Assembly (NCBI GenBank): GCA_020850355.1 | Contig: JADZEX010000091.1 | Location: 35,755 to 99,754, forward strand | DNA from: Fimbriimonadaceae bacterium | GTDB taxonomy: Bacteria; Armatimonadota; UBA10988 | DNA length: 64,000 bases | Direction: 5' to 3' | Shown here: positions 1 through 64,000 of the stretch, in pieces | Layout: each line of letters opens with the position of its first letter | Position numbering within the stretch: the first letter of the stretch is position 1 | The notes under the pieces: model-generated | What the model was told of the DNA's origin: nothing | Database searches by the model: none | What the model saw: only the letters and a program-made list of their open reading frames with translations | Position numbers and translations under genes: made by a program

Positions 1-919
1 GCCGGACGCCGGCGCAGATGGCGTTGGTGACGGCCCGGCGGTCGACCGGCAGGCCCAGCGCGCGGATCTGCTTTTCGAGGCTGGCCGCCCGCTCGTCGGA
101 CCAGGGGTGCGTCTGAAAGGCGCCGAGCTCGACGGGCTGCGGGCGGCTGCGGTAGAGGCGGTAGAGCCGCTCGAAACAGGTGATCAGCCCGACCGGGTTG
201 AAGCCGGCGCGGTAGGCGTAGAAGCAGCCGGCCCAGTCGGCCTGGGCCTCGGCGTCGACCGAGTGGCCGTTGAGCAGGGCGAGGTGGACGTACTGCACCA
301 TGCCGGCGACATGCGAGACGTCCAGCCCCATGAAAGCGGCGGCGATTAGGGCCAGCAGTTGCTGAGTGTTGTAGCGCTGAATCCGCTGCACCTGCTCCCG
401 CAGGTGGTGGTAGGTGCTGTGGGCCACCTCGTGCGCCAGGATCCCCGCCAACTCGTCATCGCTCTGACAGAACTCGATCATCCCGCGGGTCACGAAGAGG
501 TTGCCGCCCCAGGCACTGAAGGCGTTGATCTCGTCGGTGTCGAGCAGCCGGAACGTGAAGCCCAGCTCCTCGGGCGGGCCGGTGGGCTGGTCCAACCGGA
601 TCTGCCGCGGCCCGACCAGGCGGGCCGCCGTGATGATCCGGTGGGCCATCGCCTCGACCCGCTTCTGCTGTAGCGGGTTCTCCCAGGCGGGCACTTCCTT
701 GGTGTAGAAGGCCACCACCTGCTGGCCCTGACGCAACTCCTCGGCCAGGTCGTAGCGCCGCTCGCCCAGATCGACCTCCAGCGACCGATCGGGCAACTCG
801 GCGTCGGGCCGCAGCAGCGTCGGCACGATCGGCTCGCCGTCGGACCAGCCGGGCAGCCCGGCGCCGAGGACAGCCAGCAGGCAGAGCACGAGGCGGCGGC
901 CAGCCCGGATCGACAACAC
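1..919 (-). CDS. M48-family zinc metallopeptidase, 3' end truncated by window start
   Basis: Own translation of the third minus frame (not in the ORF track because it runs off the window): GTG start at 919 preceded by AGGAG, signal-peptide-like N-terminus (RRLVLCLLAVLGAGLPGW), HEXXH motif HEVAHS. Confidence 0.65.
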   Translation of the reverse strand, partial: MLSIRAGRRLVLCLLAVLGAGLPGWSDGEPIVPTLLRPDAELPDRSLEVDLGERRYDLAEELRQGQQVVAFYTKEVPAWENPLQQKRVEAMAHRIITAARLVGPRQIRLDQPTGPPEELGFTFRLLDTDEINAFSAWGGNLFVTRGMIEFCQSDDELAGILAHEVAHSTYHHLREQVQRIQRYNTQQLLALIAAAFMGLDVSHVAGMVQYVHLALLNGHSVDAEAQADWAGCFYAYRAGFNPVGLITCFERLYRLYRSRPQPVELGAFQTHPWSDERAASLEKQIRALGLPVDRRAVTNAICAGVR

Positions 920-979
920 GCAACTCCTATTCGGGGAGACGCACCCCGGCGGGATTCGTTCCCCGCGACCGCTGCCACG

Positions 980-1831
980 CTACGCGCGGCGCGGCTGTCC
1001 GACCTCCTGCAGCAGCGCCCGCAAAGTCTCTTCCGGCAGGCTCGAGGCGTGGCGTTCGGTCGGGAAGAGCCCGGCGCGGACCTCGTCCTGGTAGTCGGTC
1101 AGGGCCCCCTCGATGGTCTCCGCGAGGCGGGCATACTGCTTGGCGTGACGCGGCACGAAGTCGGCGTAGAGGCCCAGCAGGTCGTGCCACACCTGGACCT
1201 GGCCGTCGGTGTCAGGCCCCGAGCCGATGCCGATGGTCGGCACCGCCAGCTCGCTGGTGACCATCCGCGCCAAGGCCGCGGGAACGCACTCCAGGACCAC
1301 CGCAAAGGCTCCGGCATCGGCCAGGCGGCGCGCCTCGTCGCGGATGGCGTGGGCCTGCTCGCGCGTTTTCCCGCGGACGATCTGCTTGCCGAACTGGTAG
1401 GCCGACTGCGGTGTGTAGCCAAGATGCCCCATCACCGGGATGCCGTGCTCGACAATCGCGGCGACCACCTCGGCCATCTTGCCGCCGCCTTCCAGCTTGA
1501 CGGCCTGCACGCGCCCTTCCTGAAACAGGCGCGCCGCCGATTCCAGGCCCTGCGCCGCGTCGCGATAGCTCATGAAAGGCAGATCGCCCACGACCATCGC
1601 GCGCTGGCTGCCGCGGACTACCATCCGGCTGTGGTAGACGATGTCCTGCAGCGTCACCGGAATCGTCGAGTCGTGGCCCTGCACCACCGTGCCCAGGCTG
1701 TCGCCCACCAGAATCAGCGGCAAGCCGGCGCGGTCGACCAGTTGGGCACTGGTGTAATCGTACGCGGTGACCATCGCGAACTTCTCGTCGCGACGCTTGT
1801 AGTCGGCCAAGTCCTGCACCGTCACGCGCAT
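980..1831 (-). CDS. panB: 3-methyl-2-oxobutanoate hydroxymethyltransferase (ketopantoate hydroxymethyltransferase)
   Basis: Track ORF; translation has classic PanB motifs (MVTAYDY, LVGDSLG, GHLGYTPQS, PTIGIGSG). Confidence 0.9.
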   Translation of the reverse strand: MRVTVQDLADYKRRDEKFAMVTAYDYTSAQLVDRAGLPLILVGDSLGTVVQGHDSTIPVTLQDIVYHSRMVVRGSQRAMVVGDLPFMSYRDAAQGLESAARLFQEGRVQAVKLEGGGKMAEVVAAIVEHGIPVMGHLGYTPQSAYQFGKQIVRGKTREQAHAIRDEARRLADAGAFAVVLECVPAALARMVTSELAVPTIGIGSGPDTDGQVQVWHDLLGLYADFVPRHAKQYARLAETIEGALTDYQDEVRAGLFPTERHASSLPEETLRALLQEVGQPRRA

Positions 1832-1842
1832 CGGGGTCTCCG

Positions 1843-2229
1843 TCAGACCAGCTCGGGGCTCAGCACCGCGGGCTCCTCGATTCGGGTCACGCGGTTGTCG
1901 GCATCGACCTGCACCAACCGCGGCCGGAACTCGGTCAGCTCTTGCTCGGTCAGCCAGCCGTAGGCAATCACAATCGCCAGGTCACCGGCCGCACCCAGGC
2001 GGGCTGCGGCGCCGTTGAGGCAAATCGTCCCGCCGCCGCGCGCGCCGGGAATCAGGTAGGTCTCCAGCCGCGCGCCGGTGTTGATATTGACCACCTGGAC
2101 CTGCTCGTACGGCAGCAAGCCGGCGGCGTCCAAGAGGTCCAAGTCCACCGTCAAGCTGCCAACGTAGTTCAGGTTGGCGTCGGTGATCGTCACCCGGTGC
2201 AGCTTGGCTCGACAGAAAGCCCTCAACAT
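1843..2229 (-). CDS. panD: aspartate 1-decarboxylase
   Basis: Internal ATG at 2229 of track ORF 1843..2496 gives a 128-aa protein (MLRAFCRAKLHRVTITDANLNYVGS...) typical of PanD; GAGGA upstream; the longer N-terminal extension is low-complexity. Confidence 0.85.
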   Translation of the reverse strand: MLRAFCRAKLHRVTITDANLNYVGSLTVDLDLLDAAGLLPYEQVQVVNINTGARLETYLIPGARGGGTICLNGAAARLGAAGDLAIVIAYGWLTEQELTEFRPRLVQVDADNRVTRIEEPAVLSPELV

Positions 2230-2237
2230 CGCCGTCC

Positions 2238-2675
2238 TCACAGGTCCCGTGACAGGAACACCACCGACGGGTCCTCGTTGCCCGGCAAGTAGCGGTCGTT
2301 GAACCCGCAGATGCGGAACCCGCTCTGCAGGTAGAACTCGATCAAGGGCCCGCCCTGCGGCTCGAAGTCCATCAGCACCAGCGCGCCACGCAACTTGGCG
2401 GCGCCCAGCAGGGCCTCCAGCAACAGGCGGCCCTGGCCATGGCCGCGACGGTCGCGGCGGATCGTCAGGTCCATCACCCAGGCCACCTGGTTCCATTGCC
2501 AGAGCTGGCAGCCGCCGACGCCGATCACCTCGTGGTCGGCACTCTCCAAGACCACCCAGGCCTCTTTGCCCGACTCGAAAGCCACCAGGAAGTCGTCGGC
2601 ATTGCGCCCGGTCGCCGTGATCGAGGCGCAGGTTGCGGCGTCGTCGGCGCAGGCCGGGCGAGTGCTACTTGGCAC
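2238..2675 (-). CDS. GNAT-family N-acetyltransferase
   Basis: Track ORF; acetyl-CoA binding-type motif RRGHGQGRLLLEAL; stop lies 9 nt upstream of panD start. Start codon uncertain. Confidence 0.65.
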   Translation of the reverse strand: MPSSTRPACADDAATCASITATGRNADDFLVAFESGKEAWVVLESADHEVIGVGGCQLWQWNQVAWVMDLTIRRDRRGHGQGRLLLEALLGAAKLRGALVLMDFEPQGGPLIEFYLQSGFRICGFNDRYLPGNEDPSVVFLSRDL

Positions 2676-3039
2676 GGTAACTCCGTCCCTGGCCGAGTTC
2701 GGTCAGCTCGGCGGCATACTGCCGATAGGCCGCCGCCTTGCTGTCGTCGACCGCCGGCCGTTGCGACGGCGGCCGCTGCCGGCGACCCTCACCCAGGCGG
2801 TCCAACTCGGCCGCGTACTCCCGCACCGCCCCGCGCTTCAACGACTCCGGCGCCGCGACGCTCGGGCGACCGTGCAGCGCGTCCCGCACACCGGCCGCGC
2901 GGACCACGTCGCGCTCGTCCCAGACTCGCCAGTTGCGCCAGTCCCGCGAAACATCCGGGAGCCGACCCTCGGCGATCCAGCGCAGCAGCGTGTTCTTCGA
3001 CACGCCAATCTGCTCCGCCACCTCAGCCGTGCTGTACAC
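2665..3039 (-). CDS. helix-turn-helix DNA-binding protein (MerR/excisionase-type HTH)
   Basis: GTG start at 3039 preceded by GGAGGA; N-terminal HTH (YSTAEVAEQIGVSKNTLLRWIAEGRLP); C-terminal duplicated EYAAEL..LG.G segments; 3' end overlaps GNAT start by 11 nt. Confidence 0.5.
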   Translation of the reverse strand: MYSTAEVAEQIGVSKNTLLRWIAEGRLPDVSRDWRNWRVWDERDVVRAAGVRDALHGRPSVAAPESLKRGAVREYAAELDRLGEGRRQRPPSQRPAVDDSKAAAYRQYAAELTELGQGRSYRAK

Positions 3040-3070
3040 CAGCGTCCTCCAAGCCGTCCGCTGTCCCTGT

Positions 3071-3084
3071 CCAGGTATACCTGG
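3071..3084. promoter_or_regulatory. perfect 14-bp palindrome CCAGGTATACCTGG in divergent promoter region (candidate operator)
   Basis: Seen directly; lies about 32 bp upstream of the HTH gene start and about 145 bp upstream of the methyltransferase start, flanked by GTACAC/GTGTAC inverted repeats. Confidence 0.3.
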
Positions 3085-3227
3085 TGTACTCACACGGTAG
3101 CGCGTCGAACGCCGGCTGTCAAGGCGGCCCTGCTGCCGGGCGTCCCGCGGCCGCGCCTGCTGGGCTGGCCGGTGGGCTGTCAGAGCTGCGGCGGCGGCGC
3201 AGACTGATCGGTCGGCAGGAGCTGCTT

Positions 3228-3896
3228 GTGAGTTGGCTGACCCGGACTCTGAAGACGGCGGTGTTGCGCTGCGGCTGGGAGATCCAGCGCCGGCCGGATC
3301 TGCTGCAGATCCGCCGGGTGGGCGATCGCGCGGTGCGCGTGCCCGCGGCGCAGTTCCGCGGCGCCAGCGGCCTGCGACTGAATCTCGGCTGCGGCTTCGC
3401 CCCACTCGAGGGGTACGTCAACATCGATGTCCGCGACCTGCCCGAGGCCGACTTCATCGCGCCGGTCACCGACCTGGGTGCTTTCCCTGATGGCTGCGCC
3501 AGCGAGGTGCGGATGGACGCGGTCTACGAGCACCTCTACCACTTCGAGAGACCGCCGGCGCTGGCCGAGTGGTACCGCGTGCTGGCGCCGGGTGGCGAAC
3601 TGCACCTGAACTGGATTCCCGACTTCGAGCTGACGATCCAGCACTACCTGAACCGGCCGCCAGGCCTGACGGGCGAGTGGTTCGACCTGGCGCACGCCGC
3701 CAATCTGCTGTCCGGTCTGTACACCGCGACCGACGTGCCCGAGATGCTCCACAAGGGTCTCTTCACAAAGGCCTCGGTGCAAGCCGAGCTGGAGTCGGCC
3801 GGGTTTGTGGTCGACGCGGTCACCAACCCCTGCTACACCAACGAGCCCTACCCCGTCGCGATGTGTGCCCAGGCCCACCGACCGACCAGCCCCTGA
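3228..3896 (+). CDS. class I SAM-dependent methyltransferase
   Basis: GTG start at 3228 with AGGAG upstream, in frame with track ORF 2439..3896; motif I LNLGCGFAPLEGYVNID and Methyltransf_11-like core. Confidence 0.7.
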   Translation: MSWLTRTLKTAVLRCGWEIQRRPDLLQIRRVGDRAVRVPAAQFRGASGLRLNLGCGFAPLEGYVNIDVRDLPEADFIAPVTDLGAFPDGCASEVRMDAVYEHLYHFERPPALAEWYRVLAPGGELHLNWIPDFELTIQHYLNRPPGLTGEWFDLAHAANLLSGLYTATDVPEMLHKGLFTKASVQAELESAGFVVDAVTNPCYTNEPYPVAMCAQAHRPTSP

Positions 3897-3903
3897 GCGC
3901 CCC

Positions 3904-4014
3904 GTTTCACGTGAAACAGGCCGGGCCGACCATCACGGCGCGAGGCGGTTTCACGTGAAACAGGCCGGACCAGCCGCCACGGCGCGACGGCCGGGGTGGT
4001 GTTTCACGTGAAAC
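3904..4014. repeat. array of 3 palindromic repeats (core GTTTCACGTGAAAC) at 3904, 3948, 4001
   Basis: Seen in sequence; spacing 44 and 53 bp; first two units share extended similarity (..AGGCCGGnCC..CACGGCGCGA..). Confidence 0.9.
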
Positions 4015-4048
4015 GGCCACCTGCCATCGCGCAGGGAGGCGGTCGGGC

Positions 4049-5566
4049 GTGTCGAACCCGGCGGCCATGGGCAAGGTGTCCGAGCAACCCGTCCCCGTCG
4101 CGCCGCGCCGCGGCTGGCTCGTCGCGGCACTCCTGATGCACTTCAGTCTGGGCGGCTACTACCTGGCCCGCCTGCCGCTGTGGGGTGCGGTACCGGACGA
4201 GCCGTTGCATTACAGCACCATCAAGTACGACGCCGAGTTCTTGCGGCAGCCGGTGATCACCAACCCTCGCCCTTGGGCCGAGCCCCTGGCGGTCTACTGC
4301 TTCACCGCCGACCCCGTTGGCGCCGGTGGCCACGGGCCGCTCTACTACTGGACCTGCGTGCCGGTCTTCTGGTTGACCCGCGGGCTGACCGTCGCCGCCC
4401 AGCAGCTGGTGCTGCGCGGCTGGACGTTGTTGCTGAGCAGTCTGCTGCTCTGGTTCGCCTGGCGCGGGCTGCAGCTCGCCTGTCGCGACGACCTGCGTCC
4501 GGTCGGCCCGGCGCTCCTGGTGATCGCGTGTTGGCCGCACCGCTTGATGCTCAGCGCGGTGATTTACAACGACATCGCCGTCGCGACGATGGGGGCGCTC
4601 GCGGTCTGGCTGCTCTGGCGCGCTGCGCCGCTGGCTGGCCGGCGGCCCTGGCTGCTGGCCGGCGCGGCCTTCGGGCTGGCGTTCTTGGGCAAACGCAGCG
4701 GGCTCGTCTTGCTGCCGGGTTGTCTGCTGCTGCCCTGGCTCTGGCCCCGCCAGGAAGGCCGGCGCTGGCGGGCGGCGTGCCGCCAGAACGGTGCCTGGCT
4801 GCTGGGTGCCGCGCTGGTCGGCGGCTGGTGGCTGTGGCGCGACCTGTGGATCTACGGGCGGCTGTTTCCCACCGAGCCGGGGTTTGAGGAGCACTACACC
4901 AACGCGCTGTGGCTCTGGTTCGCACATCCGGAGATCTTCTGGTTCAAGGTCCGTCTGGCGCTCCCGGGCCTCTGGCTGAGCCTCTGGAGCCAGGTCGGCT
5001 GGGTGCCGCTGGACGTCGCCGCGTGGCGTCCCATCGCGCTGGCCCTGTACGGCAGCCTGGCGGTCGCCAGCGGCCTGACCGTGGTCGGCCTGGTCGGAGC
5101 CTGTTGCAGCCGCCGTCGCCGCTTGACGGGCGAGCCGCGCGCACTGCTCGGCAGCGCGGCGGTGATGGTGCTCGGCATGGTCTACGGGGCGCTGCACTGG
5201 GTGGTGCAGTACAGCCTGCACAACCACCAGGAGACCGGCAAGCACGCCCTGGTGGTGCTGCTGCCGCTGCTGCTGCTGGTCGTCACCGCCGGCCGCTGGC
5301 TGGCCGGCCCCGACCGCGTGGCGCCCCTCCTGGTGGCGCTGGCCGTGCTCCTGCTCAGCTTCAACGTCGCCAGCATCGTGCGGCTCGAGGGCTACCTCAT
5401 TCCGACCTGGCGCCCCCCGACGCCAAACCTCGCGGGCGAACGGGTCCGCGACCTGCCGTCCGGGGTGGCGCCGGGCATCTGGCACCGTTACCGCGTGCCG
5501 GGGACCATTCAACGCGGCGGTGCGGTGCCGCCGCCGCCGGCACCGGGGGAGGGTTGGCATGGCTGA
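4049..5566 (+). CDS. polytopic membrane protein, GT-C-type glycosyltransferase candidate (ArnT/PMT-like)
   Basis: Track ORF; many hydrophobic segments, Trp-rich, N-terminal loop with DEP motif; GGGAGG upstream. Confidence 0.45.
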   Translation: MSNPAAMGKVSEQPVPVAPRRGWLVAALLMHFSLGGYYLARLPLWGAVPDEPLHYSTIKYDAEFLRQPVITNPRPWAEPLAVYCFTADPVGAGGHGPLYYWTCVPVFWLTRGLTVAAQQLVLRGWTLLLSSLLLWFAWRGLQLACRDDLRPVGPALLVIACWPHRLMLSAVIYNDIAVATMGALAVWLLWRAAPLAGRRPWLLAGAAFGLAFLGKRSGLVLLPGCLLLPWLWPRQEGRRWRAACRQNGAWLLGAALVGGWWLWRDLWIYGRLFPTEPGFEEHYTNALWLWFAHPEIFWFKVRLALPGLWLSLWSQVGWVPLDVAAWRPIALALYGSLAVASGLTVVGLVGACCSRRRRLTGEPRALLGSAAVMVLGMVYGALHWVVQYSLHNHQETGKHALVVLLPLLLLVVTAGRWLAGPDRVAPLLVALAVLLLSFNVASIVRLEGYLIPTWRPPTPNLAGERVRDLPSGVAPGIWHRYRVPGTIQRGGAVPPPPAPGEGWHG

Positions 5567-7046
5567 GCCCGCACCGCCCTGGCCACGCCTCGTCACCTGG
5601 GCCGTGGGGCTGACGGCGCTGCTGGTGCTGCTGACCTCCACGGTGGTGCCTTTGCGCGTCGGCGATGTCTACATCTACCTGCGAGTCGCCGTGCCACTGC
5701 TGCCGCGGCTGCTGCTGCCGGCGGCGGGGTGTCTGGGTTTGCTGGCCTGGGTGCGCTGGGCGGCCCACGGCACGCGCCGGCGCGTCACGGTGGTCGTGGT
5801 GATGCTGGGGTGGTGGCTGCTGGTCGGGGTGATGGTGGCCCCGCCCGCGGGGCCGGCGGCACCCGTCACGGTGATGTATGCCGACGGCAGCAACAGCTAC
5901 CTGGCCACTGCCCACGAGGTCGGCAACGTCTTCAGTTTCGTCCGCGACTACCAACGCAGCATGCCCAGCCTGCGACTGCACGCTCAAACTCAAGCCCCGG
6001 GCGCGACGCTCGTGCATTGGCTGCCACTCCAGGCGTTGCGGCAGTCCGCGCTGTTTCAAGGGCTGCTCGAGCTCCTCGCAGCCCGGTTCGGGCGCGGCTA
6101 CACGGTGCCAGATTACGCCGTGGCCCAACTTTGGCTCAACCAGGTGCGGTTGACGCCGCCGGAGGCGGCGGCGGGGTTCTGGATCGCCGTGCTCTGGGCC
6201 GGGGCGATCGCCCTGACGGCAGGCGTGTTGCACCGCTGGGCGCTCCACCTGTCGACGCCACGAGCAGCCGCCCTGGCGACGGCGCTCTGGCTCACCGCGC
6301 CAGCCGTCTGGTGCTACACGCCGACCGTCGACGGCCTCTGGGCGCTTGGCTATGTGGTGTTCACGGCCCTCTGTTGGCGGGCCTCGTCGGTCGACTGTCG
6401 ACCGCAGCCCCTGGCCTGGCTGGGTCTCGGCGTCTTGGCTGGGTTCGGGTTGTTCTTCAACCTCGGCTATGTCCTGTTGCCGGTCTGGGCGGCTGGTCTC
6501 CTGCTAAGCCTAGGTGCGCCCGGCAGTCGCCGCTGGAGGTGCCTCGTTGCGCTGGTCGCCGGTTGGCTGCTGGCCTTGCTACTGCTCCACCTGCTGCTCG
6601 GGTACCAGGCCCTGGCGGTCGGCCTGGAGGCTGGCCGGCTGCGGGCGCACTGGTGGGGCCGCGGCCACCTGCTCTTCGCCTGCCTCAACCTCCCTGAGTT
6701 CTGGCTCGGCCTGGGAGTGCCGACGGCCGTTGTGGCCCTCGTTGCCGCCGTCCGCGGCGGGGACGCGGCAACTCGCACCATGCTGCTGCTGCTGCTGGCC
6801 CTGCAGGCCATTCTCAGCATCGCCGGCCTGGTCCGAGGTGAGACAGCTCGGATGTGGCTGTTCGCCATGCCGGTCAACTGCCTGGCCGCCACGGACTACC
6901 TCGACCGCCGCTGGCCAGACCGGACGCTGGCCGCGGACGTCCTGCTCCTGGCCGCTCAGCTCACCGCGGCTTGGGCCATGCTGCTGAACTGGTGTCCCTG
7001 GGGGACCTTTGCGCAGCCGCTCTATGAGGCCAGATTCTGGTTCTAG
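5559..7046 (+). CDS. polytopic membrane protein (second GT-C-like candidate)
   Basis: ATG at 5559 (MAEPAPPWPRL...) preceded by GGGAGGG, overlapping the upstream gene by 8 nt; multiple predicted TM helices. Confidence 0.45.
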   Translation: MAEPAPPWPRLVTWAVGLTALLVLLTSTVVPLRVGDVYIYLRVAVPLLPRLLLPAAGCLGLLAWVRWAAHGTRRRVTVVVVMLGWWLLVGVMVAPPAGPAAPVTVMYADGSNSYLATAHEVGNVFSFVRDYQRSMPSLRLHAQTQAPGATLVHWLPLQALRQSALFQGLLELLAARFGRGYTVPDYAVAQLWLNQVRLTPPEAAAGFWIAVLWAGAIALTAGVLHRWALHLSTPRAAALATALWLTAPAVWCYTPTVDGLWALGYVVFTALCWRASSVDCRPQPLAWLGLGVLAGFGLFFNLGYVLLPVWAAGLLLSLGAPGSRRWRCLVALVAGWLLALLLLHLLLGYQALAVGLEAGRLRAHWWGRGHLLFACLNLPEFWLGLGVPTAVVALVAAVRGGDAATRTMLLLLLALQAILSIAGLVRGETARMWLFAMPVNCLAATDYLDRRWPDRTLAADVLLLAAQLTAAWAMLLNWCPWGTFAQPLYEARFWF

Positions 7047-7112
7047 CCAGCCGTCGGCTCGTGCTAACATGAACCTCACGGAACCGCTGCGGCGGTTCTT
7101 GGAGCAACGGAC

Positions 7113-8420
7113 GTGCGCCAGGTTGTCGCTGCGTTGGTAGGTGGGCTGCTGGTGGCGGGGGCGAGCTGCTCGGCGGCTGCGCCGAAGAACATCATCATGC
7201 TGATCGGCGATGGTTGCGGCCAGCACCACTTCGCCGCCGGTTCGATCTACCGCTTTGGCGCTCCGGGCCGGGCGGCCCACGACCGCTTCCCAGTCAAGCT
7301 GTTCGCCTCCACCTACTCGTCCGAGAGCGGTGGCTACGATCCGGCGACGGTCTGGACCTCGCTGGCCGCGATGCAGGCCAAACCGACCGACTCCGCCGCC
7401 GCCGCCACCGCGCTGGCGACGGGCGTCAAGACCTACAACGCCGCCATCGGTGTCGGTCCGGACAAGCAGCCGCTGCCGAACATCGTCGAACGCGCCGAAG
7501 CCCGCGGCAAGGCCACGGGGGTGGTCAGCACGGTGCCCCTCTCGCACGCCACGCCAGCCGGCTTCGTGGCCCACCAGCCGAGTCGCAGTTCGTATGCGGC
7601 GATCGCCAGCGAGATGATCCTGCGGAGCGCCGTGGACGTGATCATCGGCGGCGGCCATCCGGACTTCGACGCCGCCGGCCGACCCGCGGCGAAGGCCGAC
7701 CCGAACTACGTCGGCGGGGCTGAGACCTGGGCCCAGGTCCAAGCTGGCCGGGCTGGCGCCGATGCCGACCGCGACGGCCGGCCGGATCCCTTCACGCTGG
7801 TCACTGCCCGCTCGGCCGTCGTCAAGTTGGCCAGCGGCCGCACGCCGCGCCGCCTTCTGGTGGTACCACCGGTGCGAGAGTCCTGGCAGGCCGGTCGGCC
7901 GCAGGGCAAGCCGCGCCGGCCGTTCGATGACCCGCTCCTGGCCGCCGTCCCGACCCTCGCCGAAGCCACCGCCGCGGCGCTCAATGTGCTCGACGACGAC
8001 CCCGACGGCCTGTTCCTGATGGTGGAGGGCGGCGCCATCGACTGGGCCTCGCACAACAACGACGCCATCCGCATGGTCGAGGAAGTGATCGACTTCCAGC
8101 AGGCCATCGAGCAGGTGATCGCCTGGGTCGAACAGCGCAGCTCGTGGGAAGAGACGCTGGTGATCGTCACCGCCGACCACGAGACCGGCTGCCTGACCGC
8201 CCCCGATGGCCAGTTGGCGACGGCCCTGCGCGGCCACCGCGGCGAGCTGCCGGCGCTGCTCTGGAACAGCAAGGGCCACACCAACAGCCTGGTCCCGGTC
8301 TATGCCCGCGGCGCCGGCAGCGAGCGGCTGACCGCCGCGGCGACCCGCCGCGATCCGGTGCGGGGCGCCTACCTCGACAACACCGACCTCGCCAAGGCGA
8401 TGTTCGCCGCCTGGCGCTGA
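7113..8420 (+). CDS. alkaline phosphatase (PhoA family), secreted
   Basis: Track ORF; signal peptide; motifs DSAAAATALATGVKTYN and ADHETG typical of PhoA-type alkaline phosphatases. Confidence 0.8.
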   Translation: MRQVVAALVGGLLVAGASCSAAAPKNIIMLIGDGCGQHHFAAGSIYRFGAPGRAAHDRFPVKLFASTYSSESGGYDPATVWTSLAAMQAKPTDSAAAATALATGVKTYNAAIGVGPDKQPLPNIVERAEARGKATGVVSTVPLSHATPAGFVAHQPSRSSYAAIASEMILRSAVDVIIGGGHPDFDAAGRPAAKADPNYVGGAETWAQVQAGRAGADADRDGRPDPFTLVTARSAVVKLASGRTPRRLLVVPPVRESWQAGRPQGKPRRPFDDPLLAAVPTLAEATAAALNVLDDDPDGLFLMVEGGAIDWASHNNDAIRMVEEVIDFQQAIEQVIAWVEQRSSWEETLVIVTADHETGCLTAPDGQLATALRGHRGELPALLWNSKGHTNSLVPVYARGAGSERLTAAATRRDPVRGAYLDNTDLAKAMFAAWR

Positions 8421-8435
8421 GCGGGCGCGCCGGCG

Positions 8436-8544
8436 CTGTTTCACGTGAAACAGCGCTGCACTGGCCCCGCCTGCCCACCTGCTGTTTCACGTGAAACAGC
8501 TCCCGACGGAGCGCGCCACCGACGGTCTGTTTCACGTGAAACAG
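8436..8544. repeat. array of 3 palindromic repeats CTGTTTCACGTGAAACAG at 8436, 8482, 8527
   Basis: Seen in sequence; periodicity 45-46 bp; positions confirmed by CFT-stop/FHVKQ artefact ORFs in the track. Confidence 0.9.
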
Positions 8545-8635
8545 CCGGCCGAGGCGCGGCTTCCCACGGGTCCTGCGGCCGGCAGACTTGACAGCACCGC
8601 CCGCGGCGAGTATCCCTGCCGCGTGGAGTCTGCTG

Positions 8636-9799
8636 ATGCTGGGATGCTGGGCGGTCTTGGCGGTGAGTCTGGCAGCCACCCCGGTGGTGACGGTCCAGGA
8701 CGGCCAGCTCCGGCGCGATGGGCGGCCCTACCGGGCCTTTGGCCTCAACGTCCGCGATCTGGCCGACCGCGTGCTGGACGAAGGTCCGGCCGCGCAGGCC
8801 AGCTTCGACTGCCTGCGCTGGCTGGGCCAGCAGCAGGTCCCTTTCATCCGCTTCTGGGCCTCCTACTTCAACAACCGCGCGAAGTACCTGGCTAACCCGG
8901 CTCAGTACTGGGAGCGGATGGACCTGCTGGTGGCAGCTGCCGAACAGGCCAACGTCGGGCTCCTGCCAACGCTGTTCTGGTGCAACTGGGACGTCCCCTG
9001 GGACCACGGCGAGTCGCGTCTCGACTGGGGCCGCGCCGACTCGCAGACGCGCGCCTTCGCAGCGCGCTACACCCGCGAGTTCATCGAGCGCTACCGCGAC
9101 CGGCCGATCGTCTGGATCTACGAGTACGCCAACGAGAGCAACCTGGCCTGGGACTTGCCGAACTGGCAGCAGTTCCTGCCCGCAGAGCGCCGGATCGACG
9201 CCAACGCCGCCACCGCCGCGGTCGGCCAGGCGGCGCTGCAGTGGTTTGGCAGCGAGGTGCGGCGGCTGGATCCGCGACGGCCGATCTCGTCCGGCTGCAG
9301 CGCCCCGCGGCCGGCGCAGTGGCACATGGCCACTGCCGCTGAGCGGCAGCACAATCCGTGGACCGTCGACAGCCTCGACGAGCGGGTGATCGCCGCCGGC
9401 TGGACCGCCCCCGACCCGGTCGACCTGCTCAGCGTGCATCACTACGAGCCGCACACCGGCTACGATCCGGCCAAGACGCGCGCCAACGTCGCCGAGCTGA
9501 TGACTGTGGCCCAACGCCTGCGCAAGCCGCTCCTGATCGGCGAGTTTGGGGTGCTCGATGGGCATGGCAAGATCGGCCCCGAGTTCGACACCGCACCCTA
9601 TCAGGCCAACGCTCGCGACCTCTGCGAGGCGATCTACCAGGCCCAGGTGCCGCTGGCGGCCTGGTGGGTCTACGCCGTCGAGCCGTGGGGCTTCTGCATG
9701 GGGGCGCTGAATCCGCAGTATGGCAAGTTCGACGGCATCGCCGCGCTGCTCCGCGAGTACAACGCCAAGATCGCCAGCGACCTGGCCAGGGAGGGCTAG
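8636..9799 (+). CDS. glycoside hydrolase, GH5-like (clan GH-A) secreted
   Basis: ATG at 8636 gives signal peptide MLGCWAVLAVSLAA; candidate acid/base in IYEYANESN and nucleophile in LLIGEFGV. Confidence 0.55.
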   Translation: MLGCWAVLAVSLAATPVVTVQDGQLRRDGRPYRAFGLNVRDLADRVLDEGPAAQASFDCLRWLGQQQVPFIRFWASYFNNRAKYLANPAQYWERMDLLVAAAEQANVGLLPTLFWCNWDVPWDHGESRLDWGRADSQTRAFAARYTREFIERYRDRPIVWIYEYANESNLAWDLPNWQQFLPAERRIDANAATAAVGQAALQWFGSEVRRLDPRRPISSGCSAPRPAQWHMATAAERQHNPWTVDSLDERVIAAGWTAPDPVDLLSVHHYEPHTGYDPAKTRANVAELMTVAQRLRKPLLIGEFGVLDGHGKIGPEFDTAPYQANARDLCEAIYQAQVPLAAWWVYAVEPWGFCMGALNPQYGKFDGIAALLREYNAKIASDLAREG

Positions 9800-9802
9800 G
9801 CG

Positions 9803-10981
9803 ATGCTCTGGAGCGCCGCCCTGGCCGGCCTCTTGCTGGCCGCGCCGCCGCAGTATCTGGTACTGAACACCGCCGCGCCACCCACGGCGCAGCTCTTTGA
9901 TCAGGTCCGCGCCGGCTGCGGAACGGGATCGCCGGCGCGCCGGATCGGGGTCGCGGCGATCTTCTCGTACTTGCATCACCCCCGCGAGCGGGTGCTGGCC
10001 GACCTGCGGGAGTTCCTGCGGTTGGCCGCGGTCACCGACACCCCGGTGGTGGTGCAGCTCGACGGCGAGAACTGGTGGGGCGGCCGACCCGACCTGTGGA
10101 ACTGGTGGGACCCGGCCCAACCGGGCTACGACCCGGCCAACCGGCAGAACGTCGAGTGGACCGGCTGGGGGCCGCAGCACGCCATCCAGATCGCCTGGCG
10201 CAACTGGGGCCGGCAGATCCGCGTCCTGCCGCCGCCGAATCTGCTCAGCCCGCGCTACCGGGCGGCTTGCCACGCCGAACTGGCGGTGCTGGTGCCAGAG
10301 ATCCTGAGCTGGTGGCGGCAACTGCCCGCCCAGCAGCAGGACCTGCTGATTGGCATCAAGGTCGGCTGGGAGAGCTCGCTGGGCGTCAACGCCTGGTACT
10401 ACCCGGACGGCAACGCCCTGCTGGCGCGGCCCGCCGCGGACGACCCGCAGACGGGGCTGCGTCCGGCGGAGCCGCCCAGCCGAGGCGTCGTGACCATCGG
10501 CTACGCCGCGGCCAGCACCGGCGGTCTGCGGCTCAGCGGCGAGCTGACCGAGGCCGACCAGGCCGCGGTGGTGCGGCGCCACCTGGCCGACCTCTGCGCC
10601 GTCCACGCGCGGCTGGGCGTGCCCCGCGACCGGCTGTTCACGCATGTCGCTGGCTGGCGCGAGGGCGAGCTGCTCTACGCTGCCGGCCTCAACCCGCACG
10701 CCTGCCCCGGCTGGAGCTTCTACCGCTACGCCAGCGACCCACGGCGCGACGCCGGCGTGCAGCAGGCCCTGACGCAGAGCGACGCCCCGGCCTGGGCCGC
10801 GGTCGAGTGGTGGCTCGGGTCCCGCGACCAGGCCGCCTGGTCGGCCGCCTTGGCCGTCACCCTGGCCGATCCCCGGTGCCGCTACCTGGCGGTCTACAAC
10901 TGGCAGAGCATCTGCGACCAGCCGGCGGTCCTGCAAGCCATCCGCGACGCTTGCCGGCCGGCCGCCGGCCCCCCGCCCTGA
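9803..10981 (+). CDS. hypothetical secreted protein, possible glycoside-hydrolase-like TIM barrel
   Basis: Track ORF with GGGAGGG upstream; N-terminal signal-like segment; Trp-rich; no confident family assignment. Confidence 0.45.
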   Translation: MLWSAALAGLLLAAPPQYLVLNTAAPPTAQLFDQVRAGCGTGSPARRIGVAAIFSYLHHPRERVLADLREFLRLAAVTDTPVVVQLDGENWWGGRPDLWNWWDPAQPGYDPANRQNVEWTGWGPQHAIQIAWRNWGRQIRVLPPPNLLSPRYRAACHAELAVLVPEILSWWRQLPAQQQDLLIGIKVGWESSLGVNAWYYPDGNALLARPAADDPQTGLRPAEPPSRGVVTIGYAAASTGGLRLSGELTEADQAAVVRRHLADLCAVHARLGVPRDRLFTHVAGWREGELLYAAGLNPHACPGWSFYRYASDPRRDAGVQQALTQSDAPAWAAVEWWLGSRDQAAWSAALAVTLADPRCRYLAVYNWQSICDQPAVLQAIRDACRPAAGPPP

Positions 10982-11040
10982 GCACCAACTCGCGAGTCCG
11001 GCGCCCGGCGACGGTGTTGCGTCGTGCGCAACAACCGCGC

Positions 11041-11070
11041 TTGACAGTGAGTTGCCGACCAGCGTACGCT
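11041..11070 (+). promoter_or_regulatory. candidate sigma70-type promoter (-35 TTGACA, -10 TACGCT, 18-bp spacer)
   Basis: Seen in sequence upstream of lipoprotein gene; preceded by inverted repeat GTTGCGtcgtgCGCAAC at 11016..11032. Confidence 0.35.
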
Positions 11071-11183
11071 TCGCAGCGACGGTTCGGTGGATGCCTTCGG
11101 GGGGCCTGAGTTGGGCTGCGCGGCAGCGCCTGGTGGTGCTGCCTGAGCTCCAGGGGAGGAGCACGCTCAGGAAGGGGCTCGTG

Positions 11184-13103
11184 ATGATCACGCGCCGACG
11201 GCTCGGCACGTTGACGGCCGGTCTGACCCTGGCACTCTTGGCGTTCGGCTGCGGCGGGGGCAGCACGCCAGTCACCCCCGGCGCTGGCGACGACTACGGC
11301 AGCGGCACCTTCAAGCGCCTGGGCAGTGCCACGCTGAAGTGGGTCGCTGGCGAACTCGGCAGCACGGCCATCGGCGGCGCCGCCGGGATTGGCATGGACG
11401 CCGCCCTCGAAGCGATCTTCGGCAACGACACCGAGCGCATCGAGGAGGGCATGGACGAGTGCAACCAGAAGCTCGACCAGGTCCTGGACCGACTCGACGC
11501 CATCTCGACCCAGCTCGACGACGCCCTCGACGCCATCGAAGAGTCCCGTGACGACATCGAGGCGCTGAACCAAGAGCTGGCCATCAAGGAACCGATCGAC
11601 ATCATCCAGTCGGACTACCGCAACCTGGAACAGCTCTCGCGCTGGGCGTCGGACGACGATGATGGCAACGACCCCACCTCCGACGACGCCGAGGAGCTGG
11701 CCGACACCATCCGCAGCACCTCGAAGCACGACATCCCCCTGCAACTCGACCGGATGCACTCCGGCATCGTCGGCGGCACTGGCAGTGGCAAGGGCGCGCT
11801 GAAGGAGTGGACCGACCAGATCCTCAACGGCATCCACAACGGCGACGACCTCTACGACGCCTACCAGACCTTGGAGAGCTACTTCGGCGAGCTGCTGACC
11901 ATCCAGACCAAAGGCATGTTGCTGATTGCCAATGCCTACGAAATGGACGACGACGACAGCCGCTACGTCGGCACGGCCCAGAGCTACCGCGACGAGGTCT
12001 TCTACCCGCACGTTGAAGAGCAGCTCGAGAAGTTCCTCCAGTTGGCGGAGAGCTTGGTGGCTGACCAGTGTCGGCCGAACCGCGGCACCTTCCTGATGCA
12101 CGGCAGCAGCGGCGAGATCTACAGCCGGATGGACTGGATCGCGGCGCAGTGCGCCGAGGAGTGGACCGCCGAGCACAACGGGCCGAAGTACCAGTACGGG
12201 CTGCACGTCCACATCTGGACCGATGACAACAAGGTCCGCCCGGCCGGTTCGGGGTTCAGTTCCGACATGCCCTGCGAGGTCTACTACGGCCCGACCGCCG
12301 ACCATGACCAGCTCGCTTTCGACGAGGCCTGGGGAGGCGCGACGGCGCGTCGCTACGCCACGCAGCGGTACGTCGACCTGATGCTGCTGGACGATGACCC
12401 CCGGGTCGCCGCCTTCGACTGGGCTGAGAAGGTGCGCGTCTACACCTACGGCCGCAACCCGTTCGAGTCGAAGACCCTGCACATCCTGCAAGACCTGGTG
12501 GCCGGCGTCGACTGGACCCGCGATGCCACCCTGCGTTACTACGACCGGGACTACAACCAGGTTGAGGCCGGGACCGCAGGCGCCCAGCCGCATTGCACGA
12601 TTGTGGTCGATTACCGGATCCAGGAAGTGCCGCTGATCTGGGACGTCAACGAGGCGGAGACCGACACCAGCGCCACCGGTTGGACCGTCGAGCGGCTAAG
12701 GCCGGGCAGTTCGGCGGTCACCGAGCACTGGTGTGGCCTGCGCGGCACACCGGCCAAGAAGTCGTCGCAGCAGACGGGGTTCTCGATGCGGTTGGACTGC
12801 CGCAACGATTGGATCACCTCGCAGTCCGACAAAGACGTGATCGCCGCCTTTGAGGGGCGCATCGCGGTCTCCCGGAACTGCCGCCAGCAAGACAACCCGC
12901 GGTTCTGGCAGAAGTACGGCTGGGCCGTCCAGGTGACTTCCAGCTCCTGGACCGGCTACGAGCAGCGGATCAACGGCATCAAGAAGAACGAGCGCTTCAA
13001 GCCGGGCCTCAAGGTCGGCATCAACACGACCGGTGGCAGCAACAACGCCACCACCTGCGAGTACGAGCTGCGCGTGCGGAAGGTGCGGCTCTATGCGCCG
13101 TGA
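11184..13103 (+). CDS. acidic secreted lipoprotein of unknown function
   Basis: ATG at 11184; lipobox LLAFGC; N-terminal helical region with repeating LDxxLDxIxxxLD pattern; unusually Asp/Glu/Lys-rich compared with neighbours. Confidence 0.55.
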   Translation: MITRRRLGTLTAGLTLALLAFGCGGGSTPVTPGAGDDYGSGTFKRLGSATLKWVAGELGSTAIGGAAGIGMDAALEAIFGNDTERIEEGMDECNQKLDQVLDRLDAISTQLDDALDAIEESRDDIEALNQELAIKEPIDIIQSDYRNLEQLSRWASDDDDGNDPTSDDAEELADTIRSTSKHDIPLQLDRMHSGIVGGTGSGKGALKEWTDQILNGIHNGDDLYDAYQTLESYFGELLTIQTKGMLLIANAYEMDDDDSRYVGTAQSYRDEVFYPHVEEQLEKFLQLAESLVADQCRPNRGTFLMHGSSGEIYSRMDWIAAQCAEEWTAEHNGPKYQYGLHVHIWTDDNKVRPAGSGFSSDMPCEVYYGPTADHDQLAFDEAWGGATARRYATQRYVDLMLLDDDPRVAAFDWAEKVRVYTYGRNPFESKTLHILQDLVAGVDWTRDATLRYYDRDYNQVEAGTAGAQPHCTIVVDYRIQEVPLIWDVNEAETDTSATGWTVERLRPGSSAVTEHWCGLRGTPAKKSSQQTGFSMRLDCRNDWITSQSDKDVIAAFEGRIAVSRNCRQQDNPRFWQKYGWAVQVTSSSWTGYEQRINGIKKNERFKPGLKVGINTTGGSNNATTCEYELRVRKVRLYAP

Positions 13104-13158
13104 CCTTCGCCGGCCGGGCGGGCGCCAACGGGGCCGATCGCCGGGTGAGGAGCGAGCC

Positions 13159-13389
13159 ATGCAACCACTACGACGTCGCTGGGGGCAGACACTTCCCGAG
13201 TACGCCCTGCTGCTCTGCCTGCTGGCAGTGGCCGCAATCGCCATTCTGGCGGTGCTCGGCCGCAAGAACCGCGACACCTACACCAGCACCAATGACAGCC
13301 TGGTGACCACCAACGCCGATGTCAAGAGCGGCAAAGGTGGTGGTGGCGGTGGTGGCGATGGACCGGCGCCGGTGGGCGGACACTGGTAG
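13159..13389 (+). CDS. Flp/Fap-type pilin-like small protein
   Basis: ATG at 13159 with GAGGAG upstream; short basic leader then G-x4-EY motif (WGQTLPEYALLL) and hydrophobic helix; Gly-rich C-terminus. Confidence 0.45.
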   Translation: MQPLRRRWGQTLPEYALLLCLLAVAAIAILAVLGRKNRDTYTSTNDSLVTTNADVKSGKGGGGGGGDGPAPVGGHW

Positions 13390-13416
13390 CGAGTGGGCTG
13401 ACGAACGGGGGTCTCG

Positions 13417-15423
13417 ATGACCACGCGACGAAGCGGATACCTGCTGACCGGGTTGGTGCTGCTGACCTTGCTGGCGGCCTGCGGCGGCGGGCTGGGGCTG
13501 TTCCAGGAGCCGTCCCCGGGCAACGTGCCGCCCGACCGCCTGGCCCTGATCAGCGGCGGCGGCGGGCAGTACCTGGTGCCGGTCCGGATCGGCAACCAGA
13601 CCTTCCGCCTGCTGCTCGACACCGGCTTCCAAGCGGTGTTGGTGTTCGCAGACCTGGTGCGGGCCGACAACACCGAGGTCGTCCGGACCGGCGAACGGGC
13701 CAACCTGCAGTTCGGCTCCGGGCCGCGCCGCGGCGAAATCGCCAGTGCCCCGATCGCCGTCGGCCAGCGCAGCGGCACCGCGCGGCTGCTGCTGGTGGAC
13801 AACCCCACCTCCAGTGATGATCCCTCCCTGACCTGGAAGGGCGCCGACGGGATCCTCGGCCTGCGCTTCCAGCCGGGCGCGACCGACCTCGGTAGCGCGC
13901 GCCTGGATCCGCCGCTGCTGGCCCTGGCGCCACGGATCCGGTCGATGGAGTTCGACCTGCAGCCCGGCGGCGCGACCTTGGTGCTCGGTGGCACGCCGGT
14001 CCTCGGCTCGGCCAACCCGGCCGCCGTGTTCACCGCGCAGACCACCACCGAGCTCCGCAACGACCGGATCCGCGAGAACTACGCCGACCTCGAGGTGCCC
14101 TTCCAGATCAGCTCCAGCCGCGGCGTCGCCAACGCGGAGGACCTCGACATCCTGCTCGACACCGGCGCCGCCAGCCTGCTGGTGCTCGACGAACCGCTGG
14201 CCGCGCAACTGGGCTACGACCGCGGCTCGCAGAGCTGGACCATCCCGGCCGACGAGCTGCTCGACCTGCGACTGCTGGGTCTGGCCGGTCAGATGCCGAT
14301 CACGCCGCCCTTCCAGGTCCGCGATGTGCGCGTGGCCGACCTCGGCAACACCACCTTCGACGCGGTCCTCGGGCTCGACCGGTGGCAGCAGTATGTCGTG
14401 GCCTTCGACTTCATCGACTTCTCGTTGGGCGGACCCGAGGGTACCTTCCGGTTCCTGCGCCACGACCAGATCGGCGCCGCCACCGGGGGGTGCCAGCGGC
14501 CTGACCGCCACTTCGTGGCCCTGCGCGGGCTCAACTCCTCGGGTGAGGATGGCTCGCCGGCCCTCAGCGCCGACGGTCGGGTGATCGTCTTCGAGACCGA
14601 TCGCCACGGCGGACGCGGTCTGCGGGACATCGCCTGCTACGACCGACAGGCCCAGGCATTGGTGGACATCGGGTCGATCAACTCGGAAAGCAACGACGAG
14701 ACTCCCGCGGTCTCGGGCGACGGCAACCTGATCGCCTTCACCTCCGACCGGCCGGGCGGCCAGGGCGACTTCGACATCTACCTCTTCGACGTCGCCGCCG
14801 GGTCGTTCATCGATCTGCCCGGCCTAAACACCACGGCCTTGGAGCGCTCGCCCGGCCTCAGCGCCGACGGACGCTTCGTCTCGTTCCGCTCCGAACGCGA
14901 CGCCTCAGACTCGCCGTCGGACGTCTACCTCTACGACCGCCAGACCGCCGCGCTGGTGGCGACGCCTGGACTCAACAGCGCCGCCGACGAGTTCACCAGC
15001 GCCCTTAGCCGGCACGGCGAGCGGCTGGTTTTCGAGGCGCTCAACCGGCCCGGCGACGCCGGTGGGGTCGACGTACACCTGTACGACGTCACCGCGGGCG
15101 CCCTGGTCCCGCTCTCGGCCGCGGTCAACAGCAACCGCTTCGACGCCTTCGTCAACCTCAGTGCCAACGGGCGCTGGATGACCTGCTTCAGCGAGCGGGC
15201 CGCAGCCACGCCCGGCGCTGCCGGTCGGGACATCCTGCTGGTGGACCTTGGCCGCAACGGCACTGATGGCCGGCCGGGAGTGCTGGTGGACCTGCCGGGC
15301 CTGAACTCGGCCTACGAGGAGTCGTCCTCGTCGCTGAACGACGATGGCACGCTGATCGCCTTCGCGTCGAGCCGTTGCGGCGGCTCGGGTGGCTTGGACA
15401 TCTACCTCTACCAGCGCGACTGA
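13417..15423 (+). CDS. lipoprotein with retropepsin-like aspartyl protease domain fused to TolB-like PD40 beta-propeller repeats
   Basis: Track ORF; lipobox LLAAC; two DTG motifs (LLLDTGFQAV, ILLDTGAASLLVLD); repeated PD40-like units (SPALSADGRVIVFETDR, TPAVSGDGNLIAFTSDR, SPGLSADGRFVSFRSER). Confidence 0.65.
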   Translation: MTTRRSGYLLTGLVLLTLLAACGGGLGLFQEPSPGNVPPDRLALISGGGGQYLVPVRIGNQTFRLLLDTGFQAVLVFADLVRADNTEVVRTGERANLQFGSGPRRGEIASAPIAVGQRSGTARLLLVDNPTSSDDPSLTWKGADGILGLRFQPGATDLGSARLDPPLLALAPRIRSMEFDLQPGGATLVLGGTPVLGSANPAAVFTAQTTTELRNDRIRENYADLEVPFQISSSRGVANAEDLDILLDTGAASLLVLDEPLAAQLGYDRGSQSWTIPADELLDLRLLGLAGQMPITPPFQVRDVRVADLGNTTFDAVLGLDRWQQYVVAFDFIDFSLGGPEGTFRFLRHDQIGAATGGCQRPDRHFVALRGLNSSGEDGSPALSADGRVIVFETDRHGGRGLRDIACYDRQAQALVDIGSINSESNDETPAVSGDGNLIAFTSDRPGGQGDFDIYLFDVAAGSFIDLPGLNTTALERSPGLSADGRFVSFRSERDASDSPSDVYLYDRQTAALVATPGLNSAADEFTSALSRHGERLVFEALNRPGDAGGVDVHLYDVTAGALVPLSAAVNSNRFDAFVNLSANGRWMTCFSERAAATPGAAGRDILLVDLGRNGTDGRPGVLVDLPGLNSAYEESSSSLNDDGTLIAFASSRCGGSGGLDIYLYQRD

Positions 15424-15427
15424 CGCC

Positions 15428-15850
15428 TCAGCGCAGGTGCTTGCGGAAGCTGTGGCTCATCCGCTCGTAGCCGAGATGCTGCTCGTAGAAGCGGTGCGCG
15501 GCGAGGCGCTGCACGCCCGAAGTGAGGGCGATCTGCTGGCAGCCTGCGCCCCGCCCGAGCTCCTCGACCGCGCCCAGCAGCAGGCGGCCGTAGCCCTGCG
15601 ACCGCGCCGTCGCGGTGGTCACCAGGTCGTACACATAGACGTGCCGGCCGTGGTAGAGGTTGGTCAGAATGACGAACCCCGCGACCGCCACAATCTGCCC
15701 GGCCACCCGTACCACCAGTTGGCGGTAGCCTTCGGCGCGCATCGCCTCCAGGAGCGCCAGGTAGGCACTCAGGTCGAGCTGCGTGCGCAACTCGGCGAGC
15801 ACCGCCCAGGCCTCCTGGAACTCGCTGGCGGTGGTCAACTCCGCGACCAC
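15428..15850 (-). CDS. GNAT-family N-acetyltransferase
   Basis: Motif RSQGYGRLLLGAVEEL; start taken at GTG 15850 because longer starts overlap the upstream gene (alternative TTG at 15871 overlaps its stop). Confidence 0.6.
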   Translation of the reverse strand: MVAELTTASEFQEAWAVLAELRTQLDLSAYLALLEAMRAEGYRQLVVRVAGQIVAVAGFVILTNLYHGRHVYVYDLVTTATARSQGYGRLLLGAVEELGRGAGCQQIALTSGVQRLAAHRFYEQHLGYERMSHSFRKHLR

Positions 15851-15867
15851 CGGCTGGGCCGGGCCGT

Positions 15868-17181
15868 TCAAGGCTGCACCGCCGGCAAGGTCGGCAGGAC
15901 GACCCCGCTGAGGTCGCTCCGGGAGACCGCCGCGATGGCCCGCCACCAGGCCACTTGCGAGGCGGGAGTCCGCTCGCAGTGCGGGCTGAAGACAATCACC
16001 CGACCTGCGCCGTACTGCCCCAACGCGACGGCCGCCCTGGTGTTGGTGCGAGTCTTGTCGGAAACATCGGCACCGTAGGTGGCCAAGGTCCGGAACGGGG
16101 GCAACGCGGCCACGCCGGCCGGCTCCATCGCCAGCGGGCCGCCGTGGTAGGTGGTGTCGTGGCGGCCGGCGCAGCCGAGCACCTGCTCGCCGTCGGCGGT
16201 GAACCGCAACGGCACCACCGCACCGCCGCTGCCGACGGGCATCTTGGCGTTGATCACGCCGAGAAACGACTCGCGGTTGCAGGAGGCCAGGAACGCGCCG
16301 GCGCAGACCCCCACCAGGCCGCCCCCGCCGCGCACGTAGTCACGGACCCGCTGCAGACCGGCCGCGCCAAGGGCCTTGGCCTGCTCGCTGGCCAGGCCGC
16401 CGCCGAAGATCACCGCATCAAACTGCGACAGCGCCCCGGCCTGCAGATCCTCGGGCCCGCACAAGTGCAGCTCCAGCCAGGGCAGGTGGCTCACCGAGCG
16501 GGTCAGCCAGTAAGGGTCCCGGCCGATCGAGCTGCTCGCGCCGGGGCCATCGTAGATCGCGCCAAGGGCCCGCTGGCGGCGCTGGGCCGGGTCGGTCGGC
16601 AGGCACTGCTCCGGGCTGGCCGTCGCGGCCAGCACGCCGAGCCGGGAGAGCAGCCCGTAGACGGCGTGGCGGAACTGCCGGACGCGCCAGTAGATCCGGT
16701 TGTCGGGGTCGCGCGTGGCGGCCGTGGTCACCACCAGCACCGCGGCGCCGCCGGCTGCCGCCCGCAGCCGTTCGCGCTCGCCGGCCGCCAGCGCGCCGAC
16801 CTGCCACCGCCGTTCGGGCTGCGGCACCAGGCGGTTCAGATCGCTCGCCACGTCGCGCAGCAAGGCCTGTTGAGCAGGGTCCGACCCTTCCAGCGTGGCA
16901 CCGCTGGCGGCCGGGATGTGGCTCCGCCACTCGAAGGACTCCCGCAGCACCACCACCAGCGCGGCGGCCGCACTGCCGGCAGCGCGCGGCTGCCACGGGT
17001 CAGGCTGCACTTCCAGCCGCCCACCCGCGCCGGGCCAGGTGGCGATCTGGCGGGCCGCCAGGGCCGCCGCGGGGCCATCGCTTAGCGGGTCGACCAGCAC
17101 CCGCACCAGCGGCGCAGCCGGCAGGGCCGGGCTGAGCAGGCAGCACAACAGGATCGACAGATACTGGCGGTAGCGCCCCAT
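15868..17181 (-). CDS. secreted protein with class I glutamine amidotransferase-like (BPL_N/ThuA-like) domain
   Basis: ATG at 17181 with GGAG upstream; signal peptide MGRYRQYLSILLCCLLSPALPAAP; motif FGGGLASEQAKALGAAGLQRVRDYVRGGGGLVGVCAGAF. Confidence 0.4.
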   Translation of the reverse strand: MGRYRQYLSILLCCLLSPALPAAPLVRVLVDPLSDGPAAALAARQIATWPGAGGRLEVQPDPWQPRAAGSAAAALVVVLRESFEWRSHIPAASGATLEGSDPAQQALLRDVASDLNRLVPQPERRWQVGALAAGERERLRAAAGGAAVLVVTTAATRDPDNRIYWRVRQFRHAVYGLLSRLGVLAATASPEQCLPTDPAQRRQRALGAIYDGPGASSSIGRDPYWLTRSVSHLPWLELHLCGPEDLQAGALSQFDAVIFGGGLASEQAKALGAAGLQRVRDYVRGGGGLVGVCAGAFLASCNRESFLGVINAKMPVGSGGAVVPLRFTADGEQVLGCAGRHDTTYHGGPLAMEPAGVAALPPFRTLATYGADVSDKTRTNTRAAVALGQYGAGRVIVFSPHCERTPASQVAWWRAIAAVSRSDLSGVVLPTLPAVQP

Positions 17182-17338
17182 CCAACAGCTCCGATCGGCG
17201 GTCTGCGATGTGCCCATTGTAGCGCCACTGGCGGCGTCCAGGACCATTGGAGTCCTGCGGCGCTTGCCGCAAGCGGCCTGCAGGTGGCAAACTGTTACAC
17301 AGTGGGGAGGTGCCAGGCTGGTTTTGGGGAGGGCCACG

Positions 17339-19252
17339 TTGGCGAGGTGCTTTCCGGGGGAGCTGCCACAGAGTGTGCGGACGCTGCCGGGCCGGGCGGC
17401 CGAGATCGCCCTGTTCGACCGGCTCCAGGCGCTGCCCGAGCCGTTCCAGGTGTTCTACAGCGTGCGCTGGCAAGGATCTGGCACGCGGGGCAGCCCGCGC
17501 GACGGCGAGGCCGACTTCGTGGTCGCGCACCCCGAGCATGGCATCCTGGTGCTTGAGGTGAAGGGCGGGCAGGTCGCCTACCAGGGTAACTCCGCGGGTT
17601 GGGTCAGTCTCACGCCGTTAGGGCAGGCCCGCCGTGGCTCGCGCGATCCGCTCCGCCAGGCCAGTGAGTCGCGCCACGTGCTGCTGGCGCACCTCTCCAC
17701 GAGCAAGGGCTGGCGACAGGGCCGCTTCACGATGGCCTACGCCGTGGCGTTGCCGGACATCGTCCTGCCGCCAGGTCTTGGCTTGCCGCCGAGTGCGCGG
17801 CCAGAGGTGATGTTGGACAGCGTCGCCCTGGCCGATCCGCAGGCAGCCCTGGAACGTGTCTGGCAGTTCTGGCGCAACCCGGCCACCGACCAGCCGCTGG
17901 GCGCGGACCGCCTGCAGCGTCTGGTCGAGCTGCTGGAAGGGCAAGTGCGGTTGCCGCTCGCTCCCGGGCGGCGGGCCTTCGACCGGCGGCTGGTGGAGCA
18001 CGTCTTGGCGTTCGTCGCGGAGCACCGCTCCGGCGCCGCGGCGGTGCGGGCGGTGGGCGCCATGCTGGGTCTGCTCGGTGTGCTGCTGGCCGGGGCCGTC
18101 GAACTCCGCACCGACCCACTGAAGCAGCATCCCAGCCTGGCCGCTCTCGACCTGCCGCCGGGCACGCGCCTGCTGATCACCGCCCGCCGCCACGGGCAGC
18201 AGCAGTTGGCCTGGATCCGCCCCGACGGCCGTGACTTCCGGACGCTCCGCCGAGCGGCCGCAGGACACTATCTGGGCGGCGCGGCCCTGGAGCCCGGCGG
18301 CCCGCGCCTGGTGTGCTGCGAGGTCCGCGAAGACAACCAGAGCGGCGCCCTGCTGGTGCTGGATCTGGCCAGCGGGAGCGCAAGCCGCCACGCCCCCAGC
18401 AAGGTGCCCAGCGAGACCTGTTGGCTGCCGGGCGGGCGAGCGGTCTACTTCACCGCAACGCCGCACCCCCTCAACACGGTGAAGCTGGACCTGCGCACCG
18501 GGCGTGAGACCGCGGTCACCGCGGTCTGGCAGAGCAACGGCCCGACGCTCTCACCGGATGGGCAGTGGCTGCTCCGCCAGCAGGGCGGGCGCGAAGACGA
18601 CCGCCTGTGGGTCGGTCCGGCCGACGGCCCGGAGTCGCGGCCCTTGCTCAACCTGACCCGCGCCTACGCCCCAGCGTGGAGCCCCGACGGTTCGCAGATC
18701 GCGTTCGTCGCCAGCCCCACCGGCAGCTCGGTCAACCGGCTCTACATCGCCAACGCCGACGGCTCCGAGCCGCGCCAGTTGACGGCTTGGACCGGCTCCG
18801 ACAGCCATCCTGCGTGGTCGCCGGACGGGCGCTGGATCGCCTTCTCCGCCGACCATCAAGACGACGGTGAGATCTACCTGGTTCGCCCCGACGGCAGCGC
18901 GCTGCGGCGGCTGACGTTCAACCGCGAGCTGGACGGTCAGCCGCGCTGGTGGCCGGCGGCGCCGTGGCGGCCAGTGGTCACGACGGTGCAGATCGCAGCC
19001 GATGCCGACCGAATCCGGCCCGGGCAGGTGGTGCACCTGTGGGCCACGGCGTGCGGCCGCGCCGGTGCGGTGCTGACCTGGCCGCGCTTCGCTTGGCGCG
19101 CCGTCAACGGTGGCGGCGTGCTGCGGGTCACTGGCCCGCGCACCGCGGAGTTTGTGCCGGGCAACGCGCCGCTGGACTACGACCCGCAGATCGCCGCGAT
19201 CAACGTCCGGTCGGCCACCATCCGCCTGCCCTGGGCCCGCCGCGGCCACTAG
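17339..19252 (+). CDS. NERD-domain protein with predicted TM segment and C-terminal PD40 beta-propeller repeats
   Basis: NERD signature GEADFVVAHPEHGILVLEVKGG; hydrophobic segment AVGAMLGLLGVLLAGAV; PD40-like repeats (PAWSPDGSQIAFVASP, PAWSPDGRWIAFSADHQDDGEIYLV). Start uncertain: TTG 17339 after GGGGAGGG, or ATG 17210. Confidence 0.55.
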   Translation: MARCFPGELPQSVRTLPGRAAEIALFDRLQALPEPFQVFYSVRWQGSGTRGSPRDGEADFVVAHPEHGILVLEVKGGQVAYQGNSAGWVSLTPLGQARRGSRDPLRQASESRHVLLAHLSTSKGWRQGRFTMAYAVALPDIVLPPGLGLPPSARPEVMLDSVALADPQAALERVWQFWRNPATDQPLGADRLQRLVELLEGQVRLPLAPGRRAFDRRLVEHVLAFVAEHRSGAAAVRAVGAMLGLLGVLLAGAVELRTDPLKQHPSLAALDLPPGTRLLITARRHGQQQLAWIRPDGRDFRTLRRAAAGHYLGGAALEPGGPRLVCCEVREDNQSGALLVLDLASGSASRHAPSKVPSETCWLPGGRAVYFTATPHPLNTVKLDLRTGRETAVTAVWQSNGPTLSPDGQWLLRQQGGREDDRLWVGPADGPESRPLLNLTRAYAPAWSPDGSQIAFVASPTGSSVNRLYIANADGSEPRQLTAWTGSDSHPAWSPDGRWIAFSADHQDDGEIYLVRPDGSALRRLTFNRELDGQPRWWPAAPWRPVVTTVQIAADADRIRPGQVVHLWATACGRAGAVLTWPRFAWRAVNGGGVLRVTGPRTAEFVPGNAPLDYDPQIAAINVRSATIRLPWARRGH

Positions 19253-19303
19253 CCCTGCGGCAGGCGTGCTCGGACCGCGCCTCCGAGCGGCTGTGCAGCG
19301 GCG

Positions 19304-19427
19304 CTGTTTCACGTGAAACTCGCGCCGGGCCCCGCCGCCCCCGCGCTGTTTCACGTGAAACAGACAGCCGCCGCGATGGCCCGCAGCGATCCAGCAGCCG
19401 GGCTGTCGCCCGTTTCACGTGAAACAG
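19304..19427. repeat. array of 3 palindromic repeats at 19304, 19346, 19412
   Basis: Seen in sequence between the NERD gene and the homocysteine methyltransferase gene. Confidence 0.9.
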
Positions 19428-19472
19428 GCGGTCCGGAGGACAGTGCTATAATCGCCGCTCTGAGGTGATTCG

Positions 19473-21377
19473 ATGGCGGACTCGCGGCTGATGCAGGCCC
19501 TGACCGAGCGCGTGCTGGTGGGCGACGGCGCGATGGGGACGCAGCTCGTCGCGCGCGGCGCGGCCTGGTCCAGCACGCTGGACCAGCTCAACCTGACGCA
19601 GCCGGACCTGGTGCTGGCCGTCCACCGTGAGTACCGTGCCGCGGGCGCCGAAGTCTTGGAGACCAACACTTTCGGCGCCAATCGGTTGCGGTTGGAGCGG
19701 GCCGGGCTCGGCGAGCAGGTGGCAGCGATCTGCGTCGCCGGCGTGCGACTGGCTCGCGAGGCGGCGGGGAGCGACGGGTTTGTGCTCGGCAGCCTCGGGC
19801 CGGTCGGCCGCGACCTGCCGCGGGGCGAAGCGCCGCTGAGCAACGAGGATCTCGCTGGCGCCTTCCGCGAGCAGGCCGTGGCGCTGGTCGAGGCGGGCGT
19901 CGATGGGTTGGTGCTGGAGACCTTCGTCGCGATGGACGAGCTGGCGCTGGCCGTGATCGCCGCGCGTGAAGTGGCCGAGGTGCCGATCCTGGCCCAGTTC
20001 AGTATGCCCGACCGCCTCAGCGGCTCCGAGATCGACCGGGTGCTGCGGACGATGGTCAGCCTGCGCGAGGCCGGCGCGACCGTCCTCGGCGCCAACTGCG
20101 GCTTCGGCCCGCTGCATCTGGTGCAGGCCGTCGAACGCCTCTGCGGCGCCACCGACGCCCCGGTCTCGGCCTTCCCGAACGCCAGCTTCCCGCAGGTCCA
20201 GGGCGGGCGATACGTCTTCAGCGACCAGGTCGAGTACTTCGTCGCCGCTGCCGAGCGGCTGACCGCGGCCGGCGTGACGCTGCTGGGCGGCTGTTGCGGA
20301 ACCACGCCGGAGCACATCGCCGCCGTGGCGGCCCGCGTTGCCGGGCGCCCGGTGGCCGCTCGCCCGACACCCGTACTGCTGCCGCCGCCGCCCGAACCAC
20401 GGCAGCCGGTGGCGGCTCCGCCCGCGGTGCCGGCGTTGTTGGAGCCGCTTGGGCGGGAGCCGGTGGTGGTGGTGGAGCTGGACCCGCCGCGCGGTCTGGA
20501 CTACGAGAAGGTCCTCTTCGGGGCGCAGGAACTGGCGGCCGCGGGCTGCCACGCCATCAGCATCGCCGAGAACCCGTTGGCCAGCATCCGGATGAGCAGC
20601 ATCGCGCTCAGCTACCTGGTGCAGCGCGAGGTCGGCATCCCGGCGGTCTGCCACCTGACCTGCCGCGATCGCAACCTGCTGGGGCAGCAGTCGGCGCTAA
20701 TGGGAGCGAGCGCGCTGGGGGTCGACACGATCCTGGCTCTCACCGGTGACCCCATCAACCTGGCCGGCCACAACGAGGCGAAGGGCGTCTTCGACACCAA
20801 CAGCTTCGGCCTGGTGCGCATGCTCAACGACCTCAACGCCGGCCGCAACGCGCTCGGGGCGGCGCTCGAGCGGCGCACGCGCTTCACCGTGGGGGTGGCC
20901 TTCGACCCCAACGCGGCGCGGCTCGAGGCGGCCGTGCGGCGGCTCGAAAAGAAGATCGCCCTGCACTGCGACTTCGCGATGTCGCAGATGGTCTACGAGC
21001 CGACCCGGATCGCCGCGATGTACGCCGCCACGGCCCACCTGGCGTTGCCGATCTTCGTCGGTCTGATGCCGCTGGTCTCGGCCCGTAACGCGCGCTACCT
21101 GCACAACGAAGTGCCCGGGATGCGGATCCCCGACGAGCTGCAACAGCGCCTGGCCGCGGTCGACGGTGACCGGGCCGCCAGTCAGGCCGTCGGTCAGGCG
21201 ATCTGCTCCGAGCAGATCGACCTGGCGCTGGCCGCCGGGGCGCCGGGCATCTACCTGGTCACGCCGTTCGGCCGCGTCGGCCTGTTGGTCGAGCTGGTGC
21301 AGCACCTCCGGCAGCGCGTGCGCGAGGGTCTCTGGCAGCCCCGCGGCGGCTGGACTACCGCCGTGGCGCCAGCTTAG
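19473..21377 (+). CDS. bifunctional homocysteine S-methyltransferase / 5,10-methylenetetrahydrofolate reductase (YitJ-like fusion)
   Basis: Track ORF; N-terminal Hcy-binding domain ending in zinc motif GGCCGTTPEHI, C-terminal MetF-like domain. Confidence 0.85.
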   Translation: MADSRLMQALTERVLVGDGAMGTQLVARGAAWSSTLDQLNLTQPDLVLAVHREYRAAGAEVLETNTFGANRLRLERAGLGEQVAAICVAGVRLAREAAGSDGFVLGSLGPVGRDLPRGEAPLSNEDLAGAFREQAVALVEAGVDGLVLETFVAMDELALAVIAAREVAEVPILAQFSMPDRLSGSEIDRVLRTMVSLREAGATVLGANCGFGPLHLVQAVERLCGATDAPVSAFPNASFPQVQGGRYVFSDQVEYFVAAAERLTAAGVTLLGGCCGTTPEHIAAVAARVAGRPVAARPTPVLLPPPPEPRQPVAAPPAVPALLEPLGREPVVVVELDPPRGLDYEKVLFGAQELAAAGCHAISIAENPLASIRMSSIALSYLVQREVGIPAVCHLTCRDRNLLGQQSALMGASALGVDTILALTGDPINLAGHNEAKGVFDTNSFGLVRMLNDLNAGRNALGAALERRTRFTVGVAFDPNAARLEAAVRRLEKKIALHCDFAMSQMVYEPTRIAAMYAATAHLALPIFVGLMPLVSARNARYLHNEVPGMRIPDELQQRLAAVDGDRAASQAVGQAICSEQIDLALAAGAPGIYLVTPFGRVGLLVELVQHLRQRVREGLWQPRGGWTTAVAPA

Positions 21378-22612
21378 TCGAGCACCATGCCCTTCGGGAC
21401 GACAACGATGCCGGTCTCGGTGACGGTGAACCGCCGCCGGTCGTGCTCGGGGTCGACGCCGATCTGGTAGCCCTCCGGCACCCGCACATGCTTGTCGACG
21501 ATGGCGCGCCGAATCGTGGCATGGCGCCCGATGTCGACATTGCCGAAGAGGATACTGTCGGTGACTTCGCTGAAGCTGTTGACCCGCACGTGCGGCGACA
21601 GCAGCGAGCGTTGCACCCGCCCGCCCGAGACGATGCAGCCGGGCGCCAGCAGCGACTCGACCGCCATCCCGATGCGGCGCGTCTCCTCGACCGCATGGAC
21701 GGTGCGGGCCGGCGGCGCCGACCAGATGCGGGTGTGGATCGGCCAGTCCGGATCGTACAGATTGAACGGCGGGACCACCTGCAAGAGGTCCATGTTGGCG
21801 TCGAAGTAGCTGTCGAGCGTGCCGATATCGCGCCAGTAGCCGGTCTCGTTGGTCAGCGGGTCGCGGAACCGGAAGGCTTGCACCGGCATCTCACGCTGCA
21901 CCATCGTGGGGATGATGTTCTTGCCGAAGTCGTGCGCCGAGTCGGTGCGGGCGTCGTCCGACAGCATCCGCACCAGGTCGCGGGTGTTGAAAATGTAGAC
22001 GCCCATCGAGGCCAGGGCGATGTCCGGGTTACCGGGCACCGGCTTCGGGTGGGCAGGCTTCTCGTCGAACCCGATGATGCGGTCGGCCTCGTTGACGGTC
22101 ATCACCCCGAGCCGCGTGGCTTCGGCAATCGGGACCTCCATGCAGGCGATCGTCAGCGCGGCCCCCTGGTCGATGTGCGCCTGCAGCATCTGGCCGTAGT
22201 CCATGCGGTAGATGTGGTCGCCCGAGAGGATCAGCACAAACTCCGGCCGCTCCTGCTCGAGCAGGTAGATGTTCTGGAAGATCGCGTCGGCGGTGCCGCG
22301 GTACCAGTCGCCGACGACCCGCTGCTGCGGCGGGATCAGCTCGACGTACTCGCCGCGGATCAGGTTGAACAGCGGCCCCCACGCTTCGCGGACGTGGCGG
22401 TGTAGCGAGAACGAGCGGTACTGCGTCAGGACGTTGATCCGGAAAACGCCCGAGTTGAGGCAGTTGGAGAGCGTGAAGTCGATGATCCGGTAGAGCGCGC
22501 CGAAGGGCACGGCTGGCTTGGCCCGGTCGCGAGTCAGGGGGTAGAGGCGATTGCCGACTCCGCCGGCCATCAGCATCGCGACGGTCCGCTGCAACGGCGA
22601 CGAGGTGCTCAT
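21374..22612 (-). CDS. glgC: glucose-1-phosphate adenylyltransferase
   Basis: Track ORF; motifs LAGGVGNRLYPLT, LILSGDHIYRMDY; start ATG overlaps the stop of the upstream response regulator (ATGA). Confidence 0.9.
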   Translation of the reverse strand: MSTSSPLQRTVAMLMAGGVGNRLYPLTRDRAKPAVPFGALYRIIDFTLSNCLNSGVFRINVLTQYRSFSLHRHVREAWGPLFNLIRGEYVELIPPQQRVVGDWYRGTADAIFQNIYLLEQERPEFVLILSGDHIYRMDYGQMLQAHIDQGAALTIACMEVPIAEATRLGVMTVNEADRIIGFDEKPAHPKPVPGNPDIALASMGVYIFNTRDLVRMLSDDARTDSAHDFGKNIIPTMVQREMPVQAFRFRDPLTNETGYWRDIGTLDSYFDANMDLLQVVPPFNLYDPDWPIHTRIWSAPPARTVHAVEETRRIGMAVESLLAPGCIVSGGRVQRSLLSPHVRVNSFSEVTDSILFGNVDIGRHATIRRAIVDKHVRVPEGYQIGVDPEHDRRRFTVTETGIVVVPKGMVLD

Positions 22613-22974
22613 GCGGCGCCCCCACGGAGCACGTTCTGGACGGTGTCGATCAACTCGGCCGGGTCCGAGGATTTGACCACATAAGCCGCGGCCGACCAGC
22701 TCATGAAGTTGTCCTGGTAAGCCGAGTAGGCGGTGTTCAAGACCACTGGCAGCTTGTTGTCGATGTCCATCACCTCGCGCAGCAGATCGAGGCCGTCTTT
22801 GCCGGGCATGTTGATGTCCAGCACGACGACATCCGGCCGCCTCTCGCGAATCGCCTGCAGCGCCGCCTCGGCGTCGGCTGCCACCCGCACCTCGTAGCCG
22901 CGCGCGGTGAACACGTCCTCGTACAAGATGCGCTCGCTGTCGTCGTCCTCGACGATCAGGATTTCACTGGCCAT
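22609..22974 (-). CDS. single-domain response regulator (CheY-like receiver)
   Basis: ATG at 22974 (MASEILIVEDD...) with GAGGAG upstream; phospho-acceptor context VVVLDINMPGKDG; overlaps the 3' end of the kinase gene. Confidence 0.8.
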   Translation of the reverse strand: MASEILIVEDDDSERILYEDVFTARGYEVRVAADAEAALQAIRERRPDVVVLDINMPGKDGLDLLREVMDIDNKLPVVLNTAYSAYQDNFMSWSAAAYVVKSSDPAELIDTVQNVLRGGAA

Positions 22975-25900
22975 TGGTGCTCTCCTCAGCTTCGGCCGCC
23001 GACTCACCGTGCTCGGGGAGCGGCAGTTGGATGATGAACGTCGCGCCGTCGCCGGCGCGGCTCTCGGCGATCAGATTGCCGCCATGGTCGTTGACGATTT
23101 TCCGGCTCACCGCCAGGCCGAGCCCGGTGCCATCGGCCTTGTTGGTGAAGAACGGGTTGAAGATCTCCTCCAGCCGGTCGGGCGGGATTCCCGGCCCGCT
23201 GTCGCCAACGCGGATCTCGAGGCTCTTGCCATCGCGGCTCGGCCCGGTGTGGACCGTCAGTTGCCCGCCCGGCGCCATCGCCTGCACCGCGTTGCGGACT
23301 AGATTCAGGACCACCTGCTTGATCTTCCCACCGTCCACCTCCACCTGCGGGAGGTCATCGGCCAAGGTGACGCCGACCGTCGTTTGTGTATCCTCGAAGA
23401 CCGGCTGCTGCAGGCTGATCACGTCGCGCACGAGGTCATTGATCGACAACCAGGCCAGCTCCGGCTTGCCCGGCGCAGTGAAGTCGGCGACGTTGCGCAG
23501 GATCTGCTCCAGCCGCTTGACCTCCTTGACAATGATCGCCGAGCGGCTGCGCACGTAGGCCGGTTGGTCGGCACGTTCGCCCACCATCCGCGCGAACCCG
23601 CCGATGCTCACCAGCGGGTTGCGAATCTCGTGCGCCACATGCGCCGCGACCTGGCCGATGCCCGCCAGCCGCTCGGCCTGGGCCAGCTTGTTCTGCGTCC
23701 GGGTCAGCTCGTCGATCGAGGTTTCCAGCTTCTCGAAGGCCTGGGCATTGGCCAGCGCCACCCCGGCCTGGTTGGCGAAGGTCGAGAGCATCCGAATGCT
23801 GTCCCGGCTGATCGGGTCGCGGGTGAACAGGTTGTCGGCGACAATCAGCCCGAGCACCGACTCCTGCGACACCAGCGGCACCACCAGCAGCTCGGCCGCG
23901 CCGCTGAAGCGCCGCAGCTCGGCGCCCAGGGCGAGGTCTTCCTCATCGCCCTCGCGCAGCAGAATCGGGGCCCGCCAGCGGCGCAGGTGGTCATCTTCGG
24001 CGGCTACCGGCACCACCACGCGCGCTTCCTCGCGGGCGGGCCGCCGCGCGCCGCGGGTGCGGTCGTACTCGCGCAGAAACTCGCGCAGCGACTTCTTGTG
24101 GCCGAGCTGGTGCCAGATCTCACCCGCCTCGGCCGGCGAACTCGGCCCGACCCGGAGGCTCTCGACCAGCCGGTCGCGTTCACGGTCGTAGAGGAACAGG
24201 GTGGCGCGGTTGAAGCCGAAGCCCGGCCCCGCGGTGACGCAGGTCAGGATGGCCTGCAGCAGCCGCTCGCTGTCCAGCGTGCGTTGCATCTCCTCGCCGA
24301 TGTCCTGCAACATCGAGAGCTGGTAGAGCCGCTTCAGCCGCAGCGTGGCGTCGTGGAGCATCACGATCACGCTGGTCTCGTACTCCCGCACGATGCGGAG
24401 CCGCACATCGGCGTAGCGCTCGGCGCCCGCGAAGTCGAAGTAGCGCACCTCGCGCTGGTCGATCGGCCGCTGCGTCTCCTGCAGGCGGGTGACCAGCTCG
24501 AAGAACCGGCTCTCCTCCAGCAACGACGCCGGGAACACCTCGCTGGCGTGGCGGTGCATGATCTCGTTGACGCTCTGCCCAAAAAACTCGCAGTAGCGGC
24601 GGTTGACGAACTTCACGCGCAGGTCGTCGTCCAGCAGGATCAACGCTGACGGCACCGCCTCCATGATGTTGTGGCGCATCGCCTGCAGCATCTTGGTCTG
24701 CCGCAGGCTCTCGTCAGCCTCCATGCAGCGCGCCAGCAGGCCAGCCAGCGCCTCCATCGCGGCGCGGTCCAGGCGGTCAAAGCGGTTCGGCCGCTGGCTC
24801 TCGACGTCCAGCACCCCGAAGACCTGGGGCCCCAGGCGGATCGGCACGCACAGCTCGCTACGGACGTTGCGGTGAACCGGGGAGGGGTCGAAATAGTGCG
24901 GGTCCAGCAGCACGTCGTTGGCGACGTAGCTGGTCTGCGTGCGCAGCACCTCGCCGAACACGCCGACCGCCAACGGCTGCTCGAAGGACTCGCCGAGGGC
25001 GCCGCGGCGGTGCCCGGCCTGGGCCCGCAGACGGAAGACCTGGGCCTCCTCAGCGACCTCGTAGACCGCCACGTCGTAGTAGCCGAAGTCGGTCTGGATC
25101 GTGTCGACGACACTCTTCATCAACCGCTTGGCGTCCCCGATGTTGGCGATCGCCGCGGCGCCGACGCGGCTGATCAGCTCGAACTGCGCCGACCGCTTGC
25201 GCTCTTCTTCGTACCGGCGGGCGTTGTCCAGAATCACCGCGAAGTGGCTGGCCAGGTGGTCAAGCTGCAACCGGTCGGCCTCGTCGTACGCCTCCGGCCG
25301 GCGGTGCAGCAGCATCAGCGAGCCCATCGCCTCGGCGTTGTAGACCAGCGGGCTGATCAGCGCCGAGCGGAACCCGAGGTCGGCCAGTCGGATATCATCC
25401 GGGCCGGGGTTGCCGAGGGTCGTCAGGTCGCCGATGCGGAGCGAGCGGTGGGCCGCCAGCGCGCGGCCGTGGAGCGTCGCATCGCGGTCGATCAACCGCT
25501 CGCTGCCGACCACCAGCCCGGCATCGCCCAGTAGCACGCGACAGCGCAGCCGCTCGGCCTCGGCTTCGGGCAGACAGACGGTCATCGCATCCAGCGGCAG
25601 CAGGCCCTCGATCTGCGAGGCGATGGTCCGGAAGGTCTGGTCGCGGTCGATGATCCGACTGGTGGCGGCCAGGATCCGGTTCATCGTCTCCAGTTGCCGG
25701 GTCTTGCGCGCCGCTTCGCGCTCCAGGCGTTTCTTCTCACTGATGTCGCGGACCACCGCCGAAGTGCCCAGGCGCTTGCCGGTGTGCGGATCGAAGATCG
25801 CGGTGCGGGTCACCTCGACGTCGATCCGGCGGCCGTCCTTGGTCAGCCGGACGGACTCGAAGTTGCGCACGAAACCTCGTTCGTTGACCAGGCGGGTGAG

Positions 25901-26923
25901 CCGCTCGAGCTCGCCGGACTCGATCACCTCGGGCGGCATCAAGACATCGGCCGGCCGGTTGAGGATCTCGTCGGCGGTGTAACCGAAGACCTCGCGCGCG
26001 CCCTTGTTCCAGGAGCGCAGCCGGTTGTCGGTGTCGATCGTCATCACGGCTTCGGCCGTCTCGGTGACCGCGGCGCGCAGGTAGGCCGCTTCGCGCTCGG
26101 TCTCGGCCAGCGCCAGCGACTCTTGACTGGTGTCTCGCACGCTGACCTGGGCGACCTGCTGCTCCTCGTGCGGGACCATCGTGAGCTGCAGCATGACCTT
26201 GTGGATCTGCCCGTCGACGCCCTGGATCAGGACTTCGTCGAAGCGGCGCGAGCCCGCCACGGCGACCCGCCGCAGCGCTTCGCCGACCTCATCGCGCCGC
26301 GGCCCGACGACGAGGTCGGTGAACCGCGTGATGGCCAGTTGCTGCTGCGACAGGCCGGTCAGCTCGACCGCCTGGGCGTTGCAGAGCACGACGCAGCCGC
26401 TGCGCAGCTCGACCAGGTAGACCGCGTCGTAGGTGTTGTTGAGCAGGAAGCGGGTGAGCGCCTCGCTGTCGCGCAGCTTGCGCTCGTGGAAGGTGTAGTA
26501 GAACGAGTTGACGAGCACCCGGCTCTCGTCGATTTGCTCTTCGAGCAGATCGCAGACCGCGGCCCGGGGCTGGGTCTCGGGCAGTTGCTGCAGCGCGGCG
26601 CGGATCAGCAGCCGCTTGAGGATCCGCAGGCCCTTGCTGAGCAGCGCGTAGGGCACGCGCGCGTGATAGGCCTCTTCGGCGGCGATCGAAAGCTGCACCT
26701 CGGCCGCGGCGCGACCCGGACCTTCCAGGAGCTCCGGCAGCCGCGGCAGGAAGCCCATCAGGCCCTCGACCAGCCCGGCGCGGGCGACGCTGCCGAGCTC
26801 GGCCCCGAGCGTTTCGAGCGACGCGCGCCAGGTCGGTTCGAGTTGCTCCAAGACCCGGCTGACGCAGCCGGCGGCGGCCGCCCGGACCTCGTCTGTGTAG
26901 TGGCCGACACCCTCCTCGGTCAT
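22964..26923 (-). CDS. large multi-sensor (PAS/GAF) histidine kinase
   Basis: Track ORF, 1319 aa; H-box HVAHEIRNPLVSI, G-box GTGLGLAVSRKIVNDHGG; multiple PAS/GAF-like segments upstream. Confidence 0.85.
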   Translation of the reverse strand: MTEEGVGHYTDEVRAAAAGCVSRVLEQLEPTWRASLETLGAELGSVARAGLVEGLMGFLPRLPELLEGPGRAAAEVQLSIAAEEAYHARVPYALLSKGLRILKRLLIRAALQQLPETQPRAAVCDLLEEQIDESRVLVNSFYYTFHERKLRDSEALTRFLLNNTYDAVYLVELRSGCVVLCNAQAVELTGLSQQQLAITRFTDLVVGPRRDEVGEALRRVAVAGSRRFDEVLIQGVDGQIHKVMLQLTMVPHEEQQVAQVSVRDTSQESLALAETEREAAYLRAAVTETAEAVMTIDTDNRLRSWNKGAREVFGYTADEILNRPADVLMPPEVIESGELERLTRLVNERGFVRNFESVRLTKDGRRIDVEVTRTAIFDPHTGKRLGTSAVVRDISEKKRLEREAARKTRQLETMNRILAATSRIIDRDQTFRTIASQIEGLLPLDAMTVCLPEAEAERLRCRVLLGDAGLVVGSERLIDRDATLHGRALAAHRSLRIGDLTTLGNPGPDDIRLADLGFRSALISPLVYNAEAMGSLMLLHRRPEAYDEADRLQLDHLASHFAVILDNARRYEEERKRSAQFELISRVGAAAIANIGDAKRLMKSVVDTIQTDFGYYDVAVYEVAEEAQVFRLRAQAGHRRGALGESFEQPLAVGVFGEVLRTQTSYVANDVLLDPHYFDPSPVHRNVRSELCVPIRLGPQVFGVLDVESQRPNRFDRLDRAAMEALAGLLARCMEADESLRQTKMLQAMRHNIMEAVPSALILLDDDLRVKFVNRRYCEFFGQSVNEIMHRHASEVFPASLLEESRFFELVTRLQETQRPIDQREVRYFDFAGAERYADVRLRIVREYETSVIVMLHDATLRLKRLYQLSMLQDIGEEMQRTLDSERLLQAILTCVTAGPGFGFNRATLFLYDRERDRLVESLRVGPSSPAEAGEIWHQLGHKKSLREFLREYDRTRGARRPAREEARVVVPVAAEDDHLRRWRAPILLREGDEEDLALGAELRRFSGAAELLVVPLVSQESVLGLIVADNLFTRDPISRDSIRMLSTFANQAGVALANAQAFEKLETSIDELTRTQNKLAQAERLAGIGQVAAHVAHEIRNPLVSIGGFARMVGERADQPAYVRSRSAIIVKEVKRLEQILRNVADFTAPGKPELAWLSINDLVRDVISLQQPVFEDTQTTVGVTLADDLPQVEVDGGKIKQVVLNLVRNAVQAMAPGGQLTVHTGPSRDGKSLEIRVGDSGPGIPPDRLEEIFNPFFTNKADGTGLGLAVSRKIVNDHGGNLIAESRAGDGATFIIQLPLPEHGESAAEAEESTNGQ

Positions 26924-26968
26924 CGCTCGATCCTGCCGCCGCGCTTCGCCAAGGGGCGCGGCAACCCT

Positions 26969-27994
26969 TCAGCTCGCCTGGCGCAGAAAGGCCGCGGCCT
27001 CCTCGGGCGCCACCGGGTTGATGTGGAAGCCAGTGCCCCACTCGAAGCCGGCCGTGCCGGTGACTCGGGGTAGAATCTCGAGGTGCCAGCGCCAGTCGTG
27101 GGCCAGCGTGCCCCAGTAGTCCGGCCGGCCCGGCCGAGCACTGGTCGAGGGGGCGTTGAAGAGCATGTAGTTGTAGGCTGGATCGCCCAGCGCCGCGCGC
27201 ACGCGGCGTAGCACGCCGACCAGCACCGCGGCCAGGTCGGCCCGCTCGGCGTCGGTCAGCAGCGTGAAGTCATGACACTGCCGCAGGGGGTAGACCACCA
27301 GCTCGAAGGGCGACCGCGACGCGTAGGGCGCCAGCACCAGGTGATGCGCCGACTCCAGCACGACCCGGCTGCCATCGCGCCGCTCCTGGTCGATCAGGTC
27401 GGCGAAGAGGCAGCGTTCCTTGCGCCGAAAGTGCTCCCGCGCGGCCGCCAGCTTGGCCTTCGGCAGCGCCGGGATGATCGGTGTGGCGATCAACTGCGAG
27501 TGCGGGTGCCGCAGGGTCGCCCCGGCGGCTGCGCCGCGGTTGCGGAAGACGCAGTGGTAGCGGAGCCGCAGGTCGCGGCGCAAGTCGCGAATCCGCTCGG
27601 TGTAGGCGGTCAGTACCTTCTCGACGTGGCCGGGCGGCAGGTCGGACAGGTCGACATCATGGCGCGGCGTCTCGATGATCACCTCGTGCGCGCCGACCCC
27701 GTTCATGGCGTCGAACAGCCCGACCGCCCGCGGGTCGACCTGCCCCTCGACCTGCAGCGCCGGGAACCGGTTCGGGACCACCCGGACATCCCAGACCGGG
27801 CCATTGGCGGGGCTACCGGGTGGCCGCACGGCGAACACCTCGGCCGGGGTCTTGTCCTCGTTGCCGGCGGTGAACGGTCCGTTTGGCATCAGCGGCAGCT
27901 CGGCCTCGCCCGAGGGGGGCAGCGGGCGGTGGCCGCGCTCGGCCGCGATGATCACCCAACGGTCCAGGATCGGGTCCTTGCGCAGTTCGGGCAT
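26969..27994 (-). CDS. GalT-family (HIT-like) nucleotidyltransferase/phosphorylase; galactose-1-phosphate uridylyltransferase homologue
   Basis: ATG at 27994 (MPELRKDPILDRWVIIA) with GGAGAGG upstream; active-site motif HPHSQ. Confidence 0.75.
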   Translation of the reverse strand: MPELRKDPILDRWVIIAAERGHRPLPPSGEAELPLMPNGPFTAGNEDKTPAEVFAVRPPGSPANGPVWDVRVVPNRFPALQVEGQVDPRAVGLFDAMNGVGAHEVIIETPRHDVDLSDLPPGHVEKVLTAYTERIRDLRRDLRLRYHCVFRNRGAAAGATLRHPHSQLIATPIIPALPKAKLAAAREHFRRKERCLFADLIDQERRDGSRVVLESAHHLVLAPYASRSPFELVVYPLRQCHDFTLLTDAERADLAAVLVGVLRRVRAALGDPAYNYMLFNAPSTSARPGRPDYWGTLAHDWRWHLEILPRVTGTAGFEWGTGFHINPVAPEEAAAFLRQAS

Positions 27995-28011
27995 CGCACC
28001 TCTCCGGCCAG

Positions 28012-30177
28012 CTAGACCAACCAGTTCCGCAAGTCGTCGTCGGCCGCGGGCAGGGCCACCCGGTAGGTTCCGCGCCCCGGCCAGCGGTCGGCCAGCTCGG
28101 CGGCCTGGCCCAGCGCCACGCTCAACTCGAAGTGACCAGCAACCGCGGGCACCGCCGCCAGGGGGATGGCCAGCTCGACGAACCGGTCGACGGCGACCAG
28201 CGCGGTGCCCCCGCGACTCAGCGCGACATGCCGCGGCAGGGCGCGCTGCGTCGGGCTCGGCAGCCGCAGCTCCAGCTCCGTGGGGCCGGCAGTCAGTTGC
28301 AGCAGCAGACTCCAGGTCCCCGACGGAAGGCCTCGGGCGAGGTCGATCGCCAGGTAGAGGTGGGTGCTGTCGAAGCCGTAGCGCACCGCCTCGATGCTGG
28401 CGCCTTCGGCCTGCCGGCTCATCGCCCCGGCCGGCCCGCGACCCTCCAACCGCCCGGCCGCCCGCCACTCGTAGAACCAGGTCTCACGGCCGTCGACCTG
28501 GGGAGTCAGCGGCCCGACCGGCGGGGTCAACGGCGTGCTCGCGGCCAGCCCGGCGATCGGCTCGGCCAGGGCACCTGGCGCCGCCCGGCCGAGCAGCTCC
28601 CAGACCCGGGTCAGGTGATCCCGGAAGAGCGCGTCGAAGGCCGCGTCGTCAGCGCTGGAGTGGTCGTCGCCGTACCAACAGAACCAGTCGCTCCCCTCGG
28701 CAATCGAGAGGTGCTCCCAAGCCTGCTCGAGCACTTCCGGCGGCAGGCCGTCGGCGGCCTCAACCAGCGCGGCGCGAGTCAGGTGGAGCAGCTCCCAGGC
28801 GCGCTGGTCTTCGCGGTGGCCGGCCCAGATGTAGAAGTCGTGGTTGATCCAGGAGCCCGGGAAGACCCACTCCAGGGCCGGCGGTTGCGGCGCCCGGGCG
28901 AGATGCTCGCTGAAGGTCAGCGGTTCCAACCAGGGATGCGCTTCGAGCTCCTGGTAGAGCCGGCGCAGGAAGTCGTAGCCGTTGCGGGGGTAGTACTCCC
29001 AGCAGTTCTCGCCGTCCAGGATCACCGCCACCACCGGGCGCTCCAACGCGCCCGCCTGTCCGGCGGTTCGCTCCAACAGCCGAATCAGATCGGCGACGGC
29101 GTCCTCGGGTCGCCACGAGGCGTAGTCGAAGCCGATCTTGTCGCTGGCGCGGTGATGGCGGAAGAACAGGTTGAGGCCCTCGAACTGCCACGGCTGCAGG
29201 AAGTCGACGGCCTCGGGACGGCGTCCGGGCCGCCCACTGGGGTCGCCCTGCCGCAGCAGGCTGTGGCTCAGAATCTGCTCGTCGGTGGCCGCCCAGCGGA
29301 AGCCGGCGGCGGCGGCAAGCTGCAGCGCGCGCGTCGAGACCGAGCCCTCCGACGGCCAGAGACCCGCCGGCGCGAAGCCGAGCAACTGCTCGCAGAGCTG
29401 CCGGCCGCGCTGCAGTTGCCGCGCGGCGTCGTCCGGCAGATCGACCACGCCGGGCGGCATCGCCACGCCCGGCATCGCCGTCTGCACGTCCGGGTAGTGG
29501 CACAGTAGCGGCAGAATCGGATGGTAGTAAGGCGTCGTCGAGAGCTCGACGTGGCCGGCCTGGGCCGCCGCCACATAGCGCGGGATCACCTCGCCGACTG
29601 CCGCGTCGAGAGTGGCGTGCAGCGCCTGCTGATCGGCCTCACTGTAGCCGCGGCCCTGGGCCACCAGGCTGGCCACCAGTGGATCACGGGAGCGCAGGTG
29701 GTGCCCGCACCAGGCCAACTGAAACCAGACCTGCAGATCGCGCCAGTCCTGCGTCGTGAAGCGCTGAATCGTCTCGTCGACGACCGCCGGCAGGAGGTGG
29801 CGGCCACGCAGCTCCAGCAGCTCGGCGTAGCGCGGCACCGGCTCGATCATCTGGGGCCAGTGGCACTTGAAGCCGTTCTCCAGCAGCCAGCGGCAGTCGT
29901 CGGCGCTGAGGTCGTCGGCCGGGATGGCGGTGATCCGGCGGGCGGCGTCGGTGGTCGTGCCAGCGGCGTAGCGCTGCACCTGGTCCAGCAGCGAGGGCAC
30001 CAGGTTGAAGGTCAGGTGGCAGCCGGGAAACTCGGCGGCCACGGCGATCATGTCGAGGTAGTCTTTGAGGGCGTGGAGGCGGGTCCAGGGCAGCACCATC
30101 TCCCCGCTGCGCGGGTCGCCATACCAGGGCTGGTGCATGTGCCAGAGGAACGTGACTGAGGTTGGCCGGCCGCTCAT
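28012..30177 (-). CDS. glycoside hydrolase family 57 protein (alpha-glucan-active; branching enzyme, amylase or glucanotransferase)
   Basis: ATG at 30177; GH57 N-terminal signature FLWHMHQPWY. Confidence 0.8.
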   Translation of the reverse strand: MSGRPTSVTFLWHMHQPWYGDPRSGEMVLPWTRLHALKDYLDMIAVAAEFPGCHLTFNLVPSLLDQVQRYAAGTTTDAARRITAIPADDLSADDCRWLLENGFKCHWPQMIEPVPRYAELLELRGRHLLPAVVDETIQRFTTQDWRDLQVWFQLAWCGHHLRSRDPLVASLVAQGRGYSEADQQALHATLDAAVGEVIPRYVAAAQAGHVELSTTPYYHPILPLLCHYPDVQTAMPGVAMPPGVVDLPDDAARQLQRGRQLCEQLLGFAPAGLWPSEGSVSTRALQLAAAAGFRWAATDEQILSHSLLRQGDPSGRPGRRPEAVDFLQPWQFEGLNLFFRHHRASDKIGFDYASWRPEDAVADLIRLLERTAGQAGALERPVVAVILDGENCWEYYPRNGYDFLRRLYQELEAHPWLEPLTFSEHLARAPQPPALEWVFPGSWINHDFYIWAGHREDQRAWELLHLTRAALVEAADGLPPEVLEQAWEHLSIAEGSDWFCWYGDDHSSADDAAFDALFRDHLTRVWELLGRAAPGALAEPIAGLAASTPLTPPVGPLTPQVDGRETWFYEWRAAGRLEGRGPAGAMSRQAEGASIEAVRYGFDSTHLYLAIDLARGLPSGTWSLLLQLTAGPTELELRLPSPTQRALPRHVALSRGGTALVAVDRFVELAIPLAAVPAVAGHFELSVALGQAAELADRWPGRGTYRVALPAADDDLRNWLV

Positions 30178-30308
30178 AGCCCTCAGGGCGCCGCGGCGGG
30201 CAGAACGGGCAGGCCGCGTCACCCCAGGAGCCGAGTATGCTCCCGCCGGGGCCAGGAGTCAACGTGGCAGACGCCTCCCGAACACCGGCCGCAGCAGCTT
30301 GCAGGCCG

Positions 30309-30423
30309 GTGTTTCACGTGAAACACCGGCCCCGCCGGAGCCCAGCCGGCTGCGCCCGGGCCTCCGTTTCACGTGAAACAGCGTTTGGCGCCGGGCCGGT
30401 GCGAGCTGTTTCACGTGAAACAG
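30309..30423. repeat. array of 3 palindromic repeats at 30309, 30366, 30406 (first extends to 24-bp perfect palindrome CCGGTGTTTCACGTGAAACACCGG)
   Basis: Seen in sequence between two minus-strand genes. Confidence 0.9.
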
Positions 30424-30441
30424 CGGTCCGCGCAGCGGCGG

Positions 30442-33400
30442 TCAGGGGCCGCTGCGCCGCAGCTTCACCGCGACATCGCCGCGAATCCTTGGCAACTCCA
30501 CCGTCGTCGCGCTGGCGGTCACGGTGACCGGCAGCCGGCTGGTCGCGACGCCCTGGGTGGTGTCCCAGAACTCGGCCTCCCAGCGGCCGTTGGTCAGACC
30601 GTCGACGCTGACCCGGCCGCCCTCGACCGCCTGCAGCGGCTCTTGCTGCATCACCTGGCGGTACCAGGTCGCGCGCCGGTCTTGGACCCACAGGAAGGCC
30701 TGCGTCGGGCCGCGCATCGCCCAGCAGCGGAGCTGCGCGGGGCTCACCGCCGGCGTCAGCGGCTGCAGCCCCAGCGTCGTCAGAGGCTCACCTGCCAGGT
30801 ACCGCGCCAGGGCCCGCAGGTGGTGGTGTTGCTCGAACTTGGTGACCAGGTACGACAGCCACTCCGTGCCGCCGCCGGCGAAGCCCTGGTGGAAGCTGGC
30901 CCAGAGCTGGTTGTGCAGATGCACCATGTTGGGACTGCGGGCGGCGAACGCCTCGGCCGACTGGCCGAGGCCGGGACCGATTTCGCAGAGTCCGCCCTCG
31001 GAACTGAAGACCGGCTTGCCGACGCCCAGCAGCGGCTCGATCTGGGCCGCGGTCAGCGCGGCGAGGTCGGTGCCGAGGCCGTCGGGGATGTCGCGCGAGG
31101 GAACGTACCAGCCACCGAGATCGACGAGGTCGCTGCCGCGCCCTTGCCACGCGCCGCCCTCGCCGATGATGGTCGGGTGCTCGTAGACGTCGGCCTGCCG
31201 GAAGGTCGCGACCAGCTCGCTGATCCAGCCCGCCAGTAGCGGCTCGGGCTGGCGGAACGAGACCTCGTCGCCGTAGCCGTAGTAGAGGAGTTGCGGGCTG
31301 GCGGCGTAGCGTGCGGCGATCAGCTCCACCAGGTTGCGGCACATCGCCCGCGCCCGGCCGTTGGTATAGACGCTGTCGGGTGTCTCGCACGGTCCCCCGG
31401 CGCCGCGGTAGAAGGCCTTGTCCTCGAACGGCCCGCGGCGCAGCTCGTCGTCAAAGACCTGCAAGTAGATGCCGTGCCGTGTCGCGCTGTCCAGTATCTG
31501 GTCCAGGCGGTGCAGCGCGAACTGCGAGTAGACGTCGGGCCAGGTCCGCAGCTCGCCCCACTGGAAGGTCGGCAGGAAGGCGTAGTTCTGCTGGAACGAA
31601 GCCTGCAGGGCAAACTGCGCGTCGATCGCCGCGAGGCTCTGCGGCAGCCAGCCGGAGACTCCCAGGATGAAGAACGGCTGGCCGTTGTCGTGCTCCAGGT
31701 AGCGCGGGTCGCGCCGGCTGACGCGCACGAAGCCGGGGCTCTCGGAGGCCGTGCAGGTGAACTGCCGCTCTCCGGACCGGACCAGCCCCTGGCCGTCGTC
31801 GAGGGCGACCTGCCAGCGGTAGAGCCCGGTCTCGCGCGGCGTGTAGCGGATCTGCCAGGCCGCCCCGGCCTGCGGTTCGAGGGCGCCGGACGGCTGCAAC
31901 GTCGTGAAGTCCTGGCGGAAGAAGCCGGCCACGCGGTCGATGCGACCCGCCGGTGTGGTGAACCAGGCGGTCAGACTGACGTCGTCCGAGTCGTACGGGT
32001 TGGCGTAGTCGGCCTGCAGATCGACCTCAATGGCCAGCGGCTGGTAACGCGGCACGCTGCCGGCGGCCAGGCCGTGGCAGTCGTCGCTGGCGTAGCGGGT
32101 CAGGTCGTAGCTGCGAACGCGGATCCAACTGACGCTGTCCGCGATGTTGCGGACGCTGATGCGGTGCCGGCCCGCGCTCACCGGCACGGCGAAGCGTTGG
32201 TTGTAGGTACAGGTATCGATGTTCCAGCGGTCGTCGTGGCGCGAGCCGGGCTGTCCGGCCGCGGGCAGCTCGAAGACCGTCGGCTGGTCGTCGACCTGAA
32301 TCTGCAGCCGCGCGTCGACGCCGATCTGCTCGACGAACACCCCGAACTCGCCAGCGGCGGCGTAGTCGACCAGAAAGATCGGCGGCGGGCCGTGTTGCTG
32401 GCGCGCCTGCCCATGCAGATGCGTCCCGAGCTGCCGCAGATCGGGCGGCGTGGCGGCGGTCAAGTCAAACTCGGCCGGGTCCTGGTCCGACCGTTGGAAC
32501 GGCCCGCGCGGCAGCAGCGTGACGTCGAACGGCCCGCCGGCCGCGAAGCGCGGTCGGATCCGCCGGAGCTGTGGCCGGGGTGAGCGCTGCGCGAACGGCG
32601 CCACCGCCGCGATCTCAAGCGGCCGCGCGCCAGCGTTGACCGCGCTCGGCAGGGCGTCGGCCGGCAGGACCACGACCGGCGAGTGGCGATTCAACAGGTG
32701 TCGCGGCAACGGCAGAGCGGCCAGTTCGGCGGCGCTGAAGGCAGTCTGGTCACCGCGCGCCAGCAGCCGCAGGCTGAAGCCCTTGGCCGCCAGCCAGGCA
32801 TCGTTGTGCCAACCCAGCAGCAGCCCGTAGCGGCCCGCCGGAGCGGGCTGCGGCAGCACCGCGAACCCGCGCTGGGCGTCGACCGGCAGGCCGGCGGTGA
32901 GCAGCGTCGGGGCCTGCCAGATCCCGCCCCAGGCCGGCCCCCAGACCCGCACGGTCAGCAGGTTCGGCGCGCCGTACTGCAGGTGGTCGGTGAGGTTCAG
33001 GCGACCGACCCCGGCGCTGCCGCCGGCCACGGCGCAGGCGCCCTCCTCGGCGGCGTTCCAGGTGGTCCGGACCAGCGCGCCGTTGACCCAGATCCAGCCG
33101 TACTGCTCGATCCGCCCGAGGTGCAGCTCGATCTGCCGGCCCCGCCAGGTCTCCGGGATGGTCAGCCAGCGGCGGTACCAGACGAAGCCGGCGTGGTTGG
33201 TGAGACCCTGCGAGGCCCAGCTCCCGACCAGTTGACCCGGTCGCCAGTCGTCGTCGGTGATCCCGGCGGTGTGCCAACCGGACTCTTCCCCGGTGGCCTG
33301 CGGATCGGCCCGCAGCCGCCAGCCCGGGCCCGCCAGGTCGACCACTCCCGCGGCGGGGTCAATCGTCAGCGCCGCGCCGGGCGGCTGGGCTGCCGGCAGC

Positions 33401-33957
33401 TCCAGCAGGGCAGGCGTCGCCCCCACGGCGGCGTCGCAGCGGGCCGGGCCGGGCGTCACCCAGAACCCATCGAGCAGGGCCTGATGCCGCCAGATCCGCA
33501 ACGTCGGCCGCAACTCCAAGACGTGCGCGCCGGCGGCCAGGGCCCCGAGCGGTGTCCTGACGAGACCCCAGCGGGGATCGCCCTGGTGCTCCAGCTCCTG
33601 GGTCGGCAACAGCACGATCGGCTGCCAGGGACCGCCGTCGAGGCGCACGTGCCAGACCTTCAGCAGCCGGCCCAGCTTGAAGTACGGTGCGTAGGGACTC
33701 GCCGCGTAGCGCAGCAGCAGCGTCGCCGCGGCGAACGGCGTGGGCAGCTCCAGACGGCAGACCAGCGGGTCGAGCCCCGCCCCGCCGAGCGAGACGGCGC
33801 GGTCGCCGGAGGCCGCGGCCGCCGGCAGCACCTGCGCGCCTGCGGCCGGCGCCTGAGGGTCCCACAGCGCTTCGGCCTCCACCCAGCGCGAGGCGGGCGC
33901 CGCGAGCGTGGGACCGAGCAAACTCAGACCGAGCAGCAACAGCGCCAGGCGGGACAT
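30442..33957 (-). CDS. large secreted multidomain glycoside hydrolase (GH2-type sugar-binding jelly-roll plus TIM-barrel GH5-like region)
   Basis: ATG at 33957 with GGGAG upstream; signal peptide MSRLALLLLGLSLLG; beta-galactosidase-like segment FVWYRRWLTIPETWRGRQIELHLGRIEQYGWIWVNG. Confidence 0.55.
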   Translation of the reverse strand: MSRLALLLLGLSLLGPTLAAPASRWVEAEALWDPQAPAAGAQVLPAAAASGDRAVSLGGAGLDPLVCRLELPTPFAAATLLLRYAASPYAPYFKLGRLLKVWHVRLDGGPWQPIVLLPTQELEHQGDPRWGLVRTPLGALAAGAHVLELRPTLRIWRHQALLDGFWVTPGPARCDAAVGATPALLELPAAQPPGAALTIDPAAGVVDLAGPGWRLRADPQATGEESGWHTAGITDDDWRPGQLVGSWASQGLTNHAGFVWYRRWLTIPETWRGRQIELHLGRIEQYGWIWVNGALVRTTWNAAEEGACAVAGGSAGVGRLNLTDHLQYGAPNLLTVRVWGPAWGGIWQAPTLLTAGLPVDAQRGFAVLPQPAPAGRYGLLLGWHNDAWLAAKGFSLRLLARGDQTAFSAAELAALPLPRHLLNRHSPVVVLPADALPSAVNAGARPLEIAAVAPFAQRSPRPQLRRIRPRFAAGGPFDVTLLPRGPFQRSDQDPAEFDLTAATPPDLRQLGTHLHGQARQQHGPPPIFLVDYAAAGEFGVFVEQIGVDARLQIQVDDQPTVFELPAAGQPGSRHDDRWNIDTCTYNQRFAVPVSAGRHRISVRNIADSVSWIRVRSYDLTRYASDDCHGLAAGSVPRYQPLAIEVDLQADYANPYDSDDVSLTAWFTTPAGRIDRVAGFFRQDFTTLQPSGALEPQAGAAWQIRYTPRETGLYRWQVALDDGQGLVRSGERQFTCTASESPGFVRVSRRDPRYLEHDNGQPFFILGVSGWLPQSLAAIDAQFALQASFQQNYAFLPTFQWGELRTWPDVYSQFALHRLDQILDSATRHGIYLQVFDDELRRGPFEDKAFYRGAGGPCETPDSVYTNGRARAMCRNLVELIAARYAASPQLLYYGYGDEVSFRQPEPLLAGWISELVATFRQADVYEHPTIIGEGGAWQGRGSDLVDLGGWYVPSRDIPDGLGTDLAALTAAQIEPLLGVGKPVFSSEGGLCEIGPGLGQSAEAFAARSPNMVHLHNQLWASFHQGFAGGGTEWLSYLVTKFEQHHHLRALARYLAGEPLTTLGLQPLTPAVSPAQLRCWAMRGPTQAFLWVQDRRATWYRQVMQQEPLQAVEGGRVSVDGLTNGRWEAEFWDTTQGVATSRLPVTVTASATTVELPRIRGDVAVKLRRSGP

Positions 33958-34064
33958 CGGGGCAACTCCCAGATTCGGTGGCGCGGCCATTCGCCCGCCG
34001 CGGCCCGCACTCCTGCGGCAGGAACCCGGCCAGCGGTGCCGCAATCCGTCGCACGGAGATCGCC

Positions 34065-36473
34065 ATGCCGCGGTTCACGCTGCTGCTGACCCTCAGTCTG
34101 ACTGCCGCCCACGGCGCGCTGACGCTCGATCAGCGGCCCGCCGTGGAGGGCGAGTGGGGCTATCGCCCGGCGCCGGGTGCCCGCTGCGAGGTCAACCCGC
34201 CGGGCTTCAGTTGGCGCCCGACCAGCGGCACGGCCAGCTACGAGCTGCAGGTCGGCCGCGGCGGCGACTTCGCGACGGTGGCCTACCAGGCCGGCGGCAT
34301 CCGCTACAACGTCCATTGCCCCCCGCAGGCGCTGCCGGCGGGCGACTACGTCTGGCGCGACCGCGCGCTGGACACCGCCGGCGCGGCCAGCGAGTGGAGC
34401 GAGGCGCGCGCCTTCACGCTGCCGGCGACCGCGGTGGCGCTGCCGCTGCCGGCGAAGGCCGACCTGCTGGCGCGGGTGCCGGCCGGTCATCCGCGGCTGT
34501 TCGTGCGGCCGGAGCAGATGGACCGCCTGCGGCAGTTGGCCGCGGGCGACCTCAAGCCGGCCTACGACGACCTCCGCAAACGCTGCGACGACCTCCTCGT
34601 GAAGCCGCCCCCGACCGCCGAACCACCGCGCTATCCCGAGGGCATGGTGCGGAGCAGTGAGGAATGGCTGAAGATCTGGTGGGGCAACCGCACCTACACC
34701 GTCGCCGCACTCGACAGCGCCGCCACCTTGGCCTTCACCTGGCGGCTCAGCGGTCACGAACCGTACGGTCAACTGGCCCGCCGGTTGCTCCTCGACTGCG
34801 CCAGGTGGGACCCCCTCGGCGCCACCGGCTTCCGGTACAACGACGAGGCCGGGATGCCCTACAACTGGGGCTTCGCGCGGACCTACACCTTCCTCTGGGA
34901 CCTGCTGAGCCCGGCCGAACGCGCCGAGTGCCAGCGGGTCATGAAGATCCGCGGCGACGAGATGTTCAAGTTCCTCTGCCCGCGCCACTTCTGGCAGCCG
35001 TACAACAGCCACAACAACCGCGCCTGGCACAAACTCGGGGAGATCGGGCTGGCCTTCCTGGGCGAAGTCGAAGGCGCCGACGAGTGGGTCTGGTTCGCGA
35101 TGAACGTCTTCTGCTGCACCTACCCCGTGTGGTCGGACGATGACGGTGGCTGGCACGAGGGGTCGTCCTATTGGTACAGCTACCTCGACCGCTTCACCTG
35201 GTGGGCCGACATCATGCGCGCCGCGTTCAACATCGACGCCTACGACCAGCCCTACTTCGCGAAGATCGGCTACTACCCGCTCTACCTGATGCCCCCCGGC
35301 GCCGCCTGGGGCGGCTTCGGCGACCTGACGCCCGACCGCAAGGCGTCCGGCAATGTGCCGTTGGTCAGCAACCTGGCAGCGCAGGCTGGCAACGGGCATT
35401 GGCAGTGGTATGTCGAGCAGATGGGCGGTCCGACCGCCAAGAGCGGCTACGTCGGCTACATCCGCGGCGCGCTACCGCCAGTCAAGGCGACCGCGCCCAA
35501 CGACCTGCCGACCTCGCGCCTGTTCCGCGGCACCGGGCAGGCCTGCCTCAACAGCACGCTTAGCAGCGCTGCCGACAACGTCCAGGTGGTCTTCAAGTCG
35601 AGTCCCTTCGGCACCCAGTCGCACGGCTACGAGGCCAACAACTCGTTCATCCTGTCAGCCTTCGGCAAGCCGCTGCTAATCCAGACCGGCCGCCGCGACA
35701 CTTACGGCAGCGAACACCACCGCGACTGGATGTGGTCGACCCGCTCCGTCAACAACATCCTGGTCAATGGCCGCGGGCAGGTGGCGCACTCCGCGACGGC
35801 GCACGGCGAGGTGGTCGGCTTCGCCACGTCACCCGGCATCGACGCCGTGGTCGGCGAGGCGGCCGGCTCCTACCGCGTCGACCCGACCGCTGAGCAGAAG
35901 GCCGCGGGCGCCCAGCCGCAGCGGCCGCTGGAGAGCTTCCGGCGGGCGGTGATCCTGGTCAAGCCCGACCTCGTGATCGTCTGGGACCGTCTCCGGGCGA
36001 AGGAGCCGGCGACCTTCGACTACTGGCTGCACGCGCCGCAGCGCTTCGCCGGCGACAGCCCGGCCGCCTGGCGGGTCACCAACGGCGAGGTCAGCGCCGA
36101 CCTGGAGCTGCATACCCCAACGCCGCTGACCTGGCGGCAGACCGACCAGTACGACCCCAACCCCCGCGACCGCGTCAAGGTCCGCGAGTGGCACCTCACT
36201 GCCAGCACCAGCGACCCGCGCCGCGAGTTGCCCTTCCTGCTGCTCGCCCGGCCCACCCGCCCCGGCGCCCCACCCCTGCCGCCGGCCGCGGTGCAGCACC
36301 TGCCGGCGGGCTATCTCGTCCGCCAGCCCCTGGCCGCGGGTGAGGTGGTGGCCCTGCTCCCGACCGGCGCCGCCCCGCTGAGCGGCCACGGCCTGACCAC
36401 CCAGGGCGAACTGCTGATCGAGCGGCGGCAGCCCGGCCAGCCCCCGCAGACCCTGCGGCTGCCGGCGGGGTAG
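34065..36473 (+). CDS. heparinase II/III-like polysaccharide lyase family protein, secreted
   Basis: ATG at 34065 with GGAG upstream; signal peptide; alpha/alpha-toroid-like N-terminal half and beta-rich C-terminal half; assignment by overall resemblance only. Confidence 0.5.
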   Translation: MPRFTLLLTLSLTAAHGALTLDQRPAVEGEWGYRPAPGARCEVNPPGFSWRPTSGTASYELQVGRGGDFATVAYQAGGIRYNVHCPPQALPAGDYVWRDRALDTAGAASEWSEARAFTLPATAVALPLPAKADLLARVPAGHPRLFVRPEQMDRLRQLAAGDLKPAYDDLRKRCDDLLVKPPPTAEPPRYPEGMVRSSEEWLKIWWGNRTYTVAALDSAATLAFTWRLSGHEPYGQLARRLLLDCARWDPLGATGFRYNDEAGMPYNWGFARTYTFLWDLLSPAERAECQRVMKIRGDEMFKFLCPRHFWQPYNSHNNRAWHKLGEIGLAFLGEVEGADEWVWFAMNVFCCTYPVWSDDDGGWHEGSSYWYSYLDRFTWWADIMRAAFNIDAYDQPYFAKIGYYPLYLMPPGAAWGGFGDLTPDRKASGNVPLVSNLAAQAGNGHWQWYVEQMGGPTAKSGYVGYIRGALPPVKATAPNDLPTSRLFRGTGQACLNSTLSSAADNVQVVFKSSPFGTQSHGYEANNSFILSAFGKPLLIQTGRRDTYGSEHHRDWMWSTRSVNNILVNGRGQVAHSATAHGEVVGFATSPGIDAVVGEAAGSYRVDPTAEQKAAGAQPQRPLESFRRAVILVKPDLVIVWDRLRAKEPATFDYWLHAPQRFAGDSPAAWRVTNGEVSADLELHTPTPLTWRQTDQYDPNPRDRVKVREWHLTASTSDPRRELPFLLLARPTRPGAPPLPPAAVQHLPAGYLVRQPLAAGEVVALLPTGAAPLSGHGLTTQGELLIERRQPGQPPQTLRLPAG

Positions 36474-36552
36474 GTCGGGCCTTTGCGGGTTTGTTAGGAG
36501 TGGTGCAGGTAGCGTACTTCCCAGCCGGGCAGTCGGCTGGGAGGTACGGGCG

Positions 36553-39363
36553 ATGGTGCTGGTCCGCAGCGGACGAACCCAGCTCTGCCGGGGCCTGTCC
36601 TGCGCCGCCGCCAGACTCGGTAGCGGCCTGGCCGTGGCACTGGTGTCGGGCTGCCTCCTTGAGCCAGCGGAGCCGCCCGCGCGGGCGGTGGAGTCTGTCC
36701 AGCCGCGAGGATCGCTGCGGGTGACGGTGAGTTGGGAGTTGCCTCCCGAGGTCAGCCCGCAGCTACAGCCAGTGCGAGTTGAGGTGCGGCTGACTGGCGA
36801 ACTGGCCAACCTGGAGGCCGAGCCGCTGGTGGAGCTGCCGGCAGGCCGTGGCCGCAGCGTGCGCGAACTGGGCGACCTGCCCGTTGGCTGCTACCATCTG
36901 GGTCTGACCGCCCACGGGCCGGCGGGCGCACTGGTCGCAGTGCACCGCGAGGTGTGGCTCAGCGCGGCGCGGCCCGTCGAGTTGGCCGCCACCCTCAGCT
37001 TCGGCGATCAGCGGCGGCCAACGGTGGCGCTGCTGCTGCCGGCGACGGTCCGTGTGGGGGAGTTGCTGGCCCTGACCGGCGCGGCCTGGCGGGACGGCCG
37101 GCCGTTGCCAGAGCTGCGCTGGCAGTGCAGCTCGGCCCAGCCGCCCTGGCCCTGCCCCACCGCCGTCGTGCCGGGGCACTGCTTCGAAGCTGCCGGCACG
37201 CCAGAAGTCCGGCTGTCGGCCGGCGGTCGCGCGGCCCGCACGAGTTGTGGCCTGCCGCTGGAGGTCGTTCCCGAGCACGTGCGGCTGGCCGGCTTCTCTG
37301 ACGCTGCCGGGCGCTGGCGGCCAACCGGGAATGTGTTTGGGGCCACCCGCCTCGCCGCGACCGCCGCCGGCGCGGTGCCGCCCGTACAGGTCGACTGCTA
37401 CCTCGACGGGCTTTGGCTGGGGCGGGCGACCACCCCCCAGGAGGGCCGCTACGACTGGCCCTACCAGGCGCCACCCAGCGGCGCTGGTGCGCACCACTTG
37501 CGGCTGCAGGCGACCTGCGCTGACGGCTCGGTGCTGTCCCACGAGGGCGGCTTCAGCGTCAGACCGACGGCGACCGCGCCGCCGGCCGCGCTGCAGGTGA
37601 GTCCCGCCAGGGTGTTGTTGCGGCCAGGGCAGCGCTGCCAGTTGCGCGCCAACCAGGCCGTGAACTGGCGCCTGATCGGCCCGGCGCCGGGCGGTGCGGT
37701 CACGCCACTGGGCGTCCTGGTGGCCCCAGCCATGCCTGGCGAGTACCGCGTCGAGGCACGGACGGCACCGGAACTGGCCGCCGCCGGTGATGGAGCGGAG
37801 ATGCGGCTGGTGCCAGCCGGGCCGTTCACCATGGGCAGTCCGACCGGGACCAGCGCAACCGACGAGAGTCCGTCGCGGCGGATCCAGCTCGCGGCCTATC
37901 GGATCCACCGCTACGAAGTCAGCAACCGCCAGTACGCGACCTTCCTGAACTCGCGCCGGCCGACGCAGCCAGAGCTGCAGCGCTGGATCGACCTGGGAGA
38001 GGGCGAGCAGACCCGGATCCAGCGGTTGGCGGGGCGGTACACGGTGGTCTCAGGATGGGAGCAGCACCCAGTGGTGCGTGTCTCTTGGTATGGCGCGCAA
38101 GCCTACGCAGAGCATTTCGGCCTACGGCTGCCGACTGAGGCGCAGTGGGAGAAGGCCGCCCGCGGGACCGCCGACCAGCGCACCTACCCTTGGGGTGACG
38201 ACCCGGCCGACGGTGAGTCGACGGCGGCCGACGGCGACTCGGGCGGATTGGACCTCACGACCACGCCAGTCGGCAGCCTGGCCCACGAGGTTAGCCCGTT
38301 GGGCGTGTGCGACATGGCCGGGAACGTCAGTGAGTGGTGTGCTGACTGGTATGCACCTGGGTGGTACCATCGCTTGCCCAGCCACGATCCACTGAACCGC
38401 CAACCGGGGCCCTACCGAGTTCACCGTGGTGGCACCTGGAAGCACCTGCAGCGGCAGCAGCGGATCACGCGCCGGAACGCCCGGACGGCCGGTTGCCAGG
38501 ACAGCACGCTGGGCTTCCGCTGTGTCGGCGATCCGATCGCGCCGCGCACGGCGGTGGTCCGAGTCGTCGTGGCCAGCCGGGCAGCGGTGCTACCGGCTGG
38601 CGCGGGCGACGGGGCGACGATGCTGCTGGTGCCGGCCGGGCCGTTCACGATGGGCAGCCCGCCCGGGGTCGGCGCGGCCGATGAGCGTCCCGCACGGCGC
38701 ATCAACCTGGCCGCCTTCCGGATCCACCGCCACGAAGTGACCACCGGGCAGTATGCGGCGTTCCTCAACCAGCGCCGGCCCACCGAGGGGGAGCTGCGGC
38801 GCTGGATCGACACCGCTGATCCCGACTTTCAGCGGGTCCATCGGTCCGGCGCGGCCTACCACGTGGCGGCCGGGTTCGAGAACCACCCGATGACTTTGGT
38901 CACCTGGTACGGCGCGCAGGCCTATGCCGAGCACTACGGCTTGCAGCTTCCGACCGAGGCCCAGTGGGAGAAGGCGGCGCGTGGCAGCAACGATGCCAGA
39001 CTGTACCCGTGGGGCAACCAGTGGGACCCCCAGCGTGCGAACAGCGCTGGCGTCGTCGGTGCCGACCAGTGGCCTGCCGCCGCCCCGGTGACCGCGTTCG
39101 CGGCCGGGGCGAGTCCTTACGGGGTACTCAACCTGGCGGGCAATGTCTGGGAGTGGTGCCGCGACCGGTACTGGAGTGGCTGGTACCGCCAGATGCCGAG
39201 CAACTCGCCAGTCAACGAATCGATCGGTCACTGCTTCGTGGCGCGCGGCGGTTCGTGGTTGTACGCGGCCGGACACCAGCGGGTCGCCGCCCGAATCCGC
39301 CGGATGCCGGACTGTCGGGACTACACCCTTGGGTTCCGATGCGTGGCGCCACCTGCAAGCTGA
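36553..39363 (+). CDS. lipoprotein with two tandem FGE-sulfatase (SUMF1/EgtB/PvdO-type) domains
   Basis: Track ORF; lipobox LVSGC; two copies of the FGE pattern (LVPAGPFTMGSP...LRLPTEAQWEKAARG...YPWG...GNVSEW / ...GNVWEW...RGGSW). Confidence 0.75.
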   Translation: MVLVRSGRTQLCRGLSCAAARLGSGLAVALVSGCLLEPAEPPARAVESVQPRGSLRVTVSWELPPEVSPQLQPVRVEVRLTGELANLEAEPLVELPAGRGRSVRELGDLPVGCYHLGLTAHGPAGALVAVHREVWLSAARPVELAATLSFGDQRRPTVALLLPATVRVGELLALTGAAWRDGRPLPELRWQCSSAQPPWPCPTAVVPGHCFEAAGTPEVRLSAGGRAARTSCGLPLEVVPEHVRLAGFSDAAGRWRPTGNVFGATRLAATAAGAVPPVQVDCYLDGLWLGRATTPQEGRYDWPYQAPPSGAGAHHLRLQATCADGSVLSHEGGFSVRPTATAPPAALQVSPARVLLRPGQRCQLRANQAVNWRLIGPAPGGAVTPLGVLVAPAMPGEYRVEARTAPELAAAGDGAEMRLVPAGPFTMGSPTGTSATDESPSRRIQLAAYRIHRYEVSNRQYATFLNSRRPTQPELQRWIDLGEGEQTRIQRLAGRYTVVSGWEQHPVVRVSWYGAQAYAEHFGLRLPTEAQWEKAARGTADQRTYPWGDDPADGESTAADGDSGGLDLTTTPVGSLAHEVSPLGVCDMAGNVSEWCADWYAPGWYHRLPSHDPLNRQPGPYRVHRGGTWKHLQRQQRITRRNARTAGCQDSTLGFRCVGDPIAPRTAVVRVVVASRAAVLPAGAGDGATMLLVPAGPFTMGSPPGVGAADERPARRINLAAFRIHRHEVTTGQYAAFLNQRRPTEGELRRWIDTADPDFQRVHRSGAAYHVAAGFENHPMTLVTWYGAQAYAEHYGLQLPTEAQWEKAARGSNDARLYPWGNQWDPQRANSAGVVGADQWPAAAPVTAFAAGASPYGVLNLAGNVWEWCRDRYWSGWYRQMPSNSPVNESIGHCFVARGGSWLYAAGHQRVAARIRRMPDCRDYTLGFRCVAPPAS

Positions 39364-39397
39364 CCTTGAAGCCTGTGACGGGGGGCGCCACCGCCCC

Positions 39398-40099
39398 TCA
39401 CCAGCAGTTGGCGCCCCAGCCCGGGACGGGTAGCTGGTGGTTGAGGGCGGCAAGGGGCGACCAGGAGACGTGGCCGTCCAGGTAGACGGAGTTGGCACCA
39501 ACGTCGTGGTGGGCGGGGGCGTGGCGGGCAGCGGTCTGGTAGACCCAGTCGTTGACCAGCACCACCGCGGCCGGGGGCCGGGAGTCGTCGCGACCGAGCG
39601 GGCCGCTGGCAGGGTCGGTCGCGGCGGTGCCCGGCGGGCAGTGGCCGGCCCAGAAGGCGTAGCCGGTGAAGTAGCGGCCGAGGCTGTCCGGCATCAGCGC
39701 AATCGCCTTGGAGTCCGATCCCGACTGCGAGAACTCAGCATGGCTGGTGACCCAGACGTTGGGGCAGTGCCAGGCCTGGCGGTCGCGGAGGTAGGGGTGC
39801 AAGACGCCGTAATACCAGCGCGGGCTGATGGTGTTGGGTGCCTCGGGTCCGCCGCCGTGGGCGACGTCTTCGGCGTTGCGTGGAAAGCGCTGGTCATAGT
39901 CGGCGGCGTACAGCAGGAGGGCGCGGCCGAGCTGGCCGAGGCGGACGGCGCAGACGGCGCGGCGGGCGTCTTCGTCAGGCGCCCGACCGTTGTGGCGCCA
40001 GAGCAGCCAGGTGCCCAGGAGCACCGGCAGCAGCAGCAGGGCCGTTGGCAGCAGGGAGACCTGGTGGGTGCGGCGAGGCTGCTCATGAGGTGGCTGCAT
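39398..40099 (-). CDS. H-X9-DG (DUF1559-like) protein
   Basis: Track ORF; C-terminal motif HHDVGANSVYLDGHV matches H-X9-DG; N-terminal hydrophobic segment but no canonical prepilin cleavage motif. Confidence 0.55.
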   Translation of the reverse strand: MQPPHEQPRRTHQVSLLPTALLLLPVLLGTWLLWRHNGRAPDEDARRAVCAVRLGQLGRALLLYAADYDQRFPRNAEDVAHGGGPEAPNTISPRWYYGVLHPYLRDRQAWHCPNVWVTSHAEFSQSGSDSKAIALMPDSLGRYFTGYAFWAGHCPPGTAATDPASGPLGRDDSRPPAAVVLVNDWVYQTAARHAPAHHDVGANSVYLDGHVSWSPLAALNHQLPVPGWGANCW

Positions 40100-40169
40100 C
40101 GGGGGCTGCTCCCTGCGCCCAACGGACTGGTCGATGTGCTAGGGTGACGCCTGGGAGGGGTGGCGGCCG

Positions 40170-43100
40170 ATGCGGTGGGAGTTCCAGTTACTCGGGGGCC
40201 TCGCGGCGCGCTGCGGCGAGCGGGAGGTGGCGGAGTTCCGGAGCAGCAAGGGGCGCGGCGTCCTGGCTCGGTTGCTGCTGCAAACCGGCGAGCGCCTGCG
40301 GCGGGCGGTGGTGGCCGCGGAGTTCTGGCCCGAGTCCGAAGCTCGCAGCGCCCTCAACTCGCTGACCACCGAACTCTCGAAACTCCGGCAGGCGCTGCAC
40401 TGCGACGCGGTTGAAGACCGGCGGCTGCTGCCGCCGGGGCAGCGCGAGATCTGGATCGACGCGGGCCTGGTCCGCACCGACCTGCAGGCGTTTGAGCAGA
40501 CGGTGGCCGAGTTCGACGCGTTGGGACGGCGGGGCGAGCCCGCCGAGCTGACCTTGGCACGGTTGCGGTTGTGCGGCGGAGAGCTGCTGCCAGAGCTCGA
40601 GGGTACCTGGCTGACCAGCCGCCGGACCGCTGTGCGGCAGGCCTGGCTGCGGCTGGCGGCCGGCGCGGCCGAAGGTCTGCGGAGCGCCGGACGGATGTCC
40701 GCCGCGGCGGCGTTGGCGCACCAGGCGGTGCAGTACTACCCGCTCGACGAACCGGCGCTGCGCTTCGCGATGCGGTTGCTCGCCGATCTGGGTGAGACGG
40801 CTGCCGCGTTGCGACAGTACGAAGCCCTGCGAGCCCGGCTGCACACGGGCTATGGCCTGGCTCCGGCGGCCGAGACCAGCGACCTGGCAGCCGACCTCGG
40901 CGCCGACCTGGCAGCCGGAGCCGACCAGCGCGCCGAGGAGCTGGCCGCGGCGGCGACTCAGCAGATCGCGCACGGCCGACTCCGAGCGGCCGAGCTGGGG
41001 CTCCGGCGGGCTCTCGTCACGGGTCTCCGAGGCCCGGCGGCAGCACAGGTACAGCGGCAACTGCGTGCCGTGTCGCGGGCGCTCCCGCCGGTGGTCTGGG
41101 AGCGCGCCACCGGGCGAACCGTGGTGGACGGTGTGGTGCGTCGCGACGGCGCGGTGCTGCTGTGCCACCCGGCCGGGAGGTGGTCGTGCTGGCGGACCGG
41201 GCAGGCAACACCAGTGGTCGAGGGCCAGTGTGGCGACGGCCTGGTCCTGGGGTCCTGGCTGGGCCGGTCCGCCGAGCTGGTGTTGGCGGCGGCCACCGGT
41301 GAGTTGCACTGGCAGTCGTTGGCGGCGTCGCGGCCCCGGGCCACGGCGCATGTCCCAGGGCCACCGCTGGCGCTGACCACCTCGCCGGACCGGCGCTGGG
41401 CGGCAGTCGGCCTGGAGCGCCACGGCGTAGTGCTGTGGGACCTGGCGCACGACGAGCTGTACGAACTGCCGGCGATCACACGAGCAGACTGCCTCGCCTT
41501 TGCGCCGAACGGGGCCCGACTGGCGGCCGGAGCCCGCAGCGGTGAGCTGACCGTCTGGGAGCTGGCGACCGGGCAGGCGGTGTGGCAGACCCAGCAGCCG
41601 GGCGCTGTGCGCGGGCTGGCCTGGTCGCCAGACGGGTTGTTGCTGGCCACGGCGGGCGGCGATCATCGGGCGCGGATCTGGCAGTGGGACGGCCGTGGTG
41701 GGGCCATGCAGGAGCTGCCACATGGGGACCGGGCAGTGCACGCCGTGGCCTGGCTGGCGCGCGGCGAGCGACTGGTCAGCGTAGCCGGCGACGGTCGTCT
41801 GCGGAGCTGGCCTGGGGCCACCGCGGCGGGCCAGGCGACGGTGGTCAGCCTGGGCGGCGACCTGACGCGGCTCTGGGGCCATCCAGATGGGCACCACGTG
41901 TTGGCGTTGACCGCGCATGGTGTCGCCCACCTGGTGGACCTGGCCGCGGAGCCGGCGGCGGACCTCGAGGCCGTGGGAGAGGGGCTCGCGGCAGTCGGCT
42001 TTGTCGGCACGCGGGGCGATCTGCTGTTGGTTGAGGCGGCCGGCAGTCTCCGACAACTCGACCTGATGGCCGCCGGACCGGACCGGGCGCTGCTGCATGC
42101 ATCCGGCTGCCACGTGGCGCGCGCCGTATGGTCGCCGGACGAGCAACGCCTGGTGACCGCCGGCACCGACGGCGGCGTGCGAGTCTGGAGCGCCGCCGGT
42201 CGACTGGAGCAGAGTTGGCAACTGGCCGAAGTGGTGCGCGAGGTGGTCTGGGACCAGTCCGGGGGCCTGCTGGCGCTGACCGCTGAGGGAGAGCTGGTGG
42301 CGCTGGCCCGGGACGGCCTGGCCCGCCGTGACCACCTGCCTGGAGCGCCGATGCGGCACCTCGAGCTGCGTCCGGCCGAAGGCCTGTTGCTGGCCGCCAG
42401 TGGCACTGCGGTGCGCTGGTGGAGCTGGCCGACCTTTCGCCTCCAAGGTGGCTTCGAGGTCGCCGGCCACTGCCGCGCGGTCGCCCTGTCGCCAGACGCC
42501 CGGGTGGTCTACGTGGCGGAACTGGGTGGCCGCGTGACCGCCCGGCGCCGGACGGGCGAGCTGCTGTGGGAGCGGGCGCTGGACCGGGCGCCGTGGCGCC
42601 TGGTGGTGACCGCGTCAGGTCTGCTCGTGGCCGGCACCTCGCCGGCGGTGCTGCTGGCAGCGGCCGACGGCGAACCGGTCGGGGCGGGCTGGCCGCATCC
42701 GGGCGAGTGCCACCAGGTCGCCCTTGACCCAGCCCAGAAACGTGTGGCGCTGACGACCAGCGCAGGGCCGGTCTTGGTGGTCGATCCGGCCCGGCCACAG
42801 CAGGCAGCGGTGGTGCTGGAACGCCGCCGATGGGGTCTGTGGAGCGAGTTCACGGCAGCCGGCACGCTGCTGGCCGCCGGCGACGATGGCGAGGTCCGGG
42901 AGTTCTGTACTGCCAGTGGCCGGCTCTTGGTCCCGCCCCGCCCGGTTCCGGCGCTGGTCCCCTTTCTGAGCCAGCGCCAGGCCGACGGCCAGATCACCGC
43001 CACCTGCGGCGATGGTCGCGTCTACTTCTGGCACGCTGCCGCCCACGGCCAGGCGGCGCCCGCGGCGGCGCCTGCGGCGACTCCCGTCGCACGCGCCGTT

Positions 43101-43796
43101 TGGCACGAGCGGCAGGCTGCCAACTGCGCCCAGGCCGGGTTGCCGGCTGGCGCGTGGTGGCATCTGCAGCGCGCGCTGCGAGCGCAGCCCACGGAGGCCT
43201 GGAACTGCTGGCAAGCCGCCCTGGCCGCCTGGGAGGTGGGCCGCCCGGATCGGACCGCAGCCCTGCTGCGCCGCGCCAGTGCCCTCACCAGCGATCCGCG
43301 CCCCGCGGCTGATGCGCTGCTGTTGGCTGCCTGGCGCGACGGTGCTGGGGCGGTCGCTCCCGCGGCCGAGCGGCTGCTCGCAACCGTGACAGCGCTGGGC
43401 CGCAGTCCGCTCGCCTGGCAGGCGCTCCGCCGCTGGCTGGTGATTGCCGAGTGGGCTGACCTGGTACGAGCACTGCCGGCAGACCTGCTGGAGAGCGCAC
43501 CGCACCTCGCTTCGGCGGCCCGGTTGGAGGTGCTGGCGGCCTGGCACCTGCGCTGTCAGCGGAATGTCCTGGCTGCCGCCACCATCGACCGGTGCTGGTC
43601 TGCCGCCCGCCATCAGCGCTCGCTCTGGGCGTCCGCGGTACGGGCCTTGGCGCTACAGCGCCTGGGCCGCTGCGAAGGTGGGCTAGCTGCCGAGCATGCC
43701 CGGGCCCTGGCCGTTGCGACCGCCAGCGATCCCGTCTGGCCGCACCGCATCGAGGCTGCCTGTTGGCAGCGCGAGCTGACGCTGGCCGGCGGCTGA
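40170..43796 (+). CDS. SARP-family (OmpR-type wHTH plus BTAD) regulator fused to WD40 repeats and C-terminal TPR-like region
   Basis: Track ORF, 1208 aa; GGGAGGGG upstream; N-terminal MRWEFQLLGGLAA...ALRFAMRLLADLGETAAALRQYEALRARL (BTAD); WD40 units (LATAGGDHRARIWQW, VTAGTDGGVRVWSA); no P-loop seen. Confidence 0.65.
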   Translation: MRWEFQLLGGLAARCGEREVAEFRSSKGRGVLARLLLQTGERLRRAVVAAEFWPESEARSALNSLTTELSKLRQALHCDAVEDRRLLPPGQREIWIDAGLVRTDLQAFEQTVAEFDALGRRGEPAELTLARLRLCGGELLPELEGTWLTSRRTAVRQAWLRLAAGAAEGLRSAGRMSAAAALAHQAVQYYPLDEPALRFAMRLLADLGETAAALRQYEALRARLHTGYGLAPAAETSDLAADLGADLAAGADQRAEELAAAATQQIAHGRLRAAELGLRRALVTGLRGPAAAQVQRQLRAVSRALPPVVWERATGRTVVDGVVRRDGAVLLCHPAGRWSCWRTGQATPVVEGQCGDGLVLGSWLGRSAELVLAAATGELHWQSLAASRPRATAHVPGPPLALTTSPDRRWAAVGLERHGVVLWDLAHDELYELPAITRADCLAFAPNGARLAAGARSGELTVWELATGQAVWQTQQPGAVRGLAWSPDGLLLATAGGDHRARIWQWDGRGGAMQELPHGDRAVHAVAWLARGERLVSVAGDGRLRSWPGATAAGQATVVSLGGDLTRLWGHPDGHHVLALTAHGVAHLVDLAAEPAADLEAVGEGLAAVGFVGTRGDLLLVEAAGSLRQLDLMAAGPDRALLHASGCHVARAVWSPDEQRLVTAGTDGGVRVWSAAGRLEQSWQLAEVVREVVWDQSGGLLALTAEGELVALARDGLARRDHLPGAPMRHLELRPAEGLLLAASGTAVRWWSWPTFRLQGGFEVAGHCRAVALSPDARVVYVAELGGRVTARRRTGELLWERALDRAPWRLVVTASGLLVAGTSPAVLLAAADGEPVGAGWPHPGECHQVALDPAQKRVALTTSAGPVLVVDPARPQQAAVVLERRRWGLWSEFTAAGTLLAAGDDGEVREFCTASGRLLVPPRPVPALVPFLSQRQADGQITATCGDGRVYFWHAAAHGQAAPAAAPAATPVARAVWHERQAANCAQAGLPAGAWWHLQRALRAQPTEAWNCWQAALAAWEVGRPDRTAALLRRASALTSDPRPAADALLLAAWRDGAGAVAPAAERLLATVTALGRSPLAWQALRRWLVIAEWADLVRALPADLLESAPHLASAARLEVLAAWHLRCQRNVLAAATIDRCWSAARHQRSLWASAVRALALQRLGRCEGGLAAEHARALAVATASDPVWPHRIEAACWQRELTLAGG

Positions 43797-43834
43797 GCCG
43801 GCTGGACCGTCGCCACGTCAGCGCCCGCCGCGCC

Positions 43835-43850
43835 GTTTCACGTGAAACAG
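43835..43850. repeat. single palindromic repeat GTTTCACGTGAAACAG between convergent genes
   Basis: Seen in sequence. Confidence 0.9.
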
Positions 43851-43857
43851 CCGATGC

Positions 43858-45753
43858 TCAGCCCGCCGGGCCGAAGTCCAGGGTCAGCCGCCGGGCGTCC
43901 TTTTGGATCTGCACCGTGGCGGCCCCGAAGTCGGCGCTCAGGAACGGGCTGTCGAAGGCCTTGGACGGGCGAAAGTCGACCGGCTGGCCGTCCACGCTGG
44001 GGGGCTGGCGCCAGGTGGTGTCGAGGGTGAGCGTGGTTTGGTGCAGGCGGCTGGTGTAGCGCAGCAGGCCGTCCGTCAGGTCCCACGGGTTGCCCACCAC
44101 GCTGGCCTGGAAGGCCGCCAGGTCGGCGCACTGCTCGCGGCGGGCGACCTCCAGGATCACCGGGCTGAACTCGTCGCCGCAGGCCAGCCAGTCGCCGAGG
44201 TCGAGGGCGGCGTCCGCTTCGTGGTGCTGCGCTTGAGAGTCCGGTTCCCAGGTGGTCGGCCCGCGCACCACCCGCACCGCGGCGTAGGCGCGCGGGGCGG
44301 TGACAAAGACCCAGCCGTCGCGCTCGACCCGCGGCAACGCGCGATCGAACCAGACGCGCCAGCCCTTGGCATTGCTCTCGCGGAGCCGTTGGGTCAGCAT
44401 CACGCCGCGGTGGACGACCGACCAGCTGGCGTTGTAGACGCTGCCCTTGGCCGGGCGCAGCGGCTGCGGGAAGATCCGGGCGGTGGGGTGGCCGGCGAAG
44501 ATCACCCCGTCCCAGCGGTTCTGGCTCGAGATGTTGGTCCAGCTTGCGGCGGGCTGTGCCGGCAGCAGACTCGCGCCGAGGAGGTAGTCGGGCGTGACGT
44601 AGCTGACGCGCCGGAGGCCGGCCGCGGGGTCCAGGGCGTAGACGCCCTGCGGGCTGTGGAACGGGTGGCCCGGTGGGGCGTAGTTCGGCAACGGCGCGTC
44701 GGCCGCGTGGGTCGCGGCCAGGCCGAGGCGGCGGCTGGTCGAGGTGTAGACGCCGCGGCCGGCCGGGTCGAGGGCCAGGTCTACCACCACCGGGTCGGGT
44801 CGCCAGAAGGTCGTGGCGCCGCACCAGTGGCCAGGGTGCTTGCTCTTGGCGGCGCCGAGGCCGAAGTGGTACCAGGGCAGGCCGTCGATGGAGCTGAGGG
44901 CGGTGGAGTTGCGGCCAGGGTAGCAGCGGTGGCGGCTGCCGCCGCGTTGGCCGTCGAACTGCTCGGTTGCCCAGTCGGCCCAGAAGAGGTTCAGGAGTTG
45001 GGCAAACTGCAGCCGCAGCCGCGGATCGGGCGCGAAGTCGGCCAGGTTGTACCAGCCGCCGAGGGTGTACTTGCCATAGTCGGAGTTGCACTCGACCAGC
45101 AACCCACCCGTGGCGCGGTGGCGGGCGAAGCGCAGGAAGTAGGCATCGAAGGCCGCCGCCATCGCCGCCGGGGTGGTGCCGTCGTCGTAGCGCCGGTCGC
45201 GGTAGGCCGGGCTGGCCGCGAACAGGTGGGCGGCGCCCCAGAAGCTGGACCAGGCCTGGGCGTGGTGGTTCTCGCTGCCCCAGACCCAGAGGTCGCGCTC
45301 CGGCAAGGTCATTTCGAGCCGACACCGCGGCGCTGCCCAGGTCCAGAGCAGCTCCAGGATCAGCGCCTCGGCGGTCGGACTGAGACGACCGGCGTAGTGC
45401 GGGCTGTCGCGGCCGAACAGGAAGACGAGCCGTTCCAAGAGGTAGGCGTGCCAGTGGAAGCCGCTCTCGCCGGTGCCGGCCATCGCGGGCAGCAGCTCAG
45501 CGCGGACCGCCTGCAGCCCGGCCTCGGCCTCGGCGGTGCGCTGGTTGAGCCAGTAGGCCGCCAGCGCAAAGCCCTCGTGCCGCCAGGCCCCGCTGCTGGG
45601 ATAGGGACTGGCCAACAGCGCGGTCAAGAGGGCCTGCCGCCGCTCCTGGGCGCCGGCGATCACGCGCTGCACCGCGGCGTCGTCGACCGCCAGGGCCGGT
45701 CCCGCCAGCAGCACCGCCAGCCAACCTACCCGGCGCAGGCATTCGCCAGCCAT
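43858..45753 (-). CDS. hypothetical secreted protein, possible polysaccharide-degrading enzyme
   Basis: ATG at 45753 with GGAGAG upstream; signal peptide MAGECLRRVGWLAVLLAGPALA; no confident family assignment. Confidence 0.45.
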   Translation of the reverse strand: MAGECLRRVGWLAVLLAGPALAVDDAAVQRVIAGAQERRQALLTALLASPYPSSGAWRHEGFALAAYWLNQRTAEAEAGLQAVRAELLPAMAGTGESGFHWHAYLLERLVFLFGRDSPHYAGRLSPTAEALILELLWTWAAPRCRLEMTLPERDLWVWGSENHHAQAWSSFWGAAHLFAASPAYRDRRYDDGTTPAAMAAAFDAYFLRFARHRATGGLLVECNSDYGKYTLGGWYNLADFAPDPRLRLQFAQLLNLFWADWATEQFDGQRGGSRHRCYPGRNSTALSSIDGLPWYHFGLGAAKSKHPGHWCGATTFWRPDPVVVDLALDPAGRGVYTSTSRRLGLAATHAADAPLPNYAPPGHPFHSPQGVYALDPAAGLRRVSYVTPDYLLGASLLPAQPAASWTNISSQNRWDGVIFAGHPTARIFPQPLRPAKGSVYNASWSVVHRGVMLTQRLRESNAKGWRVWFDRALPRVERDGWVFVTAPRAYAAVRVVRGPTTWEPDSQAQHHEADAALDLGDWLACGDEFSPVILEVARREQCADLAAFQASVVGNPWDLTDGLLRYTSRLHQTTLTLDTTWRQPPSVDGQPVDFRPSKAFDSPFLSADFGAATVQIQKDARRLTLDFGPAG

Positions 45754-45827
45754 CGCCGCTCTCCGCGCACCGCGTTCGCGTCCGCCCGGCCAGTCCCTCC
45801 CGGCGGTGCGCGCCGCGCCCGCGCGCG

Positions 45828-45944
45828 GTGTTTCACGTGAAACAGCGGTCCGCGTGGTCGGCCGGCTCGCGATGCTGCGGGGTGTTTCACGTGAAACAGT
45901 GCGCCCCACGCCGGCCGCGGTGCCGCGTGTTTCACGTGAAACAG
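45828..45944. repeat. array of 3 palindromic repeats GTGTTTCACGTGAAACAG at 45828, 45882, 45927
   Basis: Seen in sequence in divergent intergenic region. Confidence 0.9.
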
Positions 45945-45992
45945 CAGGGATCCCAGCCGCGCGGCCGAAGCAGCGGGCACTGGAGGACCGCC

Positions 45993-47975
45993 ATGCTGCG
46001 GCTACTCGTCGTGCTCGCCCTCACTGGTTGCTGTGCCACTGCCGCGGTCGACCAGGCTGCCATCGACGATGTCCTGGCAGGCCGGCGTAAGGAAGCCAAG
46101 GCCTCCTGGTGGGGCTTCGACGCGGCCGACTCGACCAAGGCCTTGCAGGCCGCGATCTCCAGCGGTGTGCCGAAGCTGGTGGTCGACAAGGTCGGTGCGA
46201 CCTGGTTCACCGAGCCGCTGCAACTGGTCAGCAACCAGGAGATCACCTTCGAGCCGGGAGTGGTGGTGCAAGCCAAGCGCGGCAGCTTCCAGGGCACCGG
46301 CGACTCCCTCCTGACGGCGGTGCGCTGCGAGAACGTCAGCCTGAAGGGTCCCGGGGCGACGCTCAAGATGTGGCGCAGCGACTACGCCGCCGCGCCCTAC
46401 AAGAAGGCCGAGTGGCGCCACGTGGTGTTCCTCCGAAGCTGCCGCAACATCTGGATCGAGGGCCTCACGCTGGCCGAGTCCGGCGGCGATGGGATCTACC
46501 TCGGCACGACCGGCGACGGCACCTGGAACAAGGACATCACGATTCGGCAGGTGATCTGCGACCGCAACTACCGTCAGGGGATCAGCGTGATCTGCTCTGA
46601 AAACCTGCTGATCGAGGACACCATCCTCCGCGACACCGCCGGCACCGCGCCGCAAGCTGGGATCGACTTCGAGCCGAACCACGCCAACGAGCCCCTGATC
46701 AACTGCGTCATGCGGCGCTGCACCACCCAGGGCAACCGCGGCGGCGGGTACGCCGCCTACCTCAACAACCAGACGGCCGCCACCCCGCCGCTGGGACTGC
46801 GCCTGGAGGACTGCCGCTCGATCGACGATGCCACCTATGGCTTCTTCTACAGCGCGGGCGGCACGCCGGCCAGCTCCGTGCGCGGCGGCTTCGAGCTGAT
46901 CCGCTGCACCTTCGAACGACCAGGCGGCTCCGCGATCCTGATCACCAACAAGCCCGCCGCCGCTGGCGCCGCGCGGCTGGTCGGGTGTCGAGTGGTCCAA
47001 CCCGCGGCCGGCCACCCCGAACTGCCGCCGGTGTTGCTCTCCGCCGGCGCCGACTCGGGCGAGCCCCACGGCAACATCGACTTCGGCGAGCTGACCATCG
47101 AAGATGACGTCGACCGGCAGCCGATCCGGTTCAACGACTCCTCGGGCGATGCCAGTCTGGTCGACCTCCGGGGCACGTTCATCGTCGTCCGCGGCGGCCA
47201 GACGCAGCGCTTCCCGCTGACCAAGGAGCAGGTCACCGCCTGGATGCCGGTCTTCGAGATTCGCCAGTTGCCGCGCCTCAATCTGGCGCAACTGCGCCTG
47301 GAGCCGACCGGTCCCGCGCCCGTCCCGGCCGCCGGCGCCCTGCAATATGCCCGCCAGCGGCGCGTCGGGCGCTGGCTGCTCTGGGCTGCCGCGGGCGAAA
47401 CCGTCCGGCTGGCGCTGCACTACCTGCAGGTGGGCAGCTACGACGGGCCGGCCACGCCGCTGCAGGTGCTGGGACCCGACGGCAAGCCGGTCCACCAGAC
47501 CTCCGCGGCCTTCAAAGCGGTCACCGAGACCAGCTTCACGGCCGTGGCCAGCGGCCTCTACCAGGTGCAGTTCGACGCCGCAGGCAACCAGGCCGCGCTC
47601 GCTTCGAGCACCCACCGCCTGTTCCTCAACGCCGATGGCACGGCCGTCTGGCTGATCGGCAGCACCGGGGAGTTGTGGTTCTGGGTGCCCCAGGGCACCC
47701 GGCAGTTCGACCTGCGGGTCCGCGGCTCCGGGCCCCGCGAGGCCGTCCGGGCCCTGCTCTACAACAGCGCCGGCAACCTGGTCAAGGAGTACGACGACAT
47801 CACCACGGTCGCCCAGTTTGAGGTGGACCTCCCCGCACCGTCGGCCGGCGAGGCCTGGCGAGTCGTGCTCCAGAAGCCGAGCCACAGCTCGATGGAGGAC
47901 TTCTACCTGGAGCTCCGCGGGATCCCGTCGCTGTTTGGTGCCACCCGCGAGGCCCTGCTCCGTCCGGCCCGCTAA
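45993..47975 (+). CDS. secreted right-handed parallel beta-helix protein (pectate-lyase-like fold)
   Basis: ATG at 45993 preceded by GGAGGA; signal peptide; repeated segments such as IWIEGLTLAESGGDGIYLG and LIEDTILRDTAG. Confidence 0.6.
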   Translation: MLRLLVVLALTGCCATAAVDQAAIDDVLAGRRKEAKASWWGFDAADSTKALQAAISSGVPKLVVDKVGATWFTEPLQLVSNQEITFEPGVVVQAKRGSFQGTGDSLLTAVRCENVSLKGPGATLKMWRSDYAAAPYKKAEWRHVVFLRSCRNIWIEGLTLAESGGDGIYLGTTGDGTWNKDITIRQVICDRNYRQGISVICSENLLIEDTILRDTAGTAPQAGIDFEPNHANEPLINCVMRRCTTQGNRGGGYAAYLNNQTAATPPLGLRLEDCRSIDDATYGFFYSAGGTPASSVRGGFELIRCTFERPGGSAILITNKPAAAGAARLVGCRVVQPAAGHPELPPVLLSAGADSGEPHGNIDFGELTIEDDVDRQPIRFNDSSGDASLVDLRGTFIVVRGGQTQRFPLTKEQVTAWMPVFEIRQLPRLNLAQLRLEPTGPAPVPAAGALQYARQRRVGRWLLWAAAGETVRLALHYLQVGSYDGPATPLQVLGPDGKPVHQTSAAFKAVTETSFTAVASGLYQVQFDAAGNQAALASSTHRLFLNADGTAVWLIGSTGELWFWVPQGTRQFDLRVRGSGPREAVRALLYNSAGNLVKEYDDITTVAQFEVDLPAPSAGEAWRVVLQKPSHSSMEDFYLELRGIPSLFGATREALLRPAR

Positions 47976-47981
47976 AGCGGC

Positions 47982-48010
47982 TTGACGACCGCCACCGTGG
48001 CAAGTAACAT
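47982..48010 (+). promoter_or_regulatory. candidate sigma70-type promoter (-35 TTGACG, 17-bp spacer, -10 TAACAT) upstream of cbiM
   Basis: Seen in sequence 31 bp upstream of the cbiM ATG. Confidence 0.4.
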
Positions 48011-48040
48011 GCTTCTGGCGAAGCGTGCCACGAGGCGAGA

Positions 48041-48994
48041 ATGCATCTGCCCGACGGGTTCCTCAGTGCGCCGGTCAGCACGGTGCTGGCGGCTGCCAGC
48101 TTTGGTGGCCTGGGCGCCGCGGTGCGCCGCAGCCGGCCGGCGGTCGACGCGCCCGTGGTGACGCCGCTGCTGGGGGTGGCGGCGGCGTTCGTGTTTTGCG
48201 CCCAGATGTTCAACTTCCCGATTTCCGGCGGCACCACCGGCCACCTGCTCGGCGCGGCGCTGGTCACCGCGCTGCTGGGACCCTGGCGAGCGATGCTGGT
48301 GATGGCCAGCGTGCTGCTGGTGCAGGCGCTGATCTTCGCCGACGGCGGGGTCGTGGCGCTGGGGGCCAACCTCTTCAACATGGCGGTGGCGGCGCCGCTG
48401 CTGGCGGGGCTGGTGCAGGGTCTGGTGCAGCGTGCCGGCCGGCAGGCCCGCTGGACCCGGGAGGTCGGCCTGGCGGTCTCGGCGTGGCTGACGGTGCAAC
48501 TGGCGGCGGCCTGCTGCGCCGTGGAGATCGCGTTTTCGGGCACTGCGCCGCTGGCCGTGGTGCTCCCGGCGATGCTGGCCGTGCACGCCGTGATCGGACT
48601 CGGCGAGGCGCTGCTCAGCGTGGCGGCCTATCGTGTGGTGGTCGGAGCCCGGCCCGAGTTGGCGGGGCACGAGCGGCCGGTCGCCGAGCTGGCGACGATG
48701 GAACTGTGGCGGCTGGCGGCGATGCTGGCGCTCGGCCTGCTGGTGGTCGCTTTGGCCTTCCCTTACCCGGATGGCCTGGAGTGGGTGGCCGAGCAGCAGC
48801 AGTTTGGCCACCACGCCCGCGACGGCTTCGCGGCGGCGCCGCTGCGCGACTACGCCGTGCCTGGCCGCCCGGTTGGGAGCGGCTTCGATTGGTTCGGCAG
48901 CTACCTCTCGGCGATCCTCGGCGCCGCGTTGTGCGGCGGGCTGATGCGGTGGCTCGGCCGAGCCGGCCGCCAGGCTCCGGATGACGCCTCGTGA
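48041..48994 (+). CDS. cbiM: ECF transporter substrate-specific component CbiM (cobalt/nickel), possibly with fused CbiN-like C-terminus
   Basis: Track ORF; characteristic N-terminus MHLPDGFLS; polytopic membrane protein. Confidence 0.75.
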   Translation: MHLPDGFLSAPVSTVLAAASFGGLGAAVRRSRPAVDAPVVTPLLGVAAAFVFCAQMFNFPISGGTTGHLLGAALVTALLGPWRAMLVMASVLLVQALIFADGGVVALGANLFNMAVAAPLLAGLVQGLVQRAGRQARWTREVGLAVSAWLTVQLAAACCAVEIAFSGTAPLAVVLPAMLAVHAVIGLGEALLSVAAYRVVVGARPELAGHERPVAELATMELWRLAAMLALGLLVVALAFPYPDGLEWVAEQQQFGHHARDGFAAAPLRDYAVPGRPVGSGFDWFGSYLSAILGAALCGGLMRWLGRAGRQAPDDAS

Positions 48995-49788
48995 GCTGGC
49001 CGCTGTGGGCCCAACTGCTGGCCATCGCCGCCTGCGGTGCGGCAGGACTGACCCTCACCCGGAGCCTCTTCGCGGCCGACGCGACCCGTGCCCAGCTCGG
49101 GTTGGAGGTCAGCCGCGGCGACTCCCTGCTGCACCGCACGCCCGCGGTCTGCAAGTTGCTCGGCCTGCTGGCCCTGGCGGTCAGCGCGGCGCTGTTGCCC
49201 CCGGCCGGGCTGAGCGTCCCTGGCGCGCTGGTGCTGCTGCTGCTGGTCGCGGCGCGGTTGCCGCTGCGGGCGGTGGCCGCGCGGGCCGCCGAACTGCTGC
49301 CCTTGGCGCTGATCGTCGCCGTCGGGGCTCTGCTGCGCGGCGACCCGGTCTTGTTCGTGGCGACGCTGGGCCGGGCGCTGATCACGGTCGCCGCGGTGGT
49401 CGCGCTGACTCTGAGCACGCCCCAGCCGGAGATTCTGCGGGCCGCCCGCCGGCTCGGGTTGCCGGCGCCGCTGGTCGAAATCATCGCGCTGCTGCTGCGC
49501 TACCTGGTGGTGGTGCTGGACGAGGCCAACCGGCTGGCGCTGGGGTTCAGCCTGCGGGCGGTCGGGCCGCGTGACTTGCGGCTCGCGCGACCGCTGGGAC
49601 GGGTGATCGGCGCCCTGGCGGTGCGCAGCCTCGAGCGCGGCGAGCGCGTGCATCAGGCGATGCTGGCGCGCGGCTACGACGGCACCTGGCCAGCGCTGCA
49701 GCGGGCGCCCGCACCGTCGGTCGCGGCGTGGCTGGGCTGCGGGCTGTTCCTGTCGCCGTTGCTGGCGGCGCTAAGCTACTGGCGATGA
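48991..49788 (+). CDS. cbiQ: ECF transporter transmembrane (T) component CbiQ
   Basis: Track ORF; GTG start overlaps cbiM stop (GTGA); polytopic, EcfT-like. Confidence 0.7.
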   Translation: MSWPLWAQLLAIAACGAAGLTLTRSLFAADATRAQLGLEVSRGDSLLHRTPAVCKLLGLLALAVSAALLPPAGLSVPGALVLLLLVAARLPLRAVAARAAELLPLALIVAVGALLRGDPVLFVATLGRALITVAAVVALTLSTPQPEILRAARRLGLPAPLVEIIALLLRYLVVVLDEANRLALGFSLRAVGPRDLRLARPLGRVIGALAVRSLERGERVHQAMLARGYDGTWPALQRAPAPSVAAWLGCGLFLSPLLAALSYWR

Positions 49789-50510
49789 GCGATCCGGCGC
49801 TGGCCTTCAGGCAACTCAGCTACGCCTACCCCGACGGCACCGCGGCGCTGCGGTCGGTCTCGTTCGCGCTGGCTCCCGGCGAGCGAGTCGGGCTGGTCGG
49901 GCCGAACGGCGCCGGCAAGTCAACTCTGCTGCTGCACGCCGTTGGGCTGCTCCCGGCCCGGGGCGCCGTGCTGGTCGGCGGTCTCGACCCGGACCGCGTC
50001 CCGCGGGAGGTGCGGCAGCAGGTCGGGCTGCTGTTCCAGAATCCCGACGACCAGTTGTTTCTGCCGACGGTCGCTGAGGATGTCGCCTTCGGGCCGCTCA
50101 ACCTCGGACTGTCCGCCGCAGACGTCGAGCAGCGCGTGGCCACCGCCCTGGCGCAGGTTGGGCTGACCGGCCTGGGCGCCAAGCTGCCGCAGCATCTCTC
50201 GTTGGGGCAGCGCCGCCGCGCGGCGTTGGCGACGGTCCTGGCGATGGGCTGCCAGACGCTGGTGCTGGATGAGCCGACCGCCAACCTGGACCCCGGCGGG
50301 CGACGGCAACTGCTGGCGCTGCTGACGCAGTTGCCCGGCGCGCTGCTGCTGGCGACCCACGACCTGGAAGCCGTGCTGCAGCTCTGCCCGCGGGTGGTCG
50401 TGCTGCGCGCTGGCGAGGTCGTGGCCGATGGCGAGACCGCCGCGCTCTTGGCTGATCCCGAGCTGATGCAGCGCTGCGAGCTGGAAGTGCCTTGGCCGCT
50501 GCGCCGTTGA
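49785..50510 (+). CDS. cbiO: ECF transporter ATP-binding component CbiO (ABC ATPase)
   Basis: ATG at 49785 overlapping cbiQ stop (ATGA); Walker A GPNGAGKST, signature LSLGQRRR, Walker B LVLDEPTANLD. Confidence 0.85.
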   Translation: MSDPALAFRQLSYAYPDGTAALRSVSFALAPGERVGLVGPNGAGKSTLLLHAVGLLPARGAVLVGGLDPDRVPREVRQQVGLLFQNPDDQLFLPTVAEDVAFGPLNLGLSAADVEQRVATALAQVGLTGLGAKLPQHLSLGQRRRAALATVLAMGCQTLVLDEPTANLDPGGRRQLLALLTQLPGALLLATHDLEAVLQLCPRVVVLRAGEVVADGETAALLADPELMQRCELEVPWPLRR

Positions 50511-50529
50511 CGGCACGGCGCGGCGGCGG

Positions 50530-51579
50530 CTAACGCGGGCCGGCGGCCCGACACTCGCGCAGGATGGTGGTGTAGGTCTCTTCCCAGCGGTGCTCCGGGA
50601 CGTCTTCGGTGACGCCCACGATGAACCCGCGGCCGTCGCCGGACTCGCGGATCATCTGCCGCGTGACCGCAGCGACCGTCGCGGCATCGGCCAGGTGCAG
50701 CGAGCTCGGGAAGTTGATCCAGAGCGCCTTGTCCGGCCAGACCTGGCGGGCCTCGGCGACGGTTAAGTCGCAGTCCGGCGAGGGCGTCAGGGCTTCGATG
50801 TAGTCCAGCGAACTGCGCGCCACGAGGTCGGCCCACAGGCGGTTGTTGTCGTCGAGGTGTGAGCCGACCAGCTTGCCGCCGCGGTGCAGAATCGCGCAGG
50901 CCTCTTCGATCGGCCCCAGGACGAACTCCTCGAAGTTGGCCCGGCCCAGGATACTGGGGCTGTGGTTGCCGCCAAGGTTGACGGTCCACGCCGGCGAGTC
51001 GGCGATCAGCTCGCAGATCTCCCGGAAGCTGCGGTGCAGCGCGGCGATCAGGGCGAGGCACTCGGCGCGGTGGTCCATCCACTCGTAGCCGAAGGTCAAC
51101 GAGCCCATGTAGTGGCTGATCAGCGTCTGGATCGGGATGTTGCTGGTGCCCACCCGTTGGTGCGCGTCCTCGCCCCAGCGGCGGCCGGCGGCCAGGAACG
51201 GCTCCGGAGCGGGCTGCCAGGTCTCGGCCTCGATCATCGCCAGCAGCGGCTCGAAGTCGGCGACCGACTTGTAGAGATGCTCGTGGGTCCAGGTGGTGTA
51301 CCCGAGCGGCTCAACGACGGTGGTCAGCTCGCCGGCCGCGGTGGTGAAGATCCGCCGCTCCAGGCGCCGACCGTCGCGCACGAACGATTCGCTGCGCCAG
51401 CTCACCCCGCGCGGCCCGCCGCCGAAGACCCCAGCGCGGCGATCGACGATGCACAGCCCGTCGTTGCGCAACTGCCGCTCCACCGCCGAGGTCGGCAGCT
51501 TGCTCTCGTAGACGGTGAACGGGATCCAGTCGACCGGTTCCCAGCGCAGCGCGGCGGCGACACGTTCGCGAGGGCTCAT
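50530..51579 (-). CDS. uroporphyrinogen decarboxylase (URO-D) family protein, not canonical HemE (MtaA/CmuA-like)
   Basis: Track ORF; overall URO-D-like length and composition; lacks the HemE N-terminal RQAGR motif. Confidence 0.55.
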   Translation of the reverse strand: MSPRERVAAALRWEPVDWIPFTVYESKLPTSAVERQLRNDGLCIVDRRAGVFGGGPRGVSWRSESFVRDGRRLERRIFTTAAGELTTVVEPLGYTTWTHEHLYKSVADFEPLLAMIEAETWQPAPEPFLAAGRRWGEDAHQRVGTSNIPIQTLISHYMGSLTFGYEWMDHRAECLALIAALHRSFREICELIADSPAWTVNLGGNHSPSILGRANFEEFVLGPIEEACAILHRGGKLVGSHLDDNNRLWADLVARSSLDYIEALTPSPDCDLTVAEARQVWPDKALWINFPSSLHLADAATVAAVTRQMIRESGDGRGFIVGVTEDVPEHRWEETYTTILRECRAAGPR

Positions 51580-51628
51580 CGCGGCGGCTCCCGGTGAGCT
51601 GTTGGCTGCCTCGCCGCGCGGTCCTGCC

Positions 51629-51673
51629 TTGACCAGCTCGTAACGCTGCCGTTACAGCCGCCCGCTGTAACAG
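51629..51673. promoter_or_regulatory. overlapping inverted repeats (GTAACGctgcCGTTAC; GTTACAGccgcccgCTGTAAC) in divergent promoter region, with TTGACC -35-like hexamer
   Basis: Seen in sequence between the URO-D-like gene and the DUF1549/DUF1553 operon. Confidence 0.3.
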
Positions 51674-51769
51674 TTCGGACAACCGCCTAAGTCGTCCGCA
51701 AGATGAGTGGTGAGCCGATCCATGCGGCTACCGGGAGCGCGCGCCTCCCGGATTGGGAGGTCTCCGGCG

Positions 51770-53962
51770 ATGCGTTCGGTCCGCGCCACAACCTGGGCAG
51801 TGCTGGCGGTGCTCGCGGCCGGAGTCCGGGTCCACGGCCAGGGCGCCAGTCGGCCGGTCTACTTCGTGCGCGACGTCGCGCCGATCTTCGACCGCGAGTC
51901 GTGCAGCTCGTCGCCCTGCCACGGCAAGTTCGGCGGCGGCCAGGGCCGGCTGCAGCTCTCCCTGATGACGCTCTCCCCGGAGGCCGACTTCGCTGGGCTG
52001 GAGCCGCTGATCGATCTCCAGAACCCCGCCAACAGCGTGCTGTTGCAGAAGCCCAGCGGCAAGTCGCCACACGCTGGTGGGCGGCGCTTCCGGGAGAATG
52101 CCAAGGAGTACCAGACGATTCTGCGCTGGATCCAGGAAGGCTGCCGCAACCCGACTCGCGAGCCGCTGCCGGTGCGGCTGCGGGTGACTCCGGAGCGCTT
52201 CAACTTCACGCCCGACAAGAACCAGGGCCGGATTCAGGTCACCGCCGAGTTCGCCGATGGGTCGGCCGAGGACGTCACGGACCGCACCCGGTTCATCAGC
52301 CCGGACGAGGAACAGGTCGAAGTGACTCCGGCGGGCTACGTCACGATGCAGCGCTGGGGCCTGACCAACGTCGTCTGCCGCTACGTTGGGCTGACCAAGG
52401 CGGTGTTCATCTCGCTGCCGCGCCCCAAGACCGCTGCCGACCCGGCCCCGCCGAAGGTGGCCGCGGGCAACCTGGTCGACGCGCTGGTCCACAAGAACCT
52501 CGAGTGGCTGAACATCAACCCGGCTCCGCGCTGCGACGACTACACCTTCCTGCGGCGGATCTACCTTGACCTGGTCGGGGCCCTGCCCGATCCGGCGACG
52601 ATTCGGGCGTTTGTGAAGGACCCCGATCCGAGCAAGCGGGCGAAGCTGGTGGACCAGTTGCTGGACGACCCGCGGTTCGTCGCGATGCGCACGCTGCGGC
52701 TCGGGGACATGCTGCGGATCAACCCGCGCAAGCTGGCCAATGGTCCGTTGCAGGCCCGCGCGGCGATGATCTTCGACGACTGGCTGCGCCGCAGCGTGCG
52801 CGACAACAAGCCGTTCAACAAGCTGACCCACGAGCTGGTCAACGCCCGCGGCTCGACGATGCTCAACGGCCCGGCCAACTTCTACCGCGTCGAGCGCTCG
52901 CCAGAGAACCGCGCCGAGACGATCGGGCAGGCTTTTCTGGGCGTGCGCCTGAGCTGCGCACGCTGCCATAACCATCCCTTCGACCGCTGGAACACCGACG
53001 ACTACTGGGAGTTCGCGGCGTTTCTGGCAAAGATCCGCGAGCGCGGCGCCGAGCTGTTTGACGACCGCGAGCTGTACGTCGACAACAAGGCCCAGCTTCG
53101 CAACCAGGCGGTGACCAGCAAGAAGAAGGGCCAGGTGGCGGTGCCGACCTTCCTCGGCGGACCGAGCCTGCCGCAGGAGCAGTTCCAGGGCGACTACCTG
53201 CAGGCGCTGGCCGACTGGATCACCAACGACGACAACCCGTACTACGGCAAGGCCACCGTGAACCGCGTCTGGTCGCACTTCCTGGGCCGCGGGGTGGTGA
53301 CGCCGGTCGACGACATTCGCGAGACCAGCGTCGCCGCGGTGCCGGCGTTGTTGACGCTGTTGGCGCAGGAGTTCCGCCGCACCGGCTACGACACGAAGCA
53401 GTTGATCCGCCTGATCGTGACCAGCGAGACCTACCAGCGGTCCAGCAGCAGCGACACCACCAACGAGCTGGACAACCGCTTCTTCAGCCACTTCCAGCCG
53501 AAGCAGATGCTGGCGCAAGTGTTGCTGGACGCCATCAACACGGCCTGCGGCACCTGGGACCAGTACGCCAGCTTCCCACGAGGGACCACCGCGGTGGAGC
53601 TGCCGCTGATGGTCAACAACGACTTCCTGGACCGCTTCGGACGCAGCAACCGGGAGTTTCTGGCGACGCTCGACCCGCACGCCGAGCCGACCATGCCGCA
53701 GACGCTGCATCTGATCAACTCCGGGTACATCAACGGCAAGATCACCTCGCGCGAGGGAACCGTGGCGACCCTCGAACCGCAGCTTCGGGACGACCGCGTG
53801 CTGGTCGAAGAGCTCTACCTGCGGACCCTCTGCCGCCCGCCGAGCGCTGGCGAGCTGGAGCAGGTCCTGGGATACCTTAAGAAGATCCCAAACCGCCGCG
53901 AGGCGTTCGAGGATCTCCTGTGGGCGCTGATCAGCTCGCGGGAGTTTGTGTTCATCAGTTAG
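51770..53962 (+). CDS. DUF1549/DUF1553 domain protein (Planctomycete PSD1-type), secreted
   Basis: ATG at 51770 after GGGAGG; signal peptide; motif SCARCHNHPFDRW typical of DUF1549; N-terminal Cys-rich segment. Confidence 0.7.
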   Translation: MRSVRATTWAVLAVLAAGVRVHGQGASRPVYFVRDVAPIFDRESCSSSPCHGKFGGGQGRLQLSLMTLSPEADFAGLEPLIDLQNPANSVLLQKPSGKSPHAGGRRFRENAKEYQTILRWIQEGCRNPTREPLPVRLRVTPERFNFTPDKNQGRIQVTAEFADGSAEDVTDRTRFISPDEEQVEVTPAGYVTMQRWGLTNVVCRYVGLTKAVFISLPRPKTAADPAPPKVAAGNLVDALVHKNLEWLNINPAPRCDDYTFLRRIYLDLVGALPDPATIRAFVKDPDPSKRAKLVDQLLDDPRFVAMRTLRLGDMLRINPRKLANGPLQARAAMIFDDWLRRSVRDNKPFNKLTHELVNARGSTMLNGPANFYRVERSPENRAETIGQAFLGVRLSCARCHNHPFDRWNTDDYWEFAAFLAKIRERGAELFDDRELYVDNKAQLRNQAVTSKKKGQVAVPTFLGGPSLPQEQFQGDYLQALADWITNDDNPYYGKATVNRVWSHFLGRGVVTPVDDIRETSVAAVPALLTLLAQEFRRTGYDTKQLIRLIVTSETYQRSSSSDTTNELDNRFFSHFQPKQMLAQVLLDAINTACGTWDQYASFPRGTTAVELPLMVNNDFLDRFGRSNREFLATLDPHAEPTMPQTLHLINSGYINGKITSREGTVATLEPQLRDDRVLVEELYLRTLCRPPSAGELEQVLGYLKKIPNRREAFEDLLWALISSREFVFIS

Positions 53963-53984
53963 GCCCGACCAAGGGAGCCCCACA

Positions 53985-55334
53985 ATGCCCATCGACGAGA
54001 CCGGGATCCATACCGACTACTGCGACGGCCACGCCCGGCGCGATGTGCTGAAGGCTGGCGTGCTGGGGATGTTCGGCCTCAGCCTGAGCGGCTTCCTGCA
54101 GGCCCAGGCGGCGCAGGCCCAGACCGCTGCGGCGGGCGAGGCCGCGGCTGCCACCGCGCCGCGCGGCAAAGCCGACGCCTGCATCTTGCTGTTCCTGGCC
54201 GGCGGCCCGTCGCACCTCGATAGCTGGGACCCCAAGCCGAGCGCGCCCGAGGAAGTGCGCGGCAGCTTCAAGACCGTCGCCACGAAGCTGCCGGGGGTGC
54301 AGTTTGGGGAGCACATGACGCGCTGCGCGCAGATCGCCGGGGACCTCACGGTGATCCGCTCGATGACCTCGAAGGAGGCCGACCACGAGCGCGGGACGCA
54401 CTACCTGATGACCGGCTATCCGCCGCTCCCCGGCTTCGGGGTGCCGGCGGTGGGCAGTGTCGTCTCGAAGCTGCTGCCGTCCCGCAGCGTGCTGCCGCCG
54501 TACATCGCGGTGCCCAGCCCGGTGCAGTACGGCGGCGCTGGCTTCCTGGGCGCCGCGCTGGACCCCTTCAGCCCTGGCGGCGACCCCAGCAATCCGGGCT
54601 TCCGGGTGCGCGACCTGGCGCCCGAAGGCGGGCTGAGCATCGAACGGGTGGACCGCCGACAGTCCTTGCGGCAGGCGGTTGATGCCAGCTTCGCGCGGCA
54701 CGAGAAGTCGTCCGACGCGGCGCGAGCGGTCGATGAGTTCTACAAGTCGGCCTACGGGCTGATTTCCTCCAGCGAGGCCCGTGCAGCCTTCGACGTCGCC
54801 AAAGAGCCAGACGCCATGAAGGACCTCTATGGGCGCAACAGCCTGGGGCAGTCGTGCCTCCTGGCGCGCCGCCTGGTGCAGGCGGGGGTGCGCTTCGTGA
54901 CGGTCCAGAACGGCGGCTGGGACACCCACAACAACGGCTTCCAGGCGCTTGCCGGCAAGCTGCCGCCGCTCGACCAGGCGGTCGCGGCGCTGGTCACCGA
55001 TCTGAAGCAGCAGGGCATGTTGGAGCGGACGATGGTGCTGGTGATGGGCGAGTTCGGGCGCACCCCGCGGGTCAACCCGCAGGGCGGCCGCGACCACTAC
55101 CCGCAGTGCTTCAGCGTGGTGGCGGCCGGCGGTGGCTGGCAGCGCGGGGCGGTGGTCGGCTCGTCCGACGCGACCGGCGCCAATGTTGCCGAGCGCGGCG
55201 TCAAGCCGGAGGACCTCACGGCGACCGTCTACACGCTGCTGGGAATCGATCCCGACAGCGACCTCCACTCGCCCGAGGGCATCCGAATCGTGCTCAGCCG
55301 CGGCGGCGTCGCCGTGCGGGAGGCGCTGGCGTGA
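53985..55334 (+). CDS. DUF1501 domain protein (sulfatase-like fold, Tat signal; PSD2-type)
   Basis: ATG at 53985 after AGGGAG; twin-arginine-like RRDVLKAGVLG; DUF1501-like motifs (DSWDPK, TVQNGGWDTH). Confidence 0.75.
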   Translation: MPIDETGIHTDYCDGHARRDVLKAGVLGMFGLSLSGFLQAQAAQAQTAAAGEAAAATAPRGKADACILLFLAGGPSHLDSWDPKPSAPEEVRGSFKTVATKLPGVQFGEHMTRCAQIAGDLTVIRSMTSKEADHERGTHYLMTGYPPLPGFGVPAVGSVVSKLLPSRSVLPPYIAVPSPVQYGGAGFLGAALDPFSPGGDPSNPGFRVRDLAPEGGLSIERVDRRQSLRQAVDASFARHEKSSDAARAVDEFYKSAYGLISSSEARAAFDVAKEPDAMKDLYGRNSLGQSCLLARRLVQAGVRFVTVQNGGWDTHNNGFQALAGKLPPLDQAVAALVTDLKQQGMLERTMVLVMGEFGRTPRVNPQGGRDHYPQCFSVVAAGGGWQRGAVVGSSDATGANVAERGVKPEDLTATVYTLLGIDPDSDLHSPEGIRIVLSRGGVAVREALA

Positions 55335-58219
55335 ACCGCTCACGGCGGAGCTGGCTGTGGCTCGTGCTGCTCTCGTCGGCGGCCCTGGCGCAGGGCCCGC
55401 CGCGGCTGCAGGCGGTCTTCCCGGCCGGCGGCCGGGCCGGCAGCACCGTCGACGTGGTCCTGCGCGGGGGCCTCTCGGGTGCCTCGCAGATGTTCATCTA
55501 CGGCGAGGGCGTGAGCGGCGAGCTGCAACGGCGCGAAGGCGCCAGCGATGCCAACGGCCGGCGGCTGTTCAACCAGAAGTGCGCCACCTGCCACGAGTTG
55601 CGCTCGCCGGCCAACCGCCAGATGGCGCCGCCGCAGTGGGAGGCGACGGTCGACCGGATGATCAACCAGCGCGGCGCCGACATCAACGCCGCCGACCGCA
55701 AGTTGATCGTGGACTTCCTGCGCGCCGAGGCCGCGGCCGGCGTGGTGCTCGGCAAGGTGACCATCGCCGCCGATGCCAAACCGGGCCTGCGCGAGATTCG
55801 CGTGCTCACCGCGGCGGGTGTCTCGACAGCCTTCCCGTTCTACGTCTCGGGGCTCCCCGAGACCGTCGAGCAGGAGCCGAACGACACGCTCGAGCAGGCC
55901 CGCGAGCTGAGCCTGCCGGCGGTGGTCAACGGCTGCTGCGAGCGGCCGGGCGACCGCGACTACGTCCGCTTCAGCGCCAGGCGTGGCCAACGGCTGCTGC
56001 TGCGCGCGACGGCCTACCGCCTCAACCAGGACTCCCAGAGCTACTTCTCGGCCTGCCTCTACCTGTACAACGCCGCCAAGCAGGAGATCGCCGCCAACCT
56101 GGGTTTCGAGGACCTCGACCCGTTGATCGACTTCACCGTGCCCGACGACGGGGTGTACACCCTGGAGTGCCGCGACCTGCTGTACCGCGGCGGCGCCGCC
56201 AATGTCTACCGGCTGGAAGTCGGCGAGCTGGGCTACCGGCAGAGCATCTATCCGCTCGGCGGTCAACGCGGTGCGGCGCTGCAGGCGCTGGTGACCAGCG
56301 AGAACCAGCCCCACCGCGAGTGGCAGACCACCCTGGCGGCCGACCAGCCGCTCGGGCTGCAGGAGTTCGACACGCCGTTCGGCCTCTTTCGTTTCCACGT
56401 CAGCGCCTACCCCGACATCTTGGACAGCGGTGAGAGTAAGCCGCAGAACGTGCGGCTGCCGTGCGTGATCAACGGCTGGCTGGGCCGGCCGGGTGAGGCC
56501 GACCGGTACGTGCTGAGCGTGCCGGACAGCGAGCCGCAGGTGGTGCGACGCTGGATGGTGGTCGGGCCGTTCGACGGGCAGGACATCGGCGGCCTGGAGC
56601 GCGCGTTTGACCCCGAGCGCGAAATCCTCGGTGGCCGCTTCGACCCGGCGCGGCAGTTCAGCGCCAAGGGCGGGCAGGAGGGTTGGGAGGCCAAGGACGC
56701 CGACGCCACGACCGGCGTGGTCGGCCTGCCGGCGGGCACCAACGAGGTCTGGTACGGCCTCTACTCGTTCGAGTCCCGGCAAGAGGCCTACGGCCTGCTC
56801 TCGATTGGCAGCGACGATGGCTGCAAGGTCTGGCTGAACGGCAGCGTCGTCCACAGCTTCAAGGGCAACCGGCCGGCGCGGCTGGCGACCGACCTGGTGC
56901 CAGTGCGGTTCCGCCGCGGGCCGAACATCGTACTGCTGAAGGTCTTCAACGCCTCGGGGCCGGGTGGCCTGGGCCTGGCCTCGGGCGCGCAGAAGATCGA
57001 TGTCTTCGCCCGCCGGCTGGGCTCCCCGCTGAAGCCGGTGCTGAAGCTGGGCTTCGGCACGCGCTGGCTGTTCCAGTCGACCAACGACTACGACTTCCCG
57101 CAGCGACCGGGCGGCGATGTGCGTTGCGACTGGAGCTTTGCGCAGGGCGGCGAGTACGGGCTGCAGCTCGAGGACGCCGACGGCGCGGGTGGTGAGCGGT
57201 ACGCCTACCGCATCGAGATCGGGCCGGCGCAGCCGAGCGCCACGCTAAAGGTCTTTCCGGCCAACCCGAGTCTGCCCCCGGGCGGCGCGGTGCCGCTGGT
57301 GGTCGAACGCAGCAGCCTGAGCGGCTACGCGGGCGACCTGCGGCTGGTCTTCGAAGGTCTCCCGGCGGGCGTGACGGTGGACGACGCGGTGCTGCCGGCC
57401 GATGTCCCGTCGACCGTCGTGGTGCTCCGGGCGGCAGCGGCCGCCAAGCCCGCGGCGACGGCGCTGCGGGTGTACGGTGAGGTGCCCAGCCTGAGCGGAC
57501 CGCAGCGCTTCGAGGCGACGCCGCAGGACTTCTACCGGATTCAGAACAACGCCTTCCCGATCAGCCGGCGCGGCCTGGTGGCCGCCGTGACCGAGGAAGC
57601 GGCCCCCTACACCTTGACCGCCAGCCCGGCCAGTGTGCCGGTCCGACCGGGGCAGAAGGCCGAGCTGACCGTCACGGTGGACCGCCGGCCGGGGTTCAAC
57701 CAGGACATCAACCTGATCCTGATGGGCCTGCCGCCGAATGTCAGCGGCACCTCGACGGTGATCCGCGCCGACCGGCGCAGCGCCACGCTGGAGCTGAACT
57801 TCAGCGGCAACCTCCGCAACAGCGCCTTCGGGCAGTCGCGGGTGGCGGACGCCTATCGCGTGGTGGCGGTCGGACTGAACGGCGGCGACGGCCTCAGCGG
57901 CGGGACGATGTACTGCAGCCAGCCGATTGTCCTGGAGCCCTACGACCCGACCCGCGAGCCGCGCCAGGCCACCCCACCAGCGACCGCTGGTGGCGCCCGA
58001 CCAGCCCCGAATGCAGGCGAAGCGGCCGGCCGGATGCTGCTCGAGCGGCGCTGCGTGGGCTGCCACGCGCTGTACGATCCCGAGGAAACCAAGAAGTCGC
58101 TGGCCGACTGGACCGCCACGGTCGACCGCATGATCCAAAAGGGCGCCCGCGTCTCGAACGCGGAGCGGGACCAGATTCTGACCTACCTCCGGGCGGTGAC
58201 TGCCCGCCAGACACGCTGA
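55331..58219 (+). CDS. large secreted protein with N- and C-terminal c-type cytochrome domains (CxxCH x2) and internal pre-peptidase-C-terminal-like domains
   Basis: GTG start overlapping upstream stop (GTGA); haem-binding motifs CATCHE and CVGCHA; signal peptide WLWLVLLSSAALA. Confidence 0.7.
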   Translation: MNRSRRSWLWLVLLSSAALAQGPPRLQAVFPAGGRAGSTVDVVLRGGLSGASQMFIYGEGVSGELQRREGASDANGRRLFNQKCATCHELRSPANRQMAPPQWEATVDRMINQRGADINAADRKLIVDFLRAEAAAGVVLGKVTIAADAKPGLREIRVLTAAGVSTAFPFYVSGLPETVEQEPNDTLEQARELSLPAVVNGCCERPGDRDYVRFSARRGQRLLLRATAYRLNQDSQSYFSACLYLYNAAKQEIAANLGFEDLDPLIDFTVPDDGVYTLECRDLLYRGGAANVYRLEVGELGYRQSIYPLGGQRGAALQALVTSENQPHREWQTTLAADQPLGLQEFDTPFGLFRFHVSAYPDILDSGESKPQNVRLPCVINGWLGRPGEADRYVLSVPDSEPQVVRRWMVVGPFDGQDIGGLERAFDPEREILGGRFDPARQFSAKGGQEGWEAKDADATTGVVGLPAGTNEVWYGLYSFESRQEAYGLLSIGSDDGCKVWLNGSVVHSFKGNRPARLATDLVPVRFRRGPNIVLLKVFNASGPGGLGLASGAQKIDVFARRLGSPLKPVLKLGFGTRWLFQSTNDYDFPQRPGGDVRCDWSFAQGGEYGLQLEDADGAGGERYAYRIEIGPAQPSATLKVFPANPSLPPGGAVPLVVERSSLSGYAGDLRLVFEGLPAGVTVDDAVLPADVPSTVVVLRAAAAAKPAATALRVYGEVPSLSGPQRFEATPQDFYRIQNNAFPISRRGLVAAVTEEAAPYTLTASPASVPVRPGQKAELTVTVDRRPGFNQDINLILMGLPPNVSGTSTVIRADRRSATLELNFSGNLRNSAFGQSRVADAYRVVAVGLNGGDGLSGGTMYCSQPIVLEPYDPTREPRQATPPATAGGARPAPNAGEAAGRMLLERRCVGCHALYDPEETKKSLADWTATVDRMIQKGARVSNAERDQILTYLRAVTARQTR

Positions 58220-58232
58220 CCACCGCCGCCGG

Positions 58233-58368
58233 CTGTTTCACGTGAAACAGCACCAGACCCCGGCCGCCAAGGTGGCGCTGCCGCGGCGGCGGGGCCAATC
58301 CGGTGAACCCCGGCGCTCCGGGCGCCGTGTTTCACGTGAAACAGCGCGAGGTGTTTCACGTGAAACAG
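58233..58368. repeat. array of 3 palindromic repeats at 58233, 58327, 58351 (last two only 24 bp apart)
   Basis: Seen in sequence between convergent genes. Confidence 0.9.
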
Positions 58369-58400
58369 CGCCCCACTCCGGTCGCCGTCAGCGATCCGTG

Positions 58401-59066
58401 CTACGGCTTGTCGGTGCGCAGGATCGTGATCAGCGTCTGGTTCGCGACGCGGGCGATGCTGACCGTGAACTGCACCTTGGGATGTACCTTGATCAACGTC
58501 GCGGTCCGCCCGGCGGCGGTGGTGCGGCTGGAGTTGGCCAGCAGCGGCTGACCCAGGGCCTGCTCATAGAAGGCGTGGGCCTCGGCGACGCTGGCGCTGG
58601 TGCTGAGCTGGACGATGGTGGTGCGCCCGCTGGCGGTGGTGCTGACGGTGGCGAGGCCCTGCTTGGCGCGCGGGAACAGGCGCAGCCCGAGGCTGGCGTC
58701 GGTGACGGTGGTGCGGCCGGGCACCTGCGGCGCCGCTTTCCCCGGCCGGGTCGCGGCCGGCGGGGCCGCTGCGGCGGGCCGGGTCGTCGTCGCGTTGGCG
58801 GCGGGAGCTGGCCGGCCGGGCGGCGCGTCGCGGTCGGACGGCGGCGGCGCTGGCGCGGCTGAGGAGTTGGGCAAGGCGGTCTCGGCCGCTGCCGGCGGGG
58901 CCTCGGCGGCGCTGGTCGGGGGCGCCGCGGCCGCCGTGGGCGGAGTCGCCGGCGGAGCCGCCCCGGCAGGCCGCTCCGTGGTCTGCGTCGCATCGCGAGG
59001 CACGCAGGCGGTCAGCAGGAGCATGGTGCACCCGGCCGCCGACCACCACCGAGTGAGTCTAAGCAT
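58401..59066 (-). CDS. lipoprotein with Pro/Ala-rich linker and small C-terminal domain
   Basis: ATG at 59066; lipobox LLLTAC; long PA-rich low-complexity linker. Start could instead be at 59102. Confidence 0.45.
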   Translation of the reverse strand: MLRLTRWWSAAGCTMLLLTACVPRDATQTTERPAGAAPPATPPTAAAAPPTSAAEAPPAAAETALPNSSAAPAPPPSDRDAPPGRPAPAANATTTRPAAAAPPAATRPGKAAPQVPGRTTVTDASLGLRLFPRAKQGLATVSTTASGRTTIVQLSTSASVAEAHAFYEQALGQPLLANSSRTTAAGRTATLIKVHPKVQFTVSIARVANQTLITILRTDKP

Positions 59067-59098
59067 ACTCGGCAGCGTGCCACCGGGCGCGGCTGCCG

Positions 59099-59653
59099 TC
59101 AAGCTGGCGGCGACCGCAGGACCACCCGCGCGCGTCGCAGTGGCTGGCCCGTGGCCCGCTGCCAGTAGCCGGGCGTCAGCTCCGCGGCCACGCTTTCGGC
59201 GCTGCAGGCGGGGTCGCGGCGGCGTTCGACCACCTCGTGCCGGCGCGGGTCGTAGGGCTCGCCGAGGGAGGTAAAGGCCTCGACGTCCTGCTCGGCCAGG
59301 AGCTGGCGAAGCTGCTCGCGCGGCAGCTCCAGCGAGCTCAGCCGCGCCAGCAACTCGGTCGGGTCGCTGCTGGGCTGGGCCGCCTGCAGGCTGTCGAGGC
59401 GGTCGAGGACGTCGAGCAGGCCGCGGGCCAAGGTGGCGAAACGGCGTTCCGAGGTCTCCTCGATCCGCCGCACGACATCCAAGAAGGCCTGCGCCGAGGT
59501 GGCCAGGCGCGCGTCGAGGACGTCGTCGATCGCCGCGCGGGTGGCCTGGACGACGGCCGTCAGCTGCGCCAGTTCGGCGGCGGTCGCCTGGTGGTCGCGC
59601 CAGGTCGATTCACGCAGCCCAATCAGGGCGGCGGCCAGGTCGGCGGTGCTCAT
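59099..59653 (-). CDS. GrpE-like nucleotide exchange factor homologue
   Basis: Track ORF; C-terminal region GEPYDPRRHEVV...PGYWQRATGQPLRRARVVL resembles GrpE; helical N-terminal half. Confidence 0.45.
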   Translation of the reverse strand: MSTADLAAALIGLRESTWRDHQATAAELAQLTAVVQATRAAIDDVLDARLATSAQAFLDVVRRIEETSERRFATLARGLLDVLDRLDSLQAAQPSSDPTELLARLSSLELPREQLRQLLAEQDVEAFTSLGEPYDPRRHEVVERRRDPACSAESVAAELTPGYWQRATGQPLRRARVVLRSPPA

Positions 59654-60096
59654 GGGAGGTCCTCCCAGGGATCGATCAGGGCCAGGGCCAGGTGCGCCAG
59701 CAGCCAGGCCTCGAGGGCGTCGTCGGAGGGCAGGGGCGGCGCCGGCTCGGCGGTGATCTCGGCCGCGGTCAGCTCCTCGGCGGTCGGGACTGGCACGACG
59801 GCCAGCGGATCGGAGTCGGGCCAGGGCAGCAGCGTCGCCACGAGGTCAGCCTGCTCCGGCCAGGCCTGGTCTGGTTCGAGGACCAGCCAGTAGCTATCGG
59901 CTGCGGCTAGCGCCGCGGCATCCGGGTCGCGCAGCACCGCCAGGGCGTCGTTCAGAGCCTGCTGCCGGGCCTCGGCGAAGGGCCCTCGGCGGGCCGCCTT
60001 GTAGCACCGCGCAAACGCCGCCTCGACCTCGGCGAGGCTGGCCCGACGGGCCACGTTGAGGCGCGCCGCGGGGCTGTCGAGGGGTTCAGGGAGCAT
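59650..60096 (-). CDS. small hypothetical protein, degenerate J-domain-like N-terminus (no HPD)
   Basis: ATG at 60096 preceded by GGAGGTG; overlaps the upstream TPR gene by 11 nt and the downstream GrpE-like gene by 4 nt. Confidence 0.35.
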   Translation of the reverse strand: MLPEPLDSPAARLNVARRASLAEVEAAFARCYKAARRGPFAEARQQALNDALAVLRDPDAAALAAADSYWLVLEPDQAWPEQADLVATLLPWPDSDPLAVVPVPTAEELTAAEITAEPAPPLPSDDALEAWLLAHLALALIDPWEDLP

Positions 60097-63000
60097 CACC
60101 CACCTCCGGGGCGGCGAGCGCTGCCGCCCGTTCGCGCAAGCGGCGGGCGGCCTCCTGGCGATCCGCCGCCTGCGCCGCCAGGCGCGGGTCGAGGCTGACG
60201 GCCCGCCCGATGAGCTGCTGCAACCGCTCGAACGTCCCGACCATCTGCACTGCCTGGTGGGATCGCGCGGCGCCCGCCGGCGCGGCGGCGAGGGCCTGCA
60301 ACTCGGCCAGCCGGGTGCGGCCCAGCTCGTCGGCCTGGCTGAGGAGCGCAGGCGCGAGCCGCTCGGCGACTTCGCGGCGGAGCTGCCGCGCACTCGCCAC
60401 CAGCTCCGCCGGCAGCTCCAGCGCCAGCGCCTCGTCACAGCGGGCCAGCGCCTGGTCCAGCCGGGCGACGGCCTCGCCCTCGCGGGCCAGGTTGCCGAGG
60501 GAGGTGACCTGATGCAGCCAGGCCTGGGCGAGCGGCACCGGCTCCAGCGCGACCTTGGCAGCGTCGCGCGCGGCGGCGAAGAGGCCCAGCCAGTCGCCGG
60601 CGACACGCCGTTCGCGGCAGGCGTCCAGCAGGCGCTGCTGCAGGATCAGCCGCTGCTCCCGGACCGCCACGGCACGGTCGGGCTGGCGGAGCTCCAGGCC
60701 GGCCAGAAACCCGCCCGCGGCGGCGGCGCCGTGCGCCGTGGCCAGCACCGCGGCATGGTCCAGTTGCACGGCCAGGTCGTCGCCGGCCTGGCGCAGCAGC
60801 AGTTCGGACCGCTGCACCGCCTCCTCGCCGCGGCCGAGGTCGAGCAACGGCTGCAGGCTGGCGCGCAGCGCCTCGTGGTGGTCCGGCCGCAGCAGCAGCA
60901 GGGCCTCCAGATGAGCAACCTCGGGCGCCGGCTGGCCGAGCCGCCGGTAGAGCCGCGCCAGCCGATCGTGGGCGGCCGCGCGGACGGCCACCGGCTCGCC
61001 GGCCGACAGCGCCAGCTCCCGCGCCGCGGCGGCGGCCGCCAGGTCACCGCTGCGCTCCGCCACGATGGCGCGGTTGTGCCAGACGGCCGGTGAGGCGGGC
61101 AGGGCCTCCAAGGTCGCGGCGGCGGCGGCCCCGTCGCCGGCCGCCAACTGGGCAGCGGCCCGCAGGTTGCTGGCGGCAGCGCTCTGGTGTGCGGCGAGCG
61201 CGGCCGCGGCCGCGGCGACCTGGCCCTCGCGCAAGTGCGCGCCGGCAGCGGCCTGCGCCAGCGGTTCGAGCGCCGTCGGCAGGGCGGTCAGCGGGCCGCT
61301 CAAGACGGCCTCGACGGCCGCCAGCGCCGGCTCGTGGGGACCTCCCCGCAGGGGGCCGGCTGCCAGGGCAAAGCGGCTGGCGTCGCCCTGGCGGGCCGCC
61401 AGGCCGGCCCAAGCGAGCTGCAAGGCGGCGTGCTCACGGCAGCGTCGCAGCGCCTGCGGCACGGCCACCGCGGCCGTGTGCGGACGCGCGGGCAGCAGCG
61501 CCAGGACGGCCGCCGGGTTCAGCCGTAGGGCCTCTGGCAGCGCGGCCCAGGCCGCCGGGTCGTCGCCGGGCAGGCTCCAGAACCGCACCCAGGCTGCCGC
61601 CTCGGCGTACCGCGCCGTGACCTCCAGCGCGCCGACGGGCTCGCCACGCCGGCACCGCTGGCAGGCGGCCGTCAGCGCCAGCAGGCCGCGCAGGTCGTCC
61701 GCCAGGGCGGTGTCTAGCGCTGGCGCCAGGGCCTCGAGCAGCGTGCTGGCCGCCGGGTCGTCGGTGTCGAGGGCGGCCGCCACCCGGCGCAGCTCGAGCC
61801 GCCGCCGCTGGTCGCGCGTGAGCTGCGGATGCCACGGCCGGAGCTCCTCCGGCGGCGCCGTGCGGACCGCCAGCTCCAGCCAGGCTGCCCGCCAGCCGGG
61901 CACGTCGGCCGGGCTTGGGGAGTCGCTCGCCAGCAGCCGCCACGGCGTGGCGCTCTGCGCCAGCCGGTGGGCCGCGGGCAGCGCGTCGGCGGTGGCCGCG
62001 GCCAGCGGCGCCAGCGCCAGGCGCTGGCGAGCGGGCGACAACAGGTGGTCGAGCCCCGCGGCCAGCGCTGGCGACGTCCCGCTGCCCTGCGACGACCGCC
62101 AGAGTGCCTGCAGCGCGGTCAAGGTCGGGTGATCCCCCGCTGGCGGCGGCTGGTCGCGCTGCCCGGCCTGCCAGGCGACCAAGAAGAGGCGGGCCGCGAC
62201 CATCGGGTCGGCCGGTTGGCGGGCCTGCAGTTCGCGCAGCAGCGGCAGAGCGCGCGGCCGGTCGTGCTGCCAGGCATGCCGGGCCAGACAAGCCAGTAGC
62301 GGTGCCTGCTGCTCCGCCGGGGCGAGCTGCCAGAGCCGGTCGTCGAGCCGGGGTGCCCACTCGCCGGCCAGCACAGCCGCCGCCAGCCGGGCATGGTTGG
62401 CGGCGTCGCCGGAGTCGAGCTGCAACACCCGCCAGGCCGCCTGTTCGGCGACCGCGCCGCCGCAGCCAAGCAGGTACCGTGGCCAGCGCGGTTCGTCGGG
62501 CTGGGCGGTGGAGGCGGCCGCGACGACCGCCGCTCCCGCTGGCGTCGGTGGCTGTGCGGCGACCCAGGTGGCGGCTCGCAGCAGGAGCTGCTCGCGCTGA
62601 AGTCCGAGCGGCCGCAGCTCGGCGTCGCTGGCGCGGCTGGCAGACCACCAGAGCGCGGCGGCCACCGCCCGGTCGACGGCGGCGTCGCCGCGCACCGTGG
62701 CGGCGGCGAGGAGTAGGGCGCCGCTGTTGTCGCCGGCCTTCCAGGCGGCCTGGTAGGCTGGCAGCGCGGCGGCGCGATAGCGGCCGGTGCGGGCGTCGCA
62801 GCGGGCCACGCCGAGCTGGCCGCGGGAGGTCGCGCCCAGCGCGGCGAAGACCTCCCGGCTGACTTCGTCGTGGCGGCCAAGCAACTCCAGCTCGGCGGCC
62901 AGGCGCTCGACCACCACCGGCTGGCGGTCCTGGCCTTCCTGGAACCGGCGCAGCAGCAGCCGGAAGCCGTCGGCCGAGAGCTCGGGAAGCTGCCGCCAGG

Positions 63001-63493
63001 CGGGCACCAGCAGCCGCCAGAGCTCGTCGCGCGGGGCGGTGAGGTAGGCGCGCTCGACCCACGGCACACCCCACGCGGGCACCTCGCCGCGGCGGCGCCA
63101 GAGTTCGAGCAGACCGTGCTGCGGGCGCGGATCGTCGGGGTCGGCGACCATCGCCTGCCGCCACCACTCCTCGGCTGCAGCGTCCTGGCCGTCTCGTCCC
63201 GCCAGTTCGGCGAGCGCGCAGAGCGAGCCGACATCGCCGGGTGCCAGCTCGTGGGCCTGCCGCAGCCAGGCCGCCGCTTCGCGACGCGGGTCGCTGCCGC
63301 GCCGAGCCGGCAGGGCCAGCACCAGCTCGGCCGCCAGGCGCAGCAGTCCGAGGTCGCGCGGGCTGGCGGCCAGCAGGCGCCGGCAGCAGGTGAGGGCCGT
63401 GGCCTGGTCACCGGCCGCCAGGGCAGCTTGCAGCCTGGCCGTGTCGGCGCCCGGCCCGCTCTGGCTGCCACCGCGCCACCACCTCCGACCCAT
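60086..63493 (-). CDS. large Ala/Leu-rich TPR-like repeat protein
   Basis: Track ORF, 1135 aa; helical-repeat-like composition; no catalytic motif recognised. Low complexity makes boundaries less certain. Confidence 0.5.
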   Translation of the reverse strand: MGRRWWRGGSQSGPGADTARLQAALAAGDQATALTCCRRLLAASPRDLGLLRLAAELVLALPARRGSDPRREAAAWLRQAHELAPGDVGSLCALAELAGRDGQDAAAEEWWRQAMVADPDDPRPQHGLLELWRRRGEVPAWGVPWVERAYLTAPRDELWRLLVPAWRQLPELSADGFRLLLRRFQEGQDRQPVVVERLAAELELLGRHDEVSREVFAALGATSRGQLGVARCDARTGRYRAAALPAYQAAWKAGDNSGALLLAAATVRGDAAVDRAVAAALWWSASRASDAELRPLGLQREQLLLRAATWVAAQPPTPAGAAVVAAASTAQPDEPRWPRYLLGCGGAVAEQAAWRVLQLDSGDAANHARLAAAVLAGEWAPRLDDRLWQLAPAEQQAPLLACLARHAWQHDRPRALPLLRELQARQPADPMVAARLFLVAWQAGQRDQPPPAGDHPTLTALQALWRSSQGSGTSPALAAGLDHLLSPARQRLALAPLAAATADALPAAHRLAQSATPWRLLASDSPSPADVPGWRAAWLELAVRTAPPEELRPWHPQLTRDQRRRLELRRVAAALDTDDPAASTLLEALAPALDTALADDLRGLLALTAACQRCRRGEPVGALEVTARYAEAAAWVRFWSLPGDDPAAWAALPEALRLNPAAVLALLPARPHTAAVAVPQALRRCREHAALQLAWAGLAARQGDASRFALAAGPLRGGPHEPALAAVEAVLSGPLTALPTALEPLAQAAAGAHLREGQVAAAAAALAAHQSAAASNLRAAAQLAAGDGAAAAATLEALPASPAVWHNRAIVAERSGDLAAAAAARELALSAGEPVAVRAAAHDRLARLYRRLGQPAPEVAHLEALLLLRPDHHEALRASLQPLLDLGRGEEAVQRSELLLRQAGDDLAVQLDHAAVLATAHGAAAAGGFLAGLELRQPDRAVAVREQRLILQQRLLDACRERRVAGDWLGLFAAARDAAKVALEPVPLAQAWLHQVTSLGNLAREGEAVARLDQALARCDEALALELPAELVASARQLRREVAERLAPALLSQADELGRTRLAELQALAAAPAGAARSHQAVQMVGTFERLQQLIGRAVSLDPRLAAQAADRQEAARRLRERAAALAAPEVGDAP

Positions 63494-63549
63494 CGGCTGC
63501 CCTTCCGTGGGGATCCTAGCCGGCGGCTGCGGCGCCTGTCAAACGGGCC

Positions 63550-64000
63550 TCAGGCGCCCGCCGCGGCGTGCCACATCGTGGCATCGGGCAGGCGCCCGCT
63601 GCTGAAGTCGAGGCCGCACGCCTCGCAGGCCGGCTGGGCAGGGTCGTCCAGCGGGCTGCCACAGTGGCCACAGCAGGGCTGCTCGCGGTCGGCCACCGTG
63701 GCGAGGGTGACCCGTCCCAGCAGGTAGGGCCGGAAGACCAGGCCACAGAAGCTGCAGGCGGTGGCTCCATCGTTGAGACCGGCGCCGCACCAGGGGCAGC
63801 TCTTGAGGGTGCTCCAGCGGGCGGCCAGGTTCGCGAGCTCGTCGTCGGTGAGCTGCTCGCTGAAGTCGGGCTCCGGCTCGGGCGGTGGCGGGGGAAACTG
63901 CAGCTCGCGCTGGCAGCCCAGGCAGACCGTCGCTTCCCAGGCCAGCGGCCGCCCGCAGGCGCCACAGGCGGTGCTGGTCTGGCCGGCCGCCTCGACCTGC
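63550..64000 (-). CDS. zinc-ribbon domain protein with multiple CxxC pairs, 5' end truncated by window end
   Basis: Own translation of a minus frame running off the window: ...TACGACGRPLAWEATVCLGCQ...CPWCGAGL...CSFCGLVF...CCGHCGSPL...CEACGLDF; stop at 63550..63552. Confidence 0.45.
   Translation of the reverse strand, partial: QVEAAGQTSTACGACGRPLAWEATVCLGCQRELQFPPPPPEPEPDFSEQLTDDELANLAARWSTLKSCPWCGAGLNDGATACSFCGLVFRPYLLGRVTLATVADREQPCCGHCGSPLDDPAQPACEACGLDFSSGRLPDATMWHAAAGA

Follow-up and report, generated by a model that had tools for sequence, protein, structure and literature searches.

The gene at 17339-19252 (+) of the 64-kb stretch of DNA analysed here (the window), which comes from an Armatimonadota bacterium, raises the question of what a NERD nuclease-related domain does when it is joined through a membrane segment to a β-propeller. 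An earlier note on this DNA had pointed out this domain order without recognising it as a described family, and the literature on NERD in combination with a transmembrane (TM) segment or a β-propeller gave nothing describing such an architecture. To our knowledge, almost every bacterial nuclease effector characterised so far is a soluble protein that responds to a trigger within the cell. Joining a nuclease by a single TM helix to a propeller in the periplasm would connect the envelope directly to nucleic-acid cleavage.

Gene and domain composition

The coding sequence starts with TTG and, including the stop codon, encodes a protein of 637 aa. A Shine-Dalgarno-like sequence, GGGGAGGG (17326-17333, +), was read directly from the DNA, and this GGGGAGG(G) stretch, located 5-6 nt before TTG 17339, is the candidate ribosome-binding site for that start. 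Since the NCBI protein P0001 (637 aa) is 100% identical to the translation from TTG 17339 and the ortholog P0002 (which begins MARMFP...) aligns from residue 1 of the same product, the coding sequence was set to 17339-19252. The open frame that contains it spans 17210-19252 (+), and a longer ORF from GTG 17210 was dropped on these three grounds. The GC3 of the gene (0.88) is like that of the adjoining genes and no GC anomaly was found. Neither a sigma-70-like promoter upstream of the gene nor a + strand terminator was detected.

The first 231 residues form the NERD module, which begins with a NERD or PD-(D/E)xK nuclease core (residues 1-125; 17339-17713, +). The NERD assignment of the earlier note is borne out by the Pfam profile PF08378, which matches residues 18-119 with 34.7 bits (cut-off 22.1, E 2.8e-8) and gives 42.2 bits for P0002. 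The family was compared by means of a 148-sequence alignment consensus, a script for Walker A motifs and hydropathy, and a PDB profile search. The signature GEADFVVAHPEHGILVLEVKGG occupies residues 56-77, and the positions that are invariant across the 148 family members (D59, F60, G68, E73, K75 and G77) are all present. D59 (codon 17513-17515, +) is the "D" of PD-(D/E)xK, and E73-V74-K75 (codons 17555-17563, +) form the ExK motif. E22 (codon 17402-17404, +), the acidic residue of helix α1, is conserved in at least 90% of the family. The positions of these catalytic residues agree with the model elements H17-30, E53-64 and E68-74, and the core was modelled as a restriction-endonuclease-like αβββαβ fold. 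E22, D59, E73 and K75 are also kept in P0002, and these residues suggest that the NERD module is catalytically intact and the nuclease apparently active. An α/β extension with a juxtamembrane helix (residues 126-231; 17714-18031, +), 64% identical to that of P0002, completes the module.

A functional precedent for these residues is found in ZwsA (Zowangsin), a NERD RNA endonuclease of P. aeruginosa with VHS, DUF647, NERD and S4 domains. Substitutions of its residues E535, D567, E580 and K582 impaired antiphage activity, and the K582A variant was used as the inactive control when RNA cleavage was assayed (bioRxiv 10.64898/2026.04.06.716636). By motif spacing, this E/D/ExK tetrad corresponds to E22, D59, E73 and K75 of the query. 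ZwsA is compared here by description, and the accessible part of that description mentions no TM segment or propeller, unlike the architecture of the query.

The protein has a single hydrophobic peak, at residues 232-256 (AVGAMLGLLGVLLAGAVEL), with a mean Kyte-Doolittle value of 2.07 over 19 residues. It is situated between NERD and PD40, is flanked by R237 and R257, and contains the predicted single TM helix (residues 233-256; 18035-18106, +). The segment was modelled as a helix, albeit with low pLDDT, and its equivalent in P0002 has a Kyte-Doolittle value of 2.27, in line with the TM segment predicted in the earlier note.

The TM segment is followed by a TolB-like PD40 β-propeller (residues 278-531; 18170-18931, +) with about six blades, as counted from the DSSP strands of the model. 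The PD40 profile PF07676 matched with 75 bits (cut-off 20.9), the propeller was modelled with an AF2 pLDDT of about 85-95, and a Foldseek comparison of the model with TolB structures gave E-values of about 1e-13 to 3e-13. The TolB-like repeats noticed earlier are thus confirmed at the level of both profile and fold. The TolB equivalog TIGR02800, by contrast, scored 93.2 bits, below its cut-off of 343.15, with the best stretch covering propeller positions 238-332 of 418; the six-bladed PD40 fold is similar to that of TolB, whereas the query is without the TolB N-terminal domain and signal peptide and is membrane-anchored with a cytoplasmic domain. Another PD40 protein, a lipoprotein, is encoded in the window at 13417-15423, and a local duplication of it was considered as the source of the propeller and rejected, as the similarity (28 bits) is at the level of the repeat motif only.

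A C-terminal Ig-like β-sandwich (residues 549-621; 18983-19201, +), which does not appear in the earlier note, was seen in the AF2 strands (model residues 318-390). It was modelled with moderate confidence (pLDDT about 60-80), has no Pfam match and is 45% identical in P0002; the propeller+PKD structure 1l0q was among the Foldseek matches. Taken together, the profile matches, the models and the hydropathy make the architecture NERD-TM-propeller highly probable.

P0002, from another Armatimonadota metagenome-assembled genome (MAG), is colinear with the query at 49% identity. The full-length homolog search was dominated by PD40 proteins and contained this one true ortholog, after which the N-terminal module was searched alone. 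No second ortholog was found in searches that covered 1.84 billion representative proteins, 185,579 species genomes and, in addition, 241 million metagenome records, which agrees with the earlier note, where the architecture was not recognised as a described family. A scan of the GTDB species genomes gave 55 loci, with the TM region covered in the known ortholog alone, and a scan of metagenome contigs gave 67 loci, all with at most 31% identity over the NERD part. Conservation statistics are thin because only two members are known. Such extreme rarity, the count being two orthologs plus an unrelated singleton (P0276, described below), could point to an evolutionary accident or an assembly artefact, namely a chimeric ORF without selected function. 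However, the architecture is colinear in two MAGs, and for the ortholog it recurs in three contigs that were assembled independently. The frame is intact with the GC3 given above, the catalytic residues have been conserved, and fold prediction is confident. This explanation is therefore exceedingly improbable and already largely refuted.

Origin of the NERD module

An exhaustive phmmer search with the N-terminal module returned 2492 matches, essentially all of them proteins of about 550-580 aa that consist of NERD and an SF1 helicase; 994 of the 2492 lie at E<=1e-10. Over their first ~200-220 residues, members of this NERD-SF1 helicase family (PADLOC RTasNERD-Hel PDLC03813, NERD+UvrD C3a187) are homologous to the query with 33-46% identity, and they have in common with it the motif MAxxxPxxLP, the motif DGEADF...EVKGG and the extension after the NERD core. 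In agreement with this, the PADLOC profile RTasNERD-Hel matched residues 1-201 with 79 bits at profile positions 1-188 of 519, while positions 189-519, the helicase part, remained unmatched. The NERD-SF1 helicases carry the Walker A motif GxAGxGKT and the motif VDEGQDF, whereas the query is without the whole helicase half; no helicase Pfam match was found in the protein, and the ORF of the ortholog (L005) contains no GxxxxGK[ST] motif.

The replacement can be located by comparison with the 54 other genomic relatives. In nearly all of them Walker A is found within residues 205-244; it is missing from four, two of which lie on truncated contigs, and none of the 54 has a TM segment. The predicted TM helix of the query begins about where Walker A of these relatives falls, and the helicase half has been swapped at ~205-244 for the TM helix, the PD40 propeller and the β-sandwich. 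[quoted passage not shown]

This ancestry carries an association with defence. DrmA/DrmB-like matches were found beside the NERD-helicase in 88 of the 128 fetched loci, and some of the relatives are encoded on plasmids, immediately after the genes for DrmA and DrmB (DUF1998) and adjoining DarT and transposases. Among the closest NERD-helicases, P0147 and P0149 lie on contigs too short to show a context, and no gene was recorded with exactly the product P0148. NERD-helicases of cluster 485 go together with UG34 reverse transcriptases (Mestre et al. 2022, PMC9226505). While NERD-helicase loci are often linked to DrmA-DrmB in a DISARM-like manner, the gene studied here has neither DrmA/DrmB nor reverse transcriptase neighbours, and tblastn with DrmA and DrmB of locus L127 as queries detected no match in the 64-kb window or at the ortholog locus.

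Predicted topology, possible mechanism and genomic neighbourhood

We infer an N-in/C-out topology with an extracytoplasmic propeller. The numbers of K/R residues on either side of the helix are equal (3 vs 3 and 4 vs 4), and the positive-inside counts are accordingly neutral. In this arrangement, residues 1-231 would remain in the cytoplasm as the NERD module, residues 233-256 would cross the inner membrane once, and the PD40 propeller and the Ig-like β-sandwich would face the periplasm. The ectodomain might bind an envelope or extracellular ligand, such as a peptide or a protein and possibly a phage or damage signal, and binding could alter the oligomeric state via the TM helix and switch on the nuclease at the inner membrane face. 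The activated NERD domain might then cut nucleic acid, either incoming foreign DNA or RNA or that of the host in a stress or abortive response.

We favour such a ligand-gated, membrane-tethered nuclease tentatively, with a likelihood somewhat short of even. It is consistent with the NERD and PD40 domains and the match to RTasNERD-Hel, with the retention of E22, D59, E73 and K75 at a spacing like that of the ZwsA tetrad, with the ancestry among helicases often encoded behind DrmA-DrmB, and with the colinear ortholog, in which conservation is highest over the NERD module (62-64% identity vs 38% for the propeller). This last difference is not specific evidence for a sensor, however, since periplasmic domains often diverge faster. 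Further points against the gated nuclease are that two members only are known, that the positive-inside counts are neutral and that a nuclease fixed at the membrane reaches few substrates unless they come to it.

A single-pass layout of this type has precedents among PD40 proteins, which also count in favour of the gated nuclease. The nearest PD40 relatives include wHTH(Trans_reg_C)-TM-PD40, zf-HC2-TM-PD40 and Pkinase-TM-PD40 proteins, and the order of an N-terminal domain, one TM segment and a C-terminal PD40 domain was found in P0014, P0018, P0028, P0042, P0116, P0092 and P0102. The same wiring thus occurs in ToxR-type regulators, anti-sigma factors and Ser/Thr kinases with PD40 ectodomains, but the output differs, being NERD in the present case, and the ectodomain of the query has an additional Ig-like domain. 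No Trans_reg_C, zf-HC2 or Pkinase matches were found in the NERD-TM-PD40 protein. By analogy with these sensors, and with the catalytic residues intact, the transmembrane sensor or effector suggested in the earlier note is plausible.

The presence of several wHTH-TM-PD40 proteins among the closest PD40 relatives would also suit a membrane-tethered nucleic-acid binder, i.e., a ToxR-like regulator or DNA anchor without regulated cleavage, and PD-(D/E)xK folds sometimes serve as binding modules. However, the catalytic residues retained in both orthologs argue for catalysis over mere binding, and neither a recognisable target operon nor an upstream motif common to the gene and the P0002 gene was found, which makes a mere binder quite improbable.

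The genes around the NERD-TM-PD40 gene belong to housekeeping and carbohydrate metabolism (GNAT, BPL_N-like, MetH/MTHFR, GlgC, alkaline phosphatase, GH5 and GH57), and no PADLOC match was obtained for the two neighbours that were tested. The gene has no operon partners. The earlier note had raised the idea of a conserved neighbourhood or a defence island, and neither was found: the window and the contig of the ortholog share no neighbour. Because the neighbourhood is not common to the ortholog, it offers no guilt by association, and together with the lack of DrmA/DrmB in the window it counts against the gated nuclease. The possible link to defence raised in that note has indirect support from the ancestry of the NERD module among helicases often associated with DrmA-DrmB, but none from the gene's own surroundings. 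A specific form of the gated nuclease, a one-component immune or stress receptor whose ectodomain senses phage adsorption, a phage protein or envelope damage and triggers NERD against incoming nucleic acid or for abortive infection, would be distinctly unlikely.

A context without defence genes and a TolB-like propeller are also what would be expected of an envelope-coupled housekeeping factor. The propeller would dock to a periplasmic partner such as a Pal-like lipoprotein or peptidoglycan, and the cytoplasmic NERD domain would contact or trim nucleoid DNA or RNA, linking the envelope or cell division to nucleic acid. Non-defence roles are indeed known for membrane-anchored NERD proteins. SmdA of S. 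aureus, in which a TM helix at the N-terminus precedes a cytoplasmic NERD-like domain, functions in cell morphology and division and, according to its authors, is without several residues that are among the best conserved in NERD domains (PMC9040797), and TbLrRP1/2 are described as single-TM NERD proteins of the trypanosome ER membrane involved in LSU rRNA processing (PMC12702573). By description, SmdA and the query both place a NERD-type domain at the cytoplasmic face via one TM helix, but in SmdA the TM helix comes first and there is no ectodomain, whereas the query has an intact N-terminal NERD domain, which keeps all the conserved residues, and a large ectodomain after the helix. Besides this reversed domain order, the NERD relatives of the query are linked to helicases and often to DISARM rather than to division genes, and the TolB equivalog score of 93 does not come near the cut-off of 343. 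Since the protein was found in two MAGs only among the 185,579 species genomes, it does not serve a core function. We thus consider the housekeeping factor fairly unlikely.

Independent analogues of the fusion

The gated nuclease gains further support from the recurrence of a similar design in P0276 and P0315. The metagenomic singleton P0276 consists of NERD, a TM segment and a Ycf48/PSII_BNR-like propeller, and a search for its family gave no relatives of its architecture. Its NERD domain is 34% identical to that of the query, and the two proteins have in common a NERD domain of the same family, a single TM segment and a predicted extracytoplasmic propeller; P0276 differs in its propeller family and its long Pro/Ser-rich linkers. 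In the tree, the query grouped with P0002 in 100/100 bootstrap replicates and P0276 with NERD-helicases in 96/100, while the query and P0276 were sisters in 0/100. The fusion in P0276, judging from this tree, arose independently of that in the query. With at least two independent occurrences, the defence-associated NERD half appears able to detach from the helicase and rejoin a membrane sensor.

The P0276 gene is located 4 kb from a gene for a CoiA competence-type nuclease, and a nuclease at the cytoplasmic face would be well placed for entering DNA. The protein might act on DNA as it passes the inner membrane during transformation or conjugation, tethered by its ectodomain to an uptake or envelope structure. 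However, the proximity to CoiA belongs to a different protein, the singleton P0276, genes for competence, pili or conjugation were not observed next to the gene in the window or in L001, and such a role overlaps mechanistically with defence; a DNA-uptake nuclease is very improbable.

The family is tiny and comes from uncultured Armatimonadota, and its practical value is modest until a phenotype is available. Were the protein the immune or stress receptor considered above, it would belong to a broader class of effector-TM-propeller proteins, so far unrecognised, that includes NERD-TM-PD40, NERD-TM-Ycf48-like and TIR-TM-Ycf48-like forms. The last of these is represented by P0315, in which a TIR domain and a Ycf48-like propeller are joined by a TM segment.

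Gene, ortholog and domain architecture

The NERD-TM-PD40 protein (637 aa) is encoded at 17339-19252 on the plus strand, within an ORF called at 17210-19252 (+). Its start codon at 17339 is TTG, and an SD-like GGGGAGGG at 17326-17333 (+) ends 5-6 nt before it; the GC3 of the frame (0.88) is similar to that of adjacent genes. The identical NCBI entry, P0001, is labelled only [quoted passage not shown]. The sole ortholog, P0002 (635 aa, Armatimonadetes groundwater MAG), is colinear with it over the full length, starting at residue 1 (MARCFPGELP / MARMFPNQLP), and the alignment needs two gaps. No further orthologs were found in 5.8 billion clustered proteins, 1.84 billion representative proteins, the GTDB species genomes (185,579) or 241 million metagenome records. 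The architecture has been maintained across 49% sequence divergence between the two proteins, identity being highest in the NERD module (62-64%), 38% in the propeller and 45% in the sandwich. A non-functional chimera, countered by the ortholog and by three independent assemblies, is largely excluded. The architecture is real, very rare and lineage-restricted.

The earlier note had proposed a NERD domain joined through a transmembrane segment to a PD40 propeller. Both domain calls were confirmed by Pfam (NERD, 34.7 bits vs a curated cut-off of 22.1; PD40, 75 bits vs 20.9). The single hydrophobic segment between them was supported by the Kyte-Doolittle profile, which has only one peak, AVGAMLGLLGVLLAGAVEL, at residues 232-256 (mean 2.07, flanked by R237 and R257). 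P0002 has an equivalent peak (2.27). The NERD signature GEADFVVAHPEHGILVLEVKGG corresponds to residues 56-77. All residues invariant in the NERD family alignment (D59, F60, G68, E73, K75, G77) and those conserved in at least 90% of it (E22, G56, E57, H64, Q107) are present. In the NERD RNA endonuclease ZwsA, changes at E535/D567/E580/K582 weakened antiphage activity (bioRxiv 10.64898/2026.04.06.716636); judged from motif spacing, this tetrad would correspond to E22, D59 and E73-x-K75. In the anatomy of the module, McrC, Shedu SduA, NucS and many type II enzymes are named beside the NERD residues. The protein belongs to the NERD / PD-(D/E)xK family by every testable criterion, and its NERD module looks catalytically competent. 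With these residues in place, a membrane-tethered binder or regulator that does not cleave seems improbable.

The AlphaFold2 model of residues 232-637 (pLDDT 78) contains a helix at 233-256 (low pLDDT), a beta-propeller at ~278-531 (pLDDT ~85-95, ~six blades counted from DSSP strands) and a beta-sandwich at ~549-621 (pLDDT ~60-80), which the earlier note did not mention and which has no Pfam match. The modelled helix is compatible with, rather than proof of, a transmembrane helix. The top Foldseek match was TolB (E 3e-13); S9-peptidase propellers came next, together with 1l0q, an archaeal propeller+PKD structure. TolB itself was rejected as an identity, as TIGR02800 scored 93 bits vs an equivalog cut-off of 343, matched propeller positions alone, and the TolB N-terminal domain is absent. 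Taken together, the protein very probably consists of a NERD module, one hydrophobic helix, a TolB-like propeller and a beta-sandwich.

Relationship of the NERD module to NERD-helicases

Searched exhaustively with phmmer, residues 1-231 gave 2492 matches among 1.84 billion representative proteins, P0002 being first at 63% identity. Below it, essentially all of the best 150 were proteins of ~550-580 aa, and the consensus of these best 150 relatives has the NERD module followed by G.AG.GKT ... VDEGQDF, a sequence hallmark of SF1/UvrD-like helicases. This assignment was confirmed by profile matches to PcrA, helicase IV, SLFN11 helicase and GajB. The PADLOC NERD-SF1 helicase profile RTasNERD-Hel, which fits the description of a NERD-helicase cluster adjoining UG34 reverse transcriptases (PMC9226505), aligned residues 1-201 with model positions 1-188 of 519 (79 bits). 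Among 55 loci from the 185,579 species genomes, the match reached through the TM region in P0002 alone. Nearly all other ORFs of these loci carry Walker A at residues 205-244 (four lack it, two of them on truncated contigs), and none has a hydrophobic segment; the TM helix and ectodomain thus took the place of the helicase at about this position. Membership of the NERD-helicase family was rejected, the helicase being absent.

On Azospirillum and Rhizobium plasmids (L127:1-8686, NZ_CP029836.1; L128:1-8668, NZ_CP088106.1), the conserved gene order is UvrD - DrmA - DrmB(DUF1998) - NERD-helicase, with the NERD-SF1 helicase (~560 aa) last, and PADLOC scored DrmA at ~700 bits, DrmB at ~290 and RTasNERD-Hel at 174-198. 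The operon adjoins DarT, Tn3 and integrase genes and looks like a DISARM-like variant with a NERD-helicase where a nuclease is expected. NERD-helicases also follow DrmA/DrmB in loci L029, L032, L033 and ~85 more of those fetched, lying directly downstream in the loci inspected. When the plasmid proteins served as tblastn queries, 73 of the 128 fetched loci had both genes and 15 more had only DrmB, proportions that are not an unbiased census because the loci were gathered by motif. This linkage makes a defence origin of the NERD module likely. Chloroflexota NERD-helicases, the NERD-TM-PD40 protein and P0002 are solo, without DrmA/DrmB, and assignment of our protein to a DISARM-like locus was rejected on this ground. 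The defence origin concerns the NERD module; a defence role of the derived membrane protein does not follow from it.

Propeller fusions and a possible gated nuclease

The first hydrophobic segment lies past residue 40 in 15 of the 118 best PD40 matches. Pfam confirmed the layouts Trans_reg_C (wHTH)-TM-PD40 (P0014, P0018, P0028, P0042, P0116), zf-HC2 anti-sigma-TM-PD40 (P0092) and Pkinase-TM-PD40 (P0102), indicating that single-pass signalling proteins repeatedly use the PD40 propeller as an extracytoplasmic module. These ToxR-type, anti-sigma and kinase receptors have the same layout as the NERD-TM-PD40 protein, but a nuclease output is undescribed for them.

In a singleton, P0276 (L004:456-2402), NERD (22-141) is followed by a TM helix (285-303) and by a propeller of the Ycf48/PSII_BNR type. 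A neighbour-joining tree built from NERD modules (100 bootstraps) placed our protein with P0002 in 100/100 replicates and P0276 with two NERD-helicases in 96/100; our protein and P0276 were sisters in 0/100. The NERD module was thus fused to "TM + propeller" at least twice. Relatives of the Ycf48-like propeller include P0315, with the layout TIR_2-TM(168-186)-propeller, and zf-HC2-TM-propeller proteins. P0276 and P0315 hint at a wider class in which a cytoplasmic effector is fused through one TM helix to an extracytoplasmic propeller. The neighbours of P0276 include CoiA and HTH genes.

The NERD-TM-propeller design is suggestive. The topology would be N-in/C-out: an N-terminal signal sequence is lacking, the first residues belong to the fold and are conserved in relatives that are cytoplasmic, and a signal peptide or TM segment typically comes before the PD40 modules in those relatives that were examined. 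A ligand on the ectodomain may regulate the nuclease via oligomerisation, by analogy with other single-pass receptors and as would be expected for PD-(D/E)xK enzymes working as dimers. The substrate would be nucleic acid close to the membrane; processing of DNA entering the cell is a very improbable role. We propose this gated-nuclease mechanism only tentatively.

Membrane-anchored NERD proteins are already known, namely SmdA (PMC9040797) and trypanosome TbLrRP1/2 (PMC12702573). SmdA differs in that its own single TM helix is N-terminal and only a short stretch is extracellular (PMC9040797). A housekeeping role coupled to the envelope or to division, like that of SmdA or TolB (PMC9040797), is rather unlikely. 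The architecture still appears undescribed, as first suspected: in literature pairing NERD with transmembrane or beta-propeller, no paper on NERD with a propeller or ectodomain was found.

Genomic neighbourhood

Directly upstream and divergent lies a BPL_N/GATase1-like gene (15868-17337, minus strand; class I glutamine-amidotransferase-like, 44 bits). The 5' end of this ORF has probably been called too far out: an internal Met followed by MGRYRQYLSILLCCLLSPALPAAP, a stretch resembling a signal peptide, points to a start near 17181, in which case ~157 bp of divergent intergenic DNA would separate it from the NERD gene. A GNAT gene also flanks the NERD gene; MetH-like/MTHFR and GlgC genes lie downstream, and alkaline phosphatase, GH5, GH57 and GAF-PAS histidine kinase genes further out. 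GC content is unremarkable. The P0002 contig encodes Uma2, DUF362, GFO_IDH_MocA, pectate-lyase-like, Band_7 and PAS kinase neighbours. The conserved neighbourhood or defence island raised in the earlier note was not borne out: tblastn found no neighbour common to the window and the P0002 contig, the 64-kb window has no homolog of DrmA or DrmB, and PADLOC gave no match in the two neighbours tested. The NERD gene therefore stands alone.

A predicted lipoprotein 2 kb upstream (13417-15423, plus strand; 668 aa, N-terminus ending LLAAC) has Asp_protease_2 at 54-85, a weak clan AA match at 237-274 and then PD40 repeats, an unusual combination of an aspartyl-protease-like (retropepsin-type) part with a propeller. 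It was rejected as propeller donor, its similarity to our protein being repeat-level only. At 60001-64000, GC is 0.77-0.79 vs ~0.70 elsewhere and long ORFs overlap on both strands; one of 1150 aa (60086-63538, minus strand) has only weak TPR matches. The same genome encodes a further regulator-propeller fusion, a 1217-aa protein at 40143-43796 (+), with BTAD (SARP-type transcriptional activator) at 112-250 followed by WD40 propellers.

Follow-up and report, generated by a model that had tools for sequence, protein, structure and literature searches.

A cluster of five co-directional genes on the minus strand (positions 21374-30177) of a 64,000-nucleotide stretch of Fimbriimonadaceae DNA, here termed the window, appears on balance to be one unit of intracellular alpha-glucan (glycogen) turnover with its own cytoplasmic two-component switch, which would act post-translationally on the ADP-glucose node. 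The genes encode, in order, a GH57 enzyme, a GalT-like protein, a histidine kinase, a receiver-only response regulator and GlgC. The identities of the genes can be assigned, the catalytic and phospho-acceptor residues are intact, the genes are tightly coupled and blocks of the cluster are conserved across phyla.

The intergenic spacings, read from the sequence in the direction GH57 to glgC, are 17 nt between the GH57 and GalT-like genes, 45 nt between the GalT-like and kinase genes, and then -11 and -4 nt. The ATG of the regulator lies 11 nt inside the 3′ end of the kinase gene with the sequence GAGGAG just 5′ of it, and the regulator TGA and the glgC ATG form an ATGA overlap (22612-22609). 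A sequence-only reading had described these five minus-strand open reading frames and the overlaps of kinase, regulator and glgC, and both descriptions are borne out. Terminator-like sites were not found inside the cluster on the minus strand, and the five genes are presumably carried on a single transcript. A promoter-like site, TTGACT-17-CATACT (30262-30234, minus strand), is present upstream of the GH57 gene and just downstream of a palindrome triplet that trails the preceding gene. It is a candidate start of the transcription unit, although a consensus scan, its source, is weak evidence. At another locus, L081, whose GalT-like protein is 68% identical to that of the window, the five-gene order is identical and the same ATGA-type overlap is found. 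As L081 has this order and sub-blocks recur across phyla, the arrangement does not represent a chance juxtaposition.

The response regulator (22609..22974, minus strand) has 121 amino acids when read from its ATG; an alternative GTG start is possible at 23007. Response_reg is its sole Pfam domain, and there is no output domain. The phospho-acceptor residues E9/D10, D53, T81, Y98 and K101 are intact, as judged against a CheY sequence. The protein belongs to a distinct, TrrA-like receiver subfamily, which carries the signature AYSxYxxxFxxWxAxxYxxK on beta4-alpha4-beta5, the usual partner-binding face of receivers. In the window this signature reads AYSAYQDNFMSWSAAAYVVK (22672-22731).

The best PDB match of the regulator is TrrA of Thermotoga maritima, found with its kinase ThkA in structure 3A0R (chain B). 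TrrA carries the subfamily signature as AYSHYRSDMSSWAADEYVVKS, or as AYSHYRSDMSSWAADEYVVK when set beside AYSAYQDNFMSWSAAAYVVK of the window; the form common to the ThkA/TrrA-like pairs, AYSxYxxx(F/Y/M)xxWxAxxYxxK, is also present in the window regulator. The Thermotoga and Kosmotoga pairs differ from that of the window in that they adjoin ileS and not glycogen genes. A relative 54% identical to TrrA is found in Thermosulfuriphilus, where it is part of a GH57-GalT-like-kinase-regulator cluster. Our literature search found structural citations of ThkA-TrrA, with no described function.

The kinase gene (22964..26923, minus strand) encodes a 1319-amino-acid protein. Segment-wise Pfam searches give the domain order PAS, PAS, GAF, GAF, PAS, GAF, HisKA, HATPase_c, preceded by an N-terminus of about 160 amino acids with no Pfam match. 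The protein has the H-box histidine and the N, G1, F and G2 boxes of the HisKA class (HEIRNPL at 1098, NLVRNA at 1207, DSGPGI at 1241, FNPFFT at 1255 and GTGLGL at 1265). A crude hydropathy screen showed no apparent membrane-spanning segment; the maximum Kyte-Doolittle 19-residue mean, 1.69, falls inside the last GAF domain. This last GAF is distinctive, carrying LTCVTAGPGFGFNRA (893) and GLIVADN (1025) as family-specific motifs, and most cluster-linked kinases, that of the window included, have it directly before HisKA. The GAF with its motifs and the HisKA and HATPase core are conserved across the cluster-linked kinases, and the same crude screen found no apparently membrane-spanning segment in this core. 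The extra PAS/GAF modules are lineage-specific. The kinase had been called a giant, which is correct for the window protein, but its size is not a general trait. The same reading placed the gene cluster under this kinase; its control of all five genes would be conjectural. Among the matches of the kinase core ThkA ranks second, with residues 189-410 aligned to the family GAF. In ThkA, however, a PAS domain is inserted between GAF and the DHp helix, and the window kinase does not have this GAF-PAS-DHp-CA architecture. By sequence comparison the two kinases are related, but their architectures are not the same.

Recurrence was assessed from two directions. Alpha-glucan genes are present within 10 kb at 56 of 80 genome loci that hold GalT-like relatives, the partners being an APU-type GH57 (37 loci), GlgA (31), an NTP-transferase/PGM fusion (17) and GlgC (14). 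At 20 of these 80 loci, in the window and at six further loci the pattern [AS][YF]xx[YF]xxx[FY]xxWxAxx[YF]xxK is present, each time as a single copy; in that set the gene after the regulator is GlgC at 13 loci and the NTP-transferase/PGM fusion at 10. The second sample consisted of 80 metagenome loci gathered by way of the regulator. The signature is present in 72, and 66 have enough downstream sequence to judge the following gene. GlgC follows at 39 of the 66, a GalT-like gene at 13 and GH57 at one; at another 13 there is no recognized alpha-glucan gene downstream. A block of kinase, regulator and GlgC or GalT-like gene is thus conserved across many bacterial phyla. The regulator stands directly 5′ of the GlgC or GalT-like gene, often with overlapping codons, while the order of the remaining genes is shuffled. 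A literature search found no prior description of this recurring block. Signal-dependent control of ADP-glucose supply, which the sequence-only reading had proposed, gains support from this conservation of gene order.

Binding to an enzyme is the most likely mode of action of the regulator, given that it has no output domain, that its beta4-alpha4-beta5 surface is specific to the subfamily and that it is translationally coupled to GlgC. There are precedents for receiver-only proteins that bind a machine or an enzyme. CheY binds FliM, and a single-domain regulator of Myxococcus is reported to bind directly to, and thereby activate, the phosphoglycosyl transferase that initiates exopolysaccharide synthesis (PMC12802240). 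The window regulator resembles these in its lone receiver with intact phospho-acceptor residues and in being encoded beside its presumed target in a polysaccharide pathway. It would differ in that the presumed target works on nucleotide sugars in the cytoplasm, as part of storage-glucan metabolism.

It is possible, if doubtful, that the regulator is instead a phosphorelay intermediate or a phosphate sink, with the relay ending at an unlinked DNA-binding regulator and the glycogen genes controlled transcriptionally rather than through GlgC binding. Receiver-only proteins such as Spo0F, itself one of the better PDB matches of the regulator, act in this manner. The location of the Thermotogota pair away from any glycogen gene and the 13 loci with no recognized target gene downstream are consistent with a relay. 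On the other hand, incidental inspection of the recurrent families and the Pfam-annotated genes at the examined loci brought no HPt protein or second regulator to notice. The fixed place of the regulator before the GlgC or GalT-like gene, in otherwise shuffled clusters, and the conserved signature on the partner-binding face also argue for a direct partner. Enzyme binding is the preferred reading. Nevertheless, the partner need not be encoded by a neighboring gene or be GlgC, in view of the ileS-adjacent ThkA-TrrA, the 13 of 66 loci and one Brocadiia regulator of the subfamily that is an orphan.

The glgC gene (21374..22612, minus strand) encodes a glucose-1-phosphate adenylyltransferase of 412 amino acids that passes the curated NCBIfam cutoffs (NF001947, 566.8 bits against 470; TIGR02091, 472.8 bits against 424.9). 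Alignment with E. coli GlgC shows that R32, Y114, D142, K195 and D276 (E. coli numbering), which we take to be catalytic or substrate-binding residues, are kept. Lys39, presumably the site of the activator fructose-1,6-bisphosphate, is replaced by Asp in the window and at L081, L064 and L026, and the position is variable in other TCS-linked GlgCs. The window enzyme thus lacks the Lys39 of the enterobacterial allosteric class; this residue is a class-specific feature with no family-defining value. TCS-linked GlgCs group together in a neighbor-joining tree, which carries no support values.

The GalT-like protein (26969..27994, minus strand; 341 amino acids) is a HIT-family nucleotidyltransferase with the N and C domains of Pfam GalP_UDP_transf. 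Like class I GalT of E. coli and Pyrobaculum aerophilum (PaGalT, 6K5Z), it has the double-HIT fold and the HxHxQ motif (HPHSQ, residues 163-167). It is a probable bacterial orthologue of ADP-glucose phosphorylase, judging from its sequence and predicted fold. The best PDB sequence match, end to end, is the Arabidopsis ADP-glucose phosphorylase At5g18200 (1Z84, 1ZWJ, 2H39; E 6e-60), followed by PaGalT (E 5e-42) and E. coli GalT (E 6e-23). The AF2 model (pLDDT 91.3) has At5g18200 chains as its top six Foldseek matches, including the ADP-glucose complex 2H39, with target-normalized TM scores of 0.88-0.92; the GalT structures of E. coli and human score about 0.81. The two proteins have in common the two-lobed HIT fold, an HxHSQ motif with a nucleophilic second His, an N-terminal PELRKDP and the hexose loop GFE(W/I)GTGxYINP (GFEWGTG at 316 in the window), which is absent from PaGalT and E. 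coli GalT. A small neighbor-joining tree, which has no support values, joins the GalT-like protein to At5g18200 and leaves PaGalT and E. coli GalT outside, the comparison with true GalT and ADP-glucose phosphorylase that had been suggested as a check. The sequence-only reading had raised a GalT homologue acting on ADP-glucose; sequence, modeled fold, tree, hexose loop and alpha-glucan gene context all point the same way. The protein differs from At5g18200 in being bacterial and located within a putative glycogen operon.

A further difference is in the metal sites. Both CxxC metal motifs of the family, a zinc-binding feature of class I GalT, have been lost in the window lineage (consensus CPFC to GPFT and CIFC to CLFA), as has one His of the second site (HWH to RWH). 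These CxxC losses are counted as a point against the ADP-glucose reading; the first CxxC motif is missing in PaGalT as well. The zinc site of E. coli GalT is needed for activity.

An enzyme of alpha-glucan metabolism with another substrate pair is unlikely but has some support. Candidate reactions are phosphorolysis of UDP- or GDP-glucose, exchange of ADP-glucose with another sugar-1-phosphate such as maltose-1-P, and the reverse reaction, which makes ADP-glucose out of ADP + glucose-1-P. PaGalT, which its depositors and a preprint describe as a genuine UDP enzyme, is nearly equal in identity to the window protein (35.7%, compared with 36.6% for At5g18200), so that nucleotide specificity is not readable from sequence. 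Geobacter-type clusters have the NTP-transferase/PGM fusion in place of GlgC, and tandem GalT-like paralogues beside gap-pgk in Omnitrophota and Planctomycetota suggest diversified specificities. Weighing against these substrates, the closest relative in both sequence and structure, by a clear margin, is an ADP-glucose enzyme, the hexose loop is that of At5g18200, and two frequent partners, GlgC and GT5 GlgA, use ADP-glucose. That the gene encodes an ordinary Leloir galactose-1-phosphate uridylyltransferase in an incidental position is very improbable: most databases give it that name and the NCBIfam galT models do match, but below their cutoffs (NF008724, 131 against 448 bits; TIGR00209, 95 against 102), galK and galM are absent from the window and from all 87 non-E. 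coli loci examined, only one of which has a galE-like gene, the setting at most genome loci is alpha-glucan rather than galactose metabolism, and E. coli GalT is a distant match.

The GH57 gene (28012..30177, minus strand; 721 amino acids, Pfam PF03065, E 6.5e-55) encodes an alpha-glucan enzyme of the amylopullulanase type. An alternative GTG start is found at 30222. No signal peptide is evident at the N-terminus. The closest solved relative is the Aquifex aeolicus amylopullulanase AaApu (9JLQ/8ZYI, E 2e-83). Four of the five conserved regions quoted for AaApu (PMC12106739) were located, the second being the exception: HMHQP at 13, WPSE(277)GS, D(388)GENCW and AEGSDW at 493. The dyad of nucleophile Glu and acid/base Asp is present (E277, D388). 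The window enzyme is about 200 residues longer than AaApu at the C-terminus. Its substrate would be glycogen.

The following scheme is proposed for the favored reading. GlgC would combine ATP with glucose-1-phosphate to give ADP-glucose. The GalT-like protein would most likely form an adenylyl-enzyme on His165 and pass AMP to phosphate (ADP-glucose + Pi <-> ADP + glucose-1-P), thereby draining or buffering the ADP-glucose pool with one phosphoanhydride bond kept. In E. coli the ADP-sugar pyrophosphatase AspP (NudF), a Nudix-fold enzyme, drains ADP-glucose by hydrolysis to AMP and glucose-1-P. The GalT-like protein would share with AspP the role of restraining glycogen synthesis by ADP-glucose removal, but the folds are unrelated, and hydrolysis wastes a bond that phosphorolysis would conserve. 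The equilibrium of the plant enzyme reportedly favors ADP + glucose-1-P (McCoy et al. 2006). With such an equilibrium, GlgC and the GalT-like enzyme expressed together would run a futile cycle (ATP + Pi -> ADP + PPi) if neither were held off.

The GH57 enzyme would act on the polymer by endo or debranching cleavage. The soluble kinase would sense an intracellular cue by way of the family-specific GAF adjoining the DHp helix and, in the window lineage, also through the five extra PAS/GAF modules. It would then autophosphorylate on His1098 and phosphorylate Asp53 of the regulator. The regulator, in turn, would most likely bind an enzyme of the ADP-glucose node, with GlgC ranked ahead of the GalT-like enzyme as a candidate, and this binding would adjust synthesis against mobilization of glycogen post-translationally.

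The five minus-strand open reading frames placed at 21374-30177 by the sequence-only reading are all present, in a window whose G + C content is 70%. In the direction of transcription they encode a GH57 enzyme of 721 amino acids (28012-30177), a GalT-like protein of the HIT family of 341 amino acids with an HPHSQ motif at residues 163-167 (26969-27994), a histidine kinase of 1319 amino acids (22964-26923), a receiver-only regulator of 121 amino acids (22609-22974) and GlgC (21374-22612), which scores above the cutoff for two curated GlgC models. Direct reading of the sequence places the regulator stop and the glgC start in an overlapping ATGA, and the regulator ATG, preceded by GAGGAG, 11 nt within the kinase gene. 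The remaining two intergenic gaps are 45 and 17 nt. A scan of the coding strand within the cluster found no terminator-like sites, and a promoter-like site was detected by scanning upstream of GH57. Gene identities, intact active-site and phospho-acceptor residues and translational coupling are established.

On the glgC side, a fused homocysteine S-methyltransferase/methylenetetrahydrofolate reductase gene (19473-21377, plus strand) is convergent with glgC. The two overlap by 4 nt, with both stop codons contained in TTAG, and therefore leave no space for a terminator between them. Upstream of the cluster, at 30442-39363, are large genes with DUF5060, DUF4962/heparinase II/III-like and double FGE-sulfatase (sulfatase-modifying-factor-like) domains, which suggests an adjoining region for degradation of sulfated or acidic polysaccharides. 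GlgA, a GlgB or GH57 branching enzyme, GlgP and PGM are not encoded elsewhere within the 64-kb window.

Among solved structures, the GH57 enzyme is closest to an amylopullulanase from Aquifex aeolicus (E 2e-83). The regions HMHQP, WPSEGS, DGENCW and AEGSDW are present, and Glu277 and Asp388 match the catalytic dyad of the A. aeolicus enzyme. As no signal peptide is seen at the N-terminus, the substrate should be an intracellular glucan. By alignment, GlgC keeps the residues equivalent to the catalytic R32, Y114, D142, K195 and D276 of E. coli GlgC. In a neighbor-joining (NJ) tree, the GlgCs linked to the kinase-regulator pair group together, with two nested exceptions. The equivalent of E. coli Lys39, the fructose-1,6-bisphosphate-binding residue, is Asp in the window GlgC and in several regulator-linked GlgCs, and Gln, Tyr, Arg or Lys in others. 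The window protein also differs from E. coli at the regulatory positions 336, 386, 419 and 423, and its allosteric control may be different from that of the E. coli enzyme.

The GalT-like protein falls below both NCBIfam galT cutoffs. Its alignment with the Arabidopsis ADP-glucose phosphorylase At5g18200 (E 6e-60) spans the full length and takes in the N-terminal PELRKDP motif; the values are E 5e-42 for the GalT of P. aerophilum (PaGalT) and E 6e-23 for that of E. coli (EcGalT). An AlphaFold2 model built from 63 relatives (pLDDT 91.3, pTM 0.91) has At5g18200 chains as its six top PDB matches, the ADP-glucose complex included, with TM 0.88-0.92 (target-normalised) and rmsd 2.7-3.8 Å, vs a TM of ∼0.81 for E. 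coli and human GalT. A small NJ tree joins the bacterial family with At5g18200 in one clade that excludes PaGalT and EcGalT. The earlier suggestion that this GalT homologue could act on ADP-glucose gains support from these likenesses in sequence, predicted fold and phylogeny. In GalT, a loop supplies hexose contacts; its sequence is GFEWGTGFHINP in the window protein, GFEIGTGCYINP in At5g18200, GAELGASLFTLD in PaGalT and VGYEMLAETQ in EcGalT. ADP specificity is not legible from sequence, since identity to the window protein hardly differs between PaGalT, which is a UDP enzyme (35.7%), and At5g18200 (36.6%). The alignment position of E. coli Asp78 also gives no discrimination between adenine and uracil: it is Leu in At5g18200, and PaGalT and the bacterial family alike have Arg or Lys there.

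Both CxxC metal motifs are gone in the window protein and its nearest relatives (P0003 and, partly, P0007), CPFC being replaced by GPFT and CIFC by CLFA. The HWH motif loses one His (RWH), and the catalytic HPHSQ is retained. These changes are at residues 39-42, 195-198 and 302 of the window protein, and the AlphaFold2 model is weakest around the first lost CxxC motif (residues 21-30, pLDDT 55).

The family is large: at least 8000 candidates were scored, all past E 1e-10, most of them named GalT or DUF4931. Eighty genome loci from many phyla were fetched with the family alignment, and at least one alpha-glucan gene is found within 10 kb in 56 of these. Neighbors include APU-type GH57 (37 loci), GT5 glycogen synthase (31), an NTP-transferase/phosphoglucomutase fusion (17), GlgC (14), GH57 4-alpha-glucanotransferase (13) and GH57 branching enzyme (7). 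Half of the 24 loci that lack an alpha-glucan gene are <12 kb long. Queries with E. coli GalK and GalM gave no match in any of 87 non-E. coli loci, and GalE gave a match in one. The frequency of alpha-glucan neighbors and the absence of galK and galM point to a role for the family in alpha-glucan metabolism and not in the Leloir pathway, in keeping with the initial proposal that the window protein functions outside galactose metabolism.

Two other arrangements of the GalT-like gene were observed. In Omnitrophota and Planctomycetota, two tandem paralogues sharing 40-46% identity with the window protein are directly upstream of GAPDH and phosphoglycerate kinase genes, with no glycogen cluster (loci L042, L044, L053, L056, L061, L063, L068, L072, L079 and L080; e.g. 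L044:10001-12011); such pairs could form a heterodimer or have a second specificity. In Margulisiibacteriota/WOR-1-type clusters with three GH57s (APU-type, 4-alpha-glucanotransferase-type and branching enzyme), a DUF4912 protein is encoded after the GalT-like gene (loci L004, L005, L007 and L012, directly in three of the four; e.g. L004:11093-12091).

The kinase-regulator block, followed by GlgC or the GalT-like gene, is conserved across phyla. Among the 80 GalT-like loci, the kinase and small regulator adjoin GlgC or an 836-amino-acid NTP-transferase/PGM fusion. Carriers of the block include Geobacter and relatives, Zipacnadia, Terriglobia (Acidobacteriota), Aquificota, Omnitrophota, Sumerlaeota and Auribacterota; Armatimonadota and Thermodesulfobacteriota are also among the lineages with the pair beside GlgC or a GalT-like gene. 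The regulators display a two-residue alpha4 deletion and the motif [AS][YF]xx[YF]xxx[FY]xxWxAxx[YF]xxK, together a signature absent from the CheY reference sequence, and all phospho-acceptor residues are intact. In a six-frame regular-expression scan, the signature occurs exactly once per locus in 20 of the 80 loci, the window and six loci reached otherwise. Nitrospirota regulators directly upstream of GalT-like genes (L046, L051 and L069) were excluded from the subfamily, as they lack the signature. In Geobacter-type clusters, the 836-amino-acid protein, an NTP-transferase/left-handed beta-helix fused to a complete phosphoglucomutase and only ∼24% identical to GlgC, replaces GlgC directly after the regulator (L001, L009-L011, L015, L020, L021, L023, L024 and L028; e.g. 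L028:4968-7478).

The kinases have in common a soluble core, consisting of a family-specific GAF directly before HisKA-HATPase, with the motifs LTxxTAG..G.NRA, GP..EA..IW and PL..G..ADN. A crude hydropathy screen detected no clear membrane-spanning segment (maxima 1.29-1.90, a few borderline), and the maximum of the window kinase is inside its last GAF domain. Beyond this core, the window kinase has two GAF and three PAS domains that only close relatives share. The kinase of L081, a relative with the identical five-gene order, comprises 1305 amino acids and that of L083 comprises 845; other aligned kinases range from 457 to 805.

Sampling was also begun from the regulator, to escape the bias of a start at the GalT-like gene. 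Three of four regulator homologues of 46-56% identity are in GAF-kinase/regulator/GlgC blocks that lack a GalT-like gene, near PFK and glycogen phosphorylase or PGM, and the fourth is an orphan. When metagenomes were scanned using only regulator patterns, 80 loci were recovered; 72 carry the signature, and 56 of these 72 have an alpha-glucan gene. GlgC follows the regulator in 39 of the 66 loci with ≥200 nt downstream, the GalT-like gene in 13 and GH57 in 1; the other 13 have either an unrecognised next gene or none. A frequent order is GlgC-kinase-regulator-GalT-like, with GlgA convergent. The regulator is thus found across lineages directly before the ADP-glucose maker or its proposed remover. 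This gene order favors the signal-dependent control of ADP-glucose supply that the sequence-only reading had suggested. When 1.84 billion representatives were searched for receiver-enzyme fusions with a regulator-subfamily profile, the best 150 were all multi-receiver proteins with additive domain scores.

Among PDB entries, the regulator matches Thermotoga maritima TrrA best, and TrrA bears the signature (AYSHYRSDMSSWAADEYVVKS). Its partner kinase, ThkA, is the second-best PDB match of the kinase core, and in the alignment the family GAF matches ThkA residues 189-410. In the papers located that name both, ThkA and TrrA are apparently cited only as structures. In Thermotoga and Kosmotoga, the pair is beside ileS and away from glycogen genes, in the conserved order Mut7-C/ThkA/TrrA/isoleucyl-tRNA synthetase (L089:5729-11132 and L090:5333-11140), whereas in Thermosulfuriphilus a TrrA relative (54% identical) is last in a GH57-GalT-like-(unknown)-kinase-regulator cluster. 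The regulator family is therefore usually, not always, glycogen-linked.

It is tentatively proposed that the phosphorylated TrrA-like receiver is a direct protein-protein switch on an ADP-glucose cycle, acting reciprocally on GlgC (synthesis) and the HIT-family phosphorylase (drain). The soluble kinase would sense an intracellular cue via its conserved GAF and phosphorylate the regulator at Asp53. The output-less regulator would then bind an enzyme at the ADP-glucose node, probably through its conserved, subfamily-specific beta4-alpha4-beta5 face, and shift the balance of synthesis and mobilisation, and the GalT-like enzyme would carry out phosphorolysis of ADP-glucose to ADP + glucose-1-P. 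The equilibrium of plant At5g18200 reportedly favors ADP + glucose-1-P, with a Keq of ∼5 to 40. If this value holds, unregulated co-expression with GlgC would burn ATP to PPi, and a switch at this node would be physiologically sensible. The main rival, a phosphorelay that ends at an unlinked transcription factor, appears less likely. For direct binding there is a precedent, as a polysaccharide-synthesis enzyme is activated in this way by a single-domain regulator (PMC12802240).

A perfect palindrome, GTTTCACGTGAAAC (mostly TGTTTCACGTGAAACA), occurs in 19 copies in the window vs 0.03 expected. Arrays are at 3904-4014, 8438-8542, 19306-19425, 30311-30421, 43835-43848, 45830-45942 and 58235-58366. 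Copies are nearly always in triplets, 24-94 bp apart (mostly ∼45-65) with unconserved spacers, and the triplets are intergenic, directly after gene 3′ ends. One triplet separates the GH57 promoter-like site from the gene before it. The palindrome was not found in 87 of 88 related loci compared, among them L081 with the same operon. The three copies upstream of GH57 were rejected as a cluster-specific operator on the basis of the window-wide distribution after gene ends and the absence from L081; the palindrome resembles a REP-like repeat, or a binding-site array, specific to this genome.

In the textbook view, glycogen synthesis is controlled at GlgC by small-molecule allostery and by global transcriptional and post-transcriptional regulators. 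The portion covered (300,000 of 445,374 characters) of a survey on alpha-glucan enzymes in prokaryotes (Chemical Reviews, 2024) has no mention of a two-component system, response regulator, histidine kinase or GalT-like enzyme. A literature search that covered a minority of subscription journals found no description of the kinase-regulator-GlgC block or of a bacterial ADP-glucose phosphorylase. Both components belong to familiar classes: one is a two-component system whose output is a lone receiver, the other a nucleotidyltransferase of the HIT family. They are set in a textbook pathway and their phyletic spread is unusually broad; the scope is far beyond one operon. With a dedicated cytoplasmic kinase and an output-less regulator next to either GlgC or the GalT-like gene, that pathway would acquire both a layer of signalling and one more enzyme. 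If the proposal is true, thousands of mis-named bacterial 'GalT' genes would be given a physiological role, and a very frequent annotation would be put right: >8000 protein clusters carry galactose-1-phosphate uridylyltransferase or DUF4931 names. The structurally famous, functionally orphan ThkA/TrrA family, a structural model system, would gain a concrete function and a physiological role, and bacterial glycogen control would have a widespread, so far undescribed post-translational layer.

Follow-up and report, generated by a model that had tools for sequence, protein, structure and literature searches.

The gene at 40170..43796 (forward strand) of the window, the whole 64,000-nt stretch of DNA analysed here, encodes a 1208-aa protein in which a SARP module is joined directly to a degenerate WD40 array, without an NTPase, and is completed by an orphan helical tail. 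This direct SARP-WD40 joining and the tail are what is new in the protein; the regulator class itself, SARP, is known, and the gene is a genuine but isolated product of domain shuffling within it. Regarding its function, we give an even chance to a cytoplasmic one-component SARP factor gated by its propellers and tail, derived from SARP/HTH-nSTAND1-WD40 proteins by loss of the NTPase and provided with a new tail.

Reading frame and assembly

The length of 1208 aa given in a preliminary description of this locus proved exact for the open reading frame. The corresponding NCBI protein, IT204_24770, belongs to a metagenome-assembled genome (MAG) of a Fimbriimonadaceae bacterium, is annotated as “hypothetical” and was recovered as a 100% self-match (P0001). 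The ORF opens with an ATG located 11 nt after the sequence GGGAGG (40153..40158, forward strand), likely a ribosome-binding site, and the N-terminus of the protein lines up with the N-termini of SARPs in the alignment. The coding frame is uniform from end to end, with GC2 being lowest and GC3 ranging from 0.78 to 0.91 in every 300-nt window. The protein has an extreme composition (20% alanine, 14% leucine, 10% arginine and only three lysines).

The MAG origin and the unique architecture would be compatible with an assembly or annotation artefact, either a chimera in which a small SARP gene was joined to a WD40 gene, or a collapse that deleted an NTPase. We hold this to be extremely improbable: the frame is continuous, GC content and codon pattern are even across the junction, the linker is unique sequence, and a repeat search in the locus found no repeats beside the junction. 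Moreover, a chimera is unlikely to stay in frame over 3.6 kb.

The N-terminal SARP module

A true SARP module occupies residues 1-250; it is composed of an OmpR-type winged helix and a bacterial transcriptional activator domain (BTAD), in agreement with the preliminary description. The BTAD (aa 103-250, 40476..40919, forward strand; helices 104-264 in the model) was detected by the Pfam scan with PF03704 at aa 103-241, with 51.9-55.3 bits for a cut-off of 22.1. The winged-helix DNA-binding domain (aa 1-100, 40170..40469, forward strand) scores 18.6 bits with Trans_reg_C, under the Pfam cut-off of 26.2. It was still accepted because a profile of five SARPs, built without the query sequence, gives 108.8 bits over aa 4-250, and because the AF2 model of the head (pLDDT 87.5, weakest in the wing region with 70-76 at aa 71-90) matches AfsR (8k60/8hvr) and EmbR (2fez) with TM values of 0.71-0.76 over ~250 columns. 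With the query included, the SARP profile finds EmbR at 1e-50 and AfsR at 1e-43; a direct phmmer search of PDB sequences with the head gave nothing useful, and only the profile search succeeded. The only TPR-like signal in the whole protein also sits within the BTAD (TPR_19, aa 171-223, E 0.022).

In the HTH of AfsR, Q48, W74, P79, T88, R94 and K95 are conserved DNA-contact residues (PMC10936776). According to the alignment, the AfsR contacts W74, T88, S91 and R94 (residues from PMC10936776) are kept in the window protein as W53, T67, S70 and R73, R92 is replaced by K71 in the recognition helix, and four contact positions are changed (Q48 to K27, P79 to A58, R87 to T66 and K95 to Q74). These altered positions, the winged-helix score under the Pfam cut-off and the wing being the weakest part of the model (pLDDT 70-76) would fit a non-transcriptional scaffold, whose head does not bind DNA and which makes protein contacts through BTAD/TPR-like helices, propellers and tail. 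Such a role is distinctly unlikely, since both the fold and the core residues of the recognition helix are kept and, to our knowledge, no SARP module has been documented as a non-DNA-binding scaffold.

Missing NTPase, WD40 array and C-terminal tail

Only ~55 residues, forming an Ala/Arg-rich linker (aa 251-305, 40920..41084, forward strand), separate the BTAD from the first blade, at the place where relatives have a ~400-aa nSTAND1 NTPase. A search for a Walker A motif in the window protein found none, Pfam scans detected no NTPase family, and an nSTAND1 profile (75 sequences, filters off) gave -9.4 bits. These results bear out the lack of an NTPase module noted in the preliminary description. 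The WD40 repeats that it also reported are confirmed by PF00400, with 82.8-85 bits for a cut-off of 27; many other beta-propeller families match this region too.

The WD40 array is degenerate and covers aa ~306-975 (41085..43094, forward strand), with ~14-16 blades estimated from PF00400, a blade profile and the model, of which only 4-7 are individually recognisable with the blade profile. The AF2 model of aa 296-1208 contains ~55 strands and roughly 14 blades at low confidence (pLDDT 55, pTM 0.44), and is too poor to define the propeller geometry or the tail fold. Foldseek searches with the propeller model retrieved tandem double propellers at E ~1e-24 yet with a TM of ~0.24, a generic likeness. 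As modelled, the array probably forms two propellers.

A pattern search located a post-propeller cap motif, ANCAQAGLPAGAWW, at aa 984-997 (43119..43160, forward strand). The pattern A.CA..G.P..[AE].W, defined post hoc after the alignment was viewed, occurs once in the query, in 1 of 20,000 shuffles, and in 55 of the 119 WD40 matches, where its median distance to the C-terminus is 27 aa. The motif is common to the window protein and the C-terminal end of HTH/SARP-nSTAND1-WD40 proteins. Among the matches listed, the best ones to the propellers are HTH-nSTAND1-WD40 proteins (27-32% identity over 450-640 aa). Because of these best matches and the common cap motif, we tie the propeller array to the nSTAND1-WD40 lineage.

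The nSTAND1-WD40 family has been assigned to conflict systems (PMC10907252). Given the relatedness of the propellers, the window protein might be an NTPase-independent, NLR-like conflict or immunity sensor, whose propellers would recognise an invader protein and whose SARP head would trigger defence. This is very unlikely, considering that the protein has no NTPase, that its blades are degenerate whereas the family typically has near-identical repeats, and that neighbour annotation revealed no effector or defence genes near the SARP-WD40 gene. PADLOC reported only HEAT-ARM_XIII (44.6 bits, WD40 aa 368-552), a WD40-level match to a candidate model, and had no match on the neighbouring genes.

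The protein ends with an orphan, Ala/Trp-rich, all-alpha tail (aa 976-1208, 43095..43793, forward strand), for which 12 helices are predicted with a pLDDT mostly between 30 and 70. The preliminary description called this tail TPR-like. Its helical nature agrees with the low-confidence model, but the TPR assignment does not hold: residues 901-1208 match zero Pfam families at E<=10, TPR included. A phmmer search of PDB sequences with the tail gave no match, and an exhaustive phmmer search of 1.84 billion representative proteins with aa 891-1208 returned the protein itself and short marginal matches (E of at least 5e-6). For a tail predicted to be helical, “TPR-like” is therefore a loose description only.

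Relatives and known systems

Among the matches listed in full-length, N-terminal and SARP-profile homology searches, no protein has the same architecture; the matches listed for the SARP profile are all <=481 aa and do not amount to an architecture census. The head and the tail have no relatives in genome contigs and metagenome contigs, no paralogue of the gene is present within the 64,000-nt window, and no paper on a SARP+BTAD+WD40 fusion was found in the literature. The protein is a singleton, without orthologue in the protein, genome-contig and metagenome-contig searches. Conservation is therefore no argument for its function, and purifying selection is not demonstrable.

The nearest architecture among the matches listed is SARP-nSTAND1-WD40, that of NLR-like STAND proteins. 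The other BTAD+WD40 proteins among the 120 matches listed (P0033, P0060 and P0087; ~1480-1510 aa, named [quoted passage not shown] by JGI) all have nSTAND1 between the two modules, at aa ~282-716 with 338-407 bits. The larger XRE-HTH-nSTAND1-WD40 family resembles the window protein in layout, with an XRE-HTH head. The window protein and its nSTAND1-WD40 relatives have in common an N-terminal DNA-binding head, a ~14-blade C-terminal WD40 region and the cap motif. However, where the relatives have a ~400-aa P-loop NTPase between head and propellers, the window protein has the 55-aa linker; their blades are near-identical whereas its blades are degenerate; and they end ~27 aa past the cap motif, where the window protein carries a 210-aa orphan helical tail. 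Its domain scores are also far lower than those of relatives, with 52 bits vs 80-170 for BTAD and 83 bits vs 280-425 for WD40. Another group of proteins of ~470 aa (P0165, P0172 and P0195, one of them flagged partial) has a wHTH and a BTAD, followed by ~100 aa and propeller-like repeats, with no NTPase detected, like the window protein. Their repeats differ in being YncE/Vgb-lyase-like, sub-threshold and ~100-200 aa long instead of WD40, and they have no helical tail.

Among characterized regulators, AfsR of Streptomyces coelicolor is a large SARP (wHTH-BTAD-NOD-TPR; PDB 8k60, 8hvr, 8jke) that resembles the window protein in its SARP head fold and its C-terminal repeat region. The C-terminal NOD/TPR part of AfsR inhibits its SARP domain (PMC10936776). 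ATP is required to lift the inhibition in AfsR, which possesses TPRs and a NOD ATPase, while the window protein has no NTPase, has WD40 in place of TPR, comes from an Armatimonadota host and is only ~22% identical in the head. EmbR of Mycobacterium tuberculosis (wHTH-BTAD-FHA, 388 aa in total; PDB 2fez/2ff4) is similar in that a SARP head is joined directly to a protein-protein interaction module, without an NTPase, and is the best functional analogy for the window protein. The module is an FHA phosphopeptide reader in EmbR versus propellers and a helical tail totalling ~900 aa here, and Pfam scans found no FHA domain in the window protein. The SARPs of actinomycete biosynthetic clusters are divided into small, medium and large classes (PMC12692060), all of which have the core of OmpR-type DNA-binding domain and BTAD in common with the window protein. 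The latter fits none of these classes, being “large” in size but without NTPase and without recognisable TPR. It also comes from a Fimbriimonadaceae MAG, whereas an actinomycete host and a biosynthetic cluster are usual, although not strictly defining, for SARPs.

The weak domain scores and the extreme composition are both compatible with relaxed constraint on the gene. It may then be a decaying relic, namely a SARP-nSTAND1-WD40 gene whose NTPase was deleted and which drifts without function under GC pressure, its ORF being kept by the rarity of stop codons at 72% GC. Consistent with this are the lack of an orthologue, the low domain scores and mostly unrecognisable blades, the orphan Ala/Trp-rich tail, a GC3 slightly below that of the neighbours (0.84 vs ~0.90), and chance antisense ORFs that reach 750-760 aa in the window. 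On the other hand, the gene, with 1208 codons, is longer than any spurious ORF of the window, its coding-like GC pattern by codon position extends from end to end, a ribosome-binding site precedes it, key recognition-helix residues are retained, and the head is modelled by AF2 with confidence. Taken together, we find decay rather unlikely.

A putative one-component regulator

The preliminary description had suggested that the protein may be a one-component regulator sensing through protein-protein interaction. The architecture behind this reading (SARP head, propellers, helical tail and no NTPase) is upheld, the tail as a recognisable TPR is not, and by analogy a propeller-sensing one-component regulator is the most economical reading of the architecture. 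In such a regulator, the winged helix and BTAD would bind DNA beside a promoter and recruit RNA polymerase, like AfsR. Regulation or sensing would fall to the double WD40 propeller (~670 residues) and the helical tail (230 residues), which would bind a protein or ligand and thereby cover or expose the SARP head, with no nucleotide switch involved. Propeller gating has precedents because the C-terminus of AfsR inhibits its head (PMC10936776) and because EmbR combines a SARP with FHA. The ancestor would belong to the SARP/HTH-nSTAND1-WD40 (NLR-like STAND) lineage, in which the NTPase module was lost and a C-terminal helical extension gained, a scenario that rests on best-match identity and a short post hoc motif.

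If functional, the protein would show the SARP activation module at work beyond Actinomycetota, and linked to a large propeller sensor in the absence of a STAND ATPase. In AfsR-type and nSTAND1-type relatives, this ATPase is thought to transmit the signal. The protein would also be a simple natural test case for C-terminal repeat domains gating a SARP head. Its practical weight is limited: this is one gene of one MAG, it lacks orthologues and an identifiable target, and its sequence shows signs of decay.

Genomic environment

The gene upstream of and divergent from the SARP-WD40 gene (39398..40099, reverse strand) encodes an atypical DUF1559/H-X9-DG-like protein of 233 aa. The divergent H-X9-DG gene of the preliminary description is correct as to the gap, exactly 70 bp between the start codons (40100..40169), and as to the motif, HDVGANSVYLDG, which is literally present at aa 198-209 (39473-39508), but the family cut-offs are not reached. 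DUF1559 (PF07596) gives 23.2 bits for a cut-off of 23.3, over profile positions 5-66 of 268 only, and TIGR04294 gives 14.6 bits for a cut-off of 19. The protein has a hydrophobic N-terminal helix (aa 13-34), and searches in it for the prepilin cleavage/methylation motif G-[FMY]-[TS]-[LI]-[ILV]-E and for an N_methyl Pfam match found neither. The two divergent genes are each a monocistronic unit, with the 70-bp control region in common. A promoter scan found no sigma-70-like promoter in 40100..40169, an 11/22-nt search of 40060-40210 gave no direct-repeat box exceeding chance, and promoter, terminator and repeat scans of the locus gave no candidate promoter, terminator or operator. Should the protein act as a propeller-gated regulator, the divergent gene and autoregulation would be its most likely targets.

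The upstream genes encode a DUF4962 and heparinase II/III-like protein, a DUF5060/GH2_N-like protein and a protein with a double FGE-sulfatase domain; a beta-helix protein is encoded downstream. The polysaccharide-degradation neighbours described earlier are roughly right; the GH57 gene clusters with glgC-like and GalT-like genes, a group that looks like glycogen metabolism. Cobalt-transport and similar genes are also among the neighbours, and Rfam and tRNA scans gave nothing relevant. By neighbour annotation, the SARP-WD40 gene sits outside any biosynthetic gene cluster. A more specific proposal would make the protein a “switchless” descendant of NLR-like SARP-nSTAND1-WD40 proteins, whose double propeller and novel helical domain gate a SARP activator of the sigma-adaptation type without nucleotide hydrolysis, and which controls, within a neighbourhood devoted to polysaccharide foraging, the divergently encoded H-X9-DG surface protein of pseudopilin-like type. 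As a whole, this proposal is rather doubtful.

Palindromic repeats had been suggested earlier as targets of the regulator. SARPs activate transcription from tandem direct repeats that overlap the -35 region and are recognised by their winged helices. We rejected the palindromes as SARP targets, since they are dispersed hairpin elements and not tandem direct repeats, which makes the earlier suggestion unlikely. The palindromes belong to a REP-like family of dispersed hairpins, with 19 identical 14-mers at seven intergenic sites. A single copy of this palindrome, GTTTCACGTGAAAC, without the extended stem, lies in the convergent gap at 43835..43848, 39 nt past the stop codon of the SARP-WD40 gene.

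An intact reading frame encodes the SARP-WD40 protein

The SARP-WD40 gene (40170..43796, + strand) starts with ATG and encodes a 1208-aa product identical to the NCBI MAG protein IT204_24770, annotated as a "hypothetical protein" of Fimbriimonadaceae bacterium (Armatimonadota) on a 178-kb contig. The sequence GGGAGG is found 11 nt 5' of the ATG on the + strand, and the N-terminus MRWEFQLLGG lines up with the starts of other SARPs in alignment, which makes the start codon credible. The gene of the 233-aa H-X9-DG-like neighbour (39398..40099, - strand) is divergent, and ORF coordinates on the sequence confirmed the 70-bp separation described previously, from start codon to start codon. The GC content of the window is 70-74%. 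Both ORFs were picked as genes by the codon-position GC filter. Along the 3.6-kb SARP-WD40 ORF, GC2 is lowest and GC3 is 0.78-0.91 in each 300-nt window, and the reading frame thus stays the same across the SARP/WD40 junction. This uniformity speaks against an assembly artefact behind the fusion, as does the repeat search of the locus, which showed no repeats flanking the junction; such an origin is unlikely. The main rival explanation is that the gene is a decaying relic: antisense frames too reach 750-aa ORFs at 72% GC, and the intact ORF is therefore weaker evidence than usual. The 760-aa antisense ORF inside the gene (40188-42470, - strand), without a coding-type GC pattern and passed over by the filter, illustrates how long spurious ORFs grow at 72% GC.

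The N-terminal head is of the SARP type

The SARP-type head proposed in the preliminary description, an OmpR-type winged helix followed by BTAD, was borne out by profile scores and fold comparison. In Pfam scans, BTAD scored 51.9-55.3 bits at residues 103-241 (cut-off 22.1) and Trans_reg_C only 18.6 bits (cut-off 26.2). Residues 4-250 were matched at 108.8 bits by a profile of five other SARPs from which the query was left out. A six-way alignment of residues 1-265 with the SARP segments of matches (25-32% identity) gave a profile that matched EmbR (2fez, 1e-50) and AfsR (8hvr and 8k60, ~1e-43) end to end. AlphaFold2 modelling on this alignment reached a mean pLDDT of 87.5 and a pTM of 0.77, and AfsR and EmbR were the sole strong Foldseek matches to the head model in the PDB (TM 0.71-0.76 over 248-253 columns, 20-22% identity). 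Judged by its domains, the protein belongs to the SARP family. The DNA-contacting residues of AfsR (PMC10936776) were then compared in a register set by the invariant Trp. Retained positions are W53 (W74 in AfsR), T67 (T88), S70 (S91) and R73 (R94), K71 stands at the R92 position, and changed positions are K27 (Q48), A58 (P79), T66 (R87) and Q74 (K95). Because the contacts are partly kept and partly changed, DNA binding by the head is plausible but not assured.

The protein carries WD40 propellers and a predicted helical tail but no NTPase

The lack of an NTPase module was upheld: neither a Walker A motif nor GK[ST] occurs anywhere in the 1208 aa, Pfam scans returned no NTPase family, and our nSTAND1 profile, built from 75 matches, scored -9.4 bits with all filters off. 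Between BTAD and the first blade lies a stretch of only ~55 residues, rich in Ala and Arg. The WD40 repeats were likewise confirmed by Pfam (PF00400, 82.8-85 bits), with residues ~400-810 matched by many beta-propeller families. A blade profile made from idealised repeats of relatives detected four clear and three weak blades, and manual parsing and spacing suggest 14-16 blades across residues ~306 to ~975. The AlphaFold2 model of residues 296-1208 was poor (pLDDT 55, pTM 0.44), showing at this low confidence ~55 strands up to residue ~955, then 12 helices at 976-1206. Foldseek matched the model to proteins with two propellers in tandem (UTP-type, 2ymu, Apaf-1), at good E-values and a TM of only ~0.24, so that two propellers are supported only generically. 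The weak domain scores and degenerate blades are also in line with a decaying relic, as is the extreme amino-acid composition of the protein.

The tail (~976-1208) contains 28% Ala and 6% Trp. It had been called TPR-like; its helical nature is consistent with the low-confidence model, and the TPR assignment is unproven, since there was no Pfam family at E<=10, no match in a PDB sequence search, and, in an exhaustive phmmer search of 1.84 billion representative proteins, only the query itself and eight marginal short low-complexity matches (E>=5e-6). As modelled, it is accurately described as a predicted orphan all-alpha domain.

The propeller module may descend from NTPase-containing proteins

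In a full-length search, only the self-match had full coverage; the other matches listed covered at most 53%, via the WD40 region, and the top ones were mostly ~1300-aa XRE-HTH + nSTAND1 + WD40 proteins. BTAD was present in three matches listed (P0033, P0060 and P0087), in each of which an nSTAND1 NTPase, strong at 338-407 bits, lies between the SARP and WD40 parts. A search with the head alone yielded just three weak relatives, of which the strongest reached 59 bits with 33% identity. When the propeller region was aligned by BLAST, the alignments extended to the extreme C-terminus of nSTAND1-WD40 proteins, whose conserved cap, …AALCADVGPPTKADW…, has its counterpart ANCAQAGLPAGAWW at residues 984-997 of the query, straight after the last blade. 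Of the 119 WD40 matches listed, 55 contain the pattern A.CA..G.P..[AE].W (median 27 residues from the C-terminus), and of the 120 SARP-profile matches listed, none; the query has it once, and 1 of 20,000 shuffled versions of the query has it. The pattern was drawn up only after the alignment had been seen, and is therefore supportive, not decisive. Taken together, the best matches, the alignments to the C-terminus and the shared cap speak for an origin of the propeller module, and probably of the gene as a whole, in the SARP/HTH-nSTAND1-WD40 lineage; the NTPase would then have been lost and the tail acquired. Direct SARP-propeller fusion has some parallel in three other matches (P0165, P0172 and P0195), SARPs of ~470 aa in which YncE/Vgb-lyase-like propeller repeats, scoring below threshold, come after the SARP part and no NTPase is present. 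Searches of GTDB species genomes and of JGI metagenomes with the tail and with the head revealed no orthologue, and the window holds no paralogue; this singleton status also favours the relic explanation.

Possible mode of action

AfsR binds as two SARP protomers on tandem repeats overlapping the -35 region, forming a docking surface for sigma region 4, and its NOD/TPR is inhibitory until ATP binding (PMC10936776). The NTPase defining the AfsR-type and nSTAND1 STAND classes was tested for and is absent here, which places the SARP-WD40 protein outside them; nor does it fit the small, medium or large classes into which actinomycete SARPs have been divided (PMC12692060). From the analogy with AfsR, and with EmbR, in which a protein-binding module is joined directly to the SARP part, we infer that it is most likely a one-component activator. 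The propellers and tail would bind a partner or ligand, and this binding would control the SARP head without nucleotide switching. Default candidate targets would be the SARP-WD40 gene itself and its divergent neighbour, each monocistronic and sharing the 70-bp gap; scans of the locus for a sigma-70-like promoter, a terminator and a direct-repeat operator were all negative. A hydrophobic N-terminal helix is present in the neighbour, which lacks a prepilin cleavage motif. It carries the motif HDVGANSVYLDG of its earlier description as an H-X9-DG protein, and its scores for the family profiles lie below cut-off (DUF1559-like start, 23.2 bits against 23.3; TIGR04294, 14.6 against 19). The protein is of interest chiefly because SARP and propellers are here naturally fused without an NTPase, and outside Actinomycetota; its value is limited by its isolation and the absence of functional handles.

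Genomic environment and a dispersed palindrome

Upstream of the SARP-WD40 gene, Pfam identified a DUF4962 + heparinase II/III-like gene (+ strand) and a gene whose 936-aa product has two FGE-sulfatase (formylglycine-generating enzyme-like) domains (36553-39363, + strand, 383 bits). An internal 220-nt duplication in the latter gene (37773-37992 / 38592-38811, 77% identity) reflects its tandem domains. A DUF5060/GH2_N-like 1200-aa protein and GH57 are encoded farther upstream (- strand). On the downstream side, a convergent gene (- strand) encodes 683 aa that matched no Pfam family, and genes for a beta-helix protein and CbiM/Q/O are also found there. Over its remaining length the window is chromosomal and mixed in content; it is neither a biosynthetic nor a defence island, and PADLOC gave a WD40-level match only.

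Elsewhere, the N-terminal modules of two PD40 (TolB-like) beta-propeller proteins (13417-15423 and 17210-19252, + strand) are unusual: a retropepsin-like aspartyl protease and a NERD nuclease-related domain. Apart from the SARP-WD40 protein, the one large signalling protein in the window is a 1319-aa multi-PAS/GAF histidine kinase (22964-26923, - strand), with no response regulator beside it among the ORFs scanned. This Armatimonadota MAG has a planctomycete-type pair of genes, PSCyt2/PSD1 (DUF1549/DUF1553) and then DUF1501 (51707-55334, + strand); after it comes a large ORF (54854-58219) that contains a cytochrome c motif and probably has an internal start. A large, Ala-rich, essentially unannotatable 1135-aa ORF (60086-63493, - strand) has a very high GC1 (0.86), a weak TPR_17 as sole match and no similarity to the SARP-WD40 protein.

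The 14-nt palindrome GTTTCACGTGAAAC occurs in 19 perfect copies in the window (0.03 expected), all at gene boundaries. Six triplets start at 3904, 3948 and 4001; 8438, 8484 and 8529; 19306, 19348 and 19412; 30311, 30366 and 30408; 45830, 45884 and 45929; and 58235, 58329 and 58353, and a single copy starts at 43835, just 3' of the SARP-WD40 gene (each copy ends 13 nt after its start). Spacing within clusters is 24-94 nt, mostly 42-64. The flanks vary by copy, and often the palindrome continues into them, with bases that differ (GCGCTG..CAGCGC, CCGGTG..CACCGG), for a total of 16-28 nt; the extended forms are strong hairpins (z -3 to -5). The element, which matched no Rfam family, resembles dispersed elements of the REP or uptake-sequence kind. 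At 45828-45942, the long ORFs 43858..45909 (- strand) and 45828..47975 (+ strand) overlap each other and take in three copies; their true starts are probably internal, leaving a divergent intergenic region that holds the triple repeat.
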